The notes: generated by a model from the sequence alone, not told the origin. Shown: positions 1 through 64,000, counted from the first letter of the stretch. The stretch: DNA of 64,000 nucleotides from Phaeobacter sp. (GCF_022825805.1 NZ_JAJDWC010000066.1:4077-68076); one strand, 5' to 3'. Made by a program: numbers and translations.

Positions 1-622
1 CCGTCAGGTGAACAACCGCGCTATGGACCTTCGGCGGTGGGCTGAAGGCTTCTGGTGGCAGGCTCAGCACGATGCGCGCATCAGAGCGCCATTGCGCCAG
101 CAGTGCGAGGCGACCATAGGCTTTGCTGCCCGGTTGCGCCACAATGCGCTCTGCAACCTCTCTTTGAAACATCAATGTCAAGCTCTGCCAGAACGGTGGC
201 CAGGCTTTTGGCGTCAGCCAGCGCACCAGCAGTTCGGTGCCCACATTGTACGGGAGGTTGGCGGCAACGCGGATCGGTGGGCGCAGATGCGCCAGGGGGT
301 TGACCTCCAGCGCGTCGCCTTCGATGACGTCCAGGCGGCCGGGGTAGGCGGCCGAGATTTCGGCCAATGCAGGCAGGCAGCGGCTGTCTTTTTCGACCGC
401 CAGAATCCGGCGCGCGCCTTCGGCCAGCAGACCACGGGTCAGACCGCCGGGACCGGGGCCGATTTCCAGCACGTCACATCCGCTCAGATCGCCGGCTTGG
501 CGCGCAATTTTTGCGGTCAGATTGAGATCCAGCAAGAAGTTCTGACCAAGCGATTTGCGCGCGGCCAATTGATGGGTCTCGATCACCTCGCGCAGCGGTG
601 GCAGCGTGTCTATTGCGCTCAT
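1..622 (-). CDS. rsmA: 16S rRNA dimethyladenosine transferase RsmA/KsgA (3' end cut by window edge)
   Basis: Own translation of the minus strand from the ATG at 622-620 gives [66 protein letters not shown]. It carries the GQNFL and EIGPGxGxLT SAM-binding motifs. It is absent from the ORF track because it runs off the window. It follows pdxA, as in the conserved lptD-surA-pdxA-rsmA arrangement. Confidence 0.9.
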
Positions 623-706
623 GTCAGGGCTCTCTTGCAACGGGGCGCAGGCGGGTGCCTGCGGTTTTCATGCCTCCGGCGGGGATATTTCGGGCAAGAG
701 GAAGTT

Positions 707-1687
707 TCAAGGGGTGGCGCCCATCCGCTGCGCCAGGCGCAGGGCTTCGATCAGGCTGGTGGGGTTGGCGATGTCCTGACCGGCAATGTCACAGGCTGTT
801 CCATGATCAGGAGAGGTACGCACAAACGGCAGCCCCAGGGTGACATTGACGCCGCGGTCAAAATCCAGCGTTTTGATCGGGATCAACGCCTGATCATGAT
901 ACATGCAGATCGCCGCATCATATCGGGTCCGTGCCGCAGCGTGAAACAGCGTGTCGGCGGGATGTGGTCCGCTGAGGTCGTAGCTGTCGTTTTGCATGTC
1001 TGCGAGCAGGGCGTTGATCCATTCCAACTCTTCGCGCCCCATGGCGCCATCTTCGCCCGCATGGGGATTCAACCCAGCCACCGCGATCCGGGGATGTGCG
1101 ATGCCAAACTGATCGCGCAGCCCGCGGGCCGTGATCTCAATGGTCTGGCGCAGCTGCGCAGGGGTCAGTTGATGTGGTACAGCCGACAGCGGGATGTGAA
1201 TGGTGGCAGGCACCACCCGCAATTGCGGACTGGCGAGCATCATCACCACGGGCACGTCGCCGCCGAGATGGGCCAGAAATTCAGTATGGCCGGGAAAGGC
1301 AAAATTAGCCCCATCCATCAGTGCCTTCTTGTGGATGGGCGCTGTGCAAAGCGCGCTGGCCTGTCCGCTTTGAACCAGTTTGACACCAGTTTCGATGGCC
1401 TTGATGACGCCAGCGGCATTGGCTGGGTCGATTTGGCCCGGTTCCGCGGGCGCGGCAAAAGTTAGCGGATAGACCGGCAGATGCTCGGCACTGATGGATA
1501 TGGCGTCTGCGGGCTGCTCCACTTGTTGCCAGGGGCAGTCTGCTGGAAGGTGCCGGGGGTCACCGATCCAGACAAAGGGGCAGCTGTCGCGCAGTGTTTC
1601 CCAGGCTTTGACGGCCAGTTCCGGGCCAATCCCCGCAGGCTCCCCACAGCTGAGCGCGATGGGCTGGCGTGCGGTTTTCAGGCTCAT
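707..1687 (-). CDS. pdxA: 4-hydroxythreonine-4-phosphate dehydrogenase PdxA
   Basis: 326 aa with GEPAGIGPEL near the N-terminus, HTEFLA, and a SPDHGTA...DIAG C-terminal motif typical of PdxA. The 4-bp overlap with surA suggests an operon. Confidence 0.9.
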   Translation of the reverse strand: MSLKTARQPIALSCGEPAGIGPELAVKAWETLRDSCPFVWIGDPRHLPADCPWQQVEQPADAISISAEHLPVYPLTFAAPAEPGQIDPANAAGVIKAIETGVKLVQSGQASALCTAPIHKKALMDGANFAFPGHTEFLAHLGGDVPVVMMLASPQLRVVPATIHIPLSAVPHQLTPAQLRQTIEITARGLRDQFGIAHPRIAVAGLNPHAGEDGAMGREELEWINALLADMQNDSYDLSGPHPADTLFHAAARTRYDAAICMYHDQALIPIKTLDFDRGVNVTLGLPFVRTSPDHGTACDIAGQDIANPTSLIEALRLAQRMGATP

Positions 1688-2964
1688 TTGAAGTCAATCC
1701 GGGCGTCGGCCTTCAGCTGCTCCAGGAGGCTATCGGAGAAAGCTCCGAGGCGCTGCTGGGTCAAGGCGTTGCCAATGGCCTCGCGGCTGGCTTCGGCGTT
1801 TACGGTTGCGGTGCGGCCACACATCATCAGCACCATCAGCGTCTGGCCATTGTTGCGGGTCAGCGCGGCGGAGGTCTCATTTGGGTCGAGCTTGGCCAAT
1901 TCGATCGCGACGTCCTGCGGAATGGCCACAGGGGCCAGGCTGTTGCGCTCCAGCACCGCGGGGTCCTGACCGAATGCCACGCCATAGAGATCATCACAGG
2001 TATCAACCTGGGCCATGACTTCGGCGGCGGTTTCCAAGGCTTCGGGGCTGCGACCACCCGGGATCAGATAGGTGGCATAGTCAATCGCCGCATAGCTCGG
2101 CGCGGCGCCAACGGTTTCGCGCAGGTCACGCAGCTGAAACAGGGCCACAGCCCCATCCAGCGGCAGGGGGGCGGTCACTTGACCGGGGTTCAGCTCCAGA
2201 ACAACCTGCTGCAGCTGTGGCGGCAGATTTGTGAGTGGCATCCACGGCAGTCGCCCGCCGGAGGCGCGTGTCTGAGTGGCCGAAAACTGGGTCGCGGCCT
2301 GTGCAAAATCAGCCAATGTGTTGATCTGGGCCACTTGCAGCGCGATCTCTTCGACCTGGGCTGCATTTTCCGCGTTGATCGGCATGATCAGCTCGGACAG
2401 CAGCACCTCGACGCCACCGGATCCTGACAACCCCATGGCACGGTCGATTTCTTCCTCGCTCGGCCGCGCCTGTCCCAGATAGCGGGAGGCGATATATTCG
2501 CGCCAGGCCAGGCCCACGCGTGAGAAATCTCGCAGGGTTTCCTGCTCCACGCCGTTTTCGGCGAGCACGCGGACAAACTCTTCGAGCGTGAGATTGGCGC
2601 GAGAGGCCAATTCGGTCATGCCCTCGACGACCTCTTCGTCGGTTGGCGCGATCCCGGCCTGGGCCAGGATGTCTTCTTTCAGGCGGTCCAGGATCAGATC
2701 TTCGCGGGCTTTTGCAACGGGATCACCGGGTTCGCGCAGCAGCGTCAAAAAGCGGGTGCGCTGCTCCAGTTCGAAATTCGTCACCACGCCGTCATTGACG
2801 GTGATGGCCGGGGAAAACAGCCCCTGCGCCTGGGCGGCGCCGACCGGGGGCAGGACAAGAGCGGTGGTCAGGCCAAGTGTCAGGCCAAGTGTCAGGCCAA
2901 GCGCGATGGCGCCTGCGCGTTGCAGAAAGACATGTTTGAAACCGGGTGTCAGATGTTTTTGCAT
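1684..2964 (-). CDS. surA: SurA-like periplasmic chaperone / peptidyl-prolyl isomerase family protein
   Basis: 426 aa with a signal peptide ending AAQAQG and a SurA N-terminal-like region. Its position between lptD and pdxA is the canonical synteny. Confidence 0.75.
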   Translation of the reverse strand: MQKHLTPGFKHVFLQRAGAIALGLTLGLTLGLTTALVLPPVGAAQAQGLFSPAITVNDGVVTNFELEQRTRFLTLLREPGDPVAKAREDLILDRLKEDILAQAGIAPTDEEVVEGMTELASRANLTLEEFVRVLAENGVEQETLRDFSRVGLAWREYIASRYLGQARPSEEEIDRAMGLSGSGGVEVLLSELIMPINAENAAQVEEIALQVAQINTLADFAQAATQFSATQTRASGGRLPWMPLTNLPPQLQQVVLELNPGQVTAPLPLDGAVALFQLRDLRETVGAAPSYAAIDYATYLIPGGRSPEALETAAEVMAQVDTCDDLYGVAFGQDPAVLERNSLAPVAIPQDVAIELAKLDPNETSAALTRNNGQTLMVLMMCGRTATVNAEASREAIGNALTQQRLGAFSDSLLEQLKADARIDFK

Positions 2965-5189
2965 GATCGCCTGTAACTCTTGCTGCCGCTGTCTACGGAG
3001 AAACCGTTTAACGCGATGGTAAAGCCGAAATCGGTGGTCGGCTCAACACTTGTTGTTGATGTATAACGACGGTTTACCGAAAGATCGACCGTCACGCATT
3101 CATTCGAATAGACCAGCCCAAGGCCCGCACGGGTGGCGCGGGCGTCAGAAATATCATAGCGCAGATTGGCGCTGGCGGTCCAACCGGGCGTGACCTCATA
3201 GGAGCCATCAAACCAGAGTTCGGAGGTTTCCTCGGATCGGCCCTCGGCTGGGTCGGTGCCCAGCCAGAGATAGGTGCCGGTCAGCGTGCTGCGTTTGGTC
3301 ATCCAATCGCCGCGAACCTCGGCCTTGGAAAAGTTCAATGACCCGTTCAGCAAGCCGCGGGTAGAAATCGCCAGATCGTTGTTCAGCCGCAGCTGCGCGG
3401 CCATCAGCAGATCAGAGGAGGTGCCGCCAAGGCCCGAGCTTTTGGTGAAGCGGCTGTCGCTGTCTTCGCGAAAGACCTGACCAATGGTGGCGGTGGCCTG
3501 CCAGCCGCTTGGCGCGTAGCGGGCCCAATTCAGCCCGTAAACTACAGTGACGCCATCTTCACGCGCGTCGGTGGCCGGAAAGCGCGACAGCTCCAACAGA
3601 TTGCCACGGTCGAATTCGACAAAATTGCTTTCATCATTGGGCACGGCTGTATTGCCGATATCTGTCCAGCCGATCTGCAGGATGGGTTCGATGAATTGAC
3701 GCGCGCCATTTTGCTCGCTGCGCGCCATGGGCAGGCGGAATGTGATCGCGCTGCGCGGGCTGAACCGGGTGCTGTTGCCGTCAAAGGCGCTGTCATCATA
3801 AACCCGGAAGGCGTCAGCCGCGGCCCCCAGCGCCAGTTCGGTGACCAGCCCATTGGTGAATTGCCAGTTGCGCTGCCAGTCCAGATCGAGCGTCGTGCGC
3901 CCCACATCACGCCCGCCCGGATCTGTCAGCGTGCCGCTGATATCAGAGGTGCGGTTGTGTCCGTGGGTCTCCAGCGACAGGCGCAGCTCACCGCCGACCC
4001 CGTCGGGAAAGAAGCGACGCTCGTAATAGACATTGCCGATGGACGAGGGGATCAGGTCCTGATTTTCGCTGTCGCGCAAGGTCTTGTAGGAAATCGCACT
4101 GGCGCGGAACAGGCTGTCGCGTTTGACCCGCGACACCACCACTTCTGAGCGCAAGCGGTCCAGGTCTTCGAGGCCGTAGTCGACCAGATAGGCATCGTCA
4201 GAGACGCTTTTGAAATCAAACCGGAGGTTGAAGTCATTGGGCAAGCCAAATGCACCCTTGGCGAAGACATATCCGCGTCCCTCACCGGGGTAGAGATCAT
4301 CGCGTGTGTAGGCGCCGTTGATCTCCACATCGCCACGTCGGAATGCCTGCCGATAGCGCAGGTCCAGCGTTCTGGTCCGCGACGACAGGTAAGGGGAAAT
4401 GGTCAGGTCGCGATGGGGGCCAAGCGCAAAGAAATACGGCACTTTGATCCCGGTGCCGAGATTGGAGGTGGTGCGCAGAGACGGGATAAGAAACCCACTG
4501 GCGCGTTCCAGCGTGGGATCAGGCAAGCGAATGGCCGGGAAATAAAACACCGGGACATCCATGACGCGTAATTGCGCGCTTTCGAGGTAGAGTTGTTTTT
4601 CCTGCTGGTCGTGGGTGATACGTTCTGCCCGGATCTGCCAGAGCGGGGGGCGTCCGTCATTGCAGACATGGCAGGAGGTGACGGCCGTTTTGTAGAGTTG
4701 AGTGTATCGACCGCCAACACGGGTCATCTGCAGAGAGGCAAGCTGCAATTGCTGCTGAAACACCATGCGCGCGCCCACAAGCAGACCATTGCGCATGTCG
4801 CGGTCAAGTTCCGCAGCGCTCGCCAGAATGGTGATCGTCTCGCCTTCGTCGATGCGGATCGGACCCTCGATCTTCAGGGCGCCTTCGGTTTGATCAAAGG
4901 TGATTTTCTGCGCGGTGAGCCGGGTGGTGCCCTGAAACGCCTCAACATTGCCCTCTGCCACCAATGTACGCTCTGGCGTGATGAACAGCTTATCCGCCAC
5001 CAGAATGGCGGGTGCGCTTGGTGCATCGACGGTTGCACTGCCAAAGGCCCGTTGTTGCGGCAACTGTGGCGCGGTTTGGGGCAGGATCTGAGCGTGCGCG
5101 GATATCGGCAGCGCGCTTGATGCGATCGCGAGAAAAGGCAAAACAGTGGAAAGACGCAGGGCGCGGCGCATGTTATCCGTCCTCGGCAT
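2949..5189 (-). CDS. lptD: LPS-assembly outer membrane protein LptD (OstA/Imp)
   Basis: 746 aa with signal peptide MRRALRLSTVLPFLAIASSALPISAHA. An N-terminal OstA-like region is followed by a long beta-barrel-like C-terminus rich in alternating aromatic and Gly residues. An alternative ATG at 5171 lies just after the lptG stop. Confidence 0.9.
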   Translation of the reverse strand: MPRTDNMRRALRLSTVLPFLAIASSALPISAHAQILPQTAPQLPQQRAFGSATVDAPSAPAILVADKLFITPERTLVAEGNVEAFQGTTRLTAQKITFDQTEGALKIEGPIRIDEGETITILASAAELDRDMRNGLLVGARMVFQQQLQLASLQMTRVGGRYTQLYKTAVTSCHVCNDGRPPLWQIRAERITHDQQEKQLYLESAQLRVMDVPVFYFPAIRLPDPTLERASGFLIPSLRTTSNLGTGIKVPYFFALGPHRDLTISPYLSSRTRTLDLRYRQAFRRGDVEINGAYTRDDLYPGEGRGYVFAKGAFGLPNDFNLRFDFKSVSDDAYLVDYGLEDLDRLRSEVVVSRVKRDSLFRASAISYKTLRDSENQDLIPSSIGNVYYERRFFPDGVGGELRLSLETHGHNRTSDISGTLTDPGGRDVGRTTLDLDWQRNWQFTNGLVTELALGAAADAFRVYDDSAFDGNSTRFSPRSAITFRLPMARSEQNGARQFIEPILQIGWTDIGNTAVPNDESNFVEFDRGNLLELSRFPATDAREDGVTVVYGLNWARYAPSGWQATATIGQVFREDSDSRFTKSSGLGGTSSDLLMAAQLRLNNDLAISTRGLLNGSLNFSKAEVRGDWMTKRSTLTGTYLWLGTDPAEGRSEETSELWFDGSYEVTPGWTASANLRYDISDARATRAGLGLVYSNECVTVDLSVNRRYTSTTSVEPTTDFGFTIALNGFSVDSGSKSYRRSCKNI

Positions 5190-6276
5190 GCAGCAGCAGA
5201 CCCATGGTCAGCAGGATGGCCGCAATCGGCGGCGCCCAGCCAGCCAGGGCAACGGGGATTTGACCGTTTTCGCCCAGGATCTGTGCAAAATTTCTAAGAA
5301 AATATAGGCTAAAGCCCAGAAGGACCGCAAAAAGAACCGCCAGTCCCGTGCCGCCAAACCGTGCATGACGCATGGTGAAGGCCGCTCCGACAAGCACCAT
5401 TGCAATCAAAAACAGCGGCCGGGCCAATTCGACCTGCAGCCAGACCTCATATCGTTTGGTGGAAAACCCGGCCTCTGCCAGATCATGGATTGTTGCGGGC
5501 AAATCATAGACCGACACCCCGGTTGCAGTTCCCAGCGTTTCGCGGATCCGCTCAGACGTCAGCGTGGTGGACAGCCGCAGATCGGCATGCTCGGTGGCGT
5601 TGGTTTCAGGATTGACCCCCACCACCAGCGGCCAGACTTTTGCCTTGGTCAGCAGCCAGTCGCCATTGTCCAGCGCAGCGCGTTCCGCCACGGTCTGCCG
5701 AATGGGACGGCCCTCGGGTCCGTAGGACAGGATGGTCACATCATAGAGCGTGATGGCCTCTGCATCGCCGCTATAGCCGGTGGCGTGGATCACAGATTGC
5801 CCCTGGCTGCCCCCCTGTCGCAGCCACAAACCTTCCCCTGTGAGCGAGAGCGCGGCAGGCCCGCCATTTCGGTAGGTGTCTGCCAGCGTTCTGTAGTAGT
5901 TGGAGGTCGCCGCGACAATCGGGTTCAGGGTGCTGACTGCCAGGACCCCAATCAAAGCCGCGAGCAACACAGGGGCCGCCAGGGCCCGGATGCCGGATCG
6001 GCCAATGGCCCGGGTCACCACCAATTCACTGCTGCGCGCAAGCCCCACGAACAACACGATTGTGGTCAGGATCATGATCAGGGGCAAAAACTCACTGAGC
6101 GCGGCGGGTGCGTTTAGCAGCGTCAGCCCAAACAGCTGCCCAAATGACAAATCCTGCGCATCAAAGCGGCGGATCTGTTCATTCAGGTCGATCAACATCA
6201 CCAGCGTCAATAAAACCGCGCAGATGATGGCAAACCACTGCAGGAACCGACGCGCATAGTAGAGATCCAGGGTCAC
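5173..6276 (-). CDS. lptG: LPS export ABC permease LptG
   Basis: 367 aa YjgP/YjgQ-type permease with TM helices flanking a large periplasmic loop. It overlaps lptF by 4 bp. Confidence 0.85.
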   Translation of the reverse strand: MTLDLYYARRFLQWFAIICAVLLTLVMLIDLNEQIRRFDAQDLSFGQLFGLTLLNAPAALSEFLPLIMILTTIVLFVGLARSSELVVTRAIGRSGIRALAAPVLLAALIGVLAVSTLNPIVAATSNYYRTLADTYRNGGPAALSLTGEGLWLRQGGSQGQSVIHATGYSGDAEAITLYDVTILSYGPEGRPIRQTVAERAALDNGDWLLTKAKVWPLVVGVNPETNATEHADLRLSTTLTSERIRETLGTATGVSVYDLPATIHDLAEAGFSTKRYEVWLQVELARPLFLIAMVLVGAAFTMRHARFGGTGLAVLFAVLLGFSLYFLRNFAQILGENGQIPVALAGWAPPIAAILLTMGLLLHAEDG

Positions 6277-7424
6277 GCGGCGCCCTCCTGCGGTTCGACC
6301 GGCTGCGACCGGCGCTGGGCCAGCAGCGCACTGATCGGACGGGCGGCCAATTGCAGGAACAGGACACCCACGGCGAGACCCACCAGCGTCGGCACATAGA
6401 TCAGTGGCCAGTAGTTGGCATTCTCCAGCACCGGTTCAGATACCACTCCGCGCAAACCTTCGACAAAAATCAGCAGCACAAAGGCCAGCAGCGCCTGACG
6501 CCAGACGCCAAAGCGTGAAAAACCACCCATCATCAACGATGCAAACCCGATCAGCGTGACCGCGACACAGACGAAGGCGCGGGCAAACCGCAGATGCAGC
6601 TCTTCAGCCAGAGCACCTGCACTATAGGGGCCTGCCGCGACCAACTGGGGCATTTCAAACAGCAACTCAGTGCTCGGAATGGCGCGGATGTTGCGTGTTT
6701 TTGCTTCTGCTTTGCTGGCCAGGCTGCTGATATCATAGGAGAAGTCAGAAAAGATCGTGGAGGAGAGCTGCCGCGTTTGCGTGTCGATGCGCTGGGCCAT
6801 GCCATCTACCATCACCAAATGGGTGCGGCTGTCATCACGCACCAGATAGGCTTTGCCGCCGGTGTAGGTGACAATCTGGTCGGGATCGCGCCGGTCGGAC
6901 AGGAACACATCGTTCAGCGTACCATCAGGATCGATGCGCCCAATATAGAATGTCACTCCGCGTGCAGGGTGCAGAAAATCCCCCTCGCTGAGCAGTTTGG
7001 CGGTGACATTGCGCGCCACTTCAGACTCCCGCTGATCCAGCGTCGCGATGGACACTGGCAGCAGCACATGGGTCAACACTGACATCATCATCGCGGTGAT
7101 CAGCCCGAAAACCAACGCTGGTTTGGCCATCTGCCAGGGGCTGGTGCCCGTCGCGCGCAGAACCGTCAGCTCGCTTTCGTTGTTGAGCCGGTTGGTGACC
7201 CAGACAGAGGCCGCAAATGCCGCCACCGGCAGGACCATGCGGATCAGATTGGGCAGCGAAAGCGCGGTGAATTCAAAAAACACCAGCGCGGATTGGCCAT
7301 CCCCTATCAGCCGGTCAAACAGCACTACGGCGCGGTTGATCCAGAACACAGCCACCAGAATCAATGCAAAGAAGCCGAAAAACAGCAGGTATTGGGACAG
7401 GACATATCTGTCGTAGCGTGACAC
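6273..7424 (-). CDS. lptF: LPS export ABC permease LptF
   Basis: 383 aa YjgP/YjgQ family protein starting MSRYDRYVLSQYLLFFGFF. It is divergent from pepA, as in enterobacteria. Confidence 0.85.
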   Translation of the reverse strand: MSRYDRYVLSQYLLFFGFFALILVAVFWINRAVVLFDRLIGDGQSALVFFEFTALSLPNLIRMVLPVAAFAASVWVTNRLNNESELTVLRATGTSPWQMAKPALVFGLITAMMMSVLTHVLLPVSIATLDQRESEVARNVTAKLLSEGDFLHPARGVTFYIGRIDPDGTLNDVFLSDRRDPDQIVTYTGGKAYLVRDDSRTHLVMVDGMAQRIDTQTRQLSSTIFSDFSYDISSLASKAEAKTRNIRAIPSTELLFEMPQLVAAGPYSAGALAEELHLRFARAFVCVAVTLIGFASLMMGGFSRFGVWRQALLAFVLLIFVEGLRGVVSEPVLENANYWPLIYVPTLVGLAVGVLFLQLAARPISALLAQRRSQPVEPQEGAA

Positions 7425-7696
7425 TCGATCCCCCCAGACCTAACTGCCTTCGTTTTTTGGAGACCTTAGAGGATTTGTTGGCCGGGGAAAACTGCAATTT
7501 AGCGGCGTATCGCGCGGCGGTGCCCAATGGGCAAGGCTTGGCCGGTTTGGCGCCGCTGGCACGTCGTGGATTGGTCCAAAGGCTGGGTTATCGCGCTGCG
7601 ACATCAACGGTTTGCTGCAACTGCCCCTAGTCATCGGCCCATCAGCAAGCTACCTGTTGGGGGAAATGATCTTGTCCGCATGAGGAGCCGTTGCAG

Positions 7697-9169
7697 ATGC
7701 GTCCACTGACCCCGACCCGTTTTGTTGAGTTTGACCCCAAAACCCTGTCAGAGCTGGAAGGGCGCGCCGTGGTCCAGATCACGCCAGAGGGCACTTTGGG
7801 GCAGGCGGCACGCACGGCAAACCGGCTGACCAAAGGGGCCATCGCGCGGCTGGTCGAGGCCAAATCCTTTGAAAAAACCAAAGCAGGCGATGTGATTTCC
7901 CTGGCGTGGCCTGCGGGGATGAAGGTGGAGGCGCTGGACGTGCTTGTGACCCCGCGCAAGCTCACCGCGACGGAGGCCCGCAAAGCAGGCGCAAAACTGG
8001 CCGCACTCGGCGGCGGTAAAACCATCACCGTGCTCGCAGGCTCGATGGTCAAGGCCGCAGATCTGGCGCTGGGCATGGCGCTGCGCGACTACCGGTTTGA
8101 TGCGCACAAAAGCAGCCAGGACAGCACCGTGGGCGAAATCGTCATTGCCCACAAGAGCCCGGCTGAAACCGAAACCGCGTTTGCCCCGATGGCAGCCGTG
8201 GCCGAAGGCGTGCACATGACGCGCGATTTGGTCAATGAACCTGCCAACGTGCTGACCACGACAGAATTTGCCAACCGGCTTGTCGAGATGGAGGCGCTGG
8301 GTCTTGAGGTCGAGGTGCTGGAAGAGGCAGAGCTGGCCGAATTGGGCATGCGCACGCTTCTGTCGGTGGGGCAGGGGTCTGACAGCCCCTCGAAGGTCGT
8401 TGTGATGCGCTGGAACGGTGGTGCCGCCGATGCCGCCCCGTTGGCTTTGGTGGGCAAGGGCGTTGTGTTTGACACCGGTGGCATTTCGCTGAAGCCCGCC
8501 GGTGGCATGGAAGACATGACCATGGACATGGGCGGCGCTGGCGTGGTCGCTGGCACGATGCGGGCGCTGGCGCTGCGCAAGGCCAAGGCCAATGTGGTTG
8601 GTCTGGTCGGACTGGTTGAAAACATGCCATCGGGCAATGCCACCCGTCCAGGCGACGTCGTGACCTCCATGAAGGGTGGCACGGTTGAGATCATCAACAC
8701 CGACGCCGAAGGCCGTCTCGTGCTCTGCGATGTGATGTGGTACGCGCAGGAGCGGTTCAAACCCGCAGGAATGATTGATCTCGCCACACTGACTGGCGCG
8801 ATCATCATCGGTCTGGGCCACGAAAACGCGGGCGTGTTTTCCAACGACGATGGCTTCTGCAACGCGTTTCTCAAAGCGGCCGCCGCAGAGGGGGAGGGCG
8901 CTTGGCGCATGCCACTTGGCAAGGCCTATGATGATCAGCTGAAATCACGCATCGCGGATATGAAAAACGTGGGCGGGCGCCCGGCAGGCTCGATCACCGC
9001 GGCGCAATTCCTGCAGCGTTTTGTGAAGGATGGCACGCCTTGGATCCATCTCGACATCGCTGGTGTGGCCTCGGTCAAATCCGCAACCGACTACGCGCCC
9101 AAAGGCGCCACCGGCTGGGGTGTGATGGCGCTGAGCCGGATGGTCCAGGACCTCTATGAGGACCGCTGA
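7697..9169 (+). CDS. pepA: leucyl aminopeptidase PepA (M17)
   Basis: Carries M17 motifs VGKGVVFDTGGISLKP and NTDAEGRLVLCD. The ATG at 7697 lies 9 nt after a GAGGAG; the track ORF starts at a TTG at 7691. Confidence 0.95.
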   Translation: MRPLTPTRFVEFDPKTLSELEGRAVVQITPEGTLGQAARTANRLTKGAIARLVEAKSFEKTKAGDVISLAWPAGMKVEALDVLVTPRKLTATEARKAGAKLAALGGGKTITVLAGSMVKAADLALGMALRDYRFDAHKSSQDSTVGEIVIAHKSPAETETAFAPMAAVAEGVHMTRDLVNEPANVLTTTEFANRLVEMEALGLEVEVLEEAELAELGMRTLLSVGQGSDSPSKVVVMRWNGGAADAAPLALVGKGVVFDTGGISLKPAGGMEDMTMDMGGAGVVAGTMRALALRKAKANVVGLVGLVENMPSGNATRPGDVVTSMKGGTVEIINTDAEGRLVLCDVMWYAQERFKPAGMIDLATLTGAIIIGLGHENAGVFSNDDGFCNAFLKAAAAEGEGAWRMPLGKAYDDQLKSRIADMKNVGGRPAGSITAAQFLQRFVKDGTPWIHLDIAGVASVKSATDYAPKGATGWGVMALSRMVQDLYEDR

Positions 9170-9189
9170 GTGCAAAGCAGAGTGATCTG

Positions 9190-9654
9190 ATGGGGGCTGT
9201 TTACTTCTACCACCTGACGCGACGGTCGCTGGCTGAAACCCTGCCTGTCCTCTTGGACAAGGCCATGGGTGCAGGCTGGCGCATCGTCGTGCGCGGAAAG
9301 GATCAGGATCGGATCACCTGGCTGGACGACCGGCTGTGGCTTGGCCCCGAAGATCACTTTCTGCCGCACGGCGTGGCAGGTGGCCCCCGTGATCATCTGC
9401 AGCCAGTGTTGTTGACCACCAGCCTGGAGCCGATCGCACAGCGCCACTGTTTGATGTCCGTGGACGGTGCAGAGGTGGGCGCGGGCGAGGTGGGCGATCT
9501 GGAACGCGTGTGCATCCTGTTTGATGGCACCGACCCGGACGCCGTGGCGCATGCGCGGACGCAGTGGAAAGCGCTGACAAACGCGGGATGTGCGGCGCAG
9601 TATTGGTCGGAGGAATCCGGCAAATGGGAGAAGAAGGCCGAGAGCGGCAGCTGA
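9190..9654 (+). CDS. holC: DNA polymerase III chi subunit HolC
   Basis: 154 aa starting FYHLTRRSL..., directly downstream of pepA (conserved pepA-holC pair). Confidence 0.8.
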   Translation: MGAVYFYHLTRRSLAETLPVLLDKAMGAGWRIVVRGKDQDRITWLDDRLWLGPEDHFLPHGVAGGPRDHLQPVLLTTSLEPIAQRHCLMSVDGAEVGAGEVGDLERVCILFDGTDPDAVAHARTQWKALTNAGCAAQYWSEESGKWEKKAESGS

Positions 9655-9749
9655 TCGACTCTTGCAGATGGCATCACGCTGAAGAGGTCGTGCCCGCCGT
9701 AGCCCGGACCACTATGCCGCGCCCAGGTCTGGCCCCATATGTGCTCGGC

Positions 9750-10331
9750 TTATCGTGTCAGGACCATGGCGCCATTGCGGATCTCGATGCTCGACCACAG
9801 CTGCAGATAGTCCATGCCGAGCAGCGATTGATCCATCTGCCCCTGATTGACCGACACGCTGAGATTGCGATCGGTGATCCCGCCCAATGACATCGCAGAG
9901 ACCCGGGTGCGAGCGGTGCGGACCTCGCCATTTGCGGTGCGCGCGCGGCCGACAAAGGCCAGGTTTTCCGGTTTGATCCCGACCCGGCGCGCATCAGCTT
10001 CGTTCAGCACCACGGAGGTTGCGCCGGTGTCGACCAGAAACTGCACCGGCACATCGTTGACCTCCACCGTCAGATAGTAATGCCCATCGGCAGAACGCGG
10101 GACATCAACACGCCCTTCGTTCAGCAACACGGTCTGCTGTGGGCGCAGCGTGCTGCGAATATCCTCCCACAGGCCAAAGGCCGCGATTGCCCCAAGAAAG
10201 ATGAAGCTCCAAATCGCCAGCTGCTGAACGGTTTTGCCAATCCCCTGGCGGTTTTGCACAAACACCCACGCACCAATCGCCACCAGCAAAATGGCCAGAT
10301 ATATCAGCTGCGCGTAGTCGTCGCCTGTCAC
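9750..10331 (-). CDS. membrane-anchored retropepsin-like (clan AA) aspartic protease
   Basis: 193 aa with two N-terminal hydrophobic helices followed by the LVDTGATSVVL active-site motif (D-T-G). Confidence 0.75.
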   Translation of the reverse strand: MTGDDYAQLIYLAILLVAIGAWVFVQNRQGIGKTVQQLAIWSFIFLGAIAAFGLWEDIRSTLRPQQTVLLNEGRVDVPRSADGHYYLTVEVNDVPVQFLVDTGATSVVLNEADARRVGIKPENLAFVGRARTANGEVRTARTRVSAMSLGGITDRNLSVSVNQGQMDQSLLGMDYLQLWSSIEIRNGAMVLTR

Positions 10332-10418
10332 CGCGTGTCTCCTGTGCTTGGTCTTGTGCCAGCGCAGAATACATAGGGTGGCGCACCAGCGATTGCGAGG
10401 GCCGGTGCGCCCATCTGA

Positions 10419-11039
10419 TCAGCTGGCAAAGCCAAAGGCACGCAACCCATCCAGCACAAACTGGACCGACAAAGCGGCCAACAACATGCCCAGCAAGCGC
10501 GTCACGACAGTGATGCCTGTCTTGCCCAGCAGCCGCTCCAAGACGCCGGAAAACAGACACAGGATCAACAGGATAGACAGGACCGCAAAGACCACGCCCA
10601 TCACCATCGCAAAGCCGTAGATCCCAGGCTGCTGCCCAGTCAGCAGGATCACGGTTGCAATGGATCCTGGCCCGGCAATCAGCGGGATCGACAGTGGAAA
10701 GACCGACGGGTCTTCGAAATCGTCTTCTTCGCTGCGGTCCTCGCGCCGTTTGTTGCGTCGTTCAAACAGCATGTCCAACGCGGTGAGAAACAGCAAAACG
10801 CCCCCGGCAATGCGAAACGCCGCCATGGAAATGCCGACAAACCCCAGTACCGCCTCGCCAAGGGCGGCAAACAGCGCCAGCAAACCCATCGCCGTCAGCG
10901 TGGCCCGCAGGGCGATGCTGCGTTTTTGCTGTGGACTCATCCCTTGTGTCATGGCGATGAAAATCGGTGTCAGCCCAATCGGGTCGATGATCACAAATAA
11001 CGTCACAAAAGAGGTGATCAGAAAAGCGGTGTCGATCAT
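10419..11039 (-). CDS. MarC family (UPF0056) integral membrane protein
   Basis: Starts MIDTAFLITSFVTLFVIIDPIGLTPIF, typical of the MarC family. The ATG at 11039 overlaps the upstream gene's stop (ATGA). The longer track ORF start at 11114 is unlikely. Confidence 0.8.
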   Translation of the reverse strand: MIDTAFLITSFVTLFVIIDPIGLTPIFIAMTQGMSPQQKRSIALRATLTAMGLLALFAALGEAVLGFVGISMAAFRIAGGVLLFLTALDMLFERRNKRREDRSEEDDFEDPSVFPLSIPLIAGPGSIATVILLTGQQPGIYGFAMVMGVVFAVLSILLILCLFSGVLERLLGKTGITVVTRLLGMLLAALSVQFVLDGLRAFGFAS

Positions 11040-12892
11040 TGCGCTTCTGCCAGTTCCAGTTTTTCCAATGCATCCATCCACAGACCTTCCGCGCGGATGA
11101 GCGCCTCGAGGCATTCGGCGTGTTTTTTCTGCCAGACTTCGATATCGGCGGCCTTGCCACTTGCGTAGAGTGTGGGATCGGCCAGCTTTTCATCCAGCTT
11201 TTCGCGCATTTCGGTCAGCTTTTCGACACGCGTTTCGGATTTGCGCACCTCAGAGCGCAGCGCCAGCAATTCGTCGCGGCTGGCCCGTTTGGGTTTGGCG
11301 GCAGCTTTGGGCGCGGTCTTTTCCACGGGCTTTTCGCGCGCCAGCAACATATCGCGATAGCTGTCCAGATCCCCTTCGTATGGTTTGACCGTGCCGTTCG
11401 ACACCAGCCACAACCGGTCCGCCACCAAAGACAACAGATGCATATCGTGGCTGACCAGAATGACCGCACCGGAATAGGCCGTCAGCGCCTCCACCAGCGC
11501 CTCGCGGCTTTCGATGTCCAGGTGGTTGGTCGGCTCATCGAGGATCAGCATATGCGGCGCATCAATGGTGGCGATCAGCAGCGACAGCCGCGCTTTCTGG
11601 CCGCCTGACAAACGCCCGACTGCGGTTTCGGCCTGCTCTGATCCCAGGCCAAACCCTGCCAACCGGCTGCGCCACCGCGTCGGCGTCTCCTCCGGGCGCA
11701 GGCGGCGCAGGTGATCCAGCGGCGTTTCATCCACATAGAGTTCATCGACTTGATGCTGCGCGAAATAGCCGATCCGCAGCTTGGCCGAACGTGTCATGGC
11801 ACCCGCCATCATCGGCAGTCGATCCGACAGGAGTTTGGAAAGCGTGGACTTGCCCTGTCCGTTCTTACCCAAGAGCGCAATCCGATCATCCTGATCGATG
11901 CGCAGGTTCAACCGTTTCAGAACCTCCACCTCACCATAGCCGGTGGTGCCGCCCTCGATATGGATGATCGGCGGCGACATCTCTTCGGGCTCGGGAAACG
12001 TGAAGGCGCGCATCGCCGCTTCCTGCGGGGTGGAGATCGGCTTCATCTTTTCAATCATCTTCAGGCGGGACTGCGCCTGCTTGGCCTTGGTTGCCTTGGC
12101 CCTGAAGCGATCAACAAAACTCTGCAAATGGGCGCGACGGGCGTCCTGCTTGCGCGCCTCCGATTGCGCCGCTGCAATCCGCGCCGCGCGGGTTTCTGCG
12201 AATGTATCATACGTGCCCTGGTAAAGCGTCAGCTTGCGGTCCTCCAGGTGCAGGATCGAGCCCACCGCCCGGTTCAGCAAGCCGCGATCATGAGAGATCA
12301 CCAGCACTGTATGGGGGTAGGAGGCCAGATAGCTCTCCAGCCAGAGAGCGCCCTCCAGATCGAGGTAGTTGGTCGGCTCGTCCAACAGCAAGAGATCTGG
12401 CTGCGCAAACAAAACGCCAGCCAGGGCCACGCGCATGCGCCAGCCACCGGAATAGGCCGAACAGGGCCGGCTGTGTTCGTCATCGTCAAACCCTAACCCC
12501 TTGAGGATCGAGGCCGCCCGCGCAGGGGCGGACCACGCGTCGATGTCCACCAGTCGGGTCTGGATCTCGGCAATGCGGTTGGGGTCGCTGGCGTTGTCTG
12601 CCTCGGCCAGTAATGCGGCACGTTCGGTGTCGGCGGCCAGCACCGTGTCAAGAATGGTCACTTCTGACGAGGGCACCTCTTGTGCCACGCCGCCGATGCG
12701 GGCGAGGGACGGAAGAGAAATATCGCCGGTATCCAGCGTCAGCTCTCCGCGGATCAACCGAAACAGCGTCGATTTGCCGGTGCCGTTGCGACCAACAATC
12801 CCCACCTTGTGCCCGTCCGGAATGGTGACAGAGGCATGTTCAATCAGCGGGCGGCCTTCGACCGCATAAGAAATATCTTTGATCCGTAGCAT
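11036..12892 (-). CDS. ABC-F family ATPase (two ABC domains, no TM domain)
   Basis: Two Walker A sites (GRNGTGKST, GKNGQGKST), two LSGG signatures and a C-terminal coiled-coil tail. The probable start is MLRIKDISY at 12892. Confidence 0.9.
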   Translation of the reverse strand: MLRIKDISYAVEGRPLIEHASVTIPDGHKVGIVGRNGTGKSTLFRLIRGELTLDTGDISLPSLARIGGVAQEVPSSEVTILDTVLAADTERAALLAEADNASDPNRIAEIQTRLVDIDAWSAPARAASILKGLGFDDDEHSRPCSAYSGGWRMRVALAGVLFAQPDLLLLDEPTNYLDLEGALWLESYLASYPHTVLVISHDRGLLNRAVGSILHLEDRKLTLYQGTYDTFAETRAARIAAAQSEARKQDARRAHLQSFVDRFRAKATKAKQAQSRLKMIEKMKPISTPQEAAMRAFTFPEPEEMSPPIIHIEGGTTGYGEVEVLKRLNLRIDQDDRIALLGKNGQGKSTLSKLLSDRLPMMAGAMTRSAKLRIGYFAQHQVDELYVDETPLDHLRRLRPEETPTRWRSRLAGFGLGSEQAETAVGRLSGGQKARLSLLIATIDAPHMLILDEPTNHLDIESREALVEALTAYSGAVILVSHDMHLLSLVADRLWLVSNGTVKPYEGDLDSYRDMLLAREKPVEKTAPKAAAKPKRASRDELLALRSEVRKSETRVEKLTEMREKLDEKLADPTLYASGKAADIEVWQKKHAECLEALIRAEGLWMDALEKLELAEAQ

Positions 12893-13043
12893 GGGACCCT
12901 CTGTTGTCCAATCCACAGCAGCGGTCAATGGCAATTGCATCGCGCGCCGGGTTCCTGACCTTGCCCGTAGCTGCCTTGGCGCCAGTAGACAAGCTCTCAG
13001 AGCGTGATAGGTCTAGGGGATCGATTTTGAGAAAGCTTATTTT

Positions 13044-14243
13044 ATGCGCCCTGCAGGCCACCATCCGCGTCTGGTCACTCTGATCGTCAGCAGCGCTTTG
13101 TCGGTGCTGGCGCTGAACATGTTCTTGCCATCGCTGGCCAACATCGCCGCCGATTATAGGGTGAGCTATGCGCAGGCGAACCTGTCGGTGGCAGGGTTCT
13201 TGCTGATTTCAGCGCCCATGCAGCTCCTCATCGGGCCGCTGTCCGACCGATATGGGCGACGTCCGGTGCTGATCGGCGCTGCGGCGCTGTTCACTGTGGC
13301 GTCCATCGGAGCGGCTCTGGCTCAGACGATCATCTGGTTCCTGCTGTTTCGCCTGCTGCAGAGCGCGGTGGTGGCGGGCACGGTGGTGCCCCGCGCAGCC
13401 ATTCGCGACATGTACGACCCGACGGAGGCCGCGCGCACCCTGGGTTATGTCACCATGGCGATGGCCGTGGCCCCCATGCTGGGGCCGATGTTGGGTGGGG
13501 TTCTGGACAGCCTGTTTGGCTGGCGCGCGTCCTTCTGGCTCTATTCGCTCATGGGGGCGCTGGTTCTGGCCCTTGTGTGGGTGGATTTTGGCGAAACCAA
13601 TACGTTGAAATCCGGCACCTTCCGGCAACAGATGGCCCTTTACCCGCTGTTGTTTCGCGCCCGCCGGTTCTGGGGCTACAGCGTCTGCATCGCGTTTGGC
13701 GTTGGCGGGTTTTACTGTTTCATCACGGGTGCGCCGATGGTGGCCACCGCGTGGTTTGATCTCAACACGGCTCAGGTCGGGCTGGGCATTGGCATCATCA
13801 CCGGCGGTTTTGTCGTCGGCAACTATGTCTCGGCGCGATTGGTCCGGCGGCTGCCCTTGCTGACCTTAATTCTGGCGGGGCGCGTGTCATCCTTGCTTGG
13901 GCCGCTGCTGGGCCTCGCGGCCTTTGGTCTCGGGCTGGGCAATGTGGCGGTGTTTTTTGCCTCTGCGGTGCTGGTTGGATTTGGCAATGGTCTCACCGTG
14001 GCCAATGCCAGCGCTGGGTTGATGTCGATCCGCCCGGAACTGGCAGGCAGCGCCTCTGGCCTGTCGGGCGCCTTGGGTGTTGCGATTGGTGCGCTGCTGA
14101 CCTCTGCCACTGGCAGTCTGGTCACAGAGAGCAACGCGCCTTTTGCGGTGTTGGGCCTGATCGTCTTGTGCAGTGTGATCGCTCTGGCTGGCGCGCTCTA
14201 TGTGCGCTGGGTCGATCTGCAGGAACCGGCCACCACGGTGTAA
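13044..14243 (+). CDS. MFS transporter, Bcr/CflA drug-resistance subfamily
   Basis: 399 aa, 12-TM pattern, GPLSDRYGRRPVL motif between TM2 and TM3. Confidence 0.85.
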   Translation: MRPAGHHPRLVTLIVSSALSVLALNMFLPSLANIAADYRVSYAQANLSVAGFLLISAPMQLLIGPLSDRYGRRPVLIGAAALFTVASIGAALAQTIIWFLLFRLLQSAVVAGTVVPRAAIRDMYDPTEAARTLGYVTMAMAVAPMLGPMLGGVLDSLFGWRASFWLYSLMGALVLALVWVDFGETNTLKSGTFRQQMALYPLLFRARRFWGYSVCIAFGVGGFYCFITGAPMVATAWFDLNTAQVGLGIGIITGGFVVGNYVSARLVRRLPLLTLILAGRVSSLLGPLLGLAAFGLGLGNVAVFFASAVLVGFGNGLTVANASAGLMSIRPELAGSASGLSGALGVAIGALLTSATGSLVTESNAPFAVLGLIVLCSVIALAGALYVRWVDLQEPATTV

Positions 14244-14382
14244 TTTCCGCTGCAACGCCGCCCGGACAAACATCCCCCTTCCCATATCGGCGCAGCCATG
14301 TTAGGCGGCGCGAGACTGCCATTGGCTGCCAAAGCGGCTTGTGGCGACGGATTGTTCAACACCTCAATTAGGAGATCGCCCG

Positions 14383-14805
14383 ATGGCACTGGAACGTACT
14401 TTCTCGATCATCAAGCCCGATGCAACCCGCCGCAACCTGACCGGCAAAATCAACGCCAAGTTCGAAGACGCAGGTCTGCGCGTTGTCGCACAAAAGCGCA
14501 TTCACCTGACCAAAGCTCAGGCAGGTGAGTTCTACAAAGTGCACGCAGAGCGTCCGTTCTACGACGAACTGTGCGAATTTATGGCGTCTGCTCCAATTGT
14601 TGCGCAAGTTCTGGAAGGCGAAAACGCCATCGCGAAAAACCGCGAAGTCATGGGCGCCACCAACCCAGCCGACGCCGCTGCAGGCACCATCCGCGCCGAG
14701 TTCGCCGAATCCGTTGGCGAAAACTCCGTGCACGGTTCCGACGCGCCTGAAACGGCTGCAGTCGAAATCGCATACTTCTTCTCCGGTCTGGAACTGGTCG
14801 GCTAA
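14383..14805 (+). CDS. ndk: nucleoside diphosphate kinase
   Basis: [14 protein letters not shown]...[12 protein letters not shown]. An AGGAG lies 7 nt upstream of the ATG at 14383. Confidence 0.95.
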
Positions 14806-14834
14806 GCCACAGGTTCCGTCATGAGACGAACAAG

Positions 14835-14868
14835 AACCGCGTCAGAGCTTCTGGCGCGGTTTTTTTGT
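14835..14868. terminator. intrinsic terminator between convergent ndk and the tfoX-like gene
   Basis: Stem AACCGCG (14835-14841) pairs with CGCGGTT (14855-14861), followed by TTTTTTGT. Confidence 0.7.
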
Positions 14869-14929
14869 ATATTCGGCAGAGCGATCCCGTTTGAACTGGC
14901 TTTGCCCTCTGCCGGGTTCAGTGCAGAGC

Positions 14930-15274
14930 TTAGCGGCGGGCAATGACGCCGATGTCATCAAGGGCACGCTCCAATGCGGAGAGATCCTGGTCGAAACTGC
15001 GGGCTTTGATCGCATCGAACCGCTGTCGCAGCGCTTTCTTCTCGTCGCCTTTGCAATCATTCCACGGCCGCCCCTGTAGCCCCATCACCAGCACATAGTA
15101 GCCGATGAAATGCGGCTTGGTGCCGTTTTCCAGCAGTTTCGCATAGGCCGCATCAGCACCAAGCTCTCGCAGCGCCTCTGCAGAGGGGATCCCCGCCGCG
15201 TGGCAGGCGCTTTCAAAGGCTGGGCCCAGGTTGCGGATCGAAGAGACCGGTGTTGTGGTTGCGTGATTGGTCAT
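14930..15274 (-). CDS. TfoX C-terminal domain protein
   Basis: SIRNLGPAFESACHAAGIPSAEALRELGADAAYAKL is helix-hairpin-helix-like, as in TfoX_C. The likely start is MTNHATT at 15274. Confidence 0.65.
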   Translation of the reverse strand: MTNHATTTPVSSIRNLGPAFESACHAAGIPSAEALRELGADAAYAKLLENGTKPHFIGYYVLVMGLQGRPWNDCKGDEKKALRQRFDAIKARSFDQDLSALERALDDIGVIARR

Positions 15275-15539
15275 GGGGTCAATCTTACCCGCCCCGGCAG
15301 CGGCTGTCATCCGTCCCGCGCAACCCCGCGAATGCAGCTGGGGTGTGGTTGCGGTGATGTGCCTGTCGTTTGAATTTCCGCCCCTGCGCAACACCTTCCG
15401 ATATATGCATTTTGCCATTTCCACCCTGACGTTGCGGCACCTATACTTTTGCGCAGGTTTTATGAACCCTCCGGATAGAAGACTGTGTTCGCCGAACGCC
15501 GTAGGCTGAACCTACGGCAACTAAGCGGGGGGCAGCGAC

Positions 15540-16436
15540 ATGATCTATCCGATTGTTTTGGCAGGCTCATTGCACCAGACCTCTTTGACACAATCGCCCG
15601 CTGCGGGATCGAGCCACGCTGCCTTACCTTCTCATCTTCAACCACGCGGCGATGGCGAAAGCCCGTTTCAGGACTTGCTGCGCGCCTTGCACCGCAATCT
15701 CACCGCACCGCCAACATTGGTCGCTGATCACCGCGATCGCGCTGTGTCGTGTCGGCAATTGCAGGACATCGGCGGCGTCGGGCAGTTCGTCCTTGAGCCG
15801 ACACAGGGGGGCTCGGCCGGGGCGATTTGTGCGGCGATGACAGCGCTGCAGGAGTGGAGCAGCGTGACCGCCGATGATTTTGTTCTTGTGGTGCAGCTGT
15901 GTCGCGGCGGTGCCCCCGCGCAGGACATGACCCCTTTGATCCAGGAGGGGCAGCAGGCGGCGTCCACGGGGGCATTGGTGGCCGCTGGCACGCGCCGCCT
16001 CGGCCCAATGGGCCACTATGGCTGGTTGCAGCTTGCCCCCACGTCGGAGGCCCAGGGCGAGCTGCACGCTGTGTCGCGCCGGTTTGATGCGGCACCGCCT
16101 TTGGGCAGTGCACCGGCCAATTTCAACGGGGTCTGCGGCTCTGGCTGCTATCTGGCACGATGGGATGTGCTGCAAAGCGCGCTTCACGCCATGGGTGATG
16201 CGGCGGTGTCCCTGGCGCGCAAAGCTGTCCGGTCCGGCCTGCACCACCGGGGTAAGGTGCTGCTGGATCAAAGCGCGTATCGACAGCTGCCCGACACCCG
16301 ATTTGAACGTGCCGTCCTGCCGAAGCTTATCGATAGCGGGCGACTGTTTGCTTTGCCGCTGGACCGCGTGGGCCAGGCTGTTGACACGCATCGCACTGCA
16401 TGGGCGACCGACCGAGTTCATGAACCCAGCCATTAA
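15540..16436 (+). CDS. sugar-phosphate nucleotidyltransferase-like protein with a degenerate N-terminal motif
   Basis: Starts MIYPIVLAG, then SLHQTSLTQS where mannose-1-phosphate guanylyltransferases have GSGTRLWPLS. The rest follows that family's layout loosely (LEP..., DDFVLVV, G..GWLQL). Confidence 0.45.
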   Translation: MIYPIVLAGSLHQTSLTQSPAAGSSHAALPSHLQPRGDGESPFQDLLRALHRNLTAPPTLVADHRDRAVSCRQLQDIGGVGQFVLEPTQGGSAGAICAAMTALQEWSSVTADDFVLVVQLCRGGAPAQDMTPLIQEGQQAASTGALVAAGTRRLGPMGHYGWLQLAPTSEAQGELHAVSRRFDAAPPLGSAPANFNGVCGSGCYLARWDVLQSALHAMGDAAVSLARKAVRSGLHHRGKVLLDQSAYRQLPDTRFERAVLPKLIDSGRLFALPLDRVGQAVDTHRTAWATDRVHEPSH

Positions 16437-16572
16437 GACCGGCGATCAAGGAGCCTGGTGAATAAGAAGACTGGCGACGACGGCAGGCAACCGTATTCGA
16501 CCGGCGGCAACCCTGTCGGTGGGCTCCAAAATGCTACATAAACTTCGGCGTGAAACTAACTGACATAAAAGG

Positions 16573-17187
16573 TTAAAAAAGTCCTGCCTCTTTCGCCGTC
16601 AGCGCAGCCTGCGTGCGGTTCTTGGCGTCCAGCTTGCGGCACAATGTGCGCACATGGAGTTTGATCGTGACCTCTTGCAGGTCCAATTCCCGGGCGATTT
16701 CCTTGTTCGACAGTCCGCGGCACAGACCATCAAGCACCTCAATCTCACGCGGGCTGAGCTTGTCTGCAAGGGGATGGGCAGGGGCCTCTTCTTCTTGGCG
16801 CATCAGATCGACGGGCACGTAGATTTCACCCGCGCTCATGAACCGCACAGCATTCAACAGCGATTGCGCCCCCATGGTTTTGGGGATGAACCCGATGGCA
16901 CCGGCATCCAGCGCATCTTTGGCGATCTTGGCAGGCGCGCTGCCCGACAGGATGGCCACGCCCTTGCCGCCATTGGCCTCCAGCGCGGTGTTGAGCCCGG
17001 TCAACCCACTCATGCCCGGCATGTTGTAGTCCAGCAGCACCAGATCAAACGGGCCCTGATCGGCGATTTCTTTCAACGCGGATGGTAAATCGATCGCAGA
17101 AGTCACGGTCGCGCCACCTTCGGACGTCAGATATGCTGAGATGGTTTCTCGGACCATATCGTGATCGTCCGCCAATAGAATGCGCAT
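16573..17187 (-). CDS. two-component response regulator, REC + LuxR/FixJ-type HTH (NarL family)
   Basis: MRILLADDHDMVRE...DLVLLDYNMPGMSG (REC domain) and LSPREIEVLDGLCRGLSNKEIARELDLQEVTIKLHVRTLCRKL (LuxR HTH). There is no autoinducer-binding domain. Confidence 0.9.
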   Translation of the reverse strand: MRILLADDHDMVRETISAYLTSEGGATVTSAIDLPSALKEIADQGPFDLVLLDYNMPGMSGLTGLNTALEANGGKGVAILSGSAPAKIAKDALDAGAIGFIPKTMGAQSLLNAVRFMSAGEIYVPVDLMRQEEEAPAHPLADKLSPREIEVLDGLCRGLSNKEIARELDLQEVTIKLHVRTLCRKLDAKNRTQAALTAKEAGLF

Positions 17188-17552
17188 GTGGGCTCCTGTC
17201 ATACCTCAGACCTGTTCATTTTAACGTGACATTGGTTACGGATTTGTCAACGTGCAGATGCAGATACCAGCGTGGCATCGCCTCTTAAATTGCTCTCGGT
17301 CTGTTTGGTGCTGCCTGAGCGAATTTTATCGTAAAAATCGATGACCTTATGTAGATTATCCCCGTTGGTTACCAATCCTACATGAATCTTAGGCAAGCTT
17401 TAGGATGTCGGCGGATGGTGTGCACGTGGCGCATATGGCAGACGCGGGTTTTTTGGTTACGGTTTTGGCCATCCGGGACGCCCAAGCCATATCGAACGTC
17501 ATATTGCCTCTGCGGCCGCTGCAGGTCACTTTTCAGGAAAAGGAAGGCAGAC

Positions 17553-18128
17553 ATGGTTAGCCGGATACGCTGTTTTATTTCATCGCTTGGGGAGGCACGC
17601 CCTCCGACCCTTGCTTCGACGCCCCATTTGGCGCGCGTCTTTGCGCTGGTTGGTCTGCTGGCCAGTGCCTGGGCGATTGCGCTGCCAACGCAGGCTGCGG
17701 CCTCTGAACCCGTGGTTTTGACGCTGACGGTCCCGGGCGACACCGTGCAACAGCATGATTTCTCGCTTGATATGCTGCAGGGCCTGCCCACCACAGAATT
17801 CGAAACCACCACGATCTGGACCTCTGGGCCGCAGCGGTTCACGGGGGTCAGCCTTGCGGCGCTGCTGCAGCACATCGGCGAGGAAGCCGGACAGGACGGG
17901 CTGCTGCGGGCGCGGGCGATCAATGACTATGCGGTCGAAATTCCACTGTCCGATGTGGCCGCCGGGGGGCCGATCATTGCCTATCAGCGCAATGGCGCCA
18001 TTATGTCTGTGCGCGACAAAGGCCCGCTTTGGGTGGTTTACCCCTATGACAGCAACGAAGGGTTCCAGACCGAAGCAATCTATTCCCGCAGCATCTGGCA
18101 ACTTGAAGAAATCACGGTAATGCGATGA
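17553..18128 (+). CDS. periplasmic molybdopterin-oxidoreductase-fold (PF00174-like) small protein
   Basis: A signal peptide is followed by FTGVSLAALLQHIG...INDYAVEIPLSD...RDKGPLWVVYPYD, a pattern I recognise from short oxidoreductase molybdopterin-binding domain proteins. AGGAAGG precedes the ATG at 17553. The gene ends 26 nt before the kinase gene. Confidence 0.55.
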   Translation: MVSRIRCFISSLGEARPPTLASTPHLARVFALVGLLASAWAIALPTQAAASEPVVLTLTVPGDTVQQHDFSLDMLQGLPTTEFETTTIWTSGPQRFTGVSLAALLQHIGEEAGQDGLLRARAINDYAVEIPLSDVAAGGPIIAYQRNGAIMSVRDKGPLWVVYPYDSNEGFQTEAIYSRSIWQLEEITVMR

Positions 18129-18154
18129 ATTTATTCGATGAAATAGGGGGCTAG

Positions 18155-20971
18155 GTGCGATTTCAGGAAAACCCTCTCCTGTCGCGCAGCCTATTGTTGA
18201 CCGTTGCGCTTGTGCTCGTGTTGCTCGCGGTGCAATCCGTGCGGCTCGGCCGCGAGGTCCTGGTGCGCCTGGACGGGCTATCCACCGCTGCAACCGACAG
18301 CCTGCAATGGACGTTGTCGCAGGCCGAAATCGAACATCTGCGCCTGGAAACAGAGGTCCTGGCCGCCAAAAAAATCGAAGACCTGGCACAGCTGCGCCGC
18401 TCCTTTGATATCGTCTACAGCCGCGTGGCCACCATTCGCGAAAGCCGTACGTTTGCGCTCGTCCGGGATGCACCTGAAAATCGCGATATCCTCCCCAGGG
18501 TGGTGCAGCGGATCGACCGGTTGGTGGCCTATATTGATGGCCCGGACGAGGCGCTGCTGTTCGGTCTGCCCCGCGTCAGCGAGATTTTGCAGGAAAACCG
18601 CAGCGATCTGCGCAACCTGGCGCTTGCCGGGCTGACAGAACACGCCAAGGCCAGCGAAGAAAAGCGGCTGAATTTCTTTGCCTTGTTGTCGCGTCTGGCC
18701 TGGGTGGTATTGGCGTTATTTGTGGCGCTGACCCTGACAGCGTTGATGATGGGGCGGCTTTATCAGCGCGGCAAGCGTCTGGCGCTGCGCACCCGCGAGG
18801 CGGTGGCCCGGATGCGCGCCATGGTGTCATCGTCGCTTGATGCCATTTTGGTGGTTGATCACGAGGGCCGGGTGCAGGAATTCAACGGTGCGGCTGAGAC
18901 GATTTTTGGCTACACCAGCGCCGAGGCCATCGGTCAGGACATGGCAGAACTGATTGTGCCGGATCACCTGCGCGAGGCCCATGATGCGGGTATGAACAGC
19001 TATCGCAGCACCGGCACCGAACGGGTCATCGGTCGCGGCCGTATTCAGCTGGAAGCCAAGCGAAAATCTGGTGAGGTGTTTCCTGTCGAACTGTCGATCA
19101 GCACCAGCCAACCGGGCGACAGCGGGCCAGAAAAAACCGTGTTTGTCAGCTACCTGCGCGACATTTCTGATCGCATCGCCGCGGAAAAGGCGCTGACACA
19201 TGCCCGGGACGAGGCTTTGGCCGGGGAGCGGGCGAAGGCGGAATTGCTCACCGTCATGAGCCATGAAATGCGCACACCGTTGACAGGTGTGCTGGGCGCG
19301 CTGGATCTTCTCGACGGAACCGAGCTGACGGCGGCGCAGCGCAGCTATGCGGGGTTGATCCGTGAGTCCGGCGATCGGCTCATGGCGCATGTGAACGACG
19401 TGCTGCAGCTGTCGCATCTGGAAACCGGGGTGGAGAACGAAAACCAGCGGGTTTTTGATCTCGAACGCCTCGCCGCCGAAGTGGTTGAGTCCCACCAATC
19501 CAATGCAAGAGCGGCCCGTAACACATTGGAGTTGCGCTGTGATCTCGGTGCCCATGCCATGGTTCTGGGCCGACCGGTCGCGCTGCGGCAGGTCTTGATC
19601 AACCTGGTCGAAAATGCGCTGGATTTCACCGCCGATGGCAGTGTCAGCGTGGATCTGATGCGGCTTGGTGGTGGCGACACGGTCGAAATCTATGTGGCGG
19701 ACACCGGGCGCGGCATCGCCGAGGAGGATCTGGATCGGATTTTTGAAGATTTCATTCGTCTTGATGCCAGCTACGCCCGCAGCAGTGAGGGCACCGGCCT
19801 TGGTCTTGCGATCACGCGGCGCAGTGTCGAGGCGATGGGCGGCGAAATCTCCTGCGAGAGCGAGCTGGGTGAGGGCAGCCTGTTCACCATCACCCTGCCG
19901 CTGCCGGCCGGGATGCAACCTGCTGGGACTGGAACGGATCAGACATCTGGTCAGCGGCGCAGTGGCTTTGGCTCCGAGATTACGGCGCGCGCAGGGATAC
20001 CGGAGACAGGTGCTCCCTCTGGGTCGAGCGCGTGTACACCGGGTCAGTTAATACCGGGCCAGTCTAAACCGGACAAGTCTTCGATGAGCGGGTTCTCAGC
20101 GGCGCAGGGTGCGGGTGCGATGCCCTCAGCCTCCGTAAATCACGCCGCGCGCGCACACCAGACGGCTCCTCACGGTCAAGCGCGCACCGGATCAGGCCAT
20201 CGCATCCTCGTGGTCGAGGACAATGAAATCAATCGCATCCTGGTGGAAAAGATGCTGACCAAGCTGGGCCATCACGTAACGCTTGCGCCCGGCGGCGCAG
20301 AGGGTGTCGCAGCAGCGCGGCAGGACCAGTTCGATCTGATTTTCATGGATGTCAGCATGCCAGAAATCGACGGGCTGGAGGCCACGCGCCAGATCCGCGC
20401 TGGTGGTTACGCTGATGGCGTCGATATTGTCGCGCTGACAGCGCATGCAGGCGCCCAGGATCATGACCGGATTCTGGCAGGTGGGCTGGCCGAAGTGGTG
20501 ACCAAACCCATCAGCCTGGAGCGTCTGGAAGAGGTGATTGGCCGGCGCGTGTCCGGTGATGCCCCACGCCGCAGCCATATTGGTGGCGTGGCGCTCTGCG
20601 ATATCCCGGGGCTCGATGATGAGGATCCTGTCATCGCGGTCAAGTCCTCCAGCGTAGTCGTGCAAACCTCTGATATTTCGCAATTCTTCGGGGCGTTGGG
20701 ACAGGAAAAGGGACGCATGTTCCTGCAGCAATATCAAGGCGATATGGCGGCACTGTTGGGGGATCTCGGCGCAGAAACCAGCCTTAGCGCGGCGCAGCGG
20801 GATGAGGCTCATCGCCTTGCCGGATCAGCGGCGGTGCTTGGTTTTTCGGACCTGCGGCAGGCTCTTTTGGATGTTGAACACGCGCCACAGGATCAGGCCG
20901 CCGATCTGTCAGGGCTCCAGGCAATTTGGCAATTGGCCGAGCAGGAGATTTCCCGCCATCTGGCGGCCTAG
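18155..20971 (+). CDS. hybrid sensor histidine kinase (2 TM + periplasmic domain, PAS, HisKA, HATPase, REC, HPt)
   Basis: H-box LTVMSHEMRTPLTG, N-box LINLVENALDFT, G-boxes DTGRGIA and GTGLGLAI. The REC domain reads RILVVEDNEINR...DLIFMDVSMPEIDG. The C-terminal HPt reads EAHRLAGSAAVLGF. A low-complexity linker of about 90 aa separates HATPase from REC. The start codon is GTG. Confidence 0.9.
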   Translation: MRFQENPLLSRSLLLTVALVLVLLAVQSVRLGREVLVRLDGLSTAATDSLQWTLSQAEIEHLRLETEVLAAKKIEDLAQLRRSFDIVYSRVATIRESRTFALVRDAPENRDILPRVVQRIDRLVAYIDGPDEALLFGLPRVSEILQENRSDLRNLALAGLTEHAKASEEKRLNFFALLSRLAWVVLALFVALTLTALMMGRLYQRGKRLALRTREAVARMRAMVSSSLDAILVVDHEGRVQEFNGAAETIFGYTSAEAIGQDMAELIVPDHLREAHDAGMNSYRSTGTERVIGRGRIQLEAKRKSGEVFPVELSISTSQPGDSGPEKTVFVSYLRDISDRIAAEKALTHARDEALAGERAKAELLTVMSHEMRTPLTGVLGALDLLDGTELTAAQRSYAGLIRESGDRLMAHVNDVLQLSHLETGVENENQRVFDLERLAAEVVESHQSNARAARNTLELRCDLGAHAMVLGRPVALRQVLINLVENALDFTADGSVSVDLMRLGGGDTVEIYVADTGRGIAEEDLDRIFEDFIRLDASYARSSEGTGLGLAITRRSVEAMGGEISCESELGEGSLFTITLPLPAGMQPAGTGTDQTSGQRRSGFGSEITARAGIPETGAPSGSSACTPGQLIPGQSKPDKSSMSGFSAAQGAGAMPSASVNHAARAHQTAPHGQARTGSGHRILVVEDNEINRILVEKMLTKLGHHVTLAPGGAEGVAAARQDQFDLIFMDVSMPEIDGLEATRQIRAGGYADGVDIVALTAHAGAQDHDRILAGGLAEVVTKPISLERLEEVIGRRVSGDAPRRSHIGGVALCDIPGLDDEDPVIAVKSSSVVVQTSDISQFFGALGQEKGRMFLQQYQGDMAALLGDLGAETSLSAAQRDEAHRLAGSAAVLGFSDLRQALLDVEHAPQDQAADLSGLQAIWQLAEQEISRHLAA

Positions 20972-21269
20972 CATCCGCAGGCCCAATCCGTTCACACAGC
21001 GCCGCGGGCCACAACCTGCGTTGCCAGCCCGGCAGTACGATCAACCAACCCACTCTGATCCGCGCCAAAGATCTGCATCTCATGCTGAAATATCGCTTGG
21101 GTCTCGGTCGATGATTGGTCAATATCCAGATAACTGCGCAGCGGTCAAAATGGTGGGGCGCCAAGCAGCGATCAAAGCCGATGGTGGTAGGCAACCCGCA
21201 CAAACCAAAGATAAAACCCACACCGCTGCGATCAATCATGCTGATCCATCACCACAAAGGGGCGCACAG

Positions 21270-22607
21270 GTGACGCGACTATACGAGCCACTGGCCTACA
21301 CCGACCGTCCAATCCAGGATCGATACTGGTCGCGGTTCCTGCCGCAGGACCCCGATCAGCCGCCGCCACTAACCGGGCATCAGCAGGCCGAGGTCGCCAT
21401 TATCGGCGCCGGATACACGGGCCTGTCCGCCGCCATCCAACTGGCCGACGCGGGTGTGGACGTCGCGGTGTTGGACGCCAATGGTCCGGGTTGGGGCGCG
21501 TCGGGGCGCAATGGCGGGCTGGTTTCTGTTGGCAGTGCCAAGCTGGAGGACGCCCGTATTCGCCAGACCTATGGCGCGGCCGACGCTCAGGTGTTTTTTG
21601 ATGCAGAGCGCGCCGCCGTGTCATTGGTGGAGACCTATATCGATCGTTTTGATCTGGACGTGGACCGCCATTCGCGGGGCTATACCTATCTGGCGCATTC
21701 CCCCGCCGCAGTTGGTGATCTGCACGCCTATGGCCGCGAATATTCGGACCGTTACGGGCTGGACTATGAATATATTCCAAAGGCAGAGATGCCCGCCCAC
21801 GGGTTGAACAGCCCCGATCTGCATGGGGCGGTGACGCTGCCCATTGGTTTTGCGCTCAACCCGATGAAATTTGTACTCGGGCTGACCGGTGCGGCGCGCC
21901 GGGCGGGCGCGCGGCTGGTGCATAACTCGCCGGTCAGCCGTGTTGAACAGCACGACGGGCAGCATCTCCTGGTCACCCCAAACGGCAGTCTGCGGGCAAA
22001 AACGCTGCTGATCTGTACCAATGGCTACAGCGCGGACACCGTGCCATCGGCGCTCGCAGCGCGGTATTTGCCGGTGCAATCCAACATCTTGGTCACTCGT
22101 ACTCTGCGAGAGGCGGAGCTGGCAGCACAAGGCTGGACCAGCGACCAGATGTGTGTCGACAGCCGTCGGTTGCTGCATTATTTCCGCCTGCTGCCGGACC
22201 GGCGAATGCTGTTTGGCCTGCGCGGCTCGGTCCGGGTCAACGAGCGGTCCATGCGTGCGACCGAGGCTCGGGCGAGGGCGGATTTCGATCGGATGTTCCC
22301 GGCCTGGCGTGATGTGGAAACGGAGTATTTCTGGTCAGGTCTGATCTGTTTGACCCGCAGCTTGGTGCCATTTGTCGGGCCAATTCCCGGGCTTGCGCAG
22401 GCTTATGCAGGCCTCGGTTTTCATGGCAGCGGTGTCACCATGGCGCCTTATGCCGGGGCCTTGCTGGCGGATCTTGTTCTGGGGCGGCAGGCGCGGCCTC
22501 ATCCGGATCTGATGAAACGGGCTCCCAAACGCTTTGAACTGGGTCGTTGGCGGCGCGGCGCCTTGCCCCTGGCATTTGCCTACTATGGGCTGCGCGACAG
22601 GATGTGA
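21270..22607 (+). CDS. FAD-dependent oxidoreductase (DAO family, gamma-glutamylputrescine oxidase-like)
   Basis: VAIIGAGYTGLSAAIQLADAGVDVAVLDANGPGWGASGRNGG forms a Rossmann dinucleotide motif. The in-frame GTG at 21270 after AAAGGGG gives a family-typical N-terminus; the track ORF from 20802 overlaps the kinase gene and is too long. Confidence 0.8.
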   Translation: MTRLYEPLAYTDRPIQDRYWSRFLPQDPDQPPPLTGHQQAEVAIIGAGYTGLSAAIQLADAGVDVAVLDANGPGWGASGRNGGLVSVGSAKLEDARIRQTYGAADAQVFFDAERAAVSLVETYIDRFDLDVDRHSRGYTYLAHSPAAVGDLHAYGREYSDRYGLDYEYIPKAEMPAHGLNSPDLHGAVTLPIGFALNPMKFVLGLTGAARRAGARLVHNSPVSRVEQHDGQHLLVTPNGSLRAKTLLICTNGYSADTVPSALAARYLPVQSNILVTRTLREAELAAQGWTSDQMCVDSRRLLHYFRLLPDRRMLFGLRGSVRVNERSMRATEARARADFDRMFPAWRDVETEYFWSGLICLTRSLVPFVGPIPGLAQAYAGLGFHGSGVTMAPYAGALLADLVLGRQARPHPDLMKRAPKRFELGRWRRGALPLAFAYYGLRDRM

Positions 22608-22910
22608 TGGCGCCGCCCTCACACGCATCTTGCGACTGCTCAGGACCTGGTGCGCGCCGTTGCGGAGTATTCGATCACGGTTAGGTGAGCGGGGCCACGT
22701 TCTGGCCTGAACCCGCAATTCCCATGCAGAACCGCCGCCGTTTCCATACATGTTACCATGAAACAACGCGATTTTTAGTCAAAAAGCCACTGTTCACGCT
22801 CCGCGAGATAAACCATCATAGGGGCACAATCCGTATCGATGCTTTGAAAGGTGTTCGACGTCAGTACAGTGACGAGGAAACGGGGTCGTGGCAGTAGCAG
22901 GAAATCGGCA

Positions 22911-24650
22911 ATGATGACGATATCGTCCAGTTTAAGGCGAGTTGTGGCCGCGCAGAATGAGCTGGTGAAAGAGGATCTGCCCTCGCGGTTTGCCTCCATC
23001 TCCATCGTGTCTCTTGTTTCGCTGTATTATCTGACGCTGGGCCAGATTGCCGTCGTCTATGGTGTTTATATCCTTGTCGAGTTGGTTGGCCTGCATGTCT
23101 ACCGTCGGCTGCGCCAGCAGGTGACGATGAACAGTGTGATTTTGTTTGTGGTCTCGGCCTTTGTCGGGGTTTGGACCTTCAACACGATTCCGCTGCTGCT
23201 CTATCTGCATGAGGATGGATTCTCTAAAGTGATGGGGGCCATGCTTCTGGTGATCGCGCTCAATCACTGTGTGGTTGCGCGCTCGCACTGGATGTTTTTC
23301 GGCCTGCTGACGGCCTTGCCCATCATCAGCGTCCTGATCTTTCTGGTTGGCAGCACCATCTGGCAGATCGGCAGCCTGACAGAGCTGATCATCGCGGCAA
23401 TCATCTTGCTGATTGGTGCGGCCTACACGCTGTTTGGGATCTGGACGCAGCACCGCATGGCCAACAATCTGCGTGATGCCCTCGCGGATGCGCAGGCCGC
23501 CAGCGAAGCCAAAAGCCGGTTCCTCGCCTCTATGAGCCACGAAATTCGCACGCCGCTCAACGCGATCTGCGGCATGTCGGAATTGATCGCAGAGGGTAAA
23601 TCAGACCCGGATGCCAACCGCGAACATGGCCGTTTGCTGTTCAGCTCGGCAACCGCATTGACCGGTATTCTGGATGACATCCTGGATCACGCAAAAATCG
23701 AAAGCGGGCAGGTCGAATTGGTCTGCTCCACCGCGAACCTGCGGGCGGAACTGACATCTGCGGTCGATATGTTCCGCTTTTCCGCCCATGACAAATCGCT
23801 GGATCTGGGGCTGGTCATTGCCGACAGCGTTCCCGACTTTGCCAATTGCGATATCCTGCGGCTGCGCCAGATCCTGTCCAATCTGGTCTCCAACGCCGTC
23901 AAATATACCGAAACCGGCCGTATTGATGTTGATATCTTTGCCGAACCCTCGGGCCGTAAAACCCGGTTGATCGTGCAGGTGAAGGACACCGGTCGCGGCC
24001 TGTCGGCCGAGGATCTGACCCAGTTGTTTTCTGATTTCTTCCGCGCCGAAAACAGCAACGCCCCCAGCGTACCTGGCACGGGGCTTGGCCTGTCGATTGC
24101 CCGGCGCCTGGCGCGCAAAATGGGCGGCGATCTGGTGGTGGAGAGTGAGCTGGGCAAGGGCAGCACCTTCACCCTGACCTGTGATATCTGGGCGGCAGAG
24201 ATGGTGGCTACTCCAGCGGTTGCCGCCACCACACAGTCCGCTGAAAGCGATGACCTCGGCGTCAAGAGCCTGCTGGTCGTCGATGACACAGCCTCCAACC
24301 GGCGGGTGGTGCGGGCGTTCCTGCAGCGCTTTGACGTCGAATTGCTGGAGGCGGAAAACGGCCGCGAGGCGCTGGATATTCTGGCCACGAAACAGGTGGA
24401 TCTGATCCTTCTGGACATGCGGATGCCGGTGATGGACGGCAAGGAAATGCTGATCGAATTGGCCAAGGCACCACCGGAAACCGCGCAGACGCCAGTGGTG
24501 ATGCTGACAGCCAATGCCGCGACCGAGGACCGCGAAACCTATCTTGCGCTTGGCGCTTCGGGATATATCGCCAAGCCGGTGCGCAAGAATGTTTTGTTGC
24601 AGGAAATCAACCGCGTTGCCGCCGCCGCGGCGCCGCGCGTTCCGTCCTGA
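22911..24650 (+). CDS. hybrid sensor histidine kinase/response regulator with a six-helix membrane N-terminus and no HPt
   Basis: Six hydrophobic helices lie within the first ~190 aa. They are followed by H-box SRFLASMSHEIRTPLN, N-box LSNLVSNAVKYT, G-boxes DTGRGLS and GTGLGLSIA, and REC LLVVDDTASNR...DLILLDMRMPVMDG. The start is uncertain (ATG 22911 after AGGAAA, or GTG 22851). Confidence 0.9.
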   Translation: MMTISSSLRRVVAAQNELVKEDLPSRFASISIVSLVSLYYLTLGQIAVVYGVYILVELVGLHVYRRLRQQVTMNSVILFVVSAFVGVWTFNTIPLLLYLHEDGFSKVMGAMLLVIALNHCVVARSHWMFFGLLTALPIISVLIFLVGSTIWQIGSLTELIIAAIILLIGAAYTLFGIWTQHRMANNLRDALADAQAASEAKSRFLASMSHEIRTPLNAICGMSELIAEGKSDPDANREHGRLLFSSATALTGILDDILDHAKIESGQVELVCSTANLRAELTSAVDMFRFSAHDKSLDLGLVIADSVPDFANCDILRLRQILSNLVSNAVKYTETGRIDVDIFAEPSGRKTRLIVQVKDTGRGLSAEDLTQLFSDFFRAENSNAPSVPGTGLGLSIARRLARKMGGDLVVESELGKGSTFTLTCDIWAAEMVATPAVAATTQSAESDDLGVKSLLVVDDTASNRRVVRAFLQRFDVELLEAENGREALDILATKQVDLILLDMRMPVMDGKEMLIELAKAPPETAQTPVVMLTANAATEDRETYLALGASGYIAKPVRKNVLLQEINRVAAAAAPRVPS

Positions 24651-24821
24651 CACTGCCCTGATCCCATCCCAATCTCAATCAAATGACGCTGCGCTACGGG
24701 TCGACGCCGGGGCAGGGCGGTGGCCTGTTGGTTTACGCTTTCTTCACCCTTCTATGAAAATTTTTACACAACTTTTTGGAAGGCGCCCCGCGGGGCTCAA
24801 TTGTGAAGGTGGCAGAACGCC

Positions 24822-25424
24822 ATGCAGTCGACCCATATTACATTTGACAATTTGAACCAGACCGGCGGGTTGTTCACGCAATTGCTGCGGGCCCGACACC
24901 ATCATTTTGTGGAGCTGCATGATTGGCAGCTGCCCAATGTGCGGGGCATGGAGTTTGACCAATATGACACGCCCGAAAGCGTCTATTGTGCCATCCACGA
25001 CGACGATGTTGTGTCCGCCGGATTCCGACTGACACCAACAACGGCCCAAAGCATCAATGCCAGCTACATGTTGCGTGATGCGCAGTTGGGCCTGTTGCCG
25101 GGCCTGCCGCAGACGGTCTTGGATGATCCGGCGCCGCGTGATCCGGGCATCTGGGAAATCACCCGTGTGTTTGTCTCCGACAACCTCAAAAGCCGCGACA
25201 GGCAGCGGGTGCGCCGGGAAATGGCCGTCAATCTGGCGCGACTGGCGCGGGCGTGGAATGTGCAGTCATTCCTTTGCCTGACATCCGTCACGGCCGCGCT
25301 CTTGACCCTGAAAGTCGGGTTTGATCTGTCCCCTGCCGGTCCAAGGTTCGAGGTCGCGGGCGAAACCTGCCAGGCCTATCGCTTGCAACTGGCCGCCAAC
25401 ACAGCGCGCAGCCAGGCGGCCTGA
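24822..25424 (+). CDS. acyl-homoserine-lactone synthase (LuxI family)
   Basis: 200 aa with R25-x3-F29-x5-W35-x8-E44-x-D46-x2-D49, in register with V. fischeri LuxI as I recall it. Also has FRLTPTT (LuxI WRLLPTT), WEITRVF (LuxI VELSRF) and CLTSVTA (LuxI TVTSTA). Confidence 0.85.
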   Translation: MQSTHITFDNLNQTGGLFTQLLRARHHHFVELHDWQLPNVRGMEFDQYDTPESVYCAIHDDDVVSAGFRLTPTTAQSINASYMLRDAQLGLLPGLPQTVLDDPAPRDPGIWEITRVFVSDNLKSRDRQRVRREMAVNLARLARAWNVQSFLCLTSVTAALLTLKVGFDLSPAGPRFEVAGETCQAYRLQLAANTARSQAA

Positions 25425-25493
25425 AGCGAACACCTTTGGGGGCTTGCGGGAGCTCACTTAATTTCAGCTATGCAGGCCAGACCAGCGGCCGCA

Positions 25494-26153
25494 TCAGCCC
25501 TGTTGTGGCTGCCTGCCACTGCCTGCCATCCAGTCGGCGCAGGCTGTTGCCACGGCCTCATATGTTGCTTTGCCAATCGCCTCTCCGATGGCTGTGTGCA
25601 ACCCGGCATAGGGCTGCGTTCCGGTCGGGGCCGCCACTGCAACGCAATCGGTGCCGGTGCCCGTGGCGAGGCCCGAGCGCAGCATGAGACCTGCGTCGAT
25701 CACCGCGGCGGTGCGCGCTTGCACCACAAGGCTCATGGCCTCGATCAGGGCGGCGTCGGTGATCCCCTCGGACAGCTGCAGGGCGATATTGATCGTGCCC
25801 CAATCCCGCCCGCTGTGATCCAGCCGATGGCCGATCCGTTCCGCATTGGACAGACCCACGGTGGCCACCACATGAGCGGTTATGCCCTCGACCTCGGCCC
25901 GTGCTTCGGTGAATTGGCGCACATCGCGAGAGGTCAGGAAACCCACGGCTTGGGCCGCGCCCCGTTGGTGCAGCTCCGCCTCATACCAGGTCGCAGCGTC
26001 CAGTTCCGGGGGCAGATCGCGGTTGCGCACTTCCCGCCATAGGATCTGCTGCGCACGCACCAGCCCCGGTCGGTTGACCGCCCAGCTGAGCACTGTCATC
26101 TCCTGACCAAGATCAAAAGTCAGCCAGGGCCGCTCCAACGTCAGATGTCCCAT
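25494..26153 (-). CDS. cbiZ: adenosylcobinamide amidohydrolase CbiZ
   Basis: About 219 aa with VGFLTSRDV, GTINIALQL and ATGTGTDCVAV, which resemble CbiZ. It is the last gene of the riboswitch-controlled btu operon, with its start overlapping the ATPase stop (TGATG). Confidence 0.7.
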   Translation of the reverse strand: MGHLTLERPWLTFDLGQEMTVLSWAVNRPGLVRAQQILWREVRNRDLPPELDAATWYEAELHQRGAAQAVGFLTSRDVRQFTEARAEVEGITAHVVATVGLSNAERIGHRLDHSGRDWGTINIALQLSEGITDAALIEAMSLVVQARTAAVIDAGLMLRSGLATGTGTDCVAVAAPTGTQPYAGLHTAIGEAIGKATYEAVATACADWMAGSGRQPQQG

Positions 26154-26953
26154 CACAGCACCTCAAGCGGTTGAAACACAGGCCCCTGTGCGGTCTGTTG
26201 GTGCCAGACCGAAATGCCAAAGGCCTGCGCCATTAAATCAGGCGTCAACACCGTATCAGGCGGCCCATCGGCCAGCACGCCATGGTCCCCCATCAGGATC
26301 AACCGGGTGCAATGGCGCGCAGCCAGCCCCAGATCATGCAGCGACACAAAGGCAGATCGCCCCTCCTGCGCCAGCCGGGCAAAGATCTCCATCGTGGCGA
26401 TTTGATGCGCCGGATCCAGCCCTGCGGCCGGTTCATCCGCCATCAGCAGCGGGGTGTCTTGCGCCAGTGCCCGCGCGATCAGCACGCGCGCCTGCTCGCC
26501 ACCAGACAGGCGCGAGGCAGCCCGGTGGCGCATCGGCTGCAGCCCCATCTGGTCGATGGCTTGGTCCACCTTCGCCTGATCCTGCGGTGTCAGACGCGCG
26601 CCTTGCGGCAGATGCGGCAATCGGCCCAGGGCGACAAGCCGCTCAACCGCGATGGGCCAGGCGATTTCGCGCGCCTGCGGCATCCAGGCCACCGCGTGGG
26701 CCCGGTCGGCGGCTGTCAGCGCGGCAAGCGAGCTGTTACCTTTGGCAGCGATCAGCCCCAGCGCGGCCCGCATCAGGGTGGTTTTGCCCGCCCCATTGGG
26801 GCCCAAGAGCCCGACAAATTCACCGGGCTGGATGTCAAACGAGACATCGCGGAACACATCGCGTCCGCGCAGGCTGACAGAGAGGTTCTGGATCGACAGG
26901 TTTTCAGCTGGTGGGGTGTGTGCAGGCTGCTCTGATGGTGATGTCGCGCTCAT
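26153..26953 (-). CDS. btuD: ABC transporter ATP-binding protein (FecE/BtuD type)
   Basis: Walker A GPNGAGKTT, signature LSGGEQ, Walker B LLMADEP. In an operon with a FecCD permease and a PF01497-like binding protein, downstream of a B12 riboswitch. Confidence 0.8.
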   Translation of the reverse strand: MSATSPSEQPAHTPPAENLSIQNLSVSLRGRDVFRDVSFDIQPGEFVGLLGPNGAGKTTLMRAALGLIAAKGNSSLAALTAADRAHAVAWMPQAREIAWPIAVERLVALGRLPHLPQGARLTPQDQAKVDQAIDQMGLQPMRHRAASRLSGGEQARVLIARALAQDTPLLMADEPAAGLDPAHQIATMEIFARLAQEGRSAFVSLHDLGLAARHCTRLILMGDHGVLADGPPDTVLTPDLMAQAFGISVWHQQTAQGPVFQPLEVL

Positions 26954-27933
26954 ACCTGGCCCCTCCGGGTTTTGTAGATCAGATGCAAAAACAGCGGCGC
27001 CCCCACCAATGCGGTCACCACACCCAGCTTCAGATCACGATCGGGCAAGATCAGCCGCACCGCAAGATCCGCCAGCTGCAACATCACCGCACCGCCAAGC
27101 GCCGAGGCCCAGAGAAGCCGGGACGGCTGGCCGCCCACAAACGGGCGCAGGATATGGGGCACGACCAAGCCGATGAACCCGATTGCACCGGCCACTGCGG
27201 TTGCGCCGCCAACAATGCTGGCGGTGCCCAGCACCAACAGCAGCCGCAGTCTGGACAGGTTGATCCCCATGGTCTGCGCTGCGTCTTCTCCCAATGTCAG
27301 GGCGTCCAGCCCACGGCCCAGCCGCAGCAGGATCACCGCCCCCCCGCCGACAAAGGGCAGCGCAATCGCCAGATGCACCAAAGAGCGATCCGCCAGGGAC
27401 CCCATCATCCAGAACACAATCTCGCTGGCGGCAAACGGGTTCGGAGAAAGGTTCAAAACCAGCGAGGTCAGCGCGCTGGCCATGGCTGAAATCGCGATGC
27501 CCGCAAGGATCAAGGTCAGCGATCCGCCCTGCGGACCGGCCAGCAACAACACCAAAAACACGGCGACGAGCGCGCCGGCCAGCGCCGCCAGGGGCAGGCC
27601 AAACAGCATCGCAGCGGCCAATCCGGTGTTCAGCGCCACAACCGCGCCCAATGCCGCGGCCGCCGATACGCCAATCAGCCCCGGTTCCGCCAATGGATTG
27701 CGTAGATACCCCTGCAGCGCGGCACCGGCCAGTCCGAGGCCCGCGCCAATCACCGCCGCCAGAAGCGCGCGGGGCAGGCGGATTTCCCGCATCACCAGCG
27801 TCAGCGGTCCATAGCTGTCATCCACCAGGGCAGCAAAACTGTCGCGCCAGTTCACCTCTGCGGGCCCGACGCCCAGCGACAGGCCAAAAAGCACCACCAC
27901 ACAGGTGGTCAGCATCGCCATCAGCCGTGTCAC
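26950..27933 (-). CDS. btuC: FecCD-family ABC permease (BtuC-like)
   Basis: 327 aa polytopic protein with the typical FecCD sequence LPRALLAAVIGAGLGLAGAALQ. 4-bp overlaps on both sides. Confidence 0.8.
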   Translation of the reverse strand: MTRLMAMLTTCVVVLFGLSLGVGPAEVNWRDSFAALVDDSYGPLTLVMREIRLPRALLAAVIGAGLGLAGAALQGYLRNPLAEPGLIGVSAAAALGAVVALNTGLAAAMLFGLPLAALAGALVAVFLVLLLAGPQGGSLTLILAGIAISAMASALTSLVLNLSPNPFAASEIVFWMMGSLADRSLVHLAIALPFVGGGAVILLRLGRGLDALTLGEDAAQTMGINLSRLRLLLVLGTASIVGGATAVAGAIGFIGLVVPHILRPFVGGQPSRLLWASALGGAVMLQLADLAVRLILPDRDLKLGVVTALVGAPLFLHLIYKTRRGQV

Positions 27934-28820
27934 TGTGCCCTGTCCCTTTTGGTGAAATGGCGCCGTTCAACCGCCAATCTGTCTATGGCACGCAGGACAT
28001 GTGGCGTGCCACAGACCCAATCGGCTTGTCTTATCTGACCCGTGGTCTGCGGCGTTGACAAGTGGCGCAGCACCGGATGGGTCAGGTTTTCTTCGCTGCG
28101 GGCGGGACTGTCGTGGGGCGTGTTGGCCACCAACATGTCCGGCTTTGCCATCACCAGCTGTTCCAGTGGCAGGCGGGCAGGGCCGGTATAACCCAGTTCA
28201 CTCGCAATATTGGCAAAGCCCGCAGCCTCCAGAATTTGGCCCGCCAAGGTCTGCGGCCCGGAGGTGTAGGTGTTCGCATCATAAAGCGCCGCACGCGGGC
28301 GCCCTGCGTCGGCGTCGGTGCCTGTCCTGCCAGACGCATCGCCTGTGTTTGCTCCCGCTGCATTCACTTGGTCGAACGCCGCTAGCTGCTGTTCAAACTC
28401 CGCCACCAGCTCCTCGGCGGCGTCACGACGGTTCAGCGCCGCCCCCATTTGCAGCAGCCGGGCCGCCACATCCTGGAGCGAGGTCGCTGGGTCAAACACT
28501 GCCACCGGCACCCCAAGCCGTCGCAACATGGCGGTGGTGGCGGGCGCCGAAAACGTGCCGGTGACCACCAGATCTGGCTGCAGCAGATAAATCTCCTCTG
28601 CCAGACCGTGGTTGATCGGATAGCCCTGCGCGACATCGGCCATGGCCGAGGCGTCGGGATCGCGGGCGATGTAGGACACCGACACCAGTTGCCCGGGCTT
28701 GGCGAGCATCATCGCCAGCTGATCGGTGCAGAGGTTCATCGATACCACACGAACGGGATCCGCCATCACTGTGGACATCGTCCATAGCCATGTCAGCGCA
28801 ATGAGGATCCCGCCACGCAT
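27930..28820 (-). CDS. btuF: periplasmic corrinoid/iron-complex binding protein (BtuF-like)
   Basis: 296 aa with a signal peptide and RVVSMNLCTDQL...PDLVV, characteristic of class III periplasmic binding proteins. Confidence 0.7.
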   Translation of the reverse strand: MRGGILIALTWLWTMSTVMADPVRVVSMNLCTDQLAMMLAKPGQLVSVSYIARDPDASAMADVAQGYPINHGLAEEIYLLQPDLVVTGTFSAPATTAMLRRLGVPVAVFDPATSLQDVAARLLQMGAALNRRDAAEELVAEFEQQLAAFDQVNAAGANTGDASGRTGTDADAGRPRAALYDANTYTSGPQTLAGQILEAAGFANIASELGYTGPARLPLEQLVMAKPDMLVANTPHDSPARSEENLTHPVLRHLSTPQTTGQIRQADWVCGTPHVLRAIDRLAVERRHFTKRDRAQ

Positions 28821-28823
28821 GAT

Positions 28824-30743
28824 TTAGAACGCCGCCCGCAGCCCGACGAAGGCCGCGCGCCCCCGTCCGGCATAGCCCCAGACGTCGGATTGGTCCTCGT
28901 CAAACAGATTGGTGATGCGCCCTGTCAGCGTCAGCCCGTCACGCAGCTCATAGTCCGCAGACAGGTCCACCGTGGTGTAGTCCGGCAGCTCTGCGGTGGC
29001 GAAACTGCCGAAGAACTGAGTGTCGAATGTGCCAGCCACATGATGGATGTTTGCGGTCAGCCCGCCACGGTTGTCTTCGGTCCGCCAGGTCGCGCCGAGC
29101 AACAGCTCGTGCCGGGGGCGGCGGGTTTTGACAGTGCCATTAGGATTGGCCGCATCCAGATAGGTATAGGTCAGACCCAGATCGAGCTGGTCGGTGGCTT
29201 CCAGATTGGCGGCCAGTTCGACGCCGGTGCGACGGCTGTCGCCGGCTTGGTTGCGATAGGAGAACACGCTGGCGCCGGTGGTGGGATCGCTGCTCTGCAG
29301 GAAGGCTTCGATCTCGCCGGTCAGTGTTTCATCGAAATAGGTCACATCGATCAGACCGCGCCCCTGCAGAAACGGCAGGGTCACCCCAATGTCAAAGCTG
29401 CGGTTTTCCTCCGGCTGCAACGCGGCGTTGCCGACATAGGTGGCGCTGCCGAAGGTGTCATTGGCAAACAGCTCGAAATAGGACGGGTTCACGATGCCGG
29501 TGCCCGCCGAGGCATGCAGGCGAATGCCGCTGCCTGCAAACAGATAAGAGGCGCTGGCCGTCCAGCTGGTGGCATTTTCAAAGGCGCTGTTGTTGTCGCG
29601 GCGCGCGCCCAGCTGCACATCCAGACCATTGGCAAAGCGGCCGCGATATTCCAGCGCAAGCGAGGTGGTGCTGCGGCGGTAGGCCGGATTGGCGCTGCTG
29701 CTGTCGTCTTCCCACTCCAGCATGGCGTTCACCAAATGGTTGGCCTCCGCGGCGCGCTCGCCGTTCAGGCCAAAGCTCAGCAGGTATTTGGCTGCATCGG
29801 TCTGGGTTTCGGTGGGCGCAAAGCCGTTGAAGGAGAAATCATAATCCGTGCGTTCAAACGACAGGCGATGCGACAGCCGCCCATTGAGGCTGGTCAATTC
29901 ACCCCAGATCTGCACCAGCTGTTCGTCGCGATCGCTGAATTGGCTCGGATCATCAACCACATAGCCTGTTGGCAGGCTGGCGGCGCCATTGGTGCGGTCG
30001 GTGTCGAAATATTCATCCGAGGCGCGCAGGTTGACCCCGACCTTAGAATCGGGCGTGAGCTGGTAGTCGCCTTTCAGCTGCACGGTGTTGCGGCGAATGC
30101 GGTCGTCTTCGCCGCCATCGCCGGAGGCATCAAAACCGCCGTCGTTGTCATGCGCAAGGCTGAGCGTCAGCCCGCCTTTTTCCGAGCGGCTGGAGACAAT
30201 GGCAGAGGCGCGATGGCCGTCGCTGCCCACTTCGACACTGGTTTCATAGCTGGTGCCAAGCCCGCCGGTTTTGGTGATGATATTGATGACCCCGGCAGAG
30301 GCATTGGAGCCATAGAACACGGATTGCGGCCCGCGCAGAACCTCAATCCGGTCGATGGTGGCTGTGTCGAGACCGGACAGGATGTATTCGCTGTCGCCCC
30401 CGGCGATTTCGACCCCATCGATCAGGATCAACGTGTGGTTGGCTTCGCCGCCACGGATGCGCACCTGCGTGCCACTGCCACCTGCGCTGCTGACAGAGAG
30501 GCCAGGCACCGCGCGCAACGCGTCCTGCACAGAGGTGATGCCACGGTCGGTGATCTCCTGGCCGGTGATGACAGAGGCCGCGCGGCCATAGCTGTCTTCT
30601 GCAATAGGAGTCAGCCCGCCCGAAATGATGATCGGTTTCAGGACGAAAGTTTTGATATCATCGGTGGTGTCCGCCGCCGATCCGAGTGCGGGTGCCGCGG
30701 CCATAGCTGCGGCGAGAGACAAGTTGACCTTGCGCATGTTCAT
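28824..30743 (-). CDS. btuB: TonB-dependent outer membrane receptor (BtuB-like)
   Basis: Signal peptide MNMRKVNLSLAAAMAAAPALGSAA and plug motifs (ITGQEITDRGITSVQDALRAVPGLSV, IEVLRGPQSVFYGSNA). The C-terminus ends in F (LRAAF). A cobalamin riboswitch lies immediately upstream. Confidence 0.85.
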   Translation of the reverse strand: MNMRKVNLSLAAAMAAAPALGSAADTTDDIKTFVLKPIIISGGLTPIAEDSYGRAASVITGQEITDRGITSVQDALRAVPGLSVSSAGGSGTQVRIRGGEANHTLILIDGVEIAGGDSEYILSGLDTATIDRIEVLRGPQSVFYGSNASAGVINIITKTGGLGTSYETSVEVGSDGHRASAIVSSRSEKGGLTLSLAHDNDGGFDASGDGGEDDRIRRNTVQLKGDYQLTPDSKVGVNLRASDEYFDTDRTNGAASLPTGYVVDDPSQFSDRDEQLVQIWGELTSLNGRLSHRLSFERTDYDFSFNGFAPTETQTDAAKYLLSFGLNGERAAEANHLVNAMLEWEDDSSSANPAYRRSTTSLALEYRGRFANGLDVQLGARRDNNSAFENATSWTASASYLFAGSGIRLHASAGTGIVNPSYFELFANDTFGSATYVGNAALQPEENRSFDIGVTLPFLQGRGLIDVTYFDETLTGEIEAFLQSSDPTTGASVFSYRNQAGDSRRTGVELAANLEATDQLDLGLTYTYLDAANPNGTVKTRRPRHELLLGATWRTEDNRGGLTANIHHVAGTFDTQFFGSFATAELPDYTTVDLSADYELRDGLTLTGRITNLFDEDQSDVWGYAGRGRAAFVGLRAAF

Positions 30744-30914
30744 TCCCCTGATTTCATTCTCAGACCACTCACGCCTGTGGCGCAAGCCATCTTGCGACCG
30801 GATCTGGCCGCGATACTGCAATAGGGTCCTTGGAACGCGTCGGTCCCGCAGACGGTGAAACTGTCACCACCACGGAAGACCGTTGTCGCCAGCGCGCCCC
30901 GCGCCCGAACAGGG

Positions 30915-31110
30915 TGAACATCCTGGCAGGTCTCCTGACTCGCGGGTCGAAGCTCAGCCGCACCTTCCCACCCATGGGGGCACCCATCGGGCTGACCCAT
31001 CGGGCAGTGGTATATCGCCGCCTTGCTCTCCGCTCACAGTTGCGGGGGCAGTCACGGGTTTGGCGCCTGTTTGCAGCACCGCACCGTGTTCCCTTTTACC
31101 CGAATGGTTT
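30915..31110 (-). promoter_or_regulatory. cobalamin (B12) riboswitch upstream of btuB
   Basis: The minus strand reads GGTAAAAGGGAACACGGTG...GTGACTGCCCCCGCAACTGTGAGCGGAGAGC...CCACTG...GGGAAGG...AGTCAGGAGACCTGCC (B12 box at about 30923-30945). Boundaries are approximate. Confidence 0.9.
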
Positions 31111-31351
31111 CCCACCCGGACCAGAATGTCTGGCAAATAGCCAAAGTCAAAAACACCTGTCAAGCGCGCCCGAACCGGAGCGGAAATATTTTGGCAATTC
31201 AAACGGAAGGCCGCAATCAAACGTAATTATAACAGTATCTTACACGTCGTTATTCAGGCGGAAATCTATGCGCAAAACACCGGTTTTACACGGCTATTGC
31301 CAATAGCGATGTCGCTTTGTCCACAATTGGATGGGCCATTTGCGACATGGC

Positions 31352-32359
31352 TCAGTGGCGCTTCTCACTCAGCAGCAGCGCAAAGACAAAAACCGCCCCC
31401 AAAGAGGTGGTCACGATGCCCACTGGCAGCTCTTGTGGGGCCAGCAGCAAACGCGCCGCCAGATCCGAGGCGGTCAGCAAGATCGCCCCAACCAGCGCGG
31501 CGGAGGGCAGCAGATGGCCATGCAACGGCCTCACGATGCCACGGGCCAGATGCGGCACCATCAGGCCGACAAAGCCGATGACCCCAGCCACGGACACAAA
31601 GGCTGCGGTTGCCAAGGCGGAGATCACAAAAGTTGCGATCCGCAGCCGGTGGACCGGCACGCCAAGGCTCTGGGCGGTGCGGTCCCCGGCCAGCAGCGCA
31701 TCGAACCACCGTTGCCGCCAGAGCGCAAAGACAAAGATCAGCATCAGCCCCACCAGCACGAGGGGCAGGGTCTCCCAGCGCGCCAGGCCCAGCCCGCCCA
31801 ACATCCAGAACACCACCGAATGCGCGGCGCGGTTGTCGCCTGAGAAGATCAGATAATTGGTGATCGCCGCAAACAGGAAAGACACGGCCAAGCCCGATAG
31901 GATCAGCTTTTCAGGGGCGCTGGTGCGCAGCCGCTGCACCAGCAACAGCACCACGCCCGAGGCAATCATGCCGCCCACAAATGCGGCCATCGGCAGGGTC
32001 CAGAACCCCAGCACATCGCCGGTCACCGTGATCACAAACACCGCGCCCGCAGCAGCGCCAGAGGAGAGGCCAAACAGGAAGGGATCCGCCAGATCGTTGC
32101 GGGTGGTGGTTTGCAGCACCACACCAACCAGGCCCAGTCCCGCACCGATGATGGCCGAAAACAATGCCCGCGGCAGGCGCAGGTCAAAAATGATGCGATC
32201 CATCGGTGAGGGGTCCGCCACTTGGATCCCCATGCCGGTTGCGATGGCCGAAAAGACATCCGCAACGGGAATGGGGGTCGTCCCGTGCAAAACAGACAAC
32301 AGGAGAAGGGTGGCCAGAACGGCCACCCCCACTGTCATACGCAGACCAAATTGGCCCAT
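31352..32359 (-). CDS. FecCD-family ABC permease
   Basis: Polytopic protein with LPRALFSAIIGAGLGLVGVVLQ. The likely start is MGQFGLRMTV at 32359, one nt after the binding-protein stop. Confidence 0.85.
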   Translation of the reverse strand: MGQFGLRMTVGVAVLATLLLLSVLHGTTPIPVADVFSAIATGMGIQVADPSPMDRIIFDLRLPRALFSAIIGAGLGLVGVVLQTTTRNDLADPFLFGLSSGAAAGAVFVITVTGDVLGFWTLPMAAFVGGMIASGVVLLLVQRLRTSAPEKLILSGLAVSFLFAAITNYLIFSGDNRAAHSVVFWMLGGLGLARWETLPLVLVGLMLIFVFALWRQRWFDALLAGDRTAQSLGVPVHRLRIATFVISALATAAFVSVAGVIGFVGLMVPHLARGIVRPLHGHLLPSAALVGAILLTASDLAARLLLAPQELPVGIVTTSLGAVFVFALLLSEKRH

Positions 32360-32360
32360 C

Positions 32361-33305
32361 TCAGAACAGGCCCGGATGCATGGCTTCGGCCATTTTGGCG
32401 ATGGCATCGATGTTGGCTGGTCCTGGGGTCAGCTCTTCGTAGCGCAGGCCAATCCAGTTTTCGTTCTTCACCGCATCGACATGGGCCATGACGGGATGAT
32501 CCTTGAGGAACTGGAAGGTGTCTGCGGCGCTGTTGCCACCCTGATAGTCCAGCAGCACCAGGAATTCCGGGTTCGCGGCCGCCACGGTCTCCCAGGAGCT
32601 GCGGCCCCAGCTGGTGTCCATGTCATGGGTGATGTTGGTGCCGCCAGCGGCCGCAATCATCGCGTCGGGGATGGCAAATTTGCCCGAGGTGAAGGGCGCG
32701 TCAGCCGGACCATCCAGCAGGAACACGCGCGGTTTGTCGAGCGATGCGGTCTTTGCCTCGATGGCAGCAAGCTGGTCTTTCCAACCGGTGACAAGCGCCT
32801 CTGCCTTGTCCGAGACATCCATCACCTGGCCAAGCCGCAGAACATCGTCAAACAGCAGATCCATGCTAGCGACCGGGCGGTTGTCATGCTGGTGCACGCA
32901 GCTTTCGGTCAGGACCATGGTTTTGATGCCAAAGGGTTCCAGCGTGTCGGGGGTCACGTCACCGCCGGGCTTCATGCCATAGTACCACCCTGCAAAGAAC
33001 ATGTCGGGCGTTGCCGCCACCAGGTTTTCAACGGTGGGGTATTTTGGGGCCAGCTCGGGGATGTCACCGCGCAGCTCGTCAAAGTCGGGGCTGGTTTTGT
33101 ACCAGCCGGTGATGCCGGTGAGCCCGACGATCTTGTCTTGCAGACCAAGCGCAAAGGCCATGTCCGTCATATTCATGTCATGGACAACAATGCGTTCGGG
33201 TGTCGCGTCGAACACCAGTTGCTCGCCGCAGTTGTCGACCACGATTTCGGCAGATGCAGCGCTCGCAAGACCGAGCAGAGCCGCTGATGACCAGAGCAGT
33301 TTCAT
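32361..33305 (-). CDS. ABC substrate-binding protein (PF01497-like periplasmic binding protein)
   Basis: 314 aa with signal peptide MKLLWSSAALLGLASAASA. RIVVHDMNMTDMAFALGL...PDMFFAG matches the class III binding protein layout. Confidence 0.75.
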   Translation of the reverse strand: MKLLWSSAALLGLASAASAEIVVDNCGEQLVFDATPERIVVHDMNMTDMAFALGLQDKIVGLTGITGWYKTSPDFDELRGDIPELAPKYPTVENLVAATPDMFFAGWYYGMKPGGDVTPDTLEPFGIKTMVLTESCVHQHDNRPVASMDLLFDDVLRLGQVMDVSDKAEALVTGWKDQLAAIEAKTASLDKPRVFLLDGPADAPFTSGKFAIPDAMIAAAGGTNITHDMDTSWGRSSWETVAAANPEFLVLLDYQGGNSAADTFQFLKDHPVMAHVDAVKNENWIGLRYEELTPGPANIDAIAKMAEAMHPGLF

Positions 33306-33328
33306 AAAAGGATCTCCATTCAGGATAG

Positions 33329-34108
33329 TTAGGGGTGAATGTCGGTTTTTCGGATATCAAGCGCGGGGATCTGCCGCCCGTTGTGGGGCAAAAGCAGGTA
33401 ATCCACGCCAAATGTGTCGCGCACGGCCTCAGGCGTCAGCACCTCTTCGACGGGGCCAAAGGCGGTCAGCCGGGCCGATTTCACCAGTGCGACATGGGTG
33501 GCAAATTCCGGGATCATCACCAGATCATGCAGGATCGTGACCACCGTGATGCCGAGACCGGCAATCAGCGACAGCATCCGTCCCTTGGCGTCCGGATCCA
33601 GGTGGTTGGTGGGTTCATCCAGGAACAACAGCTGCGGGCGCTGTGCCAGCGCGCGGGCGATATGGGCGCGTTGCTGCTCACCGCCTGACAGCTGGCGCAT
33701 CGGCTTTGTCGCCAGATGGGACAGGCCGGTCAGCTCTAGCACCCGGTTCAAGGCGCTGTCATGGGTTTCCTGGCTGTGGTCCTGCCGGATCGGGATCTGG
33801 CCCAACACCACATAGTCGCGCAGCGACAGCCTGCCATCGGGATCGGATTGCTGCGATACCACCGCAATGCGGCGGGCGCGTTCCATCGCCGATAGGCTGC
33901 GCAGGCTGGTGCCGTCGATCTGTACATCCCCCAGCGCGATGTCCACCACGCCGGACAGCAGGTTCAGCAGCGTGGTCTTGCCCGCCCCATTGGGACCGGC
34001 AATGGCCAAAACCGCGCCCTGTGGCAGCTCAAAGCTGACATCACGCAAGAGCGGATCGCCATTCAGCGCATAGTATTCCAGTTGGCTTGCTTTCAGACCT
34101 GCTATCAC
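33329..34108 (-). CDS. ABC transporter ATP-binding protein
   Basis: Walker A GPNGAGKTT, signature LSGGEQQR, Walker B LLFLDEPT. Confidence 0.85.
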   Translation of the reverse strand: MIAGLKASQLEYYALNGDPLLRDVSFELPQGAVLAIAGPNGAGKTTLLNLLSGVVDIALGDVQIDGTSLRSLSAMERARRIAVVSQQSDPDGRLSLRDYVVLGQIPIRQDHSQETHDSALNRVLELTGLSHLATKPMRQLSGGEQQRAHIARALAQRPQLLFLDEPTNHLDPDAKGRMLSLIAGLGITVVTILHDLVMIPEFATHVALVKSARLTAFGPVEEVLTPEAVRDTFGVDYLLLPHNGRQIPALDIRKTDIHP

Positions 34109-34485
34109 ACCGCACCTTCCTCTTGGTTCACATAGCTGGATGCGCGGGGCAGGGCAGGCAGCCGAGCCAGTGCCTTGCCATCCAGAGCCGCCGGGCGTTC
34201 GCTGTTGCTGGTCCAGCCGCTGTCGCTGTCGGCATATTGATGCGAAAACGCGGCCAGAGCAGAAATCTCCTCGGCGCTGCCGATGCCCCCAAACAGATAG
34301 CTGGCCTTATCCGGTGCCTGCAGCGCGACGGCCGGCGGAAAATCACAGCCTGCCAAACAGTCGACGGCGCGAAACCGGGTGCCCGAAGCCACCTGTTGCG
34401 ACAGTGCGGATTTCAGCTGACGCGCAGCGCGGCTGCCATGGCAGCGACTACAGATCAAAAGGGTTTGTTCAACTGCACCAGCCAT
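34105..34485 (-). CDS. DUF1636-like small Cys-containing (metal-binding, thioredoxin/ferredoxin-like) protein
   Basis: MAGAVEQTLLICSRCHG...VDCLAGCDFPPAVAL. The CxxC plus CxxC-like pattern and size fit DUF1636 proteins seen in cobalamin loci. The start at 34485 follows AAGGA; it is the first gene after the second riboswitch. Confidence 0.55.
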   Translation of the reverse strand: MAGAVEQTLLICSRCHGSRAARQLKSALSQQVASGTRFRAVDCLAGCDFPPAVALQAPDKASYLFGGIGSAEEISALAAFSHQYADSDSGWTSNSERPAALDGKALARLPALPRASSYVNQEEGAV

Positions 34486-34602
34486 GAGGATCCTTGCTCG
34501 CATTCAAGCGCGGATCGAAGGTGCCTTTTGTCTCATTACACGAAACACGTGCCATAAAGCCTCCTTCCAAGGCGCCCCGCCTTGGGTTGGTTGACGTTTC
34601 GA

Positions 34603-34785
34603 TGGCAGGTCTCCTGACTCGCGGGTCCTTGCTTGGCTGGCCTTCCCGGGGTGTCCCAGTGGCGTGTTCAGCCGCGCTCTCCGCTCACAGTTGCGGGGGC
34701 AGTCACGGATTTGGCGCCTGTTGGCTACAACTCACCGTATTCCCTTTTCATCCCAGAGGCTCAAGCGCTCTTGGGAACCATCGCG
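34603..34785 (-). promoter_or_regulatory. cobalamin (B12) riboswitch upstream of the DUF1636-ABC operon
   Basis: The minus strand reads GATGAAAAGGGAATACGGTG...GTGACTGCCCCCGCAACTGTGAGCGGAGAGC...GCCACTGGG...GGGAAGGCC...AGTCAGGAGACCTGCC. It shares a 33-nt and a 25-nt identical block with the riboswitch at 30915-31110. Confidence 0.9.
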
Positions 34786-34923
34786 AGTTTGATCCACAAA
34801 TTTCCCGAGCCTGTCAATCCCAATCGCACGCCCGGCGGCTGCAACGCTGACCTTACGGCAGCCACCCGACGGCCCCCACGCGCGGGGCCTGCCCAATCGT
34901 TAGGCAAAAGGCGCGCGCAATAG

Positions 34924-34952
34924 AAAACGGGCGCCATGGGGGCGCCCGTTTT
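34924..34952. terminator. bidirectional intrinsic terminator downstream of dctM
   Basis: AAAA-CGGGCGCC-ATGGG-GGCGCCCG-TTTT: a perfect 8-bp GC stem flanked by A and T runs. Confidence 0.8.
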
Positions 34953-35004
34953 GTTCCAGATCGAAAAGCCATCGTCAAAGCGCGCCAGCATGGGGCGCGC
35001 GCCG

Positions 35005-36288
35005 TCAATACACCAACGAGGGCAACCAAAGCGCCAGCTGCGGCATTGCCAACAACAAGGCCAGCATCACGAACATGGTGACAACAAAGGGGATTGCGCC
35101 TTTGATGACGTCAATCATCGGTCCGCCTTTGCGAATGCCCTGCACCACATAGAGGTTGATCCCAATCGGGGGCGTGATGAGGGCGGTTTCCAACAGGACC
35201 ATCAACAGGATCCCAAACCACACAGGGTCAAAACCGAGGGCCACCACAATCGGAGTGATCAAAGGCGCCATTGTCAGCAGCATCGACAGTGTTTCCATGA
35301 AGCAAACTATCAGGATGAGAACCGCAACGATCATCAGCATGGTCTGCATTGGGCTCCAGCCCAGACCAGTGACAAAATCGGTCAGGGCCTGGGTCAGACC
35401 GATAATGGACAGCACGAAGTTCAAAAATACCGCCGCGATAATGATCAGCATGATCATGGCAGTGGTACGCATGGTTCCTTCGATCGCTTGCCGCATCATG
35501 GTGAGGGACATTTTGCCATTCACCGCCGCCAGCAGCATCGCGGCCACAACCCCCAGAGCGGCGGCTTCGGTTGGTGTCGCAAGCCCGGCATAGATAGACC
35601 CCACCACCACCATGAAGATACCAAGCGGCGGGATCAGCGACGGCAGCGCGCGGATCCGGTCCCCCCACGTGTGACGCAACCGCTCTCCGCCCCATTCCGG
35701 CTTGATCATGCAGGCCACCACAACCGTGGCCATGAACAGCAGTGCCAGCAGGAAGCCGGGCAGGAAACCCGCCAAATAGAGTTCAGGAACCGAGGTGTTG
35801 GTGAGCAGCCCATAAAGGATCAGGTTGATCGATGGCGGGATCAGAATGCCCAGCGTTCCACCCGCTGCGACGGTGCCCAGAAAGAGGCGTTCATTGTATC
35901 CCCGTTTCTTGATCTGGGGCACCGCAACCGTGCCGATAGTGGCAGCCGTGGCCACAGAAGAGCCTGAGGTCGCCGCAAACAGCGCAGATGATCCGATATT
36001 GGAATGCATCAGCCCGCCCGGCAACCAGCCGAGCCACTTCACGATGCCATCATACATGCGTTCGGTGATGCCCGCCCGAAGCAAGATTTCACCCATCATC
36101 ACGAACATCGGGATCGCCACCAGCAAGAAATCGGTGCTGGTCTGCCACGCCATGTCAGAGATCGCCCTATGCAGCGGCATGGGGCTGTCGGTCCATTGCA
36201 GGATCAGGCCAAGCCAGCCAAGCGACGCTGCAATGGGCACCGCCAGCCCGATCAGGGCCAGCAGAATAAGCAGTGTTTTGATCAACAT
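35005..36288 (-). CDS. dctM: TRAP transporter large permease (DctM family)
   Basis: 427 aa polytopic protein with typical DctM composition, adjacent to the DctQ and DctP genes. Confidence 0.9.
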   Translation of the reverse strand: MLIKTLLILLALIGLAVPIAASLGWLGLILQWTDSPMPLHRAISDMAWQTSTDFLLVAIPMFVMMGEILLRAGITERMYDGIVKWLGWLPGGLMHSNIGSSALFAATSGSSVATAATIGTVAVPQIKKRGYNERLFLGTVAAGGTLGILIPPSINLILYGLLTNTSVPELYLAGFLPGFLLALLFMATVVVACMIKPEWGGERLRHTWGDRIRALPSLIPPLGIFMVVVGSIYAGLATPTEAAALGVVAAMLLAAVNGKMSLTMMRQAIEGTMRTTAMIMLIIIAAVFLNFVLSIIGLTQALTDFVTGLGWSPMQTMLMIVAVLILIVCFMETLSMLLTMAPLITPIVVALGFDPVWFGILLMVLLETALITPPIGINLYVVQGIRKGGPMIDVIKGAIPFVVTMFVMLALLLAMPQLALWLPSLVY

Positions 36289-36291
36289 GGC

Positions 36292-36855
36292 TTACACCGC
36301 CTCATCTTCGATTTGCTCATCCAAGGATTTCACGCCAATCAGGTTTTGCACCCCCGCCTCATCGCCCCGCAGATGTTGCCGGATGGCCATGATCGCAATC
36401 AGTGCGCCGGAGAAGACGAAGAAGATCCAGCCGAACAGCCAAGGGATCTGCGGAATTGCCAGCGGGACGCGCATTGGGGTGATCGAGCGCGAGCCATTTT
36501 CCAGCGTATCGCCCACCATGCTCCAGACCATGACGACCACCACCAGGGCAAAACCGCTCAGCAGCAGAAGGCCCAACAGGTTGATATAGGGATGCAGCCG
36601 TTTCGGGATGGTCCCCAGCAGCGCATCGACCCGGATGTGGGCCCGTTCAAACAGCGCAAACGACAGCGCCAGAGATGTGGCCACACCAAAGGCGTAGCCA
36701 GAGAGTTCATCCGCCCCGCCAAGAGACACGTTGAACAGCTTGCGCAAGAACACTTCTAGAGTAACGAGGATGGCGGAGAGCACGATCAATGTGCCACCAA
36801 GCCAGGTCATCCACAGGCTGAAGCGGCGCGCTCCGGTGAAAAGCGTATCTAACAT
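36292..36855 (-). CDS. dctQ: TRAP transporter small permease (DctQ family)
   Basis: 187 aa with 4 TM helices, located between dctP and dctM. Confidence 0.85.
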   Translation of the reverse strand: MLDTLFTGARRFSLWMTWLGGTLIVLSAILVTLEVFLRKLFNVSLGGADELSGYAFGVATSLALSFALFERAHIRVDALLGTIPKRLHPYINLLGLLLLSGFALVVVVMVWSMVGDTLENGSRSITPMRVPLAIPQIPWLFGWIFFVFSGALIAIMAIRQHLRGDEAGVQNLIGVKSLDEQIEDEAV

Positions 36856-36931
36856 TTCGGGGGACCTTTTAGTCTGCTTGTGTGGGGCGGACTGTATGCA
36901 GCCGCCCCACCTGTCTGATGTGATGCGCGTG

Positions 36932-37969
36932 TTATTTTGCTTCGGCGCTCAGACCAAGAATTGGGCCAACCGTCGCGTTCCAATTGTCGGCGCAGTCCTT
37001 CCCGCAGCGTGCTGCCCAGCGGGCCAGAACGACGTCTGTGGCGATCTGATCGCGCACTGCAAGGTCTGCCTTTGTGGGCTCCACCAGCACCATGGACCCT
37101 TGGTCGCCGATCTCACATGCGCCGCCGGTGATGCAGGAAATGGCGACATCATCTTCGGTTGCGGTCTCGGCCCACATGGCATCGGTCAGCGCGGCAAATT
37201 CGGTTTGCAAAAGCGCCTGATCTTCGGCCGACAGGCTGTTCCATTTGTTCATATTCATCGCGCCAAAGGCCAGACCCCAACCAACCCGCAGCGTGTAGGC
37301 GTGGGTTGCGACCTGGTTCCACTTGGCGGTGTAGGCCGACATGGTGCCGGTGATGGCACAATCCACCACGCCTTTTTCCAGCGCCGGGATCACCTCGGAG
37401 AAGGCGACGGTCACCGAGGTGCCGCCAACACCTTCGACAAAATCGCCAAGGGTGGTGGAGTAGACACGGATTTTCTTCCCGTTGAGATCAGCAATGCCGT
37501 TGACCTCACCGTTGCACCAGAGCGTCTGGCTCGGGAAGGGATAGAGCATCAGCAGTTTGGCGTTGTAGATATCGGCAAACGCCGTCTCGAGCGTGTCAAA
37601 ATAGGCGTCGGACACCTGCCGCTGTGTTTCGATGTCTTGCGTCAGGGTCGACAGATCCGCGCCTTCAAAGATGGCATTTTCCGCAGCAACATAGCCCGGC
37701 AGGCCAAAGGCGAAATCGAACACGCCGTTCTTGACCAGGCGCATGATTTCAAAACCTTTCAATCCCAACCCGGATTGCGATTGGATCTTGCCCACGATCT
37801 TGCCGCCCGAGGCCTCATTGAGGCGCTGATTGAAGAAAGGCTCTTCATGTTTTTGATAGTTTGTCAGGCTGGACCACGTGCCGACGGCATTGAGCACGAC
37901 GGGTCCATCCGCCAGCGCTGAGGTGGCCATGAAGGCCAAGGCCCCTAGGGCAGTTGTCACTGTCTTCAT
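36932..37969 (-). CDS. dctP: TRAP transporter substrate-binding protein (DctP family)
   Basis: Signal peptide MKTVTTALGALAFMATSALA. The start at 37969 follows AGGAG. The length and internal motifs are DctP-like. Confidence 0.85.
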   Translation of the reverse strand: MKTVTTALGALAFMATSALADGPVVLNAVGTWSSLTNYQKHEEPFFNQRLNEASGGKIVGKIQSQSGLGLKGFEIMRLVKNGVFDFAFGLPGYVAAENAIFEGADLSTLTQDIETQRQVSDAYFDTLETAFADIYNAKLLMLYPFPSQTLWCNGEVNGIADLNGKKIRVYSTTLGDFVEGVGGTSVTVAFSEVIPALEKGVVDCAITGTMSAYTAKWNQVATHAYTLRVGWGLAFGAMNMNKWNSLSAEDQALLQTEFAALTDAMWAETATEDDVAISCITGGACEIGDQGSMVLVEPTKADLAVRDQIATDVVLARWAARCGKDCADNWNATVGPILGLSAEAK

Positions 37970-37973
37970 TGTC

Positions 37974-38876
37974 TCACTCCTTGTTGGTTTGTTTTTTGTA
38001 TATTGATGTTTCGGCATCTTCGGCGACGTCCGTGATCAGCATGTATCCCGGTGCATGAGTGATGCAGATTGGTGGCCGCGCCGCCTGCAACACATTCTGC
38101 GGGGTGACGCCACAGGCCCAGAACACCGGTATCTCGCCGGGCTGAATGTCCACCGGGTCGCCATAGTCCGGGCGCTGCAGATCCGTGATCCCGATCTGCG
38201 CCGGGTCGCCATAGGCAATCGGAGCCCCATGGGCCTGCGGGAATTTGGCGCTGATGGCTATGGCCTCGTCCAACTGGTGTTCCGGAATGGGGCGCATGGA
38301 CACCACCATCTGGCCCGCAAAATCGCCCGCCGGTTCCAGATCCAAACTGGTTCTGTACATGGGAACATTGCCGCCGGTCTCAATGTGGCGCACCGGAATG
38401 CCCGCCCGTACGAGAGCCGTTTCAAACGTGAACGAACACCCCAGCGCAATGGTGACCATCTGGTCATTCCATAGATCAGAGATATCAGTGACCTCGGCTG
38501 TCAACTGGCCATCGCGAAACACCCGGTATCTGGCAACGTCGCTGCGCACATCGATGTCCTCGCCCAGGGTCGGCAGCATCGGATCGCCTGTATCGCTGAC
38601 CCCGACCACGGGGCAGGGCTTCGGATTGCGCTGGCAGAAGCGCAGGAAATCAAGCGCGTAGACCTCGGGCAGAATGGCAAGGTTGCATTGCAGCTTGCCC
38701 GCGGCCAACCCTGCTGTTGGGGCATCATGCGCGCCGATACGGATCCGTTTGCGGATCGCGCCGCTCGACAGACCTGCGGCCTCAGATACAGGACCTGCTA
38801 CTGGGTTGGACACTGGGCCTGATACCGGGCCAGATACTGGGTCTGCCGTTTTCGCTGTGTTTACGTGCCGTGCCAT
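37974..38876 (-). CDS. putative hydro-lyase (DUF1445/UPF0317, D-glutamate cyclase-like)
   Basis: PTAGLAAGKLQCNLAILPEVYALDFLRFCQRNPKPCPV is the family hallmark. There is an N-terminal extension of about 30 aa with PVSGPVSGPVSNPVAGPVS repeats. Confidence 0.75.
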   Translation of the reverse strand: MARHVNTAKTADPVSGPVSGPVSNPVAGPVSEAAGLSSGAIRKRIRIGAHDAPTAGLAAGKLQCNLAILPEVYALDFLRFCQRNPKPCPVVGVSDTGDPMLPTLGEDIDVRSDVARYRVFRDGQLTAEVTDISDLWNDQMVTIALGCSFTFETALVRAGIPVRHIETGGNVPMYRTSLDLEPAGDFAGQMVVSMRPIPEHQLDEAIAISAKFPQAHGAPIAYGDPAQIGITDLQRPDYGDPVDIQPGEIPVFWACGVTPQNVLQAARPPICITHAPGYMLITDVAEDAETSIYKKQTNKE

Positions 38877-38968
38877 GCTGAACCCTCGTGTGACGGCTCA
38901 AGCATCACACAGGTTGCTGCATTCAATCAAATTATCATTTTCTATCACTGGTGATAAGAAACCTGAAA

Positions 38969-39847
38969 CTAACAGCGCTGGGTCTGGTGCCATTCTTGGG
39001 CGATATCACGCGCGATTTCGGCGCCGGTTTCCACAAGAACGCTGCGAGGCTCGGCCAGATAAGAGGCGGTGAACTCGAGCGGGGGCAACATAAATCCGGG
39101 CGAAAACTCCTCAATTTCATCAGCGCTCAGATGATGCGCGGCCAGAACGCGCGGGTAAGGTCCCACGGCAATTCCTGCTGCGATCATTTTCAGGCTGGCC
39201 GACAGCGACGCCGAGCAAAACACCCGCGATTTTGGCCCTACCCGCCGCGCCAGCTCCGAGGTCAGCTCACGGTAGGGGCGGGTTTGCTTGGAATAGGAAA
39301 TGATGGGGATTGTGGACAGATCAACTGCGCCAAGCTGTTTGGATTTATACCAATGAATATCAAATTTTGGCAGTTCCACGTTCTTGACCGAGTATTCCGA
39401 AACTGGCCCCATCAGAAAGGCTAGGTCCAGCTGCCGCTCCAGGATCGCCGCCCGCAAATTCATGGAAATATCAACGGTGAGATCAATATTGACCCGCGGG
39501 TAGCTGACGTTGAACGCCTGCAGAAACGACGGCAGCCATGCTTGCGCGATGGTCTCTGACGCGCCGATGCGAAACAACCCCTCGGTCTCCGCAGGGTTGG
39601 CAACGCGATGTTTGATCTCTTCTTCCACATACAGCAGCTGTTCGGCATAGCCCAACAACTGTTGTCCCTGTTTGGTCAGCAGCAGACCACCCGGGCCGCG
39701 ATCAAATAGTTTGGTGTCCAGTTCATCTTCGAGCGTGGCAATCCGGGTGGACACCGCAGGCTGAGACAGGTGCAATCGATCAGAGGCCTTGCGAAAGCCA
39801 CCAAGCCGGGCGACCCAGAGAAATGTGCGCAATTGTTCAAACGTCAT
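38969..39847 (-). CDS. LysR-family transcriptional regulator
   Basis: N-terminal HTH MTFEQLRTFLWVARLGGFRKASDRLHLSQPAVSTRIATLE followed by a LysR substrate-binding region. Confidence 0.9.
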   Translation of the reverse strand: MTFEQLRTFLWVARLGGFRKASDRLHLSQPAVSTRIATLEDELDTKLFDRGPGGLLLTKQGQQLLGYAEQLLYVEEEIKHRVANPAETEGLFRIGASETIAQAWLPSFLQAFNVSYPRVNIDLTVDISMNLRAAILERQLDLAFLMGPVSEYSVKNVELPKFDIHWYKSKQLGAVDLSTIPIISYSKQTRPYRELTSELARRVGPKSRVFCSASLSASLKMIAAGIAVGPYPRVLAAHHLSADEIEEFSPGFMLPPLEFTASYLAEPRSVLVETGAEIARDIAQEWHQTQRC

Positions 39848-40050
39848 GGCTATTCACACCATTGATCACAGAGCGCCGCAATTGATTTATATCGTTGGAT
39901 CGTGCGCAGGTCCGAGCTTTACCGCAGTGTCCGCCCCATCGTCGCATCCATATTGGATTTGTGGGCCCCATCGCAATGCACTGTTATATTGAGGTTTTTA
40001 GGAGCGGGGGCTCGGCTCAATCCGGATCTTGGGCGAGCTGCGATACGGTG

Positions 40051-40950
40051 TTATCGCAGTGCTATACTGTCCCGGAGGTGGTCCATGAACAATCGCAGCG
40101 GCATCATGGTGCGGTATTCGCGGGGGAAATAGACGTAGATGCCTGGGGTTTCGGAAAGGTGGCTTTCCAGCACTGGCACCAGTGTCTGAGCCGCAATATC
40201 CGGCGCCACATACTCGCGGAACGTATAGGCGAGCCCCAACCCTTGCCGGGCCAGATCAACGGAGGCGGGCAGGGTGTTGTTGATCAGGTTCCCGCGCACA
40301 TCGACCGAATAGGCACCCTCGGTGCCCTGAAATTCCCACGGTGCGATGCGCCCGGAGGAATGAAAGCGATAGCGGATGCAGTTGTGCTCCAGCAGCGCGC
40401 GCGGGGTTTGCGGCGTCCCGTATTGGGCCAGATACGCCGGGCTGCCCACCACAGCCAGAGGCATCGGCGGGGTCAGGCGTATCGCAACCATGTCCTGCGC
40501 GATCTTGTCACCGATCCGAAAGCCTGCGTGCAGTCCTTCGTCAACCAGATCGGTCAGCGCGTCGCTGATCGAAAACTCCAGCTCGATCTCCGGATAGGCG
40601 GCGCAGAACGCAGGAAGGGCCGGACTGATGAACAGGTCATAGACGTGATCCGCCATCGCCAGTTTCAGACTGCCCCGTGCCGCGTGGCCGCTGGTGCGCG
40701 CACTTTCCACCGCGTCGCTCAACTGGTCAAAGGCAGGACCTGCGCCCCGGATCAGGGCACGGCCTGCCTCAGTCAGGCTGACGGAGCGTGTGGTGCGGAT
40801 GAACAGCGCCGTTTCCAGCTGATCTTCGAGGGTTTTCAATTGATGGCTGACGGTCGAGGGTTTCAGGCCAAGCGCGTCTGCGGCGGCCCGTAGGCTGCCG
40901 TGGCGGGCAATGGCGGTGAACACTTCGAGCGTGGCGAGGGGCAGGCGCAT
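40051..40950 (-). CDS. LysR-family transcriptional regulator
   Basis: LEVFTAIARHGSLRAAADALGLKPSTVSHQLKTLE. Divergent from the hydrolase gene. Confidence 0.9.
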   Translation of the reverse strand: MRLPLATLEVFTAIARHGSLRAAADALGLKPSTVSHQLKTLEDQLETALFIRTTRSVSLTEAGRALIRGAGPAFDQLSDAVESARTSGHAARGSLKLAMADHVYDLFISPALPAFCAAYPEIELEFSISDALTDLVDEGLHAGFRIGDKIAQDMVAIRLTPPMPLAVVGSPAYLAQYGTPQTPRALLEHNCIRYRFHSSGRIAPWEFQGTEGAYSVDVRGNLINNTLPASVDLARQGLGLAYTFREYVAPDIAAQTLVPVLESHLSETPGIYVYFPREYRTMMPLRLFMDHLRDSIALR

Positions 40951-41078
40951 TGGGGCTCCTTTGGTATCATTGTTAGATACTATACATGAAAGAAGTGAAA
41001 AGAAGGGGAATTATCAAAAATCGGGTGGAGCCATAGGTTCCTGTCATCACAGCAACGCTGATCCGAAAGGACCACCCA

Positions 41079-41984
41079 ATGACCCTCATCAATCTGCAAA
41101 ACACCCCCACCCGCAAAGGGGTGAGTGAACGCGCTGTGTCCTTTGACAGCAACGGTACGACGTTGAAGGGCTGCCTTTACACGCCAGAGGATGCCAAAGC
41201 TCCGCTGCCCGCGGTGATCGTCACCGGCGCCTGGACGACGGTAAAGGAACAGATGGCCGGCACCTACGCGCGTGAGCTGGCCGCGCGGGGCTTTGCCGCA
41301 TTGGCCTTTGACTTCACCGGTTGGGGCGAAAGCGACGGTGCACCGCGGTATGTTGAAGATCCGGTTGTCAAAACCGCCGACATCCAGTCCGCTGCCCGCT
41401 TTCTGGCCTCGCTGGAGGATGTTGACAGCGCCCACATCTCAGGCCTCGGGATCTGCGCCTCCTCGGGCTACATGGCCGCAGCCGTTGCCGACAGCGAGAC
41501 CTTGCGGAATGTCGCGCTGGTCGCACCCTGGCTGCATGACGCAGCGATGGCCGAGAGCATCTACGGTGGTGCTGAGATGGCGGCCTCTCTGATTGCCGCG
41601 TCCGAAGCCGACGGCGCTGCCGAAACCGTCCTGCTGGGCGCATCCACCACCGACGAAAACGCGGTCATGTATCAGGCCCCATATTACACCGAGGAACAGC
41701 GCGGCCTGATCCCCGCCTACGACAACAAGTTCTCGGCGGCCTCGTGGAAACCCTGGCTGACCTATGACGCCCAGGCCAGCGCCGACCGGCTGAGCAAACC
41801 GATGCTGATGGTCGGCTCGCCCGCGATCGCGCTGCCCGCTGGGGCCGCCGCCTATGAGGCCCGCACCAACGCCCCGCTGGAAAAGCTGTGGTTGGGCGAG
41901 GATGTAACCCAATTCGACTTTTACGACCGCAAAGACGCGGTAACCGCCGCCGCCGATGCCGTGGCCGATTTTCTCAACGCTTGA
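41079..41984 (+). CDS. alpha/beta hydrolase
   Basis: 301 aa with nucleophile elbow GLGICASSGY (G-x-C/S-x-G context). GAAAGGA precedes the ATG. Confidence 0.7.
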   Translation: MTLINLQNTPTRKGVSERAVSFDSNGTTLKGCLYTPEDAKAPLPAVIVTGAWTTVKEQMAGTYARELAARGFAALAFDFTGWGESDGAPRYVEDPVVKTADIQSAARFLASLEDVDSAHISGLGICASSGYMAAAVADSETLRNVALVAPWLHDAAMAESIYGGAEMAASLIAASEADGAAETVLLGASTTDENAVMYQAPYYTEEQRGLIPAYDNKFSAASWKPWLTYDAQASADRLSKPMLMVGSPAIALPAGAAAYEARTNAPLEKLWLGEDVTQFDFYDRKDAVTAAADAVADFLNA

Positions 41985-41995
41985 AAGGACGGATC

Positions 41996-42484
41996 ATGAA
42001 AACGCTGATCGCCACCACACTTGCAGCCACCTTCGCTGCCGCCATGGCCATGGCGGCTTCCCCCGAGGACAACATCAAAGTCGTGCAGGACTTCTTCGCA
42101 GCCTACGGCGCGAATGATCTCGACGGCATCGCCGCGGTTATGGATGAAGACGTGCAATGGCACATTCCCGGCCGTCATCCGCTGTCTGGGACCAAGACTG
42201 GCCGCGATGAGGTCTTGGCCTTTTTCGGCCAATTGGGCGTGGCGGGTTTCAAGGCCGAGCCGATCTACTTCGGCGCGGATGACACCCATGTGATCGACAT
42301 CCACCGCGGCTGGTCCAATGCCGATGGCAAGCCCAACGTCGATACGATCTGGGCGCTGGTCTACCGCATCGAGGATGGCAAGATCGTTGAGGCCACCAAT
42401 CTCAGCGCCGATCAGGACGCGGCCAATACATTCTTCTGGTCGCAATACGATCTGGCCCCAGTGCCCGACCGTCTGGCCAAGTAA
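41996..42484 (+). CDS. secreted NTF2/SnoaL-like protein
   Basis: Signal peptide MKTLIATTLAATFAAAMAMA, then VVQDFFAAYGANDLDGIAAVMDEDVQWHIPG, typical of SnoaL-like domains. Confidence 0.7.
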   Translation: MKTLIATTLAATFAAAMAMAASPEDNIKVVQDFFAAYGANDLDGIAAVMDEDVQWHIPGRHPLSGTKTGRDEVLAFFGQLGVAGFKAEPIYFGADDTHVIDIHRGWSNADGKPNVDTIWALVYRIEDGKIVEATNLSADQDAANTFFWSQYDLAPVPDRLAK

Positions 42485-42521
42485 TGCCGCCGGACACGCC
42501 TCAGATACTGGAGAAACCGAC

Positions 42522-43028
42522 ATGACCAGAACTCTACTCGCCACATTTGCAGCCGCAACCTTGATGGGAGGTGTGGCCTTGGCCGACCAGACCGAAATCA
42601 CCAGAACACTCACCGATATCGCCGCCGGGGCAGACCGGCAGGATTGGACCCGTGTACGCGGCGCTTTTGCGGACACAGTCACAACCGATTACACCAGTCT
42701 TTGGGGCGGTGCCCCTGTCGTTCAGTCGGCAGATGATTTGGTGGCCAGCTGGGCAGGCTTTCTGCCAGGCTTTGACAGCACGCATCACATGGTGACCAAC
42801 CATTCTGTCACGCAGCTGTCGGAGACCAGCGCCATGGCGGAGGCAGATTTCACTGCCACCCACCGGATTGACGACGACCTTTGGGTTCTGGGCGGGCGCT
42901 ACAGCTATGCGCTGACCAAGTCGGGGGCGCAGTGGCAGGTCACGTCACTGACCATGACCGCGCTGTGGGAAACGGGCGACCGCAACCTGACAGCCATCGC
43001 CGCAGAACGCGGCGCGACCGCTGACTAA
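42522..43028 (+). CDS. secreted NTF2/SnoaL-like protein
   Basis: Signal peptide MTRTLLATFAAATLMGGVALA. DWTRVRGAFADTVTTDYTSLWGG...HHMVTNHSV resembles SnoaL_4-type proteins. Confidence 0.6.
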   Translation: MTRTLLATFAAATLMGGVALADQTEITRTLTDIAAGADRQDWTRVRGAFADTVTTDYTSLWGGAPVVQSADDLVASWAGFLPGFDSTHHMVTNHSVTQLSETSAMAEADFTATHRIDDDLWVLGGRYSYALTKSGAQWQVTSLTMTALWETGDRNLTAIAAERGATAD

Positions 43029-43090
43029 GGCCGCCCCTGGTGAAACGCCCGCGTATCACCAGGGTTCTTTCCTCATTGGACAGACGACAC

Positions 43091-43480
43091 ATGACCTTCA
43101 CAGATATCCCGGCCTTCATCGCCGACTGATTCGCGCGGTTCGACAGGCTTGACCCCATTGACGCCTTTTTGCCGGACCTGCACCCGCAGGTGACATGGGA
43201 CATGCCCGACGTCGATCTGTCCCTGAGCGGTCACGCGCGGGTCCGCGCTTGGTATGATGGCATTCTGGAGATCTTCCAGCGCCCGACCGAACACCATGTC
43301 AGCAACATCCGCGTCAGCGACGGCACAGCCTCCTTTGAGGTGCTGCTGCGTGCCCGGACCTTTGATGGGCAGTTGATCGAGGCTCGGGTGCGCGAGGACT
43401 GGCGCTTCGACATCCGGCCCGATGGCCGCCCTCTGATCACCCATTATTCCGCACAAACACTTGAAGAGGCACACACATGA
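43091..43480 (+). pseudogene. NTF2-like gene interrupted by an in-frame TGA (codon 13)
   Basis: The ATG at 43091 gives MTFTDIPAFIAD-TGA-FARFDRLDPIDAFLPDLHPQVTWDMPD..., in the same frame as track ORF 43169-43480. The stop overlaps the start of the next gene (ATGA). Confidence 0.5.
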
Positions 43481-44079
43481 AAACCCTCGTCCTGACCGCC
43501 CACCCAGATTTGGGCAAATCCCGCATCAACCGCGCCTGGTTTGATGCGCTCACACAGGCTGACAGCGTGACCACACGCGACCTTACGGCCATTGGCGGCT
43601 CCGAGATGCGGTTTGATATCTCTGCGGAGCAGACCCTGCTGCAGGCTCACGACCGGATCGTGTTCCAGTTCCCATTCTACTGGTACTCCGCCCCGCCGGT
43701 TATGAAAGCCTGGATGGATCAGGTGCTTAGTTATGGTTTTGCCTATGGCCCCGGCGGCACCAGGCTGAAGGGGCGCGAGTTCCTGATCCTGGTGTCAACG
43801 GGCGGACCTGCCGACAGTTACCATGCCGGTGGCTACAACAACTTCTCGATGGACGAGCTGTTGAAACCTTTCCAGCAGACTGCGACGCTGACCGGCATGA
43901 CCTACCTGCGGCCTTTCGTGGCCCATGGCATGGCGGTCGCAACGGTGGAGCAGATCGATGCCACAGTATCGGATATGCTGGCCCATTTGACCGACGCTGA
44001 GCTTGATCCCAAGATCAAACAGGCCCGCCTTCTGAAGGCACTGGAGGATGATCCTGTCAAGGCGGCGGCGGTCAGCTGA
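43477..44079 (+). CDS. NAD(P)H dehydrogenase (quinone), flavodoxin-like fold
   Basis: MKTLVLTAHPDLGKSRINRAW...FQFPFYWYSAPPVMKAWMDQV, typical of the KefF/MdaB/YrkL-type flavodoxin_2 family. Confidence 0.8.
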   Translation: MKTLVLTAHPDLGKSRINRAWFDALTQADSVTTRDLTAIGGSEMRFDISAEQTLLQAHDRIVFQFPFYWYSAPPVMKAWMDQVLSYGFAYGPGGTRLKGREFLILVSTGGPADSYHAGGYNNFSMDELLKPFQQTATLTGMTYLRPFVAHGMAVATVEQIDATVSDMLAHLTDAELDPKIKQARLLKALEDDPVKAAAVS

Positions 44080-44908
44080 TCGCCATGAAGTCGATCAGCT
44101 TGCGGACGCGGGCGGGCAGGAGGCGGCGGCTGGGATAAACCGCGAACATATCGCGGGACGTGGGCTGGGCATCAGCGACGCTCACCTCCCGCAAGCCATC
44201 TGCCACCATGTCACGTGGTAGAATGGCGATCCCCATGCCCCTGCGCGCCGCGCCTGCCACCATGTCGAGCGTGTCAAACTCATGCGTGATGTTATGGGGT
44301 TTGATTTGGGCACCGGATTGCATCAGCCAGGGCTGGCGCGACACCAGTGCGGGCAGCGCCAGCAGGTGATCCAGTGCGATCGGCCCGTCGATGCCCTGCG
44401 CATCAATGAAGCTGTCACTGGCGCAAAAGCTGTAGGTCAGGGTCCAAAGCTTGCGTGCAACCAGCCCAGATTCCTGCAAAGGGCCAACACGGAAGGCGAG
44501 ATCGACGTTGTCGCGGAAGAAATCCAGAATGGTGTTCGAGGTGGTCAGGTCGATCCTGATGTCCGGGTTTTCGGCTGCGAAGTCCAGCAACAGCGGCCCG
44601 ATCCGGTCCTGTACCGCCATCGGGGGGGCAGTGATGCGGATCGTATGGCGGGTGGTATCCTCGGTCAATCCGGCCACGCTCTGAAGCGCTTCGATCGGGT
44701 CCTGGCACAGATCCAGCAGGCGACGCCCTTCTTCAGTCAGGCGGACCTGACGGGTGGTGCGTTCGAACAGTTTCACGCCCAGATGATCCTCCAGCTCCGC
44801 AATGCGGCGGCTGGCACGAGACAGGGGAATGCCGATCCGGGCGGCGGCCTCAGAGAAGTTGAGATGCCGGGCAACGGCGGTGAAGAGGGCGAGGTCGTTG
44901 TATATCAT
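44072..44908 (-). CDS. LysR-family transcriptional regulator
   Basis: MIYNDLALFTAVARHLNFSEAAARIGIPLSRASRRIAELE. Divergent from the qor-like gene. Confidence 0.9.
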   Translation of the reverse strand: MIYNDLALFTAVARHLNFSEAAARIGIPLSRASRRIAELEDHLGVKLFERTTRQVRLTEEGRRLLDLCQDPIEALQSVAGLTEDTTRHTIRITAPPMAVQDRIGPLLLDFAAENPDIRIDLTTSNTILDFFRDNVDLAFRVGPLQESGLVARKLWTLTYSFCASDSFIDAQGIDGPIALDHLLALPALVSRQPWLMQSGAQIKPHNITHEFDTLDMVAGAARRGMGIAILPRDMVADGLREVSVADAQPTSRDMFAVYPSRRLLPARVRKLIDFMAIS

Positions 44909-45004
44909 TGTTGCATATGTAGGATTATCAATCCCAAAATGCGATATTATCATGCGTTTGGCCCATGGCTAGTTTCTTCGTAAGTATTCAAACGGAGAAC
45001 CTCC

Positions 45005-45997
45005 ATGTCCCACGCTATCGTTATTCCTGAAATCGGCGCCCCAGAGGTCCTGCAGTCGCAGGATATGCCCACGCCCACGCCCGGCACGGGTGAGATCTTG
45101 ATCCGCAATCACGCAGCAGCGGTCAATTTCATCGACACCATCATTCGCCGGGGCGAAATGCCCGAAGGCATGATGCCGGATCTGCCCCATGTGCCCGGTG
45201 TCGAAGGTGCAGGCGTGGTCGAGGCCTTGGGCGACGGAGTTGACGGGTTTGCAATCGGTGACCGTGTTGCCTGGATCGGTCCGATCGGTGCCGGAGGTTA
45301 TGGCAGCCATGTCATCATCGGCGCGCCCTATGTCACGCATCTGGCCGAGACGATCGACTTTGCCACCGCCGCGGCCGTGCCGGTGAATGCTGTGACGGCC
45401 TGGCACATGCTGGTCAATCTGGGTCATGCCAGACCTGGGGATTCAACTTTGATCCACGCGGCTGCAGGCGGTGTCGGCACGATGGCGGTCCAGATCGCCA
45501 AACACCTTGGTCTGACGGTCATCGCTTCCGTCAGCACGGGAAAGCTGGACTATGCGCGCAAGCAGGGAGCAGATCATGTGATCGACTACCGCCAAGAGGA
45601 TGTGGCAGCGCGGGTCAAAGACATCACCCAAGGGCGCGGCGTTGACCTGACCCTGAACCCGATCTCGGGGGAGAGTGTGACATCCGATCTTGAGGCTCTG
45701 GCCCCGTTGGGCACGGCTGTGATTTTCGGTTTTCTGGCCGGGCCGCCGACTGGCACCTTTGCTGAGGATTTGACCCAGCATTTTCAGAAATCCGTCGCTC
45801 TGCGCGTCAGTGATATTTATACTTATTTCGGTGATCGCCCGCAGGCCTTCAGCGCGGATCTGAGCCATGTGTTAGATCTGCTTGGTCAGGGTATCTTGCG
45901 CCCACAGGTCGAGGCGCTCCCGCTCACTGACGCTGCCGAGGCGCATCGCCGCCTGGAAACGGGCCACACCACCGGCAAGCTGGTTCTGACGATCTGA
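45005..45997 (+). CDS. qor: NADPH:quinone oxidoreductase (zinc-type alcohol dehydrogenase superfamily)
   Basis: 330 aa with PGVEGAGVV and the AAGGVG nucleotide motif. Confidence 0.85.
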   Translation: MSHAIVIPEIGAPEVLQSQDMPTPTPGTGEILIRNHAAAVNFIDTIIRRGEMPEGMMPDLPHVPGVEGAGVVEALGDGVDGFAIGDRVAWIGPIGAGGYGSHVIIGAPYVTHLAETIDFATAAAVPVNAVTAWHMLVNLGHARPGDSTLIHAAAGGVGTMAVQIAKHLGLTVIASVSTGKLDYARKQGADHVIDYRQEDVAARVKDITQGRGVDLTLNPISGESVTSDLEALAPLGTAVIFGFLAGPPTGTFAEDLTQHFQKSVALRVSDIYTYFGDRPQAFSADLSHVLDLLGQGILRPQVEALPLTDAAEAHRRLETGHTTGKLVLTI

Positions 45998-46002
45998 GGA
46001 AA

Positions 46003-46033
46003 GCGACCTTGGCCCTGCACTGGCCAAGGTCGC
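46003..46033 (+). terminator. strong hairpin after qor (no U-tract)
   Basis: GCGACCTTGGCC-ctgcact-GGCCAAGGTCGC: a perfect 12-bp stem starting 6 nt after the qor stop. Confidence 0.5.
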
Positions 46034-46292
46034 GAGGGGCTGTCTTGGTGGCGTGGTCCTGGCGGTCAGTCCTGGTGGTGTGTGTCATGGTGCCAGTTCT
46101 GAGATCTCTGAGGCCCAGCACGATGGATATGACGGACCCATTCGGGGCCAGGAACGCGCTGCATTGGGCCACTGTTTGTAGGCTTTGGATGTGCTACACC
46201 GTAGCACGCTCGAATCGAGAACCTCCGAAAATCTCCGGAAATACGGTGAGATCAGGGGGAATCATGCGGTGCGCAGCCTGGGCCTGAATGGA

Positions 46293-47294
46293 GTGAACGC
46301 TTTGAATAATAACGCACAAAATGCAGCGCGTTTAAGCGTGGCGCCGATGATGGACTGGACGGACCGGCACTGTCGCATGTTGCATCGGTTGTTGAGCCGG
46401 GAGACCTTGCTTTACACCGAAATGGTCACCGCTCCAGCGTTGGTGCGGGGCGGGGCGTTGCATTTGTTGGACCATTCGCCACAGGAACATCCCCTAGCGC
46501 TGCAGCTGGGTGGGTCTGATCCGCAGGAGCTGGCGGAGGCCGCGCGTTTGGGCGCGCGGGCAGGTTATGACGAAATCAACCTCAATTGCGGCTGCCCCAG
46601 CGACCGGGTGCAATCGGGGGCTTTTGGCGCGGTCTTGATGAAAACGCCTGAATTGGTGGCCGAATGCGTGGCTGCGATGCGTGAGCGGGTCGATGTGGAT
46701 GTGACCGTCAAATGCCGCATCGGTGTGGACGATCAGGATCCGCAGGCGGTGTTGCCCGGATTTATCGCAGCTGTGGCGGAGGCGGGCTGTGACCGGCTGA
46801 CCATCCACGCGCGCAAAGCCTGGCTGAAGGGGCTGAGCCCAAAGGAAAATCGCGATATCCCGCCGCTTGATTACGACATCGTGCATCAGATGAAGGCGGC
46901 GTTCCCCCATCTGCATATCTCCATCAACGGTGGCATCACCTCACTGGCGCAGGCGCTGGAACACCTGGATCGTGGCCTGGACGGGGTGATGGTCGGGCGC
47001 GCAGCCTATCATCAGCCCAGCGATATCCTCAGCGCTGCAGACCCCGAGATTTATGGCTGTGGCGCGCGCCGTGATCCGGTGGCCGTGGTGGGCGAGATGC
47101 TGGAATATATCGATGATGAGCTGGCAAAAGGCGCCCGCTTGCATCAGATCACCCGCCATATGCTGGGGCTGTTTGCCGGGCGTCCCGGCGCGCGCAACTG
47201 GCGGCGGGTGCTGTCGGAGGGTGCAAACCGGCCTGGTGCCGGGCCGGAGCTGGTGATGCAGGCGCTGGAACAGGCGACGGGCCTTGCGGCCTGA
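46293..47294 (+). CDS. dusA: tRNA-dihydrouridine synthase A
   Basis: LSVAPMMDWTDRHCR, LNCGCPS and TVKCRIG motifs. The start is uncertain (GTG 46293 or TTG 46185). Confidence 0.9.
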   Translation: MNALNNNAQNAARLSVAPMMDWTDRHCRMLHRLLSRETLLYTEMVTAPALVRGGALHLLDHSPQEHPLALQLGGSDPQELAEAARLGARAGYDEINLNCGCPSDRVQSGAFGAVLMKTPELVAECVAAMRERVDVDVTVKCRIGVDDQDPQAVLPGFIAAVAEAGCDRLTIHARKAWLKGLSPKENRDIPPLDYDIVHQMKAAFPHLHISINGGITSLAQALEHLDRGLDGVMVGRAAYHQPSDILSAADPEIYGCGARRDPVAVVGEMLEYIDDELAKGARLHQITRHMLGLFAGRPGARNWRRVLSEGANRPGAGPELVMQALEQATGLAA

Positions 47295-47445
47295 CACGCG
47301 CCTTTGATGCAGCATGGGGCTTTCGCCGCGCAGATCGCGCGTGGTGACGACGCGGTCCCGCAGCGGCAAGTGGAAAAAACCTGTCCGGTGGCGATCTTCT
47401 CCTATATCAGCCAGAGCGGCGGGTGGTGATAGCCCCGCCAGACAA

Positions 47446-47487
47446 GACCGACCAGACACGACCGACCAGGCCAGACCGACCAAGCGG
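47446..47487. repeat. three imperfect 14-bp tandem units in the tauE leader
   Basis: GACCGACCAG at 47446 and 47460, and GACCGACCAA at 47474. Confidence 0.7.
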
Positions 47488-47518
47488 GCGCAGATGGCCC
47501 GACCGAAGGAGAGCGCAA

Positions 47519-48385
47519 ATGCAGGCAATGATCCCCCCTTTGATGAGCGATCTCGCTCTGGCCGGTGCGCCCGCGATCTGGGCGCAGATGGCCGGTCTGT
47601 TGCTGGTCACCGGTGCGGTTGCCGGCGTGTTGGCAGGCCTCCTTGGGGTCGGGGGCGGCATCGTTCTGGTGCCTGCGTTTTTCTACGTTTTTCAGACGCT
47701 TGGCTATGGTGGCGACCAGCTGATGCAGATGTGTCTGGCGACCTCGCTGGCGACGATCATCGTGACCTCGGTGCGCTCGGTCTTGAGCCACAACAAAAAG
47801 GGCGCGGTCGACTGGCAGATCCTGCGCAGTTGGGGGCCGGGCATTGCCGTTGGCGCCATCGTCGGCGTCACAGTCGCGGCCTCGTTGCGGTCCACGACGC
47901 TGCAGGCGCTGTTTGGTGTGCTGGCGTTGATCATCGGGCTTTACATGGCCTTTGGCCGGGCGGAATGGCGGCTGGGTCAGGAGATGCCCAAAGGTGCGCG
48001 CCGCCTTGTGCTGTCGCCTGTGGTTGGCGGGCTGTCGGTGCTGATGGGCATTGGCGGGGGTAGTTTCGGCGTGCCGCTGATGAGCCTTTTTGCGACGCCC
48101 ATCCACCGGGCGGTGGCGACGGCGGCGGGGTTTGGCGTGATCATCGCGGTGCCGTCGGTCATTGGCTTTCTGTTTTTCCCAATCGACGCTGCCGCGCGCC
48201 CGCCATTCACGGTTGGGGCGGTCAACCTTGTGGCTTTTGTGGTGGTGATTGCGATGACGCTGATCACCGCGCCTTGGGGCGTAAAGCTCGCCCATGCGAT
48301 GGACCCAAAACCGCTGAAGCGGGTTTTTGCGGTTTTCCTGATCCTTGTGGCGCTAAACATGCTGCGAAAGTCGCTTGGGCTCTGA
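47519..48385 (+). CDS. TauE/SafE (TSUP) family anion exporter
   Basis: Polytopic protein with GVLAGLLGVGGGIVLVP and GIGGGSFGVPL repeats typical of TSUP. The ATG at 47519 follows GAAGGAG. Confidence 0.85.
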   Translation: MQAMIPPLMSDLALAGAPAIWAQMAGLLLVTGAVAGVLAGLLGVGGGIVLVPAFFYVFQTLGYGGDQLMQMCLATSLATIIVTSVRSVLSHNKKGAVDWQILRSWGPGIAVGAIVGVTVAASLRSTTLQALFGVLALIIGLYMAFGRAEWRLGQEMPKGARRLVLSPVVGGLSVLMGIGGGSFGVPLMSLFATPIHRAVATAAGFGVIIAVPSVIGFLFFPIDAAARPPFTVGAVNLVAFVVVIAMTLITAPWGVKLAHAMDPKPLKRVFAVFLILVALNMLRKSLGL

Positions 48386-48446
48386 TCGCGCTGTGGTTGC
48401 TTGATACAGTCGCCGCGATAGACCCGCAGTTTCAAGAGGTGTGACG

Positions 48447-49247
48447 ATGGCATTGCAGCAGTACCAAGACCGGGGCTGGTGCGCATTCGAGTTTGATGCG
48501 CAGACCTTTGCCTGGGCGCAGCAGGCCCATCGCGCCGGTGTGGCAGCGCTGCGGGATCCGGCCAATGCGGAGTGGCTACAGTGCGAAGGCACCTGGTTCA
48601 TCGGAGTGGATGCCTTGCCCAACGATCAGACCGGTCAACTGCCGGATGGACCGCCCTTGGCCGGTGCGGCGATCACGTTCATCCGCGACCATCTGGGAGA
48701 GATCCCGCCGTTGCACCCGGCGCAGGTGTCTTCGGTGTTTCCAGGCTATCCCCGTCCGCGACCCGGAGAGGGTGAGGCGGCGTTTCGCTACCGGGTGAAA
48801 CGGGATGCCGCCCATGTGGATGGGGTGAAAATGTATGGCGAGCACCGCCGTCGCAAGGTCGAGGAGCCCCATGCCTGGGTGTTGGGTCTGCCGCTGAATG
48901 CTGCCAGTGCGGGAGCGTCGCCACTGGTGATCTGGGAAGGCAGCCATGTGATCATGCGCGCGGCCTTTGCTGCGGCCTTTGGCGACCGTCCGCGGGCTGA
49001 ATGGGCGGATGTGGATGTGACCGATGCCTACACGGCCGCGCGGGCCGAGGTGTTTGAGACCTGCCGCCGCATCACTGTGACGGCCAAACCGGGCGAGGCC
49101 TATCTGATGCATCGTCTGTGCCTGCACGGGGTTGCCCCGTGGGAGGAGGGCGCGACAGCTCCGGATGAGGGGCGCATGATTGCCTATTTCCGTCCGGAAA
49201 TGGCAGATTGGACCGATGCGGCCACGGGTTGGATTTCTGCGATCTGA
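48447..49247 (+). CDS. conserved hypothetical protein (possible Fe(II)/2-oxoglutarate dioxygenase fold)
   Basis: Long ORF with coding-like composition. The H-x-D (AAHVDG) and later His (LHGVAP) are only suggestive. Confidence 0.5.
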   Translation: MALQQYQDRGWCAFEFDAQTFAWAQQAHRAGVAALRDPANAEWLQCEGTWFIGVDALPNDQTGQLPDGPPLAGAAITFIRDHLGEIPPLHPAQVSSVFPGYPRPRPGEGEAAFRYRVKRDAAHVDGVKMYGEHRRRKVEEPHAWVLGLPLNAASAGASPLVIWEGSHVIMRAAFAAAFGDRPRAEWADVDVTDAYTAARAEVFETCRRITVTAKPGEAYLMHRLCLHGVAPWEEGATAPDEGRMIAYFRPEMADWTDAATGWISAI

Positions 49248-49592
49248 GCCCGCGGCCACAGGGCTGTGGGATCATTGGCGCGGGAGGTCGCATGTTAGGT
49301 CAGCGATGCTGTCCAAATGTTTCGCGTGCGAAACAATGGGTCAGTAGCTATTCCGCATGATTATCAGTGTGTTAAAGGTGCCTGCGCTCGGATGAGCCTG
49401 ATTTTGCCTGCGCCCACAACTTGTTGCGCCCATCGCGCAACGCTTGCCCATATCCTGACAGGGCGCGCGCCTGCACCGCCACAGGCGCATCACAGCGAGA
49501 GGATTTGACCTGCCTGCTCGAGGTTGCCCAGAGGGTGTGCAGCGCATCGGGGGGATTTTTCAGAGGAGCTGGGGCTGCAAATGCCCCGCGCG

Positions 49593-49826
49593 TCAGCGGC
49601 GTTTCAGCCGAGCGCTGCGGCCCCCGCGGCGTTTGGTGAGGTCACTGGCGCGGGCGGGCAGCTGTTCCAGCAGGCTGGCCCGTTCCTCGTTGGTCATCTT
49701 CGACCAGCGGGTGATTTCATCGATGGAGCGATAGCAGCCGGTGCAGATGCGCGCCTCGGGGTGGACCACACAGATCTGAATGCACGGGGATTGCACTTCG
49801 TCGCGTTTCCAGACGTCTTTGCTCAT
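49593..49826 (-). CDS. DUF1289 (YdhL-like) Cys-rich small protein
   Basis: SPCIQICVVHPEARICTGCYRSIDEITRWSKM is the DUF1289 signature. Confidence 0.8.
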   Translation of the reverse strand: MSKDVWKRDEVQSPCIQICVVHPEARICTGCYRSIDEITRWSKMTNEERASLLEQLPARASDLTKRRGGRSARLKRR

Positions 49827-49842
49827 GGGTGGTGTTCTCACG

Positions 49843-50316
49843 TTAGCCTGTGTTCAGATGGCGCATCCGATCCAGCGCCCCCTGCAGGATATAGGACGCT
49901 GCCACATGATCGATAACCTCAGAGCGACGCTTTCTGCTCGTATCGGCCTCCAAAAGGGCTCTTTCTGCGGCAACTGTGCTCAATCTTTCGTCCCAGAAGC
50001 CAATCGGCAGGTCGGTCAGATTGGACAGGTTGCGGGCAAAGGCGCGGGTTTTTTGACAGCGCGGGCCTTCGCTGCCGTCCATGTTGCGCGGCAGTCCTAA
50101 AAGAAGCGCGCTGATGTCGCGGGTCTTCACGATCTCGAGCAGTTTTTCGGCATCAAGGGTGAATTTCTTGCGCCGGATGGTTTCCAGCGGGGTGGCCACG
50201 GTGCCCATACGGTCGGACACGGCAATGCCGATGGTCTTGTCGCCCAGATCCAGCCCGGCGATGGCGCAGAAGCTGGGGAGGGCGGCGGCAAAAGCCTCGA
50301 AGTCGTCGTAGATCAT
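49843..50316 (-). CDS. ruvX: Holliday junction resolvase-like RuvX/YqgF
   Basis: IAGLDLGDKTIGIAVSD...LLGLPRNMDGSEG...DERLST. The start at 50316 overlaps the ccmI stop (ATGA). Confidence 0.85.
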   Translation of the reverse strand: MIYDDFEAFAAALPSFCAIAGLDLGDKTIGIAVSDRMGTVATPLETIRRKKFTLDAEKLLEIVKTRDISALLLGLPRNMDGSEGPRCQKTRAFARNLSNLTDLPIGFWDERLSTVAAERALLEADTSRKRRSEVIDHVAASYILQGALDRMRHLNTG

Positions 50317-51563
50317 TCTGTTATTCCTGCGCGTTGCGCGGCGGCGGTGATCGCGGCCAGCGCATCGGGGGTGTCGGCAAAGACCTTTTGGGCCTCGGCG
50401 TAGATGGCGCGGGCGCGCTCGGTCTCTTGCAGCACGCTGAGCGCGCCGATCAGCTGGGCCCATTCCTGCGGGCTGCCGCCGGTGGTGGCGAGCCGGTCAG
50501 ACAGCCCCTCGACCATGCCACGGATCATGGCGGCGCGGTCCTCGGCGCTCATGTCCTGTGCGGCGGCGATGTCTGCGTCGCTTGGCCCGGAACCGGCAGG
50601 ACCACGACCCGGAATGGGCGCGCTGCCCGGTTCGATTGGAGTATAGTCGACCCCGGCGCGAAAGGCGATTTCTTCGATCTGCGCGGTGATGGCGGTGACC
50701 CAGGGCGCTTCGGCGGGGCCCATGGCGAGGGTTCCGCTCCAGACCTCATAGGCGATGTCGGGACGGCCGATCTGGGCCATCATCAGGCCCCAGTAGTAGC
50801 GGGCGCCACCGTCAAAACGATCCAGCGTCAGCGCCATGCGCAGCGCCTCTTCGGCCTCGGGAGAGACATAGCCGCCGGTGGCCATGATCTGCAGCTCGGC
50901 CAATTCACCGAAATCGCGGGCTTCGACATCACCGGACATGATGCGGATGAAATTCGCCTTGGCTTCGGCGGCGGCGGAGAAATTGCCGAGGTTGCCTTCG
51001 TGTTGCACCAAAAGCGCCTGACCCTGCGCGTCATTGGCGCGGTTTGCGGCGGTGCTGCGCAGTTGCTCGACCAGCTCGAGATAGCCGGGTTCGACCTCGG
51101 GCGCGGGCCGCTGTGGTGCCTCTGCCTCGGCTTCGCTCTGCGAGGGACGGGAGGCGGCGCGTTCGGCGGCGGCGGCAATGCGCAGCTCCAACCCCATGTC
51201 GGCATAGCCCGGCGCGCCCAACTGGCTGTAAAGCCCGTAGACACCGCCCGCCAGCGCCAGCGAGACCAGAGCCGCCATGACGCGGCTGGCCCCTTTGGGT
51301 TGCGCGTTGCCATCGGAGGCCGCTTGCAGCTGGGCATCGGCGGCCAGAATGCGGCGGGACACTTCGGTGCGGATGCGTTCGGCGTCGGCTGGCTGCAACA
51401 CGCCACGGGCGAGATCCTTTTCGACCTCGCGCAGTTGCTGGCGGTAGACATCCAGATCATAGGCCGCGGCCGGGCCGCCAGGGTCGCGCCCACGGATCAG
51501 CACCAGGGACAGCAGCGCCGCGGTGGCGAGGGTGATTAGGCTGATGACAATCCAGAACGTCAT
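50313..51563 (-). CDS. ccmI: c-type cytochrome biogenesis protein CcmI/CycH
   Basis: N-terminal TM helix, DLDVYRQQLREVEKDLARGVL and C-terminal TPR-like repeats. Confidence 0.8.
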   Translation of the reverse strand: MTFWIVISLITLATAALLSLVLIRGRDPGGPAAAYDLDVYRQQLREVEKDLARGVLQPADAERIRTEVSRRILAADAQLQAASDGNAQPKGASRVMAALVSLALAGGVYGLYSQLGAPGYADMGLELRIAAAAERAASRPSQSEAEAEAPQRPAPEVEPGYLELVEQLRSTAANRANDAQGQALLVQHEGNLGNFSAAAEAKANFIRIMSGDVEARDFGELAELQIMATGGYVSPEAEEALRMALTLDRFDGGARYYWGLMMAQIGRPDIAYEVWSGTLAMGPAEAPWVTAITAQIEEIAFRAGVDYTPIEPGSAPIPGRGPAGSGPSDADIAAAQDMSAEDRAAMIRGMVEGLSDRLATTGGSPQEWAQLIGALSVLQETERARAIYAEAQKVFADTPDALAAITAAAQRAGITE

Positions 51564-51884
51564 GATGGCTCCCGCAGTTTGCCATCATGTATAGGGGGCA
51601 GCGGTCGGAAAAAAGACCTAACTGCTGCGGCGCACTGTCCTGATTGGTCGTGATCTGTCCTTGTCGTCCCTTAACCGCGCTCTCTCGTGCGCAACGGATT
51701 GTCTATTGCGCGGGGCAGGGCAGAGGCAACCTGCGAGCCATCGGGGGAGAGGGGGATGTTTTGTTGGATTTGCGACAGTTTGGGCAGACATGTCGCAACC
51801 ATACATAAATGCGACGATAAACGGCGCAGGGCGCAGAGGGCTCTGGTGCATATCCAATGGCAGTCACGAACCATCGGATTCGCC

Positions 51885-53129
51885 ATGAAACGTTATTCTG
51901 CCTTTGCTGTTGCGCGTGAAGCGCTCCGCTATCACACCGGATGGGAACGCGCCTGGCGCTCCCCCGAGCCCAAACGCCACTATGATGTGATCATCGTCGG
52001 TGCTGGCGGCCATGGGCTTGCCACTGCCTATTTCCTTGGCAAGAACTTCGGCATCACCAATGTCGCGATTTTGGAAAAAGGCTGGCTGGGCGGTGGCAAC
52101 ACCGGACGCAACACCACCATCATCCGGTCGAACTATCTGCAGGATCCGTCTGCGGCGCTCTATGAAAAAGCGCGCTCGCTCTATGAGACGATGAGCCAGG
52201 ACCTGAACTACAACGTGATGTTCAGCCCCCGTGGCGTGATCATGCTGGCGCAGACCGAACATGAGGTGCGCGGCTACAAGCGGACGGCGCATGCCAACGC
52301 GCTGCAGGGTGTGCAGACCGAATGGATCGAACCCGCCCGCGTCAAGGAACTGGTGCCGATCATCAACCTCGAAGGTCCGCGCTATCCGGTTCTGGGTGGT
52401 CTGTGGCAGGAACGCGGCGGCACCGCCCGCCACGATGCGGTGGCCTGGGGCTATGCGCGGGCATGTTCCGACATGGGCATGGATGTGATCCAGAAATGCG
52501 AAGTGACCGGTGTGCGTAGTGAAAACGGCCGTGTGGTTGGTGTGGACACCACCAAAGGCGCGATTGATTGCGACAAGCTGGGCATGGTGGTTGCGGGCAA
52601 TTGTTCGCATCTGTCGGAGATGGCAGGCTTCCGTCTGCCGGTGGAATCCGTGGCGCTGCAGGCGCTGGTGTCCGAGCCAATCAAACCCTGCATGGACGTG
52701 GTGGTGATGGCCAACACGGTGCACGGCTACATGTCCCAGTCCGACAAGGGCGAAATGGTCATCGGTGGCGGCACCGACGGGTTCAACAACTACACCCAGC
52801 GCGGCTCGTTCCACCACATCGAAGAAACTGTGCGGGCGCTCAACGAAACCTTCCCGATGGTCAGCCGCCTGAAGATGCTGCGCCAATGGGGCGGCATCGT
52901 GGATGTGACCGGCGACCGCTCGCCTCTGGTGTCGAAGACCCCGGTGGACAACATCTTTGTCAACGCAGGCTGGGGCACCGGTGGCTTCAAGGCGATCCCG
53001 GGATCCGGCTGGGCGATGGCAGAGTTGATGGCCACAGGTCATTCGCCACTGGCCGAAGAGTTTTCGATGATGCGCTTCAAAGAAGGCAAATTCATCGACG
53101 AGAGCGTCGCCGCTGGCGTGGCGCACTGA
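51885..53129 (+). CDS. soxB: sarcosine oxidase subunit beta
   Basis: MKRYSAFAVAREALRYHTGWERAWRSPEPK...YDVIIVGAGGHGLATAYFL, followed by soxD, soxA and soxG. Confidence 0.95.
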   Translation: MKRYSAFAVAREALRYHTGWERAWRSPEPKRHYDVIIVGAGGHGLATAYFLGKNFGITNVAILEKGWLGGGNTGRNTTIIRSNYLQDPSAALYEKARSLYETMSQDLNYNVMFSPRGVIMLAQTEHEVRGYKRTAHANALQGVQTEWIEPARVKELVPIINLEGPRYPVLGGLWQERGGTARHDAVAWGYARACSDMGMDVIQKCEVTGVRSENGRVVGVDTTKGAIDCDKLGMVVAGNCSHLSEMAGFRLPVESVALQALVSEPIKPCMDVVVMANTVHGYMSQSDKGEMVIGGGTDGFNNYTQRGSFHHIEETVRALNETFPMVSRLKMLRQWGGIVDVTGDRSPLVSKTPVDNIFVNAGWGTGGFKAIPGSGWAMAELMATGHSPLAEEFSMMRFKEGKFIDESVAAGVAH

Positions 53130-53163
53130 CGTTGCATAAATTCGATATGACGGAGCAAGCACA

Positions 53164-53493
53164 ATGCTGATCCTTGAATGCCCATATTGCGGCGTCAAAG
53201 CCGAAGAAACCGAACTGGCCGCTGGTGGCGAAGCGCATCTGAAGCGGTTTGGCCCCGGCTCGTCGGACGAAGAGTTCCACGACTATCTGTTCATGCGCGA
53301 AAACCCCAAGGGTGTGCATTTTGAACGCTGGCGCCATGCCAATGGCTGCGGCAAGTGGTTTCATGCCGCGCGCTGCACCATGACGCTGGAAGTCTTTGGC
53401 ACCTACAGTGCCCAGACCACCGAGCCGCCCCAGGAGATCAAGGACAAGATCTCTGAAAAGCGTCCGGATTGGACATGGCGGGACATAAAATGA
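53164..53493 (+). CDS. soxD: sarcosine oxidase subunit delta
   Basis: MLILECPYCGVKAEETEL...: the Cys cluster and size are typical of SoxD. Confidence 0.9.
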   Translation: MLILECPYCGVKAEETELAAGGEAHLKRFGPGSSDEEFHDYLFMRENPKGVHFERWRHANGCGKWFHAARCTMTLEVFGTYSAQTTEPPQEIKDKISEKRPDWTWRDIK

Positions 53494-53548
53494 TCCGTCA
53501 CTGCCTTTCTTTCCTTTCTGTCGCCTCTTCTTGCGAAAGGTCCGCCAC

Positions 53549-56500
53549 ATGAGCACGCGCCTTGCCAACACCGGCCGGTTGATCGACCGCTCCAAACAGA
53601 TCGAATTCACCTTCAACGGCAAGCGGATGAAGGGGTATGCAGGGGACACGCTGGCCTCTGCTTTGCTGGCCAACGACCAGATGATGGTTGGCCGTTCGTT
53701 CAAATACCACCGCCCCCGCGGTGTTGTTGCCTCCGGCCCCGAAGAGCCCAACGCATTGGTTGGTCTGGGCACGGGTGACCGGTTCGAGCCGAACCAGCGC
53801 GCGACCACGACCGAGCTGTTCTCCGGTCTGTCGGCGCAGTCGCAGAACCATTGGCCGAGCCTGGATTTCGACGTTCTGGCCATCAACAACAAGCTGAGCC
53901 GCTTCCTGACGGCGGGCTTTTACTACAAGATGTTCATCCACCCGCGTCCGCTGTGGAAACATGTCTATGAGCCGATCATCCGCCAGTCCGCGGGTCTGGG
54001 CAAAGCACCTGACAAAGAGCTGAAGGACGCTGACACCTACGAGCACTTCTATTTCTTTGCAGATGTGCTGGTGATTGGTGGCGGTGTGGCTGGTCTGCAG
54101 GCGGCAAAAGCAGCGGCAGAGTCCGGTGCCAAGGTCCTGCTGATCGAACAGCACAATTACTGGGGTGGTCGTGCGCCTGTTGACGGCGGCACCATCGACG
54201 GCATGGAACCAGGCGCTTGGGTTGAGAAAACCCTCGAAGAGCTGCGCGGCATGGACAATGTCACCCTGCGCGACCGCTGCATGGGTGCGGGCGTCTATGA
54301 CCACGGCTATGCGCTGGGATATGAGCGTCTGACCGATCACGCACCTGGCCAGGGTGGTCCGCGTCACCGTCTGTGGCGGATCCGCGCCAGCCAGATCGTC
54401 ACCGCGACGGGCGCCATCGAACGGCCGCTGTCCTTTGCGGGCAACGATATCCCCGGTGTGATGCTGGCGGCATCAATGCGCGATTATGCGGTGAACTGGG
54501 GTGTGACCCCGGGCCAGAAAGTGGTGGTTGCGACCAACAACGACGACGCTTATCGCACTGCGATCGCGCTGCACGGCGCGGGCGTTGAGATCGTGCGCGT
54601 TCTGGACACCCGCGACAGCGGTGGTGGCGCCCTGATGGAAGAGGTCCGTCAGCTGGGCATCCGTGTGGAATGTGGCCGTGGCATCGCCAAGGTGAAGGGC
54701 ACTAAGCGCGTGACCGGCGTTGCGATCTGCGCCCAGAACGGCGAAGGCGGCGCGCAGGAAGAGGTGGCTGCAGACGCGGTTGCCATGTCCGGCGGCTGGT
54801 CACCAGTTGTCCACCTGTGGTCCCATTGTGGCGGTAAACTGGTCTGGGATCAGGCGCATGCCAACTTCCGCCCCGATCCTGAGCGTCCCCCACTGGGTGC
54901 CGATGGCAACGGGTTTGTGGTTGCTGCCGGTGCAGCCAATGGTGCCAGCGATCTCGGTGCGGCTCTGCAGGATGCGCAGACCGCAGGTGAAGCCGCAGCC
55001 AATGCCGCAGGCTTCACCCCCAAGACCGTCAATGCCCCTGCGGCAGAGGCCCCGGTCGAAACCCCGATGCAGCCAGTTTGGTTGATGCCTGCCAAGGCGG
55101 ATATCAAGCTGCGGATGAAATCCTGGCTGGATTATCAGAACGACGTCAAAGTCTCTGACGTGCAGCTGGCTGCGCAGGAAGGCTTCGAAAGCGTCGAGCA
55201 TACCAAGCGGTACACCACGCTGGGCATGGCAACCGATCAGGGCAAACTGTCCAACATCAACGGTCTGGCCATTCTGGCGGACTCGCTGGGATCGGAAATT
55301 CCGCAGGTAGGCACCACCACCTTCCGTCCGCCCTATCACCCGATTTCGATGGGTGCGATTGGCGGCGAGGCCCGTGGCGAGATCTTCCAGCCGCTGCGCA
55401 AGACGCCGATGTATGAATGGCACGACAGCAACGGCTCCGACTGGGAGCCGGTGGGCCAATGGCGCCGTCCTTTTGCCTATGTGCGGTCGGGCGAAACCCT
55501 GCATGATGCGGTGAACCGTGAGGTCAAAAACACCCGCGAGAACCTCGGTCTGCTGGACGCCTCCACCCTGGGTAAGCTGGTCGTGAAAGGTCCGGATGCG
55601 GGCAAGTTCCTCGACATGATGTACACCAACATGATGTCGACGCTGAAGATCGGCAAATGCCGCTATGGTCTGATGTGTTCCGAGAACGGCTTCCTCATTG
55701 ATGATGGGGTTGTTGCGCGCATCGATGAAGACACCTGGTTGTGCCACACCACCACCGGCGGTGCCGAGCGGATCCACGGCCATATGGAAGAGTGGTTGCA
55801 GACCGAATGGTGGGACTGGAAAGTCTATGTTGCCAATGTGACCGAGCAGCTGGCTCAGGTTGCCGTGGTTGGCCCCAACGCGCGTAAGGTTCTGGAAAAG
55901 CTGAACGAAAAAGCGGGCGGTGGCATGGATGTCTCGAAAGAGGCGCTGCCGTTCATGGAATGGCGCGACGGTGAGATCGGCGGCTTCAAGGCGCGGGCCT
56001 ATCGCATCTCCTTCTCGGGCGAGCTGTCCTACGAGATTGCGGTTGCTGCCTCTGATGGTCTGGCATTCTGGACCGCCCTGATGGAAGCGGGCCAAGAGTT
56101 CGGCGTGATGCCTTATGGCACCGAATGTCTGCACATCCTTCGGGCCGAGAAAGGCTTCATCATGATTGGTGATGAAACCGACGGCACCGTTATTCCGCAG
56201 GATCTGGGTCTGCACTGGGCGCTTTCGAAGAAGAAGGAAGACTTCCTCGGCAAGCGGGCGCATTCGCGCAGCCACATGGCAGATCCCGATCGCTGGCAGC
56301 TGGTTGGTCTGGAAACCGTTGATGGTTCTGTCCTGCCGGATGGCGCTTATGCGGTGGGCAACGGTGTGAACGCCAATGGTCAGAAAAACACCATCGGGCG
56401 TGTGACCTCGACCTATTATTCCTCGAACCTTGGCCGTGGCATTGCCATGGGTCTGGTCAAACACGGGCCCAAGCGGATGGGCGAGGTCATCGACTTCCCC

Positions 56501-56581
56501 GGAACCGATGGCAAAATCTACAAGGCCAAGATCGTCGATCAGGTCTTCTATGACAAAGAAGGGGAGAAGCAGAATGTCTGA
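53549..56581 (+). CDS. soxA: sarcosine oxidase subunit alpha
   Basis: About 1010 aa with an N-terminal 2Fe-2S-like/FAD region, NAD-binding VLVIGGGVAGL and a C-terminal aminomethyltransferase (GcvT-like) folate-binding domain. Confidence 0.95.
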   Translation: MSTRLANTGRLIDRSKQIEFTFNGKRMKGYAGDTLASALLANDQMMVGRSFKYHRPRGVVASGPEEPNALVGLGTGDRFEPNQRATTTELFSGLSAQSQNHWPSLDFDVLAINNKLSRFLTAGFYYKMFIHPRPLWKHVYEPIIRQSAGLGKAPDKELKDADTYEHFYFFADVLVIGGGVAGLQAAKAAAESGAKVLLIEQHNYWGGRAPVDGGTIDGMEPGAWVEKTLEELRGMDNVTLRDRCMGAGVYDHGYALGYERLTDHAPGQGGPRHRLWRIRASQIVTATGAIERPLSFAGNDIPGVMLAASMRDYAVNWGVTPGQKVVVATNNDDAYRTAIALHGAGVEIVRVLDTRDSGGGALMEEVRQLGIRVECGRGIAKVKGTKRVTGVAICAQNGEGGAQEEVAADAVAMSGGWSPVVHLWSHCGGKLVWDQAHANFRPDPERPPLGADGNGFVVAAGAANGASDLGAALQDAQTAGEAAANAAGFTPKTVNAPAAEAPVETPMQPVWLMPAKADIKLRMKSWLDYQNDVKVSDVQLAAQEGFESVEHTKRYTTLGMATDQGKLSNINGLAILADSLGSEIPQVGTTTFRPPYHPISMGAIGGEARGEIFQPLRKTPMYEWHDSNGSDWEPVGQWRRPFAYVRSGETLHDAVNREVKNTRENLGLLDASTLGKLVVKGPDAGKFLDMMYTNMMSTLKIGKCRYGLMCSENGFLIDDGVVARIDEDTWLCHTTTGGAERIHGHMEEWLQTEWWDWKVYVANVTEQLAQVAVVGPNARKVLEKLNEKAGGGMDVSKEALPFMEWRDGEIGGFKARAYRISFSGELSYEIAVAASDGLAFWTALMEAGQEFGVMPYGTECLHILRAEKGFIMIGDETDGTVIPQDLGLHWALSKKKEDFLGKRAHSRSHMADPDRWQLVGLETVDGSVLPDGAYAVGNGVNANGQKNTIGRVTSTYYSSNLGRGIAMGLVKHGPKRMGEVIDFPGTDGKIYKAKIVDQVFYDKEGEKQNV

Positions 56582-57140
56582 TCCTGTCAGCGCAATGAGC
56601 GGAGCGACATTCGCAGGACTGGCCAAAGTCGAAGACAGCGGTCTGCAGGGCATGATCACGCTGCGCGGCGATCTGGCCTCTGCTGTCCTGCAAGCGGCAG
56701 TGAAGGCGGCGACGGGCGCTGAGGTGCCTGTCAGCGGTCAGGTGGCCCTGTCTGATCAGGGCGGTGTCGCCTGGATGTCCCCGGATGAGCTGCTTTTGCT
56801 GGTGCCTTACGCTGAGGTCGACGCCAAAGTGTCCGAGCTGTCCGAAGCACTGAAGGGCGAACATGCGCTCGCGGTCAACGTGTCGGATGCGCGCGGTGTG
56901 TTCCGCCTGTCCGGCGAGGGCGCCCGCGAAGTTCTGGGCAAGGTCTGCCCGGTCGATATGTCGGCAGAGGCCTTCAAGCCGGGTCAATTCCGGCGCACCC
57001 GTATGGCGCAGGTGGCTGCAGCCTTCTGGCTTGATCATGATGGTGTGTTCCACATCGTCTGTTTCCGCTCGGTTGCGGCCTATGTGTTCAACCTGCTGTC
57101 GGCCTCGGCGCATCCACAATCCAAGGTTGTCGTCTACTGA
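56574..57140 (+). CDS. soxG: sarcosine oxidase subunit gamma
   Basis: 188 aa. The ATG at 56574 overlaps the soxA stop. It is the last gene of the sox operon. Confidence 0.8.
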   Translation: MSDPVSAMSGATFAGLAKVEDSGLQGMITLRGDLASAVLQAAVKAATGAEVPVSGQVALSDQGGVAWMSPDELLLLVPYAEVDAKVSELSEALKGEHALAVNVSDARGVFRLSGEGAREVLGKVCPVDMSAEAFKPGQFRRTRMAQVAAAFWLDHDGVFHIVCFRSVAAYVFNLLSASAHPQSKVVVY

Positions 57141-57183
57141 TCGTCAGCAATTTTAACTTGTGACATCACAGGATGCACGCTAA

Positions 57184-57219
57184 AGTGTCCCCTAGGATTT
57201 CCGGGGGCACTTTTTATTT
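57184..57219 (+). terminator. intrinsic terminator after soxG
   Basis: AGTGTCCCC...GGGGGCACT stem (one mismatch) followed by TTTTTATTT. Confidence 0.65.
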
Positions 57220-57323
57220 GTTGTTCGGGCTTTAGCCCATTTGTCTCCCTGCACAGCCGCTTCGGAAGCCGAGATAGTCGACCGCCGTTTTTCCACGGTG
57301 GGCTGGTTGTGATTTGAGGTTTT

Positions 57324-57905
57324 ATGTTCCGTTTATTTCCGACTGCACGCGCACAGTGCAGGGCTGCTGTTTTGGGTGGTCTTCTTGTTTTGCCACAGGT
57401 GGGCCTGACTGATGCTCTGAGTGGGCGTTTTTCCTGCGAGATGCGGACCATTTCGGGGCCGGGATGGATCCCGCCGAAGTTGACCATGCGCTTCGGTGAG
57501 GGCGAGGACCGCGGGCAATCGGGTGCGCAAGATAGTGACCAGAGTGGCGAACAGGCCAGCAAGCAAAACGCCAAGAACTTTGGCGAGGTGATCCACAACA
57601 GCACCGGTGGTTTGATCGCAGGACATCCGCTGAAAGCCACGTTCTTTGCGATGGGGCCGATGTCCTATCGGATCAGCTGGTCAGTGATGGGCGCGGGACT
57701 GGCCAACGCCGGCGACACCGGGGAAGTGCATTACCGCGCGACCATGAACCTGCGCAACATGAAGCTGTCGCTGCAGGTGATCTCGGGGATGATCGAAGGG
57801 GATCAACCGCGCGCCGTGGGCCAGTGTCAGCGCCTGCCAGACAACAGTCCAGATGGCAGCCCAGATACTGTGCAAATTGGCGAAATCATAACCGAACAGG
57901 GCTGA
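57324..57905 (+). CDS. secreted hypothetical protein (paralog of 58069-58551)
   Basis: Signal-like N-terminus. Shares S-C-x7-GWI-x-P and Y-x-AT-x3-R-x-MK-x-SL...G-x-C with the next gene. Confidence 0.6.
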   Translation: MFRLFPTARAQCRAAVLGGLLVLPQVGLTDALSGRFSCEMRTISGPGWIPPKLTMRFGEGEDRGQSGAQDSDQSGEQASKQNAKNFGEVIHNSTGGLIAGHPLKATFFAMGPMSYRISWSVMGAGLANAGDTGEVHYRATMNLRNMKLSLQVISGMIEGDQPRAVGQCQRLPDNSPDGSPDTVQIGEIITEQG

Positions 57906-58068
57906 TCGCTGCAAAATCGGATCGCTCGGGAACCAGACCGCTCCGAACCCAGGCTGCTCCGAAAATATGCGGGGAGTTGCACGGGCTCAGTGCAGCCCCC
58001 TTCAAACAGATCTCTCGCAGGGTGCTGGATGTTTGACCTGCGAAAAATATGAAAAAGGTCAACATGAT

Positions 58069-58551
58069 ATGCGAGATTTGATTTCCGGCGTGCGGGCCGC
58101 AGCGCTGGCCACTGGATTGGTTGCGGTGGGCCTGATGGGCGCAATGGCGGGCTCTGCCGAGGCGGCCGACGGGCAGGCCGGCGGACCGCGGCTCTATTCC
58201 TGCAAGGTGCAATCCTATGAAAAACACGGCTGGATCGCGCCAGAGGTGCTGATTTTTGTTGATCATGGCGAGAAGTTCGTCGGTGTCCTGGATGGGATCA
58301 TCTACAACACCCAGAAACGTGCGGAATTTGTCGAGTATGACCCGCGGTCCAAACAGCGCCTGAAGCTGAAATGGACGTTGAACAATGTGGGGTCGCGCAG
58401 TGGCTCAACGAAGGTCAGTTATACGGCTACTTTGGATGAACGGCGGATGAAAGTGTCGTTGACGGCGCGGGTGCATGGCTATGACAACCGCCCCCCCGGC
58501 AGCGGCCCCTGCACCGTGAGCAACAAGCGGCCGAAGCACTTCACGAAGTGA
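58069..58551 (+). CDS. secreted hypothetical protein (paralog of 57324-57905)
   Basis: Signal peptide MRDLISGVRAAALATGLVAVGLMGAMAGSAEA. Conserved blocks as listed for the preceding gene. Confidence 0.65.
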   Translation: MRDLISGVRAAALATGLVAVGLMGAMAGSAEAADGQAGGPRLYSCKVQSYEKHGWIAPEVLIFVDHGEKFVGVLDGIIYNTQKRAEFVEYDPRSKQRLKLKWTLNNVGSRSGSTKVSYTATLDERRMKVSLTARVHGYDNRPPGSGPCTVSNKRPKHFTK

Positions 58552-58589
58552 TCCGCGCGGTCCTGTTACGCTGACTCGTCCAGGCCCCC

Positions 58590-58628
58590 GGTTTTCCGGC
58601 CTGGTTTTACGACCTGGTTTTCCGGCCT
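58590..58628. repeat. 13-bp tandem repeat x3 upstream of sodB
   Basis: GGTTTTCCGGCCT / GGTTTTACGACCT / GGTTTTCCGGCCT, contiguous. Confidence 0.85.
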
Positions 58629-58877
58629 GAGCGTAGCGGTGGGACGCTGGGGGTAGGCAAGTGCTTAGCCAGTGAAGGGCAGGGCGTAGACTTGGCCGTT
58701 TCGGCCTGCCGCCCTTGCGCCTTCGCTACCGGGCATGGCGGCGAATTGCGCTGCCGTGACGGTCTGAGCGAAAGACTTAGGTATTTTTGCAGAGTTTCGG
58801 TTGCTTGGCCTTGACCAGACGGCAGGTGGGACGCATGTATCTGCGCAGGAACGCAACATTTCAGACAGGGGGCCCCC

Positions 58878-59480
58878 ATGGCTTTTGAACTTCCCGATCT
58901 TCCCTATGCCCATGATGCATTGGCATCCAAAGGCATGTCTGCAGAAACACTGGAATATCACCACGATCTGCACCACAAAGCCTATGTCGACAACGGCAAC
59001 AAGCTGATCGCTGGCACCGAGTGGGACGGCAAGTCCATGGAAGAGATCATCACGGGCACCTATGACGCAAATGCCGTCGCCCAGAACGGGATCTTCAACA
59101 ACATCTCGCAGCTGTGGAACCACAACCAGTTCTGGGAAATGATGGGCCCAGGCGGTGACGTGATGCCGGGTGAGCTGGAAAAGGCGCTGGTCGAGAGCTT
59201 TGGCTCGGTTGACGAGTTCAAGTCCCAGTTCTCTGCTGCTGGTGCAGGTCAGTTTGGCTCCGGCTGGTGCTGGCTGGTGAAGAACGCTGACGGTTCGCTG
59301 GCTGTGACCAAGACCGAAAATGGCGTGAACCCGCTGTGCTTTGGCCAGACCGCGCTGCTGGGCTGCGATGTGTGGGAGCACTCCTACTACATCGATTTCC
59401 GCAACAAGCGTCCGGCGTATCTGACCAACTTCCTGGACAACCTGGTTGACTGGGAAAACGTGGCCTCGCGTCTGGGCTAA
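58878..59480 (+). CDS. sodB: Fe/Mn superoxide dismutase
   Basis: MAFELPDLPYAHDAL...YHHDLHHKAYV...DVWEHSYYIDFRN. Confidence 0.95.
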   Translation: MAFELPDLPYAHDALASKGMSAETLEYHHDLHHKAYVDNGNKLIAGTEWDGKSMEEIITGTYDANAVAQNGIFNNISQLWNHNQFWEMMGPGGDVMPGELEKALVESFGSVDEFKSQFSAAGAGQFGSGWCWLVKNADGSLAVTKTENGVNPLCFGQTALLGCDVWEHSYYIDFRNKRPAYLTNFLDNLVDWENVASRLG

Positions 59481-59534
59481 GGCCGGGTCGTCAGACATTT
59501 GGCAGGATCTGCTGAGGTGGATCTTGCCGCTTCG

Positions 59535-59566
59535 AAAGGCACCGTTTGCGCGGTGCCTTTTTTGTT
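59535..59566 (+). terminator. intrinsic terminator after sodB
   Basis: AAAGGCACCG-tttgcg-CGGTGCCTTT followed by TTTGTT. Confidence 0.8.
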
Positions 59567-59673
59567 GGTCGGTTTCTCGGACGCCAGGCGATAGGACACC
59601 AGCTCTGACGAAACCAGGCCAGACGAAACCAATTCTAGCGGCGCGGGGTGTCGTCCTGCCTGGCGACCGGCCG

Positions 59674-59703
59674 ACACCGCTGTGGCGCACACCGCTGTGG
59701 CGC
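59674..59703. repeat. perfect 15-bp tandem duplication
   Basis: ACACCGCTGTGGCGC occurs twice back to back and ends 3 nt before the stop of the LOG-family gene. A second 15-bp-period pair, GACGAAACCA, lies at 59607 and 59622. Confidence 0.85.
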
Positions 59704-59706
59704 TGA

Positions 59707-60249
59707 TCAGGCGGTCAGCTGGGCCATCACATCATCCACCGATGACACCCAAATCAGCGCCTCTGCGGTATCCTCTCCGGCGAAACCTTCGGCGACGATA
59801 TGGTCGACCAGCGTCTTGAGGGGCGTCCAATAGTCATCGATGTTCAGCACGTAGATCGGTTTGCGGTGCAGATCCAACTGGCGCCAGGTTAGCGCCTCGA
59901 ACAGCTCATCCAGAGAGCCTGCGCCACCAGGCAAAACCACGACCGCATCGGCGTTGTAGAGCATCACCTTTTTGCGTTCATGCATGGTTTCGGTGACGAT
60001 ATAGCTGGTCAGATCCGTTTTGCCGATTTCGCGGCGCACCAGATGTTCGGGGATGACGCCGAAGGTGTCGCCGTCTGCGGCCTGCGCGGCGCGGGCCACA
60101 CGGCCCATCAGCCCCACATCACCGGCGCCATAGACCAGCCGTAGGCCATGCTCGGCGAGCCCCTTGCCGAGCGCTTCGGCAGCGGCGCCATAGCTTTCGC
60201 GCCCGCCATCGCGCGATCCACAATACACACAGACGGATTGAATAGGCAT
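59707..60249 (-). CDS. LOG family (TIGR00730) nucleotide 5'-monophosphate nucleosidase
   Basis: VCVYCGS...LVYGAGDVGLMG...PGGAGSLDELFE motifs. The likely start is MPIQS at 60249. Confidence 0.85.
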   Translation of the reverse strand: MPIQSVCVYCGSRDGGRESYGAAAEALGKGLAEHGLRLVYGAGDVGLMGRVARAAQAADGDTFGVIPEHLVRREIGKTDLTSYIVTETMHERKKVMLYNADAVVVLPGGAGSLDELFEALTWRQLDLHRKPIYVLNIDDYWTPLKTLVDHIVAEGFAGEDTAEALIWVSSVDDVMAQLTA

Positions 60250-60439
60250 CAAATCACCTTTTTTGTTGTGTTCAGGTCGGAAATAGGTGGTGTTTTGAGG
60301 CGTGATAGCGGCAATACCGGGGTGTCTCAAGCATCAGCTGCTGGTTTTGCGGGTCATTGGGGGATCCGCTGGCAGCCCGGCGAAGCTGCACGAAGACCGG
60401 CCATGGGACAAATGGGCCGAAGAACTGGGAAGGACTGAG

Positions 60440-62323
60440 ATGACAAATGGAACCGGCAAAAGCGGCCTGTCAGGGGGCGCGATCGGGGGGATTGCGCTTG
60501 GGGTTGCTGTGGTTGTGGCGGTTGGTGCGGGGGTTGTGTTCTGGCAACAGCGACAGCTGCCGCTGCAGGAGCCTGCCAATACGGGCAGTGATCCGCTGCT
60601 GACAACCAGAGCCGATGCGGCGGATGCCGGGGCCAACGATGCGGCGGATGCGGGGGGCAACGATGCGGCGGATACGCCTGCGGAGGAGCCAGTAGCCTCT
60701 GCGCCACAGTCGACAGAAGAGACAGCGGCACCGGTGGAGCCAGCACCCGAGGTGACGGCAGAAGACAGCACTGCGCCCGAGGCGGCATCAGACCCAGAAC
60801 CAGTTGCAGACGCAACCACCGATGCCGCGACCGGAACAGAGGCCGCAGCGGAGAATGCTGCAGACGCGGCCTCCGAGCCTGCCGCAGAGGCGGCTGCCCC
60901 AGTGGTCACTGAGCCCGAGGTCACCGAGCCAGAGACTGGGACCGTTTTGGCCGCGCCGGAGCTGGATCTGGTGCGGATTGAAACAGACGGCAGCGGTGTT
61001 GTTGCAGGATCGGCCACGCCAGGGGCGGAGGTGTTGATCCTTCTGGACCTGCAGGAAATCCATCGGGTTGTGGCCCAGGGCGACGGCTCCTTTGTGGCTT
61101 TTGTCGATGTGCCGGTTCTGGCGCGTCCCCAGGTGTTGTCGCTGTTGGCGCAGCTGGGAGATCAGGAACAGGCCTCCGCAGCAGAATTCATCCTGGCCCC
61201 TGTGCCACCGGTTGCGGTGGCTGAGAACAGCAGCGGCGCTGAAACGCCCGCGCCGCAACCCACCGAAAGCGGACAAGCCGCGAATGATACAACATCAGTG
61301 GCGGATGCGTCCGCAACGGAGGCGGCGCCAGCGGTCACGAGTGACACAGCCACCGACACAGCCACTGACACAGGCACTAACACTGAGAGCGAGGCCGCCA
61401 CGGAAGCCGAGGCTGAGAGCGCAACCGAGATTGCATCAGCACCCGCAGCGGAGACAACGACAGATGTCGCGCCCGAAGATGGGGCAGAGCAGACCAGTGC
61501 CCAAGCTGCAGCTGTCGCCGCGGAGGCAGAAGAAAACGCGGATACGGTCGTGACGGCGGCAGATACTGCTGCCCAAACAGAAGTCGAAACCGCCACAACA
61601 GAAACGGTTACGGCAGAGGCTGTTGCAGCGGAGGCTGCGAGCCCAGAACCGGTAGTTCAGCCAGAGGAGATCGCAGCGGCGGACCCAGAGTCTGATCCGA
61701 CTGTTGCTCCTGCTGCTGATCCTGTTGAACAAGGCGTCGCAGTTCTGCGTTCTGACGCCTCCGGTGTGCAACTGGTCCAATCGGCAGAGCCACAGGCGCA
61801 ACAGGACCAACCGGATCTGGCGCTGGATACGATCTCCTATGATGCCTCTGGCGCCGTGTTGCTGAGCGGACGCGGGCAGGCCAATGCGGTGGTGCGGGCC
61901 TATCTCGACAACAAAGCGATTGCTGATCTGGCGATTGGCACCGATGGGCGCTGGGGTGGCAAGCTGATGGATGTGGCGCCCGGGATCTATGCCTTGCGGC
62001 TTGATGCGCTGGACAGTGAGGGCAAGGTGCTGAGCCGCCTGGAAACCCCGTTCAAACGCGAAGCGCCCGAGGTGCTGCAGCCGCAGATTGCCGCCGCTGA
62101 TCCAGCCGCAGAGACCACTAGCGAAGCAGATGCTACCGCACCAGCCGTAGCCGAACCTCCGGTGCGGGCGGTGACCGTGCAGCAGGGGGATACGCTCTGG
62201 GCGATTTCGCGGGCGCGCTATGGCGATGGGCTGTTGTTCGTGCGGGTGTTCAATGCCAACCGCGATGCCATTCGGGACCCGGATCTGATCTACCCCGGCC
62301 AGGTCTTTACCCTGCCGGAGTGA
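60440..62323 (+). CDS. membrane-anchored acidic low-complexity protein with a C-terminal LysM domain
   Basis: An N-terminal TM helix (GGIALGVAVVVAVGAGVVFW) is followed by about 400 aa rich in A/E/T/D/P. The C-terminal LysM reads VTVQQGDTLWAISRARYGDGLLFVRVFNANRDAIRDPDLIYPGQVFTLP. Confidence 0.8.
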   Translation: MTNGTGKSGLSGGAIGGIALGVAVVVAVGAGVVFWQQRQLPLQEPANTGSDPLLTTRADAADAGANDAADAGGNDAADTPAEEPVASAPQSTEETAAPVEPAPEVTAEDSTAPEAASDPEPVADATTDAATGTEAAAENAADAASEPAAEAAAPVVTEPEVTEPETGTVLAAPELDLVRIETDGSGVVAGSATPGAEVLILLDLQEIHRVVAQGDGSFVAFVDVPVLARPQVLSLLAQLGDQEQASAAEFILAPVPPVAVAENSSGAETPAPQPTESGQAANDTTSVADASATEAAPAVTSDTATDTATDTGTNTESEAATEAEAESATEIASAPAAETTTDVAPEDGAEQTSAQAAAVAAEAEENADTVVTAADTAAQTEVETATTETVTAEAVAAEAASPEPVVQPEEIAAADPESDPTVAPAADPVEQGVAVLRSDASGVQLVQSAEPQAQQDQPDLALDTISYDASGAVLLSGRGQANAVVRAYLDNKAIADLAIGTDGRWGGKLMDVAPGIYALRLDALDSEGKVLSRLETPFKREAPEVLQPQIAAADPAAETTSEADATAPAVAEPPVRAVTVQQGDTLWAISRARYGDGLLFVRVFNANRDAIRDPDLIYPGQVFTLPE

Positions 62324-62569
62324 TCTGCCCCGGCAGGCTGTATTCGACTGCCCCGGGTCTGCAGGTGTTTGATGCCTGAGCGGATGCTTCACCTGATACC
62401 ACAGCTGATGCTACATCTGATACTGGGGTCCGCTCATTTGCTGCTGAATGTTTGGGACCAGGTATTCAGAACTCGGCATTCAGGACCTGGTATCCGGGAT
62501 CCGTGATTAGGGCGCTGGCCAAACCGGGGCGGTCGACCTATGTGAAGGGCCTTGAACTGAGGACACGTG

Positions 62570-64000
62570 ATGAGCGACACAAACACCCCCACCGCCCAGG
62601 ATGAACGCCAATCCGGTTTGCGGACGTTGCGCAAGGTTGGCCCTTACCTCTGGCCCGAGGGTCAGCTGGGCGTGAAAACCCGCGTGGTTCTGGCCCTTGC
62701 GGTGCTGGTCCTGGCGAAGCTGGTCGCGGTCTATACCCCTGTGCTTTACAAAGGCGCGGTTGATGGCCTCTCTGCGGAGGGTGTGCCGCCATTGGCGCTA
62801 GGGGCTGTCGGGCTGACTGTGGCCTATGGTATGGCGCGGATCCTGACCACAGGGTTCCAGCAGCTGCGTGATGCGCTGTTTGCGCCCGTGGGGCAGCGGG
62901 CCCTGCGGATGTTGGCGCTGGAGACATTCCGCCACATACATCGCCTGTCGATGCGGTTTCACATCACCCGCAAGACCGGCGGGCTGAGCCGGATCATCGA
63001 ACGCGGTGTCAAGGGTGTGGAGTTCCTGCTGCGGTTCCTGTTGTTTTCCATTGGTCCCCTGATCCTGGAACTGGTGCTTGTGGCCGTCGTGCTCGCCGTG
63101 CTGTTTGACATCTGGTATCTGGTCGTGGTGGCCGGGACCGTTGCGGTCTACATCTGGTTCACCTTTGCGGTGACGGAATGGCGGGTGAAGCTGCGGCGTG
63201 AGATGAACACGCAAGACACCGATGCCAATCAAAAGGCCATCGACAGTTTGCTCAACTATGAAACGGTCAAGTATTTCGGCGCTGAGCGCTGGGAGGCAGA
63301 GCGCTATGACGTGGCGATGCGCGGTTATGCGAAGGCTGCGTTGAAGACGGCCTATTCCCTTGCGTTTTTGAACTTCGGTCAGAGCTTGCTGATCACCGCG
63401 GGGCTGGTGGCGGTGATGGTGATGGCAGCAATTGGCGTGCAGAACGGAGAGCTGACCGTCGGCGATTTTGTCATGGTCAACGCCTATATGATCCAGATCA
63501 CCGTGCCGCTGAATTTCCTGGGCACGGTGTACCGCGAGATCCGTCAGAGCCTTGTGGATATGGGCGAAATGTTTGATCTGATCGAACAGGATCCCGATGT
63601 GACTGACCGGGCCGGGGCAGTGCCTTTGCAGGTGCAGGGCGGCACGATCGCCCTGAACGAGGTGCATTTCGGATATGACGAGAACCGTGAAATCCTGAAA
63701 GGTGTCAGCCTCACGGCGCAGGCCGGGCAGACGGTGGCCATTGTGGGATCGACCGGATCGGGCAAATCCACCATCGGTCGGCTGTTGTTTCGGTTTTATG
63801 ATGTGACCAGCGGGGCCCTCACAATTGACGGGCAGGACGTGCGGGATGTGACACAGGAGAGCCTGCATCGCGCCATCGGTGTGGTGCCGCAGGATACCGT
63901 GCTGTTCAACGACACCATCCGCTACAACATCGCGTATGGCAGGGCAGGGGCCTCCGATGCGGAGGTTGAACAGGCCGCCCGCGATGCGCAGATCCATGAG
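62570..64000 (+). CDS. ABC transporter permease/ATPase, Atm1/heavy-metal-exporter-like (3' end cut by window edge)
   Basis: Own translation from the ATG at 62570 gives MSDTNTPTAQDERQSGLRTLRKVGPYLWPEG...RFHITRKTGGLSRIIERGVKGVEF. Walker A GSTGSGKSTIGRL lies near 63750. It is open to the end of the window, so it is absent from the ORF track. Confidence 0.85.
   Translation, partial: MSDTNTPTAQDERQSGLRTLRKVGPYLWPEGQLGVKTRVVLALAVLVLAKLVAVYTPVLYKGAVDGLSAEGVPPLALGAVGLTVAYGMARILTTGFQQLRDALFAPVGQRALRMLALETFRHIHRLSMRFHITRKTGGLSRIIERGVKGVEFLLRFLLFSIGPLILELVLVAVVLAVLFDIWYLVVVAGTVAVYIWFTFAVTEWRVKLRREMNTQDTDANQKAIDSLLNYETVKYFGAERWEAERYDVAMRGYAKAALKTAYSLAFLNFGQSLLITAGLVAVMVMAAIGVQNGELTVGDFVMVNAYMIQITVPLNFLGTVYREIRQSLVDMGEMFDLIEQDPDVTDRAGAVPLQVQGGTIALNEVHFGYDENREILKGVSLTAQAGQTVAIVGSTGSGKSTIGRLLFRFYDVTSGALTIDGQDVRDVTQESLHRAIGVVPQDTVLFNDTIRYNIAYGRAGASDAEVEQAARDAQIHE

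Follow-up and report, generated by a model that had tools for sequence, protein, structure and literature searches.

In roseobacters, an abundant group of marine bacteria, signalling by acyl-homoserine lactones (AHLs) governs motility, antibiotic production and interactions with algae. On a 64,000-nt stretch of DNA (the window), taken from a metagenome scaffold of 80 kb that carries the label Phaeobacter sp., the gene of a LuxI-family AHL synthase lies directly downstream of a gene encoding a membrane hybrid histidine kinase, and this raises the question of what the kinase does for the synthase. A first-pass annotation had suggested that the kinase takes the place of a LuxR receptor, in the manner of LuxN and AinR of Vibrio, and that the locus forms a LuxR-independent AHL circuit. 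Both open reading frames were found by ORF calling as that annotation had described them, and the features of the locus are the following.

16573-17202, minus strand: NarL-type regulator, receiver (REC) plus LuxR-type helix-turn-helix (HTH); gene calls and domain matches
22911..24650, plus strand: hybrid sensor histidine kinase (HK1), 579 aa; called gene with HisKA, HATPase_c and Response_reg by Pfam
22926..23450, plus strand: six-helix intramembrane sensor domain; hydropathy, AlphaFold2 models and conservation
23508..23708, plus strand: HisKA/DHp domain, PF00512, E 1.2e-14; Pfam
23850..24182, plus strand: HATPase_c catalytic domain, PF02518, E 8e-29; Pfam
24273..24608, plus strand: C-terminal receiver (REC), PF00072, E 2.4e-27; Pfam
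24651..24821, plus strand: intergenic region of 171 bp between kinase and luxI; sequence
24822..25424, plus strand: LuxI-family acyl-homoserine-lactone synthase, 200 aa, PgaI2 orthologue; PF00765, catalytic residues and LasI/TofI match

The synthase and its surroundings

When ORF 24822-25424 was searched with the PF00765 profile, it scored 32 bits (cut-off 24, E 1.1e-7) over profile positions 11-113 of 183 only, and its proposed LuxI-family identity was upheld. In an alignment of the family (n=19 homologues), the signature residues by which the enzyme had been recognized (R25, F29, W35, E44, D46 and D49) were all invariant, together with R69 and R115, and E112 was kept in at least 90% of the sequences. 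In LuxI, the catalytic and SAM-site residues are R25, F29, W35, E44, D46, D49, R70, E101 and R104. The profile of the family could be aligned over the full length to the acyl-ACP-type synthases LasI (1RO5) and TofI (3P2F) with E values of ~1e-20, whereas the matches to the CoA-type enzymes BjaI (5e-12) and RpaI (1e-10) were weaker. Among the NCBIfam models, those of TraI gave only ~21 bits and an exosortase-associated acyltransferase model gave 19 bits. These weak Pfam and NCBIfam scores had raised the candidates of an N-acyl amino acid synthase or a CoA-type LuxI, which were rejected in view of the full-length LasI/TofI match and the biochemistry of PgaI2 (PMC6009203).

Phaeobacter, Pseudophaeobacter, Tritonibacter and MED193 carry orthologues of the synthase (61-84% identity) within the same cassette; one orthologue carries the source label isovaleryl-HSL synthase. 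By sequence comparison, the window synthase is a genuine LuxI-family enzyme and an orthologue of PgaI2. Purified PgaI2 of Phaeobacter inhibens formed AHLs in vitro from C6-C18 acyl substrates, C10 and C12 being the best; its range is broad and overlaps PgaI1 products such as 3-OH-C10, and the enzyme is thought to be the in vivo maker of long-chain AHLs (PMC6009203). The product of D. shibae LuxI1, an enzyme of the sister clade, is C18:2-HSL (PMC6009203).

No autoinducer-binding domain (PF03472) was found in the precomputed Pfam matches of the called genes (~14.8-56 kb), nor when the other likely genes of the window were scanned with Pfam. When the six frames of the window were searched with an HMM of 60 LuxR proteins of the clade, only the HTH of the NarL-type regulator was returned (E 0.015). 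The Pfam and six-frame searches thus agree with the initial remark that no such domain is encoded in the 64 kb. The NarL-type gene is indeed fused to a REC domain, as had been said, its coordinates and strand being corrected from 16573-17187 to 16573-17202 on the minus strand. The proposal of a LuxR-independent circuit is unsupported, because cultured strains with this cassette also encode LuxR proteins at other loci: a luxRI pair and an orphan luxR are present both in Roseobacter sp. MED193 and in P. gallaeciensis/inhibens DSM 17395 (PMC3824088, Tables A1 and A2).

The kinase gene lies upstream of the synthase gene on the same strand, with the 171-bp spacing already noted. In this gap, neither a terminator nor a sigma-70 promoter was predicted, the counts in the scanned region being at chance level. 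An AT-rich element was observed at ~24731-24779 (GTTTACG...TATGAAAATTTTTACACAAC), which in 11 of 13 orthologues takes the form TTAA-N7-TTTAC(G)ATTGCCTGTAAAAGTTG...AAATTTT; the window lineage has the luxI-proximal element without its upstream TTAA half. This element is probably a regulated promoter of luxI itself. We infer that it is a CtrA-box-like site, which is consistent with the fourfold fall of pgaI2 in ctrA, cckA and chpT mutants of P. inhibens (PMC12363192). The region of the element upstream of luxI was also covered by a palindrome search. Most orthologues have a hairpin in a comparable place ahead of luxI, but a conserved 5'-UTR hairpin was rejected, as the z-scores (-1.8 to +1.8) were not significant.

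The kinase and its sensor domain

The kinase had been given a GTG start at 22851, which was replaced by ATG 22911: gene callers and all orthologues agree on the latter, and the N-termini of the orthologues align to M21 of the long 599-aa ORF, making this start likely. In the numbering of the long ORF, Pfam placed HisKA at aa 220-286, HATPase_c at 334-444 and Response_reg at 475-586, in agreement with the order read initially. No Hpt domain was detected in the kinase by the Pfam scan, and the protein stops shortly after REC. The phospho-accepting histidine in SHEIRTPLN (H230 of the 599-aa ORF, H210 of the 579-aa protein, nt 23538-23540) was invariant among 33 aligned kinase homologues. Invariant columns of the homologue alignment also included the N, G1 (DxGxG) and G2 (GTGLGL) boxes of HATPase_c and the receiver aspartate in LLDMRMP (D522 of the 599-aa ORF, nt 24414-24416).

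The first 220 residues matched no Pfam or NCBIfam family. After a short cytoplasmic amphipathic lead-in, AlphaFold2 produced six helices with connecting loops of 2-5 residues, which bears out the six closely spaced N-terminal helices of the first-pass annotation. In the numbering of the 579-aa protein, they span residues 6-37, 43-69, 73-99, 103-123, 128-153 and 156 onward. The model of the sensor alone had a pLDDT of 92.3 and a pTM of 0.82, and the six-helix topology is therefore a high-confidence prediction. In the kinase model, helix 6 passes without a break into the DHp helix, and the sensor model indicates a direct fusion to DHp, as in the CqsS/LqsS type. Residues D22, R26, E57, R124, P137 and Y172 of the sensor (579-aa numbering) were invariant in the homologue alignment. 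Packed helices, near-absent exposed loops and conserved polar residues within the membrane would suit a lipophilic ligand.

The sensor family is narrow. When 1.84 billion proteins were searched exhaustively with phmmer, the sensor gave 21 representative clusters, all matches being 549-639 aa long except two fragments, and no similarity outside this family; a word-index homologue search with the sensor alone had returned nothing. When the sensor-only model was compared with the PDB by Foldseek, no usable relative was obtained, the best match being ImcA (E 0.98, TM-score 0.38).

A PAS hybrid kinase encoded upstream in the window showed a weak HPt match (21 bits against a cut-off of 24.6). This kinase and the NarL-type regulator were dismissed as parts of the module, since they are shared only with P. 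italicus. In the neighbourhood comparison, no HPt or response-regulator partner was conserved beside the kinase-synthase pair.

The upstream slot across the LuxI clade

Pairing of orphan luxI genes with upstream kinase genes, and the analogy with LuxN, were already reported by Cude & Buchan in 2013 (PMC3824088), so that the idea of the pairing is not new; a renewed description of the pgaI2 locus followed in 2025 (PMC12363192). The window locus is a further member of this published roseobacter arrangement. What is new here is that conservation across genera is limited to the kinase-synthase pair while the flanks differ, together with a three-way census of the upstream slot and the narrowness of the six-helix sensor family. 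No experimental link between a kinase of the window type and any AHL was found in the literature, and a literature search by the locus tags of the kinase genes gave no results.

A survey of adjacency, in which MED193 (L005) and P. gallaeciensis (L082) were among the compared loci, showed the synthase gene to be immediately preceded by the kinase sensor in each orthologous locus that could be tested (10 loci plus L082-L084). The genes were co-directional, with gaps of 112-327 bp. The pair was kept in five or more genera whose flanks are otherwise unrelated: these differed among the window, P. gallaeciensis and Pseudophaeobacter, and upstream neighbours were common to the window and P. italicus only. 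As the flanking genes differ and the pair is constant, the pair appears to be kept as a unit.

The census was then taken over 86 loci of this LuxI clade, 84 of which were testable and two untestable. A receptor-like gene occupied the upstream slot in all 84. In 62 of them it was a LuxR gene, on the same strand and with a gap of 51-88 bp. The six-helix hybrid kinase was found in 14 loci, with synthases that group in a single clade. In the remaining eight, all of Rhodobacter/Tabrizicola type, the slot holds a different multi-pass kinase; the synthases of these loci make up a second clade, which is nested among those linked to LuxR. The sensors of the two kinase types were compared for homology, which was rejected (hhalign probability 1.4%), and they were treated as unrelated. 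Replacement of LuxR by a kinase upstream of the synthase has happened at least twice in this LuxI clade.

Kinases of the six-helix family also occur away from luxI. Four of them (L090, L092, L093 and L094), in which the invariant sensor residues are present too, lie in a fixed housekeeping context without a nearby luxI, and a fifth (L087) likewise has no luxI nearby. The sensor is thus not intrinsically tied to a neighbouring synthase.

Role of the kinase and known systems

A genuine LuxI enzyme, conserved adjacency and the presence of LuxR in the same position in the sister clade argue together that kinase and synthase are functionally linked. Our preferred reading, to which we give a probability of about 0.4, is that of a two-gene quorum-sensing module, in which a PgaI2-type synthase is joined to the kinase as its membrane-embedded signal-transduction partner. 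The synthase would make medium- to long-chain AHLs, and the kinase, sitting in the slot of the cognate LuxR of sister loci, would most likely be the partner that transduces the signal. The hydrophobic AHL would enter the inner membrane by partitioning and be sensed within the loop-less six-helix bundle, in a putative pocket lined by the conserved polar E57, the N/H of the ALNHC motif, R124 and Y172. Helix 6, continuous with DHp, may then toggle the protein between kinase and phosphatase states. Phosphate would be passed from the histidine (nt 23538-23540) to the receiver aspartate (nt 24414-24416) and, as the kinase has no HPt, on to a separately encoded HPt protein and then to a response regulator. 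Since luxI appears to be served by a promoter of its own, which includes the conserved AT-rich element, the output could feed back on signal synthesis. In this scheme we infer the identity of the ligand, the direction of information flow and the downstream partners.

The hypothesis that the kinase is itself the AHL receptor is strengthened by these comparisons, though unproven; against it stand the family members without luxI, the LuxR genes of the cassette carriers, the lack of detectable homology to LuxN and the lack of a conserved HPt or response-regulator partner beside the pair. It is less likely than not, though a real possibility, that the six-helix kinase is an intramembrane AHL receptor that has displaced LuxR, and that the second multi-pass kinase has independently done the same. 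Of lower probability is an extension in which the kinase, having no HPt of its own, would signal through ChpT to CtrA, and CtrA would switch on luxI via the conserved TTAA-N7-TTTAC element, thereby closing an autoinduction loop.

The control of pgaI2 by the CckA-ChpT-CtrA phosphorelay in P. inhibens (PMC12363192) means that the kinase could be an input to expression of the synthase and not a receptor. It would then perceive another membrane cue (lipid or envelope state, a fatty-acid-like metabolite, a host or algal compound), its phosphorelay would set synthase expression, and the AHL would be read by PgaR or orphan LuxRs. This is a serious possibility, though not the one we favour: it is in keeping with the conserved element in the upstream region of luxI and with the LuxR genes elsewhere in cassette carriers (PMC3824088), and the same-sensor kinases in a fixed housekeeping context suggest an ancestral function independent of the neighbouring synthase. 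However, the kinase holds the exact slot, strand and spacing of the sister-clade LuxR, and the swap occurred a second time with an unrelated kinase, which is easier to understand as receptor replacement than as two independent recruitments of an input sensor.

The two genes might also be merely co-inherited, and perhaps co-transcribed, while acting in separate pathways, the orphan luxI feeding an AHL pool for a PgaR-type system. Read-through transcription is possible as no terminator was predicted in the gap, the range of PgaI2 overlaps PgaI1 products such as 3-OH-C10 (PMC6009203), and the pair has no linked partner of the HPt or response-regulator kind. Such independence is nevertheless improbable, being hard to reconcile with the occurrence of LuxR, the hybrid kinase or the second kinase in all 84 testable loci, and the exact pair persists in at least five genera despite unrelated flanks. 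It is very unlikely, finally, that the kinase senses an atypical product, such as an N-acyl amino acid or an HSL with an aryl or branched acyl group derived from acyl-CoA. Although the Pfam match limited to the N-terminal half of the model, the low TraI (~21 bits) and exosortase-associated acyltransferase (19 bits) scores and the isovaleryl-HSL label of one orthologue would fit such a product, the full-length LasI/TofI match (~1e-20) surpasses those to BjaI (5e-12) and RpaI (1e-10), and purified PgaI2 yields ordinary C6-C18 AHLs (PMC6009203).

If the kinase of the preferred module is a receptor, two-component perception of AHLs would extend beyond LuxN and AinR of Vibrio to signals made by LuxI enzymes. 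Should both kinase types have displaced LuxR, the membrane sensor kinases for AHLs would gain one or two new families that have no relation to LuxN and would be the first to be paired with LuxI-type synthases; the CtrA extension, if true, would provide the mechanism, so far missing, by which AHL quorum sensing and the CtrA phosphorelay are connected in roseobacters. If the receptor hypothesis fails, what is left is an orphan luxI of the ordinary kind next to a two-component gene. The census makes a passing remark of the 2013 review sharply testable in the tractable P. inhibens DSM 17395, for which a transposon library and a deletion system exist.

LuxN and AinR are hybrid kinases without HPt that serve as AHL receptors, and sensing of the LuxN type is relayed through a separate HPt protein, LuxU. 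Like the window, the LuxN/LuxM (V. harveyi) and AinR/AinS (V. fischeri) loci combine a polytopic HisKA-HATPase-REC kinase without HPt with an adjacent AHL synthase, but that synthase belongs to the LuxM/AinS family and not to the LuxI family. The likeness drawn in the first-pass annotation therefore stands for the general architecture (hybrid kinase, no HPt, adjacent synthase), whereas similarity of the sensors was undetected. Kinase residues 1-220 gave no match at E<=1 with the NCBIfam model NF041945 (LuxN_Vibrio), which scores 1694 bits with a LuxN sequence as control, and profile comparison of the sensor with LuxN gave an hhalign probability of 0.08% and an hmmsearch score of -9 bits. By BLASTP, similarity of the kinase to LuxN was confined to HATPase and REC (28% identity). 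The kinase core is nearer to the TorS/BarA/LuxQ type than to LuxN. LuxN has nine membrane helices, against six in the modelled window kinase.

Closer to the window kinase in architecture than LuxN is CqsS, whose known domain organization is the nearest to it. In CqsS/CqsA of Vibrio cholerae and LqsS/LqsA of Legionella, as in the window, the histidine kinase carries an intramembrane sensor of six helices, and CqsS carries REC without HPt and senses a lipophilic autoinducer from an adjacent synthase. Its signal, however, is an alpha-hydroxyketone from the PLP-dependent CqsA, whereas the window synthase is a LuxI enzyme, and no CqsA-like gene was found beside the window kinase among the called genes. 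RpfC/RpfF of the Xanthomonas DSF system resembles the window in that a multi-pass hybrid kinase lies next to the gene making the fatty-acid-derived signal it senses; RpfC has five helices, a short periplasmic sensor, HPt and extra domains, and RpfF is a crotonase-family synthase.

The LuxR/LuxI pairs of the sister clade (topology C of Cude & Buchan; D. shibae LuxR1/LuxI1 type) have synthases of the same LuxI clade (40-48% identity) and a receptor gene that is also immediately upstream on the same strand, but this receptor is a cytoplasmic LuxR with PF03472, where the window has a membrane kinase. The orphan I-delta luxI genes with histidine kinases of topologies H, I and J (e.g. MED193_08053; PMC3824088) have the same arrangement as the window. 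At these loci and at the pgaI2 locus of DSM 17395 (topology M, PGA1_c07680), an orthologous synthase (61-67% identity) and kinase (~54-56% identity) occur in the same order and orientation; the window belongs to another lineage, in which P. italicus is its closest relative (84% and 71% identity), and has other flanking genes. The window thus fits the published arrangement, that of a LuxI of the pgaI2/MED193_08053 type with a kinase immediately upstream and no adjacent luxR.

The LuxI-family synthase and the kinase preceding it

Both ORFs on which the first-pass annotation was based were found in the sequence, and the observation was confirmed with minor corrections:

22911-24650 (+), hybrid histidine kinase with a six-helix membrane sensor, 579 aa
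24822-25424 (+), LuxI-family synthase, 200 aa

The LuxI-family identity proposed for the second ORF was upheld. The protein passed the Pfam Autoind_synth threshold (32 bits, threshold 24), although the alignment was confined to the model's N-terminal half, and NCBIfam TraI-type models gave only about 21 bits. In an alignment of 19 homologues, R25, F29, W35, E44, D46, D49, R69 and R115 were invariant in the family and E112 was conserved in at least 90% of the sequences. The profile derived from this alignment matched the solved LasI (1RO5) and TofI (3P2F) over nearly their full length (E about 1e-20), more strongly than the acyl-CoA-type BjaI and RpaI. Because of these signature residues and profile matches, the synthase is, as judged from its sequence, a genuine though divergent LuxI-family enzyme. 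Its orthologue PgaI2 has been purified and makes AHLs from C6-C18 acyl donors (Ziesche et al. 2018, PMC6009203).

For the kinase, the gene callers and all orthologues placed the start at ATG 22911 and not at GTG 22851, as annotated initially; the domain content described at that time stood, with HisKA at aa 220-286, HATPase_c at 334-444, REC at 475-586 and no HPt in the Pfam domain scan. The homologues showed no variation in the phospho-acceptor His and Asp or in the ATP-binding boxes. Residues 1-220 matched no known family in Pfam or NCBIfam. AlphaFold2 models, calculated with 33 homologues and repeated on the sensor region alone (pLDDT 92.3, pTM 0.82), reproduced the six closely spaced membrane helices noticed earlier, with loops of 2-5 residues, and the last helix ran unbroken into the DHp helix. 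The positive charge of the N-terminus and an RRLRQQ loop agree with a six-pass, N-in, C-in topology. Foldseek returned no PDB relative of the sensor model (best E 0.98). When 1.84 billion representative proteins were searched exhaustively by phmmer with the sensor alone, 21 clusters only were retrieved; except for two fragments, their members are 549-639 aa long, which indicates one architecture in all of them. The literature search found no paper testing the hybrid kinase.

No terminator was predicted between kinase and luxI. In 11 of 13 orthologues, this gap contained an AT-rich element, TTAA-N7-TTTAC(G)ATTGCCTGTAAAAGTTG...AAATTTT, located about 60-100 bp upstream of luxI in the orthologue loci and at 24731-24779 in the window. 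Only part of it, without the TTAA half, was present in the window and P. italicus, and in several loci the element also formed a TTTAC-N8-GTAAA inverted repeat. The element appears to resemble a CtrA box, in agreement with the published CtrA dependence of pgaI2, which is down about fourfold in ctrA, cckA and chpT mutants; the D. shibae homologue forms an operon with its transcription factor (PMC12363192). A small hairpin that precedes the luxI start by 20-45 nt in most orthologues (24780-24800 in the window) was not conserved in sequence, its folding z-scores were not significant and it may be due to chance.

Conservation of the pair and the upstream receptor position

Orthologues of the synthase (61-84% identity) were found in Phaeobacter, Pseudophaeobacter, Tritonibacter, Epibacterium, Sedimentitalea and Roseobacter sp. 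MED193, and a sister group (40-48%) in Jannaschia, Roseicyclus, Rhodobacter, Tabrizicola, Paracoccus and others. By tblastn, all orthologous loci with sufficient flanking sequence (10 loci, and L082-L084 in addition) had the kinase sensor immediately upstream of the synthase, and no sister-group locus had it. The luxI-kinase adjacency seen in the window is conserved, both genes being co-directional with gaps of 112-327 bp. In the window, P. gallaeciensis and Pseudophaeobacter, the flanking genes were unrelated: in the window, an amino-acid oxidase precedes the pair and CbiZ follows it; in P. gallaeciensis, FMN dehydrogenase and a TPP enzyme follow it; and in Pseudophaeobacter, urease/GST genes precede it and DnaE2 follows. 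The window's upstream neighbours were shared by P. italicus only. Since the pair is kept while its flanks are unrelated, the two-gene pair is, on this comparative evidence, the unit under selection.

In the sister group, the gene just upstream of the synthase was a LuxR with PF03472, which shares its strand and is separated from it by 51-88 bp. All eight sister-group loci devoid of LuxR carried a different kinase, which is non-hybrid and has HisKA and HATPase behind an N-terminal region that is hydrophobic and apparently multi-pass:

L022 7528-8979 (-), second kinase, divergent beside luxI
L075 7583-9202 (-), second kinase, divergent beside luxI
L032, L041, L049, L063, L073 and L079, second kinase, divergent beside luxI

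In total, the upstream slot held LuxR in 62 loci, the hybrid kinase in 14 and the second kinase in 8 (2 untestable), and a receptor-like neighbour stood beside the synthase in every testable locus. In a neighbour-joining tree, the 14 hybrid-kinase-linked synthases formed one long-branched clade; the 8 linked to the second kinase were nested among the LuxR-linked synthases, seven of them in a single clade and that of L079 on an adjacent branch. No relation between the two sensor types was detectable (hhalign 1.4%). From this and from the tree placement, we conclude that in this LuxI clade a polytopic kinase took the place of LuxR on at least two occasions, the second kinase looking like an independent replacement at its eight loci. 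The repeated replacement, together with the constant receptor-like neighbour, is the strongest argument for, and suggests, a functional link between kinase and synthase. This pattern was absent from the literature that could be searched.

Some side observations were also made. At L075, a 466-aa ORF with a receiver-like beginning lies just downstream of luxI (10524-11924, -). In MED193 (L005), the kinase match has the same direction as luxI and stops 130 bp short of it; topology J of Cude & Buchan gives the opposite orientation. In the window, a CbiZ gene lies directly 3' of luxI, and two cobalamin riboswitches (30908-31140(-), 133 bits; 34587-34797(-), 121 bits) adjoin two metal/corrinoid uptake clusters within 25494-34108, which contain ABC-transporter genes (FecCD, Peripla_BP_2, ABC_tran) and, in the first, a TonB-dependent receptor. 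Five ORFs of 168-485 aa had no Pfam match (57134-57640(-), 57967-58551(+), 58665-59690(-), 62798-63997(-) and 8-1465(+)); some may be shadow ORFs, the sequence being 60% GC. Finally, a MAG labelled Exiguobacterium profundum (L020) has a Rhodobacterales-type luxRI locus, and a kinase 56% identical to that of the window (P0136) is labelled Nocardioides marinus; both labels are likely wrong, through contamination or mis-binning.

LuxR proteins, stand-alone kinases and the signal

As claimed initially, no autoinducer-binding domain is encoded in the 64 kb. PF03472 was absent from the precomputed Pfam matches of the called genes (about 14.8-56 kb) and from Pfam scans of the other probable genes, and a six-frame search with an HMM of 60 clade LuxR proteins matched only the HTH of a NarL-type regulator. 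This absence holds for the window, which belongs to a metagenome scaffold of 80 kb with the label Phaeobacter sp., and not for a whole genome. The cultured carriers of the kinase-synthase cassette have, at other sites, a luxRI pair as well as an orphan luxR, namely MED193_10428/10423 and MED193_03932 in MED193, and PGA1_c03880/03890 and PGA1_c15590 in the PGA1 genome (Cude & Buchan, PMC3824088). The proposal of a LuxR-independent circuit is thus unsupported. Two regulatory genes precede the cassette:

16573-17202 (-), NarL-type response regulator, its HTH matched by the LuxR HMM
18155-20971 (+), PAS hybrid kinase; its C-terminal HPt is weak, the 21 bits falling short of the Pfam cut-off

Besides the window, only P. 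italicus (L002) has them upstream of the cassette, and there the PAS kinase sits right against the six-helix kinase; a lineage-specific relay partner could be encoded here.

Distant members of the kinase family (30-45% identity) retain the sensor residues D22, R26, E57, R124, P137 and Y172. Four of the family kinases (L090, L092, L093, L094) occur in a constant gene neighbourhood (LplA-like, kinase, Mem_trans, Lactamase_B, TatD, holB, tmk), one further stand-alone kinase adjoins unrelated genes, and no luxI was present near those four or near L087. Because relatives with the same sensor residues stand without luxI, the luxI-linked kinase seems to have branched off from a sensor that already existed on its own. 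Either AHLs are also the cue for the stand-alone kinases, in the manner of LuxR solos, or the family detects another cue and was taken on to regulate the synthase. Direct AHL sensing by the hybrid kinase is plausible, with a probability of roughly 0.4.

Published precedent and known receptor kinases

Roseobacter luxI neighbourhoods were classified by Cude & Buchan 2013 (PMC3824088). Their topologies H, I and J comprise orphan I-delta luxI genes, MED193_08053 among them, that are preceded by histidine-kinase genes; PGA1_c07680 falls under topology M and is followed by mandelate dehydrogenase and sulfopyruvate decarboxylase, in agreement with the gene order at the P. gallaeciensis locus L082. 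LuxN-like regulation was explicitly suggested by these authors from at most 26% identity. The window locus belongs to this already published arrangement. The first interpretation is upheld in part, and the idea dates back to that 2013 paper. That a functional kinase-synthase module took LuxR's place is well supported by the gene neighbourhoods, and the value of the locus lies mainly in the clean testability of the receptor hypothesis.

For the comparison with LuxN, the V. harveyi sequence was scored against NCBIfam NF041945 (LuxN_Vibrio); its 1694 bits, above the cut-off of 1550, confirmed that the sequence was sound and that the library contained the model. The window kinase sensor did not match NF041945, the BLASTP similarity between kinase and LuxN was limited to HATPase and REC (28% identity), and profile comparisons of the sensor with LuxN were null. 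The likeness to LuxN noticed first is one of general architecture and did not extend to the sensor sequence. LuxN has nine membrane helices, against six in the window kinase. By architecture alone, the nearest known design would be that of CqsS, which has six helices and is a hybrid kinase with no HPt.
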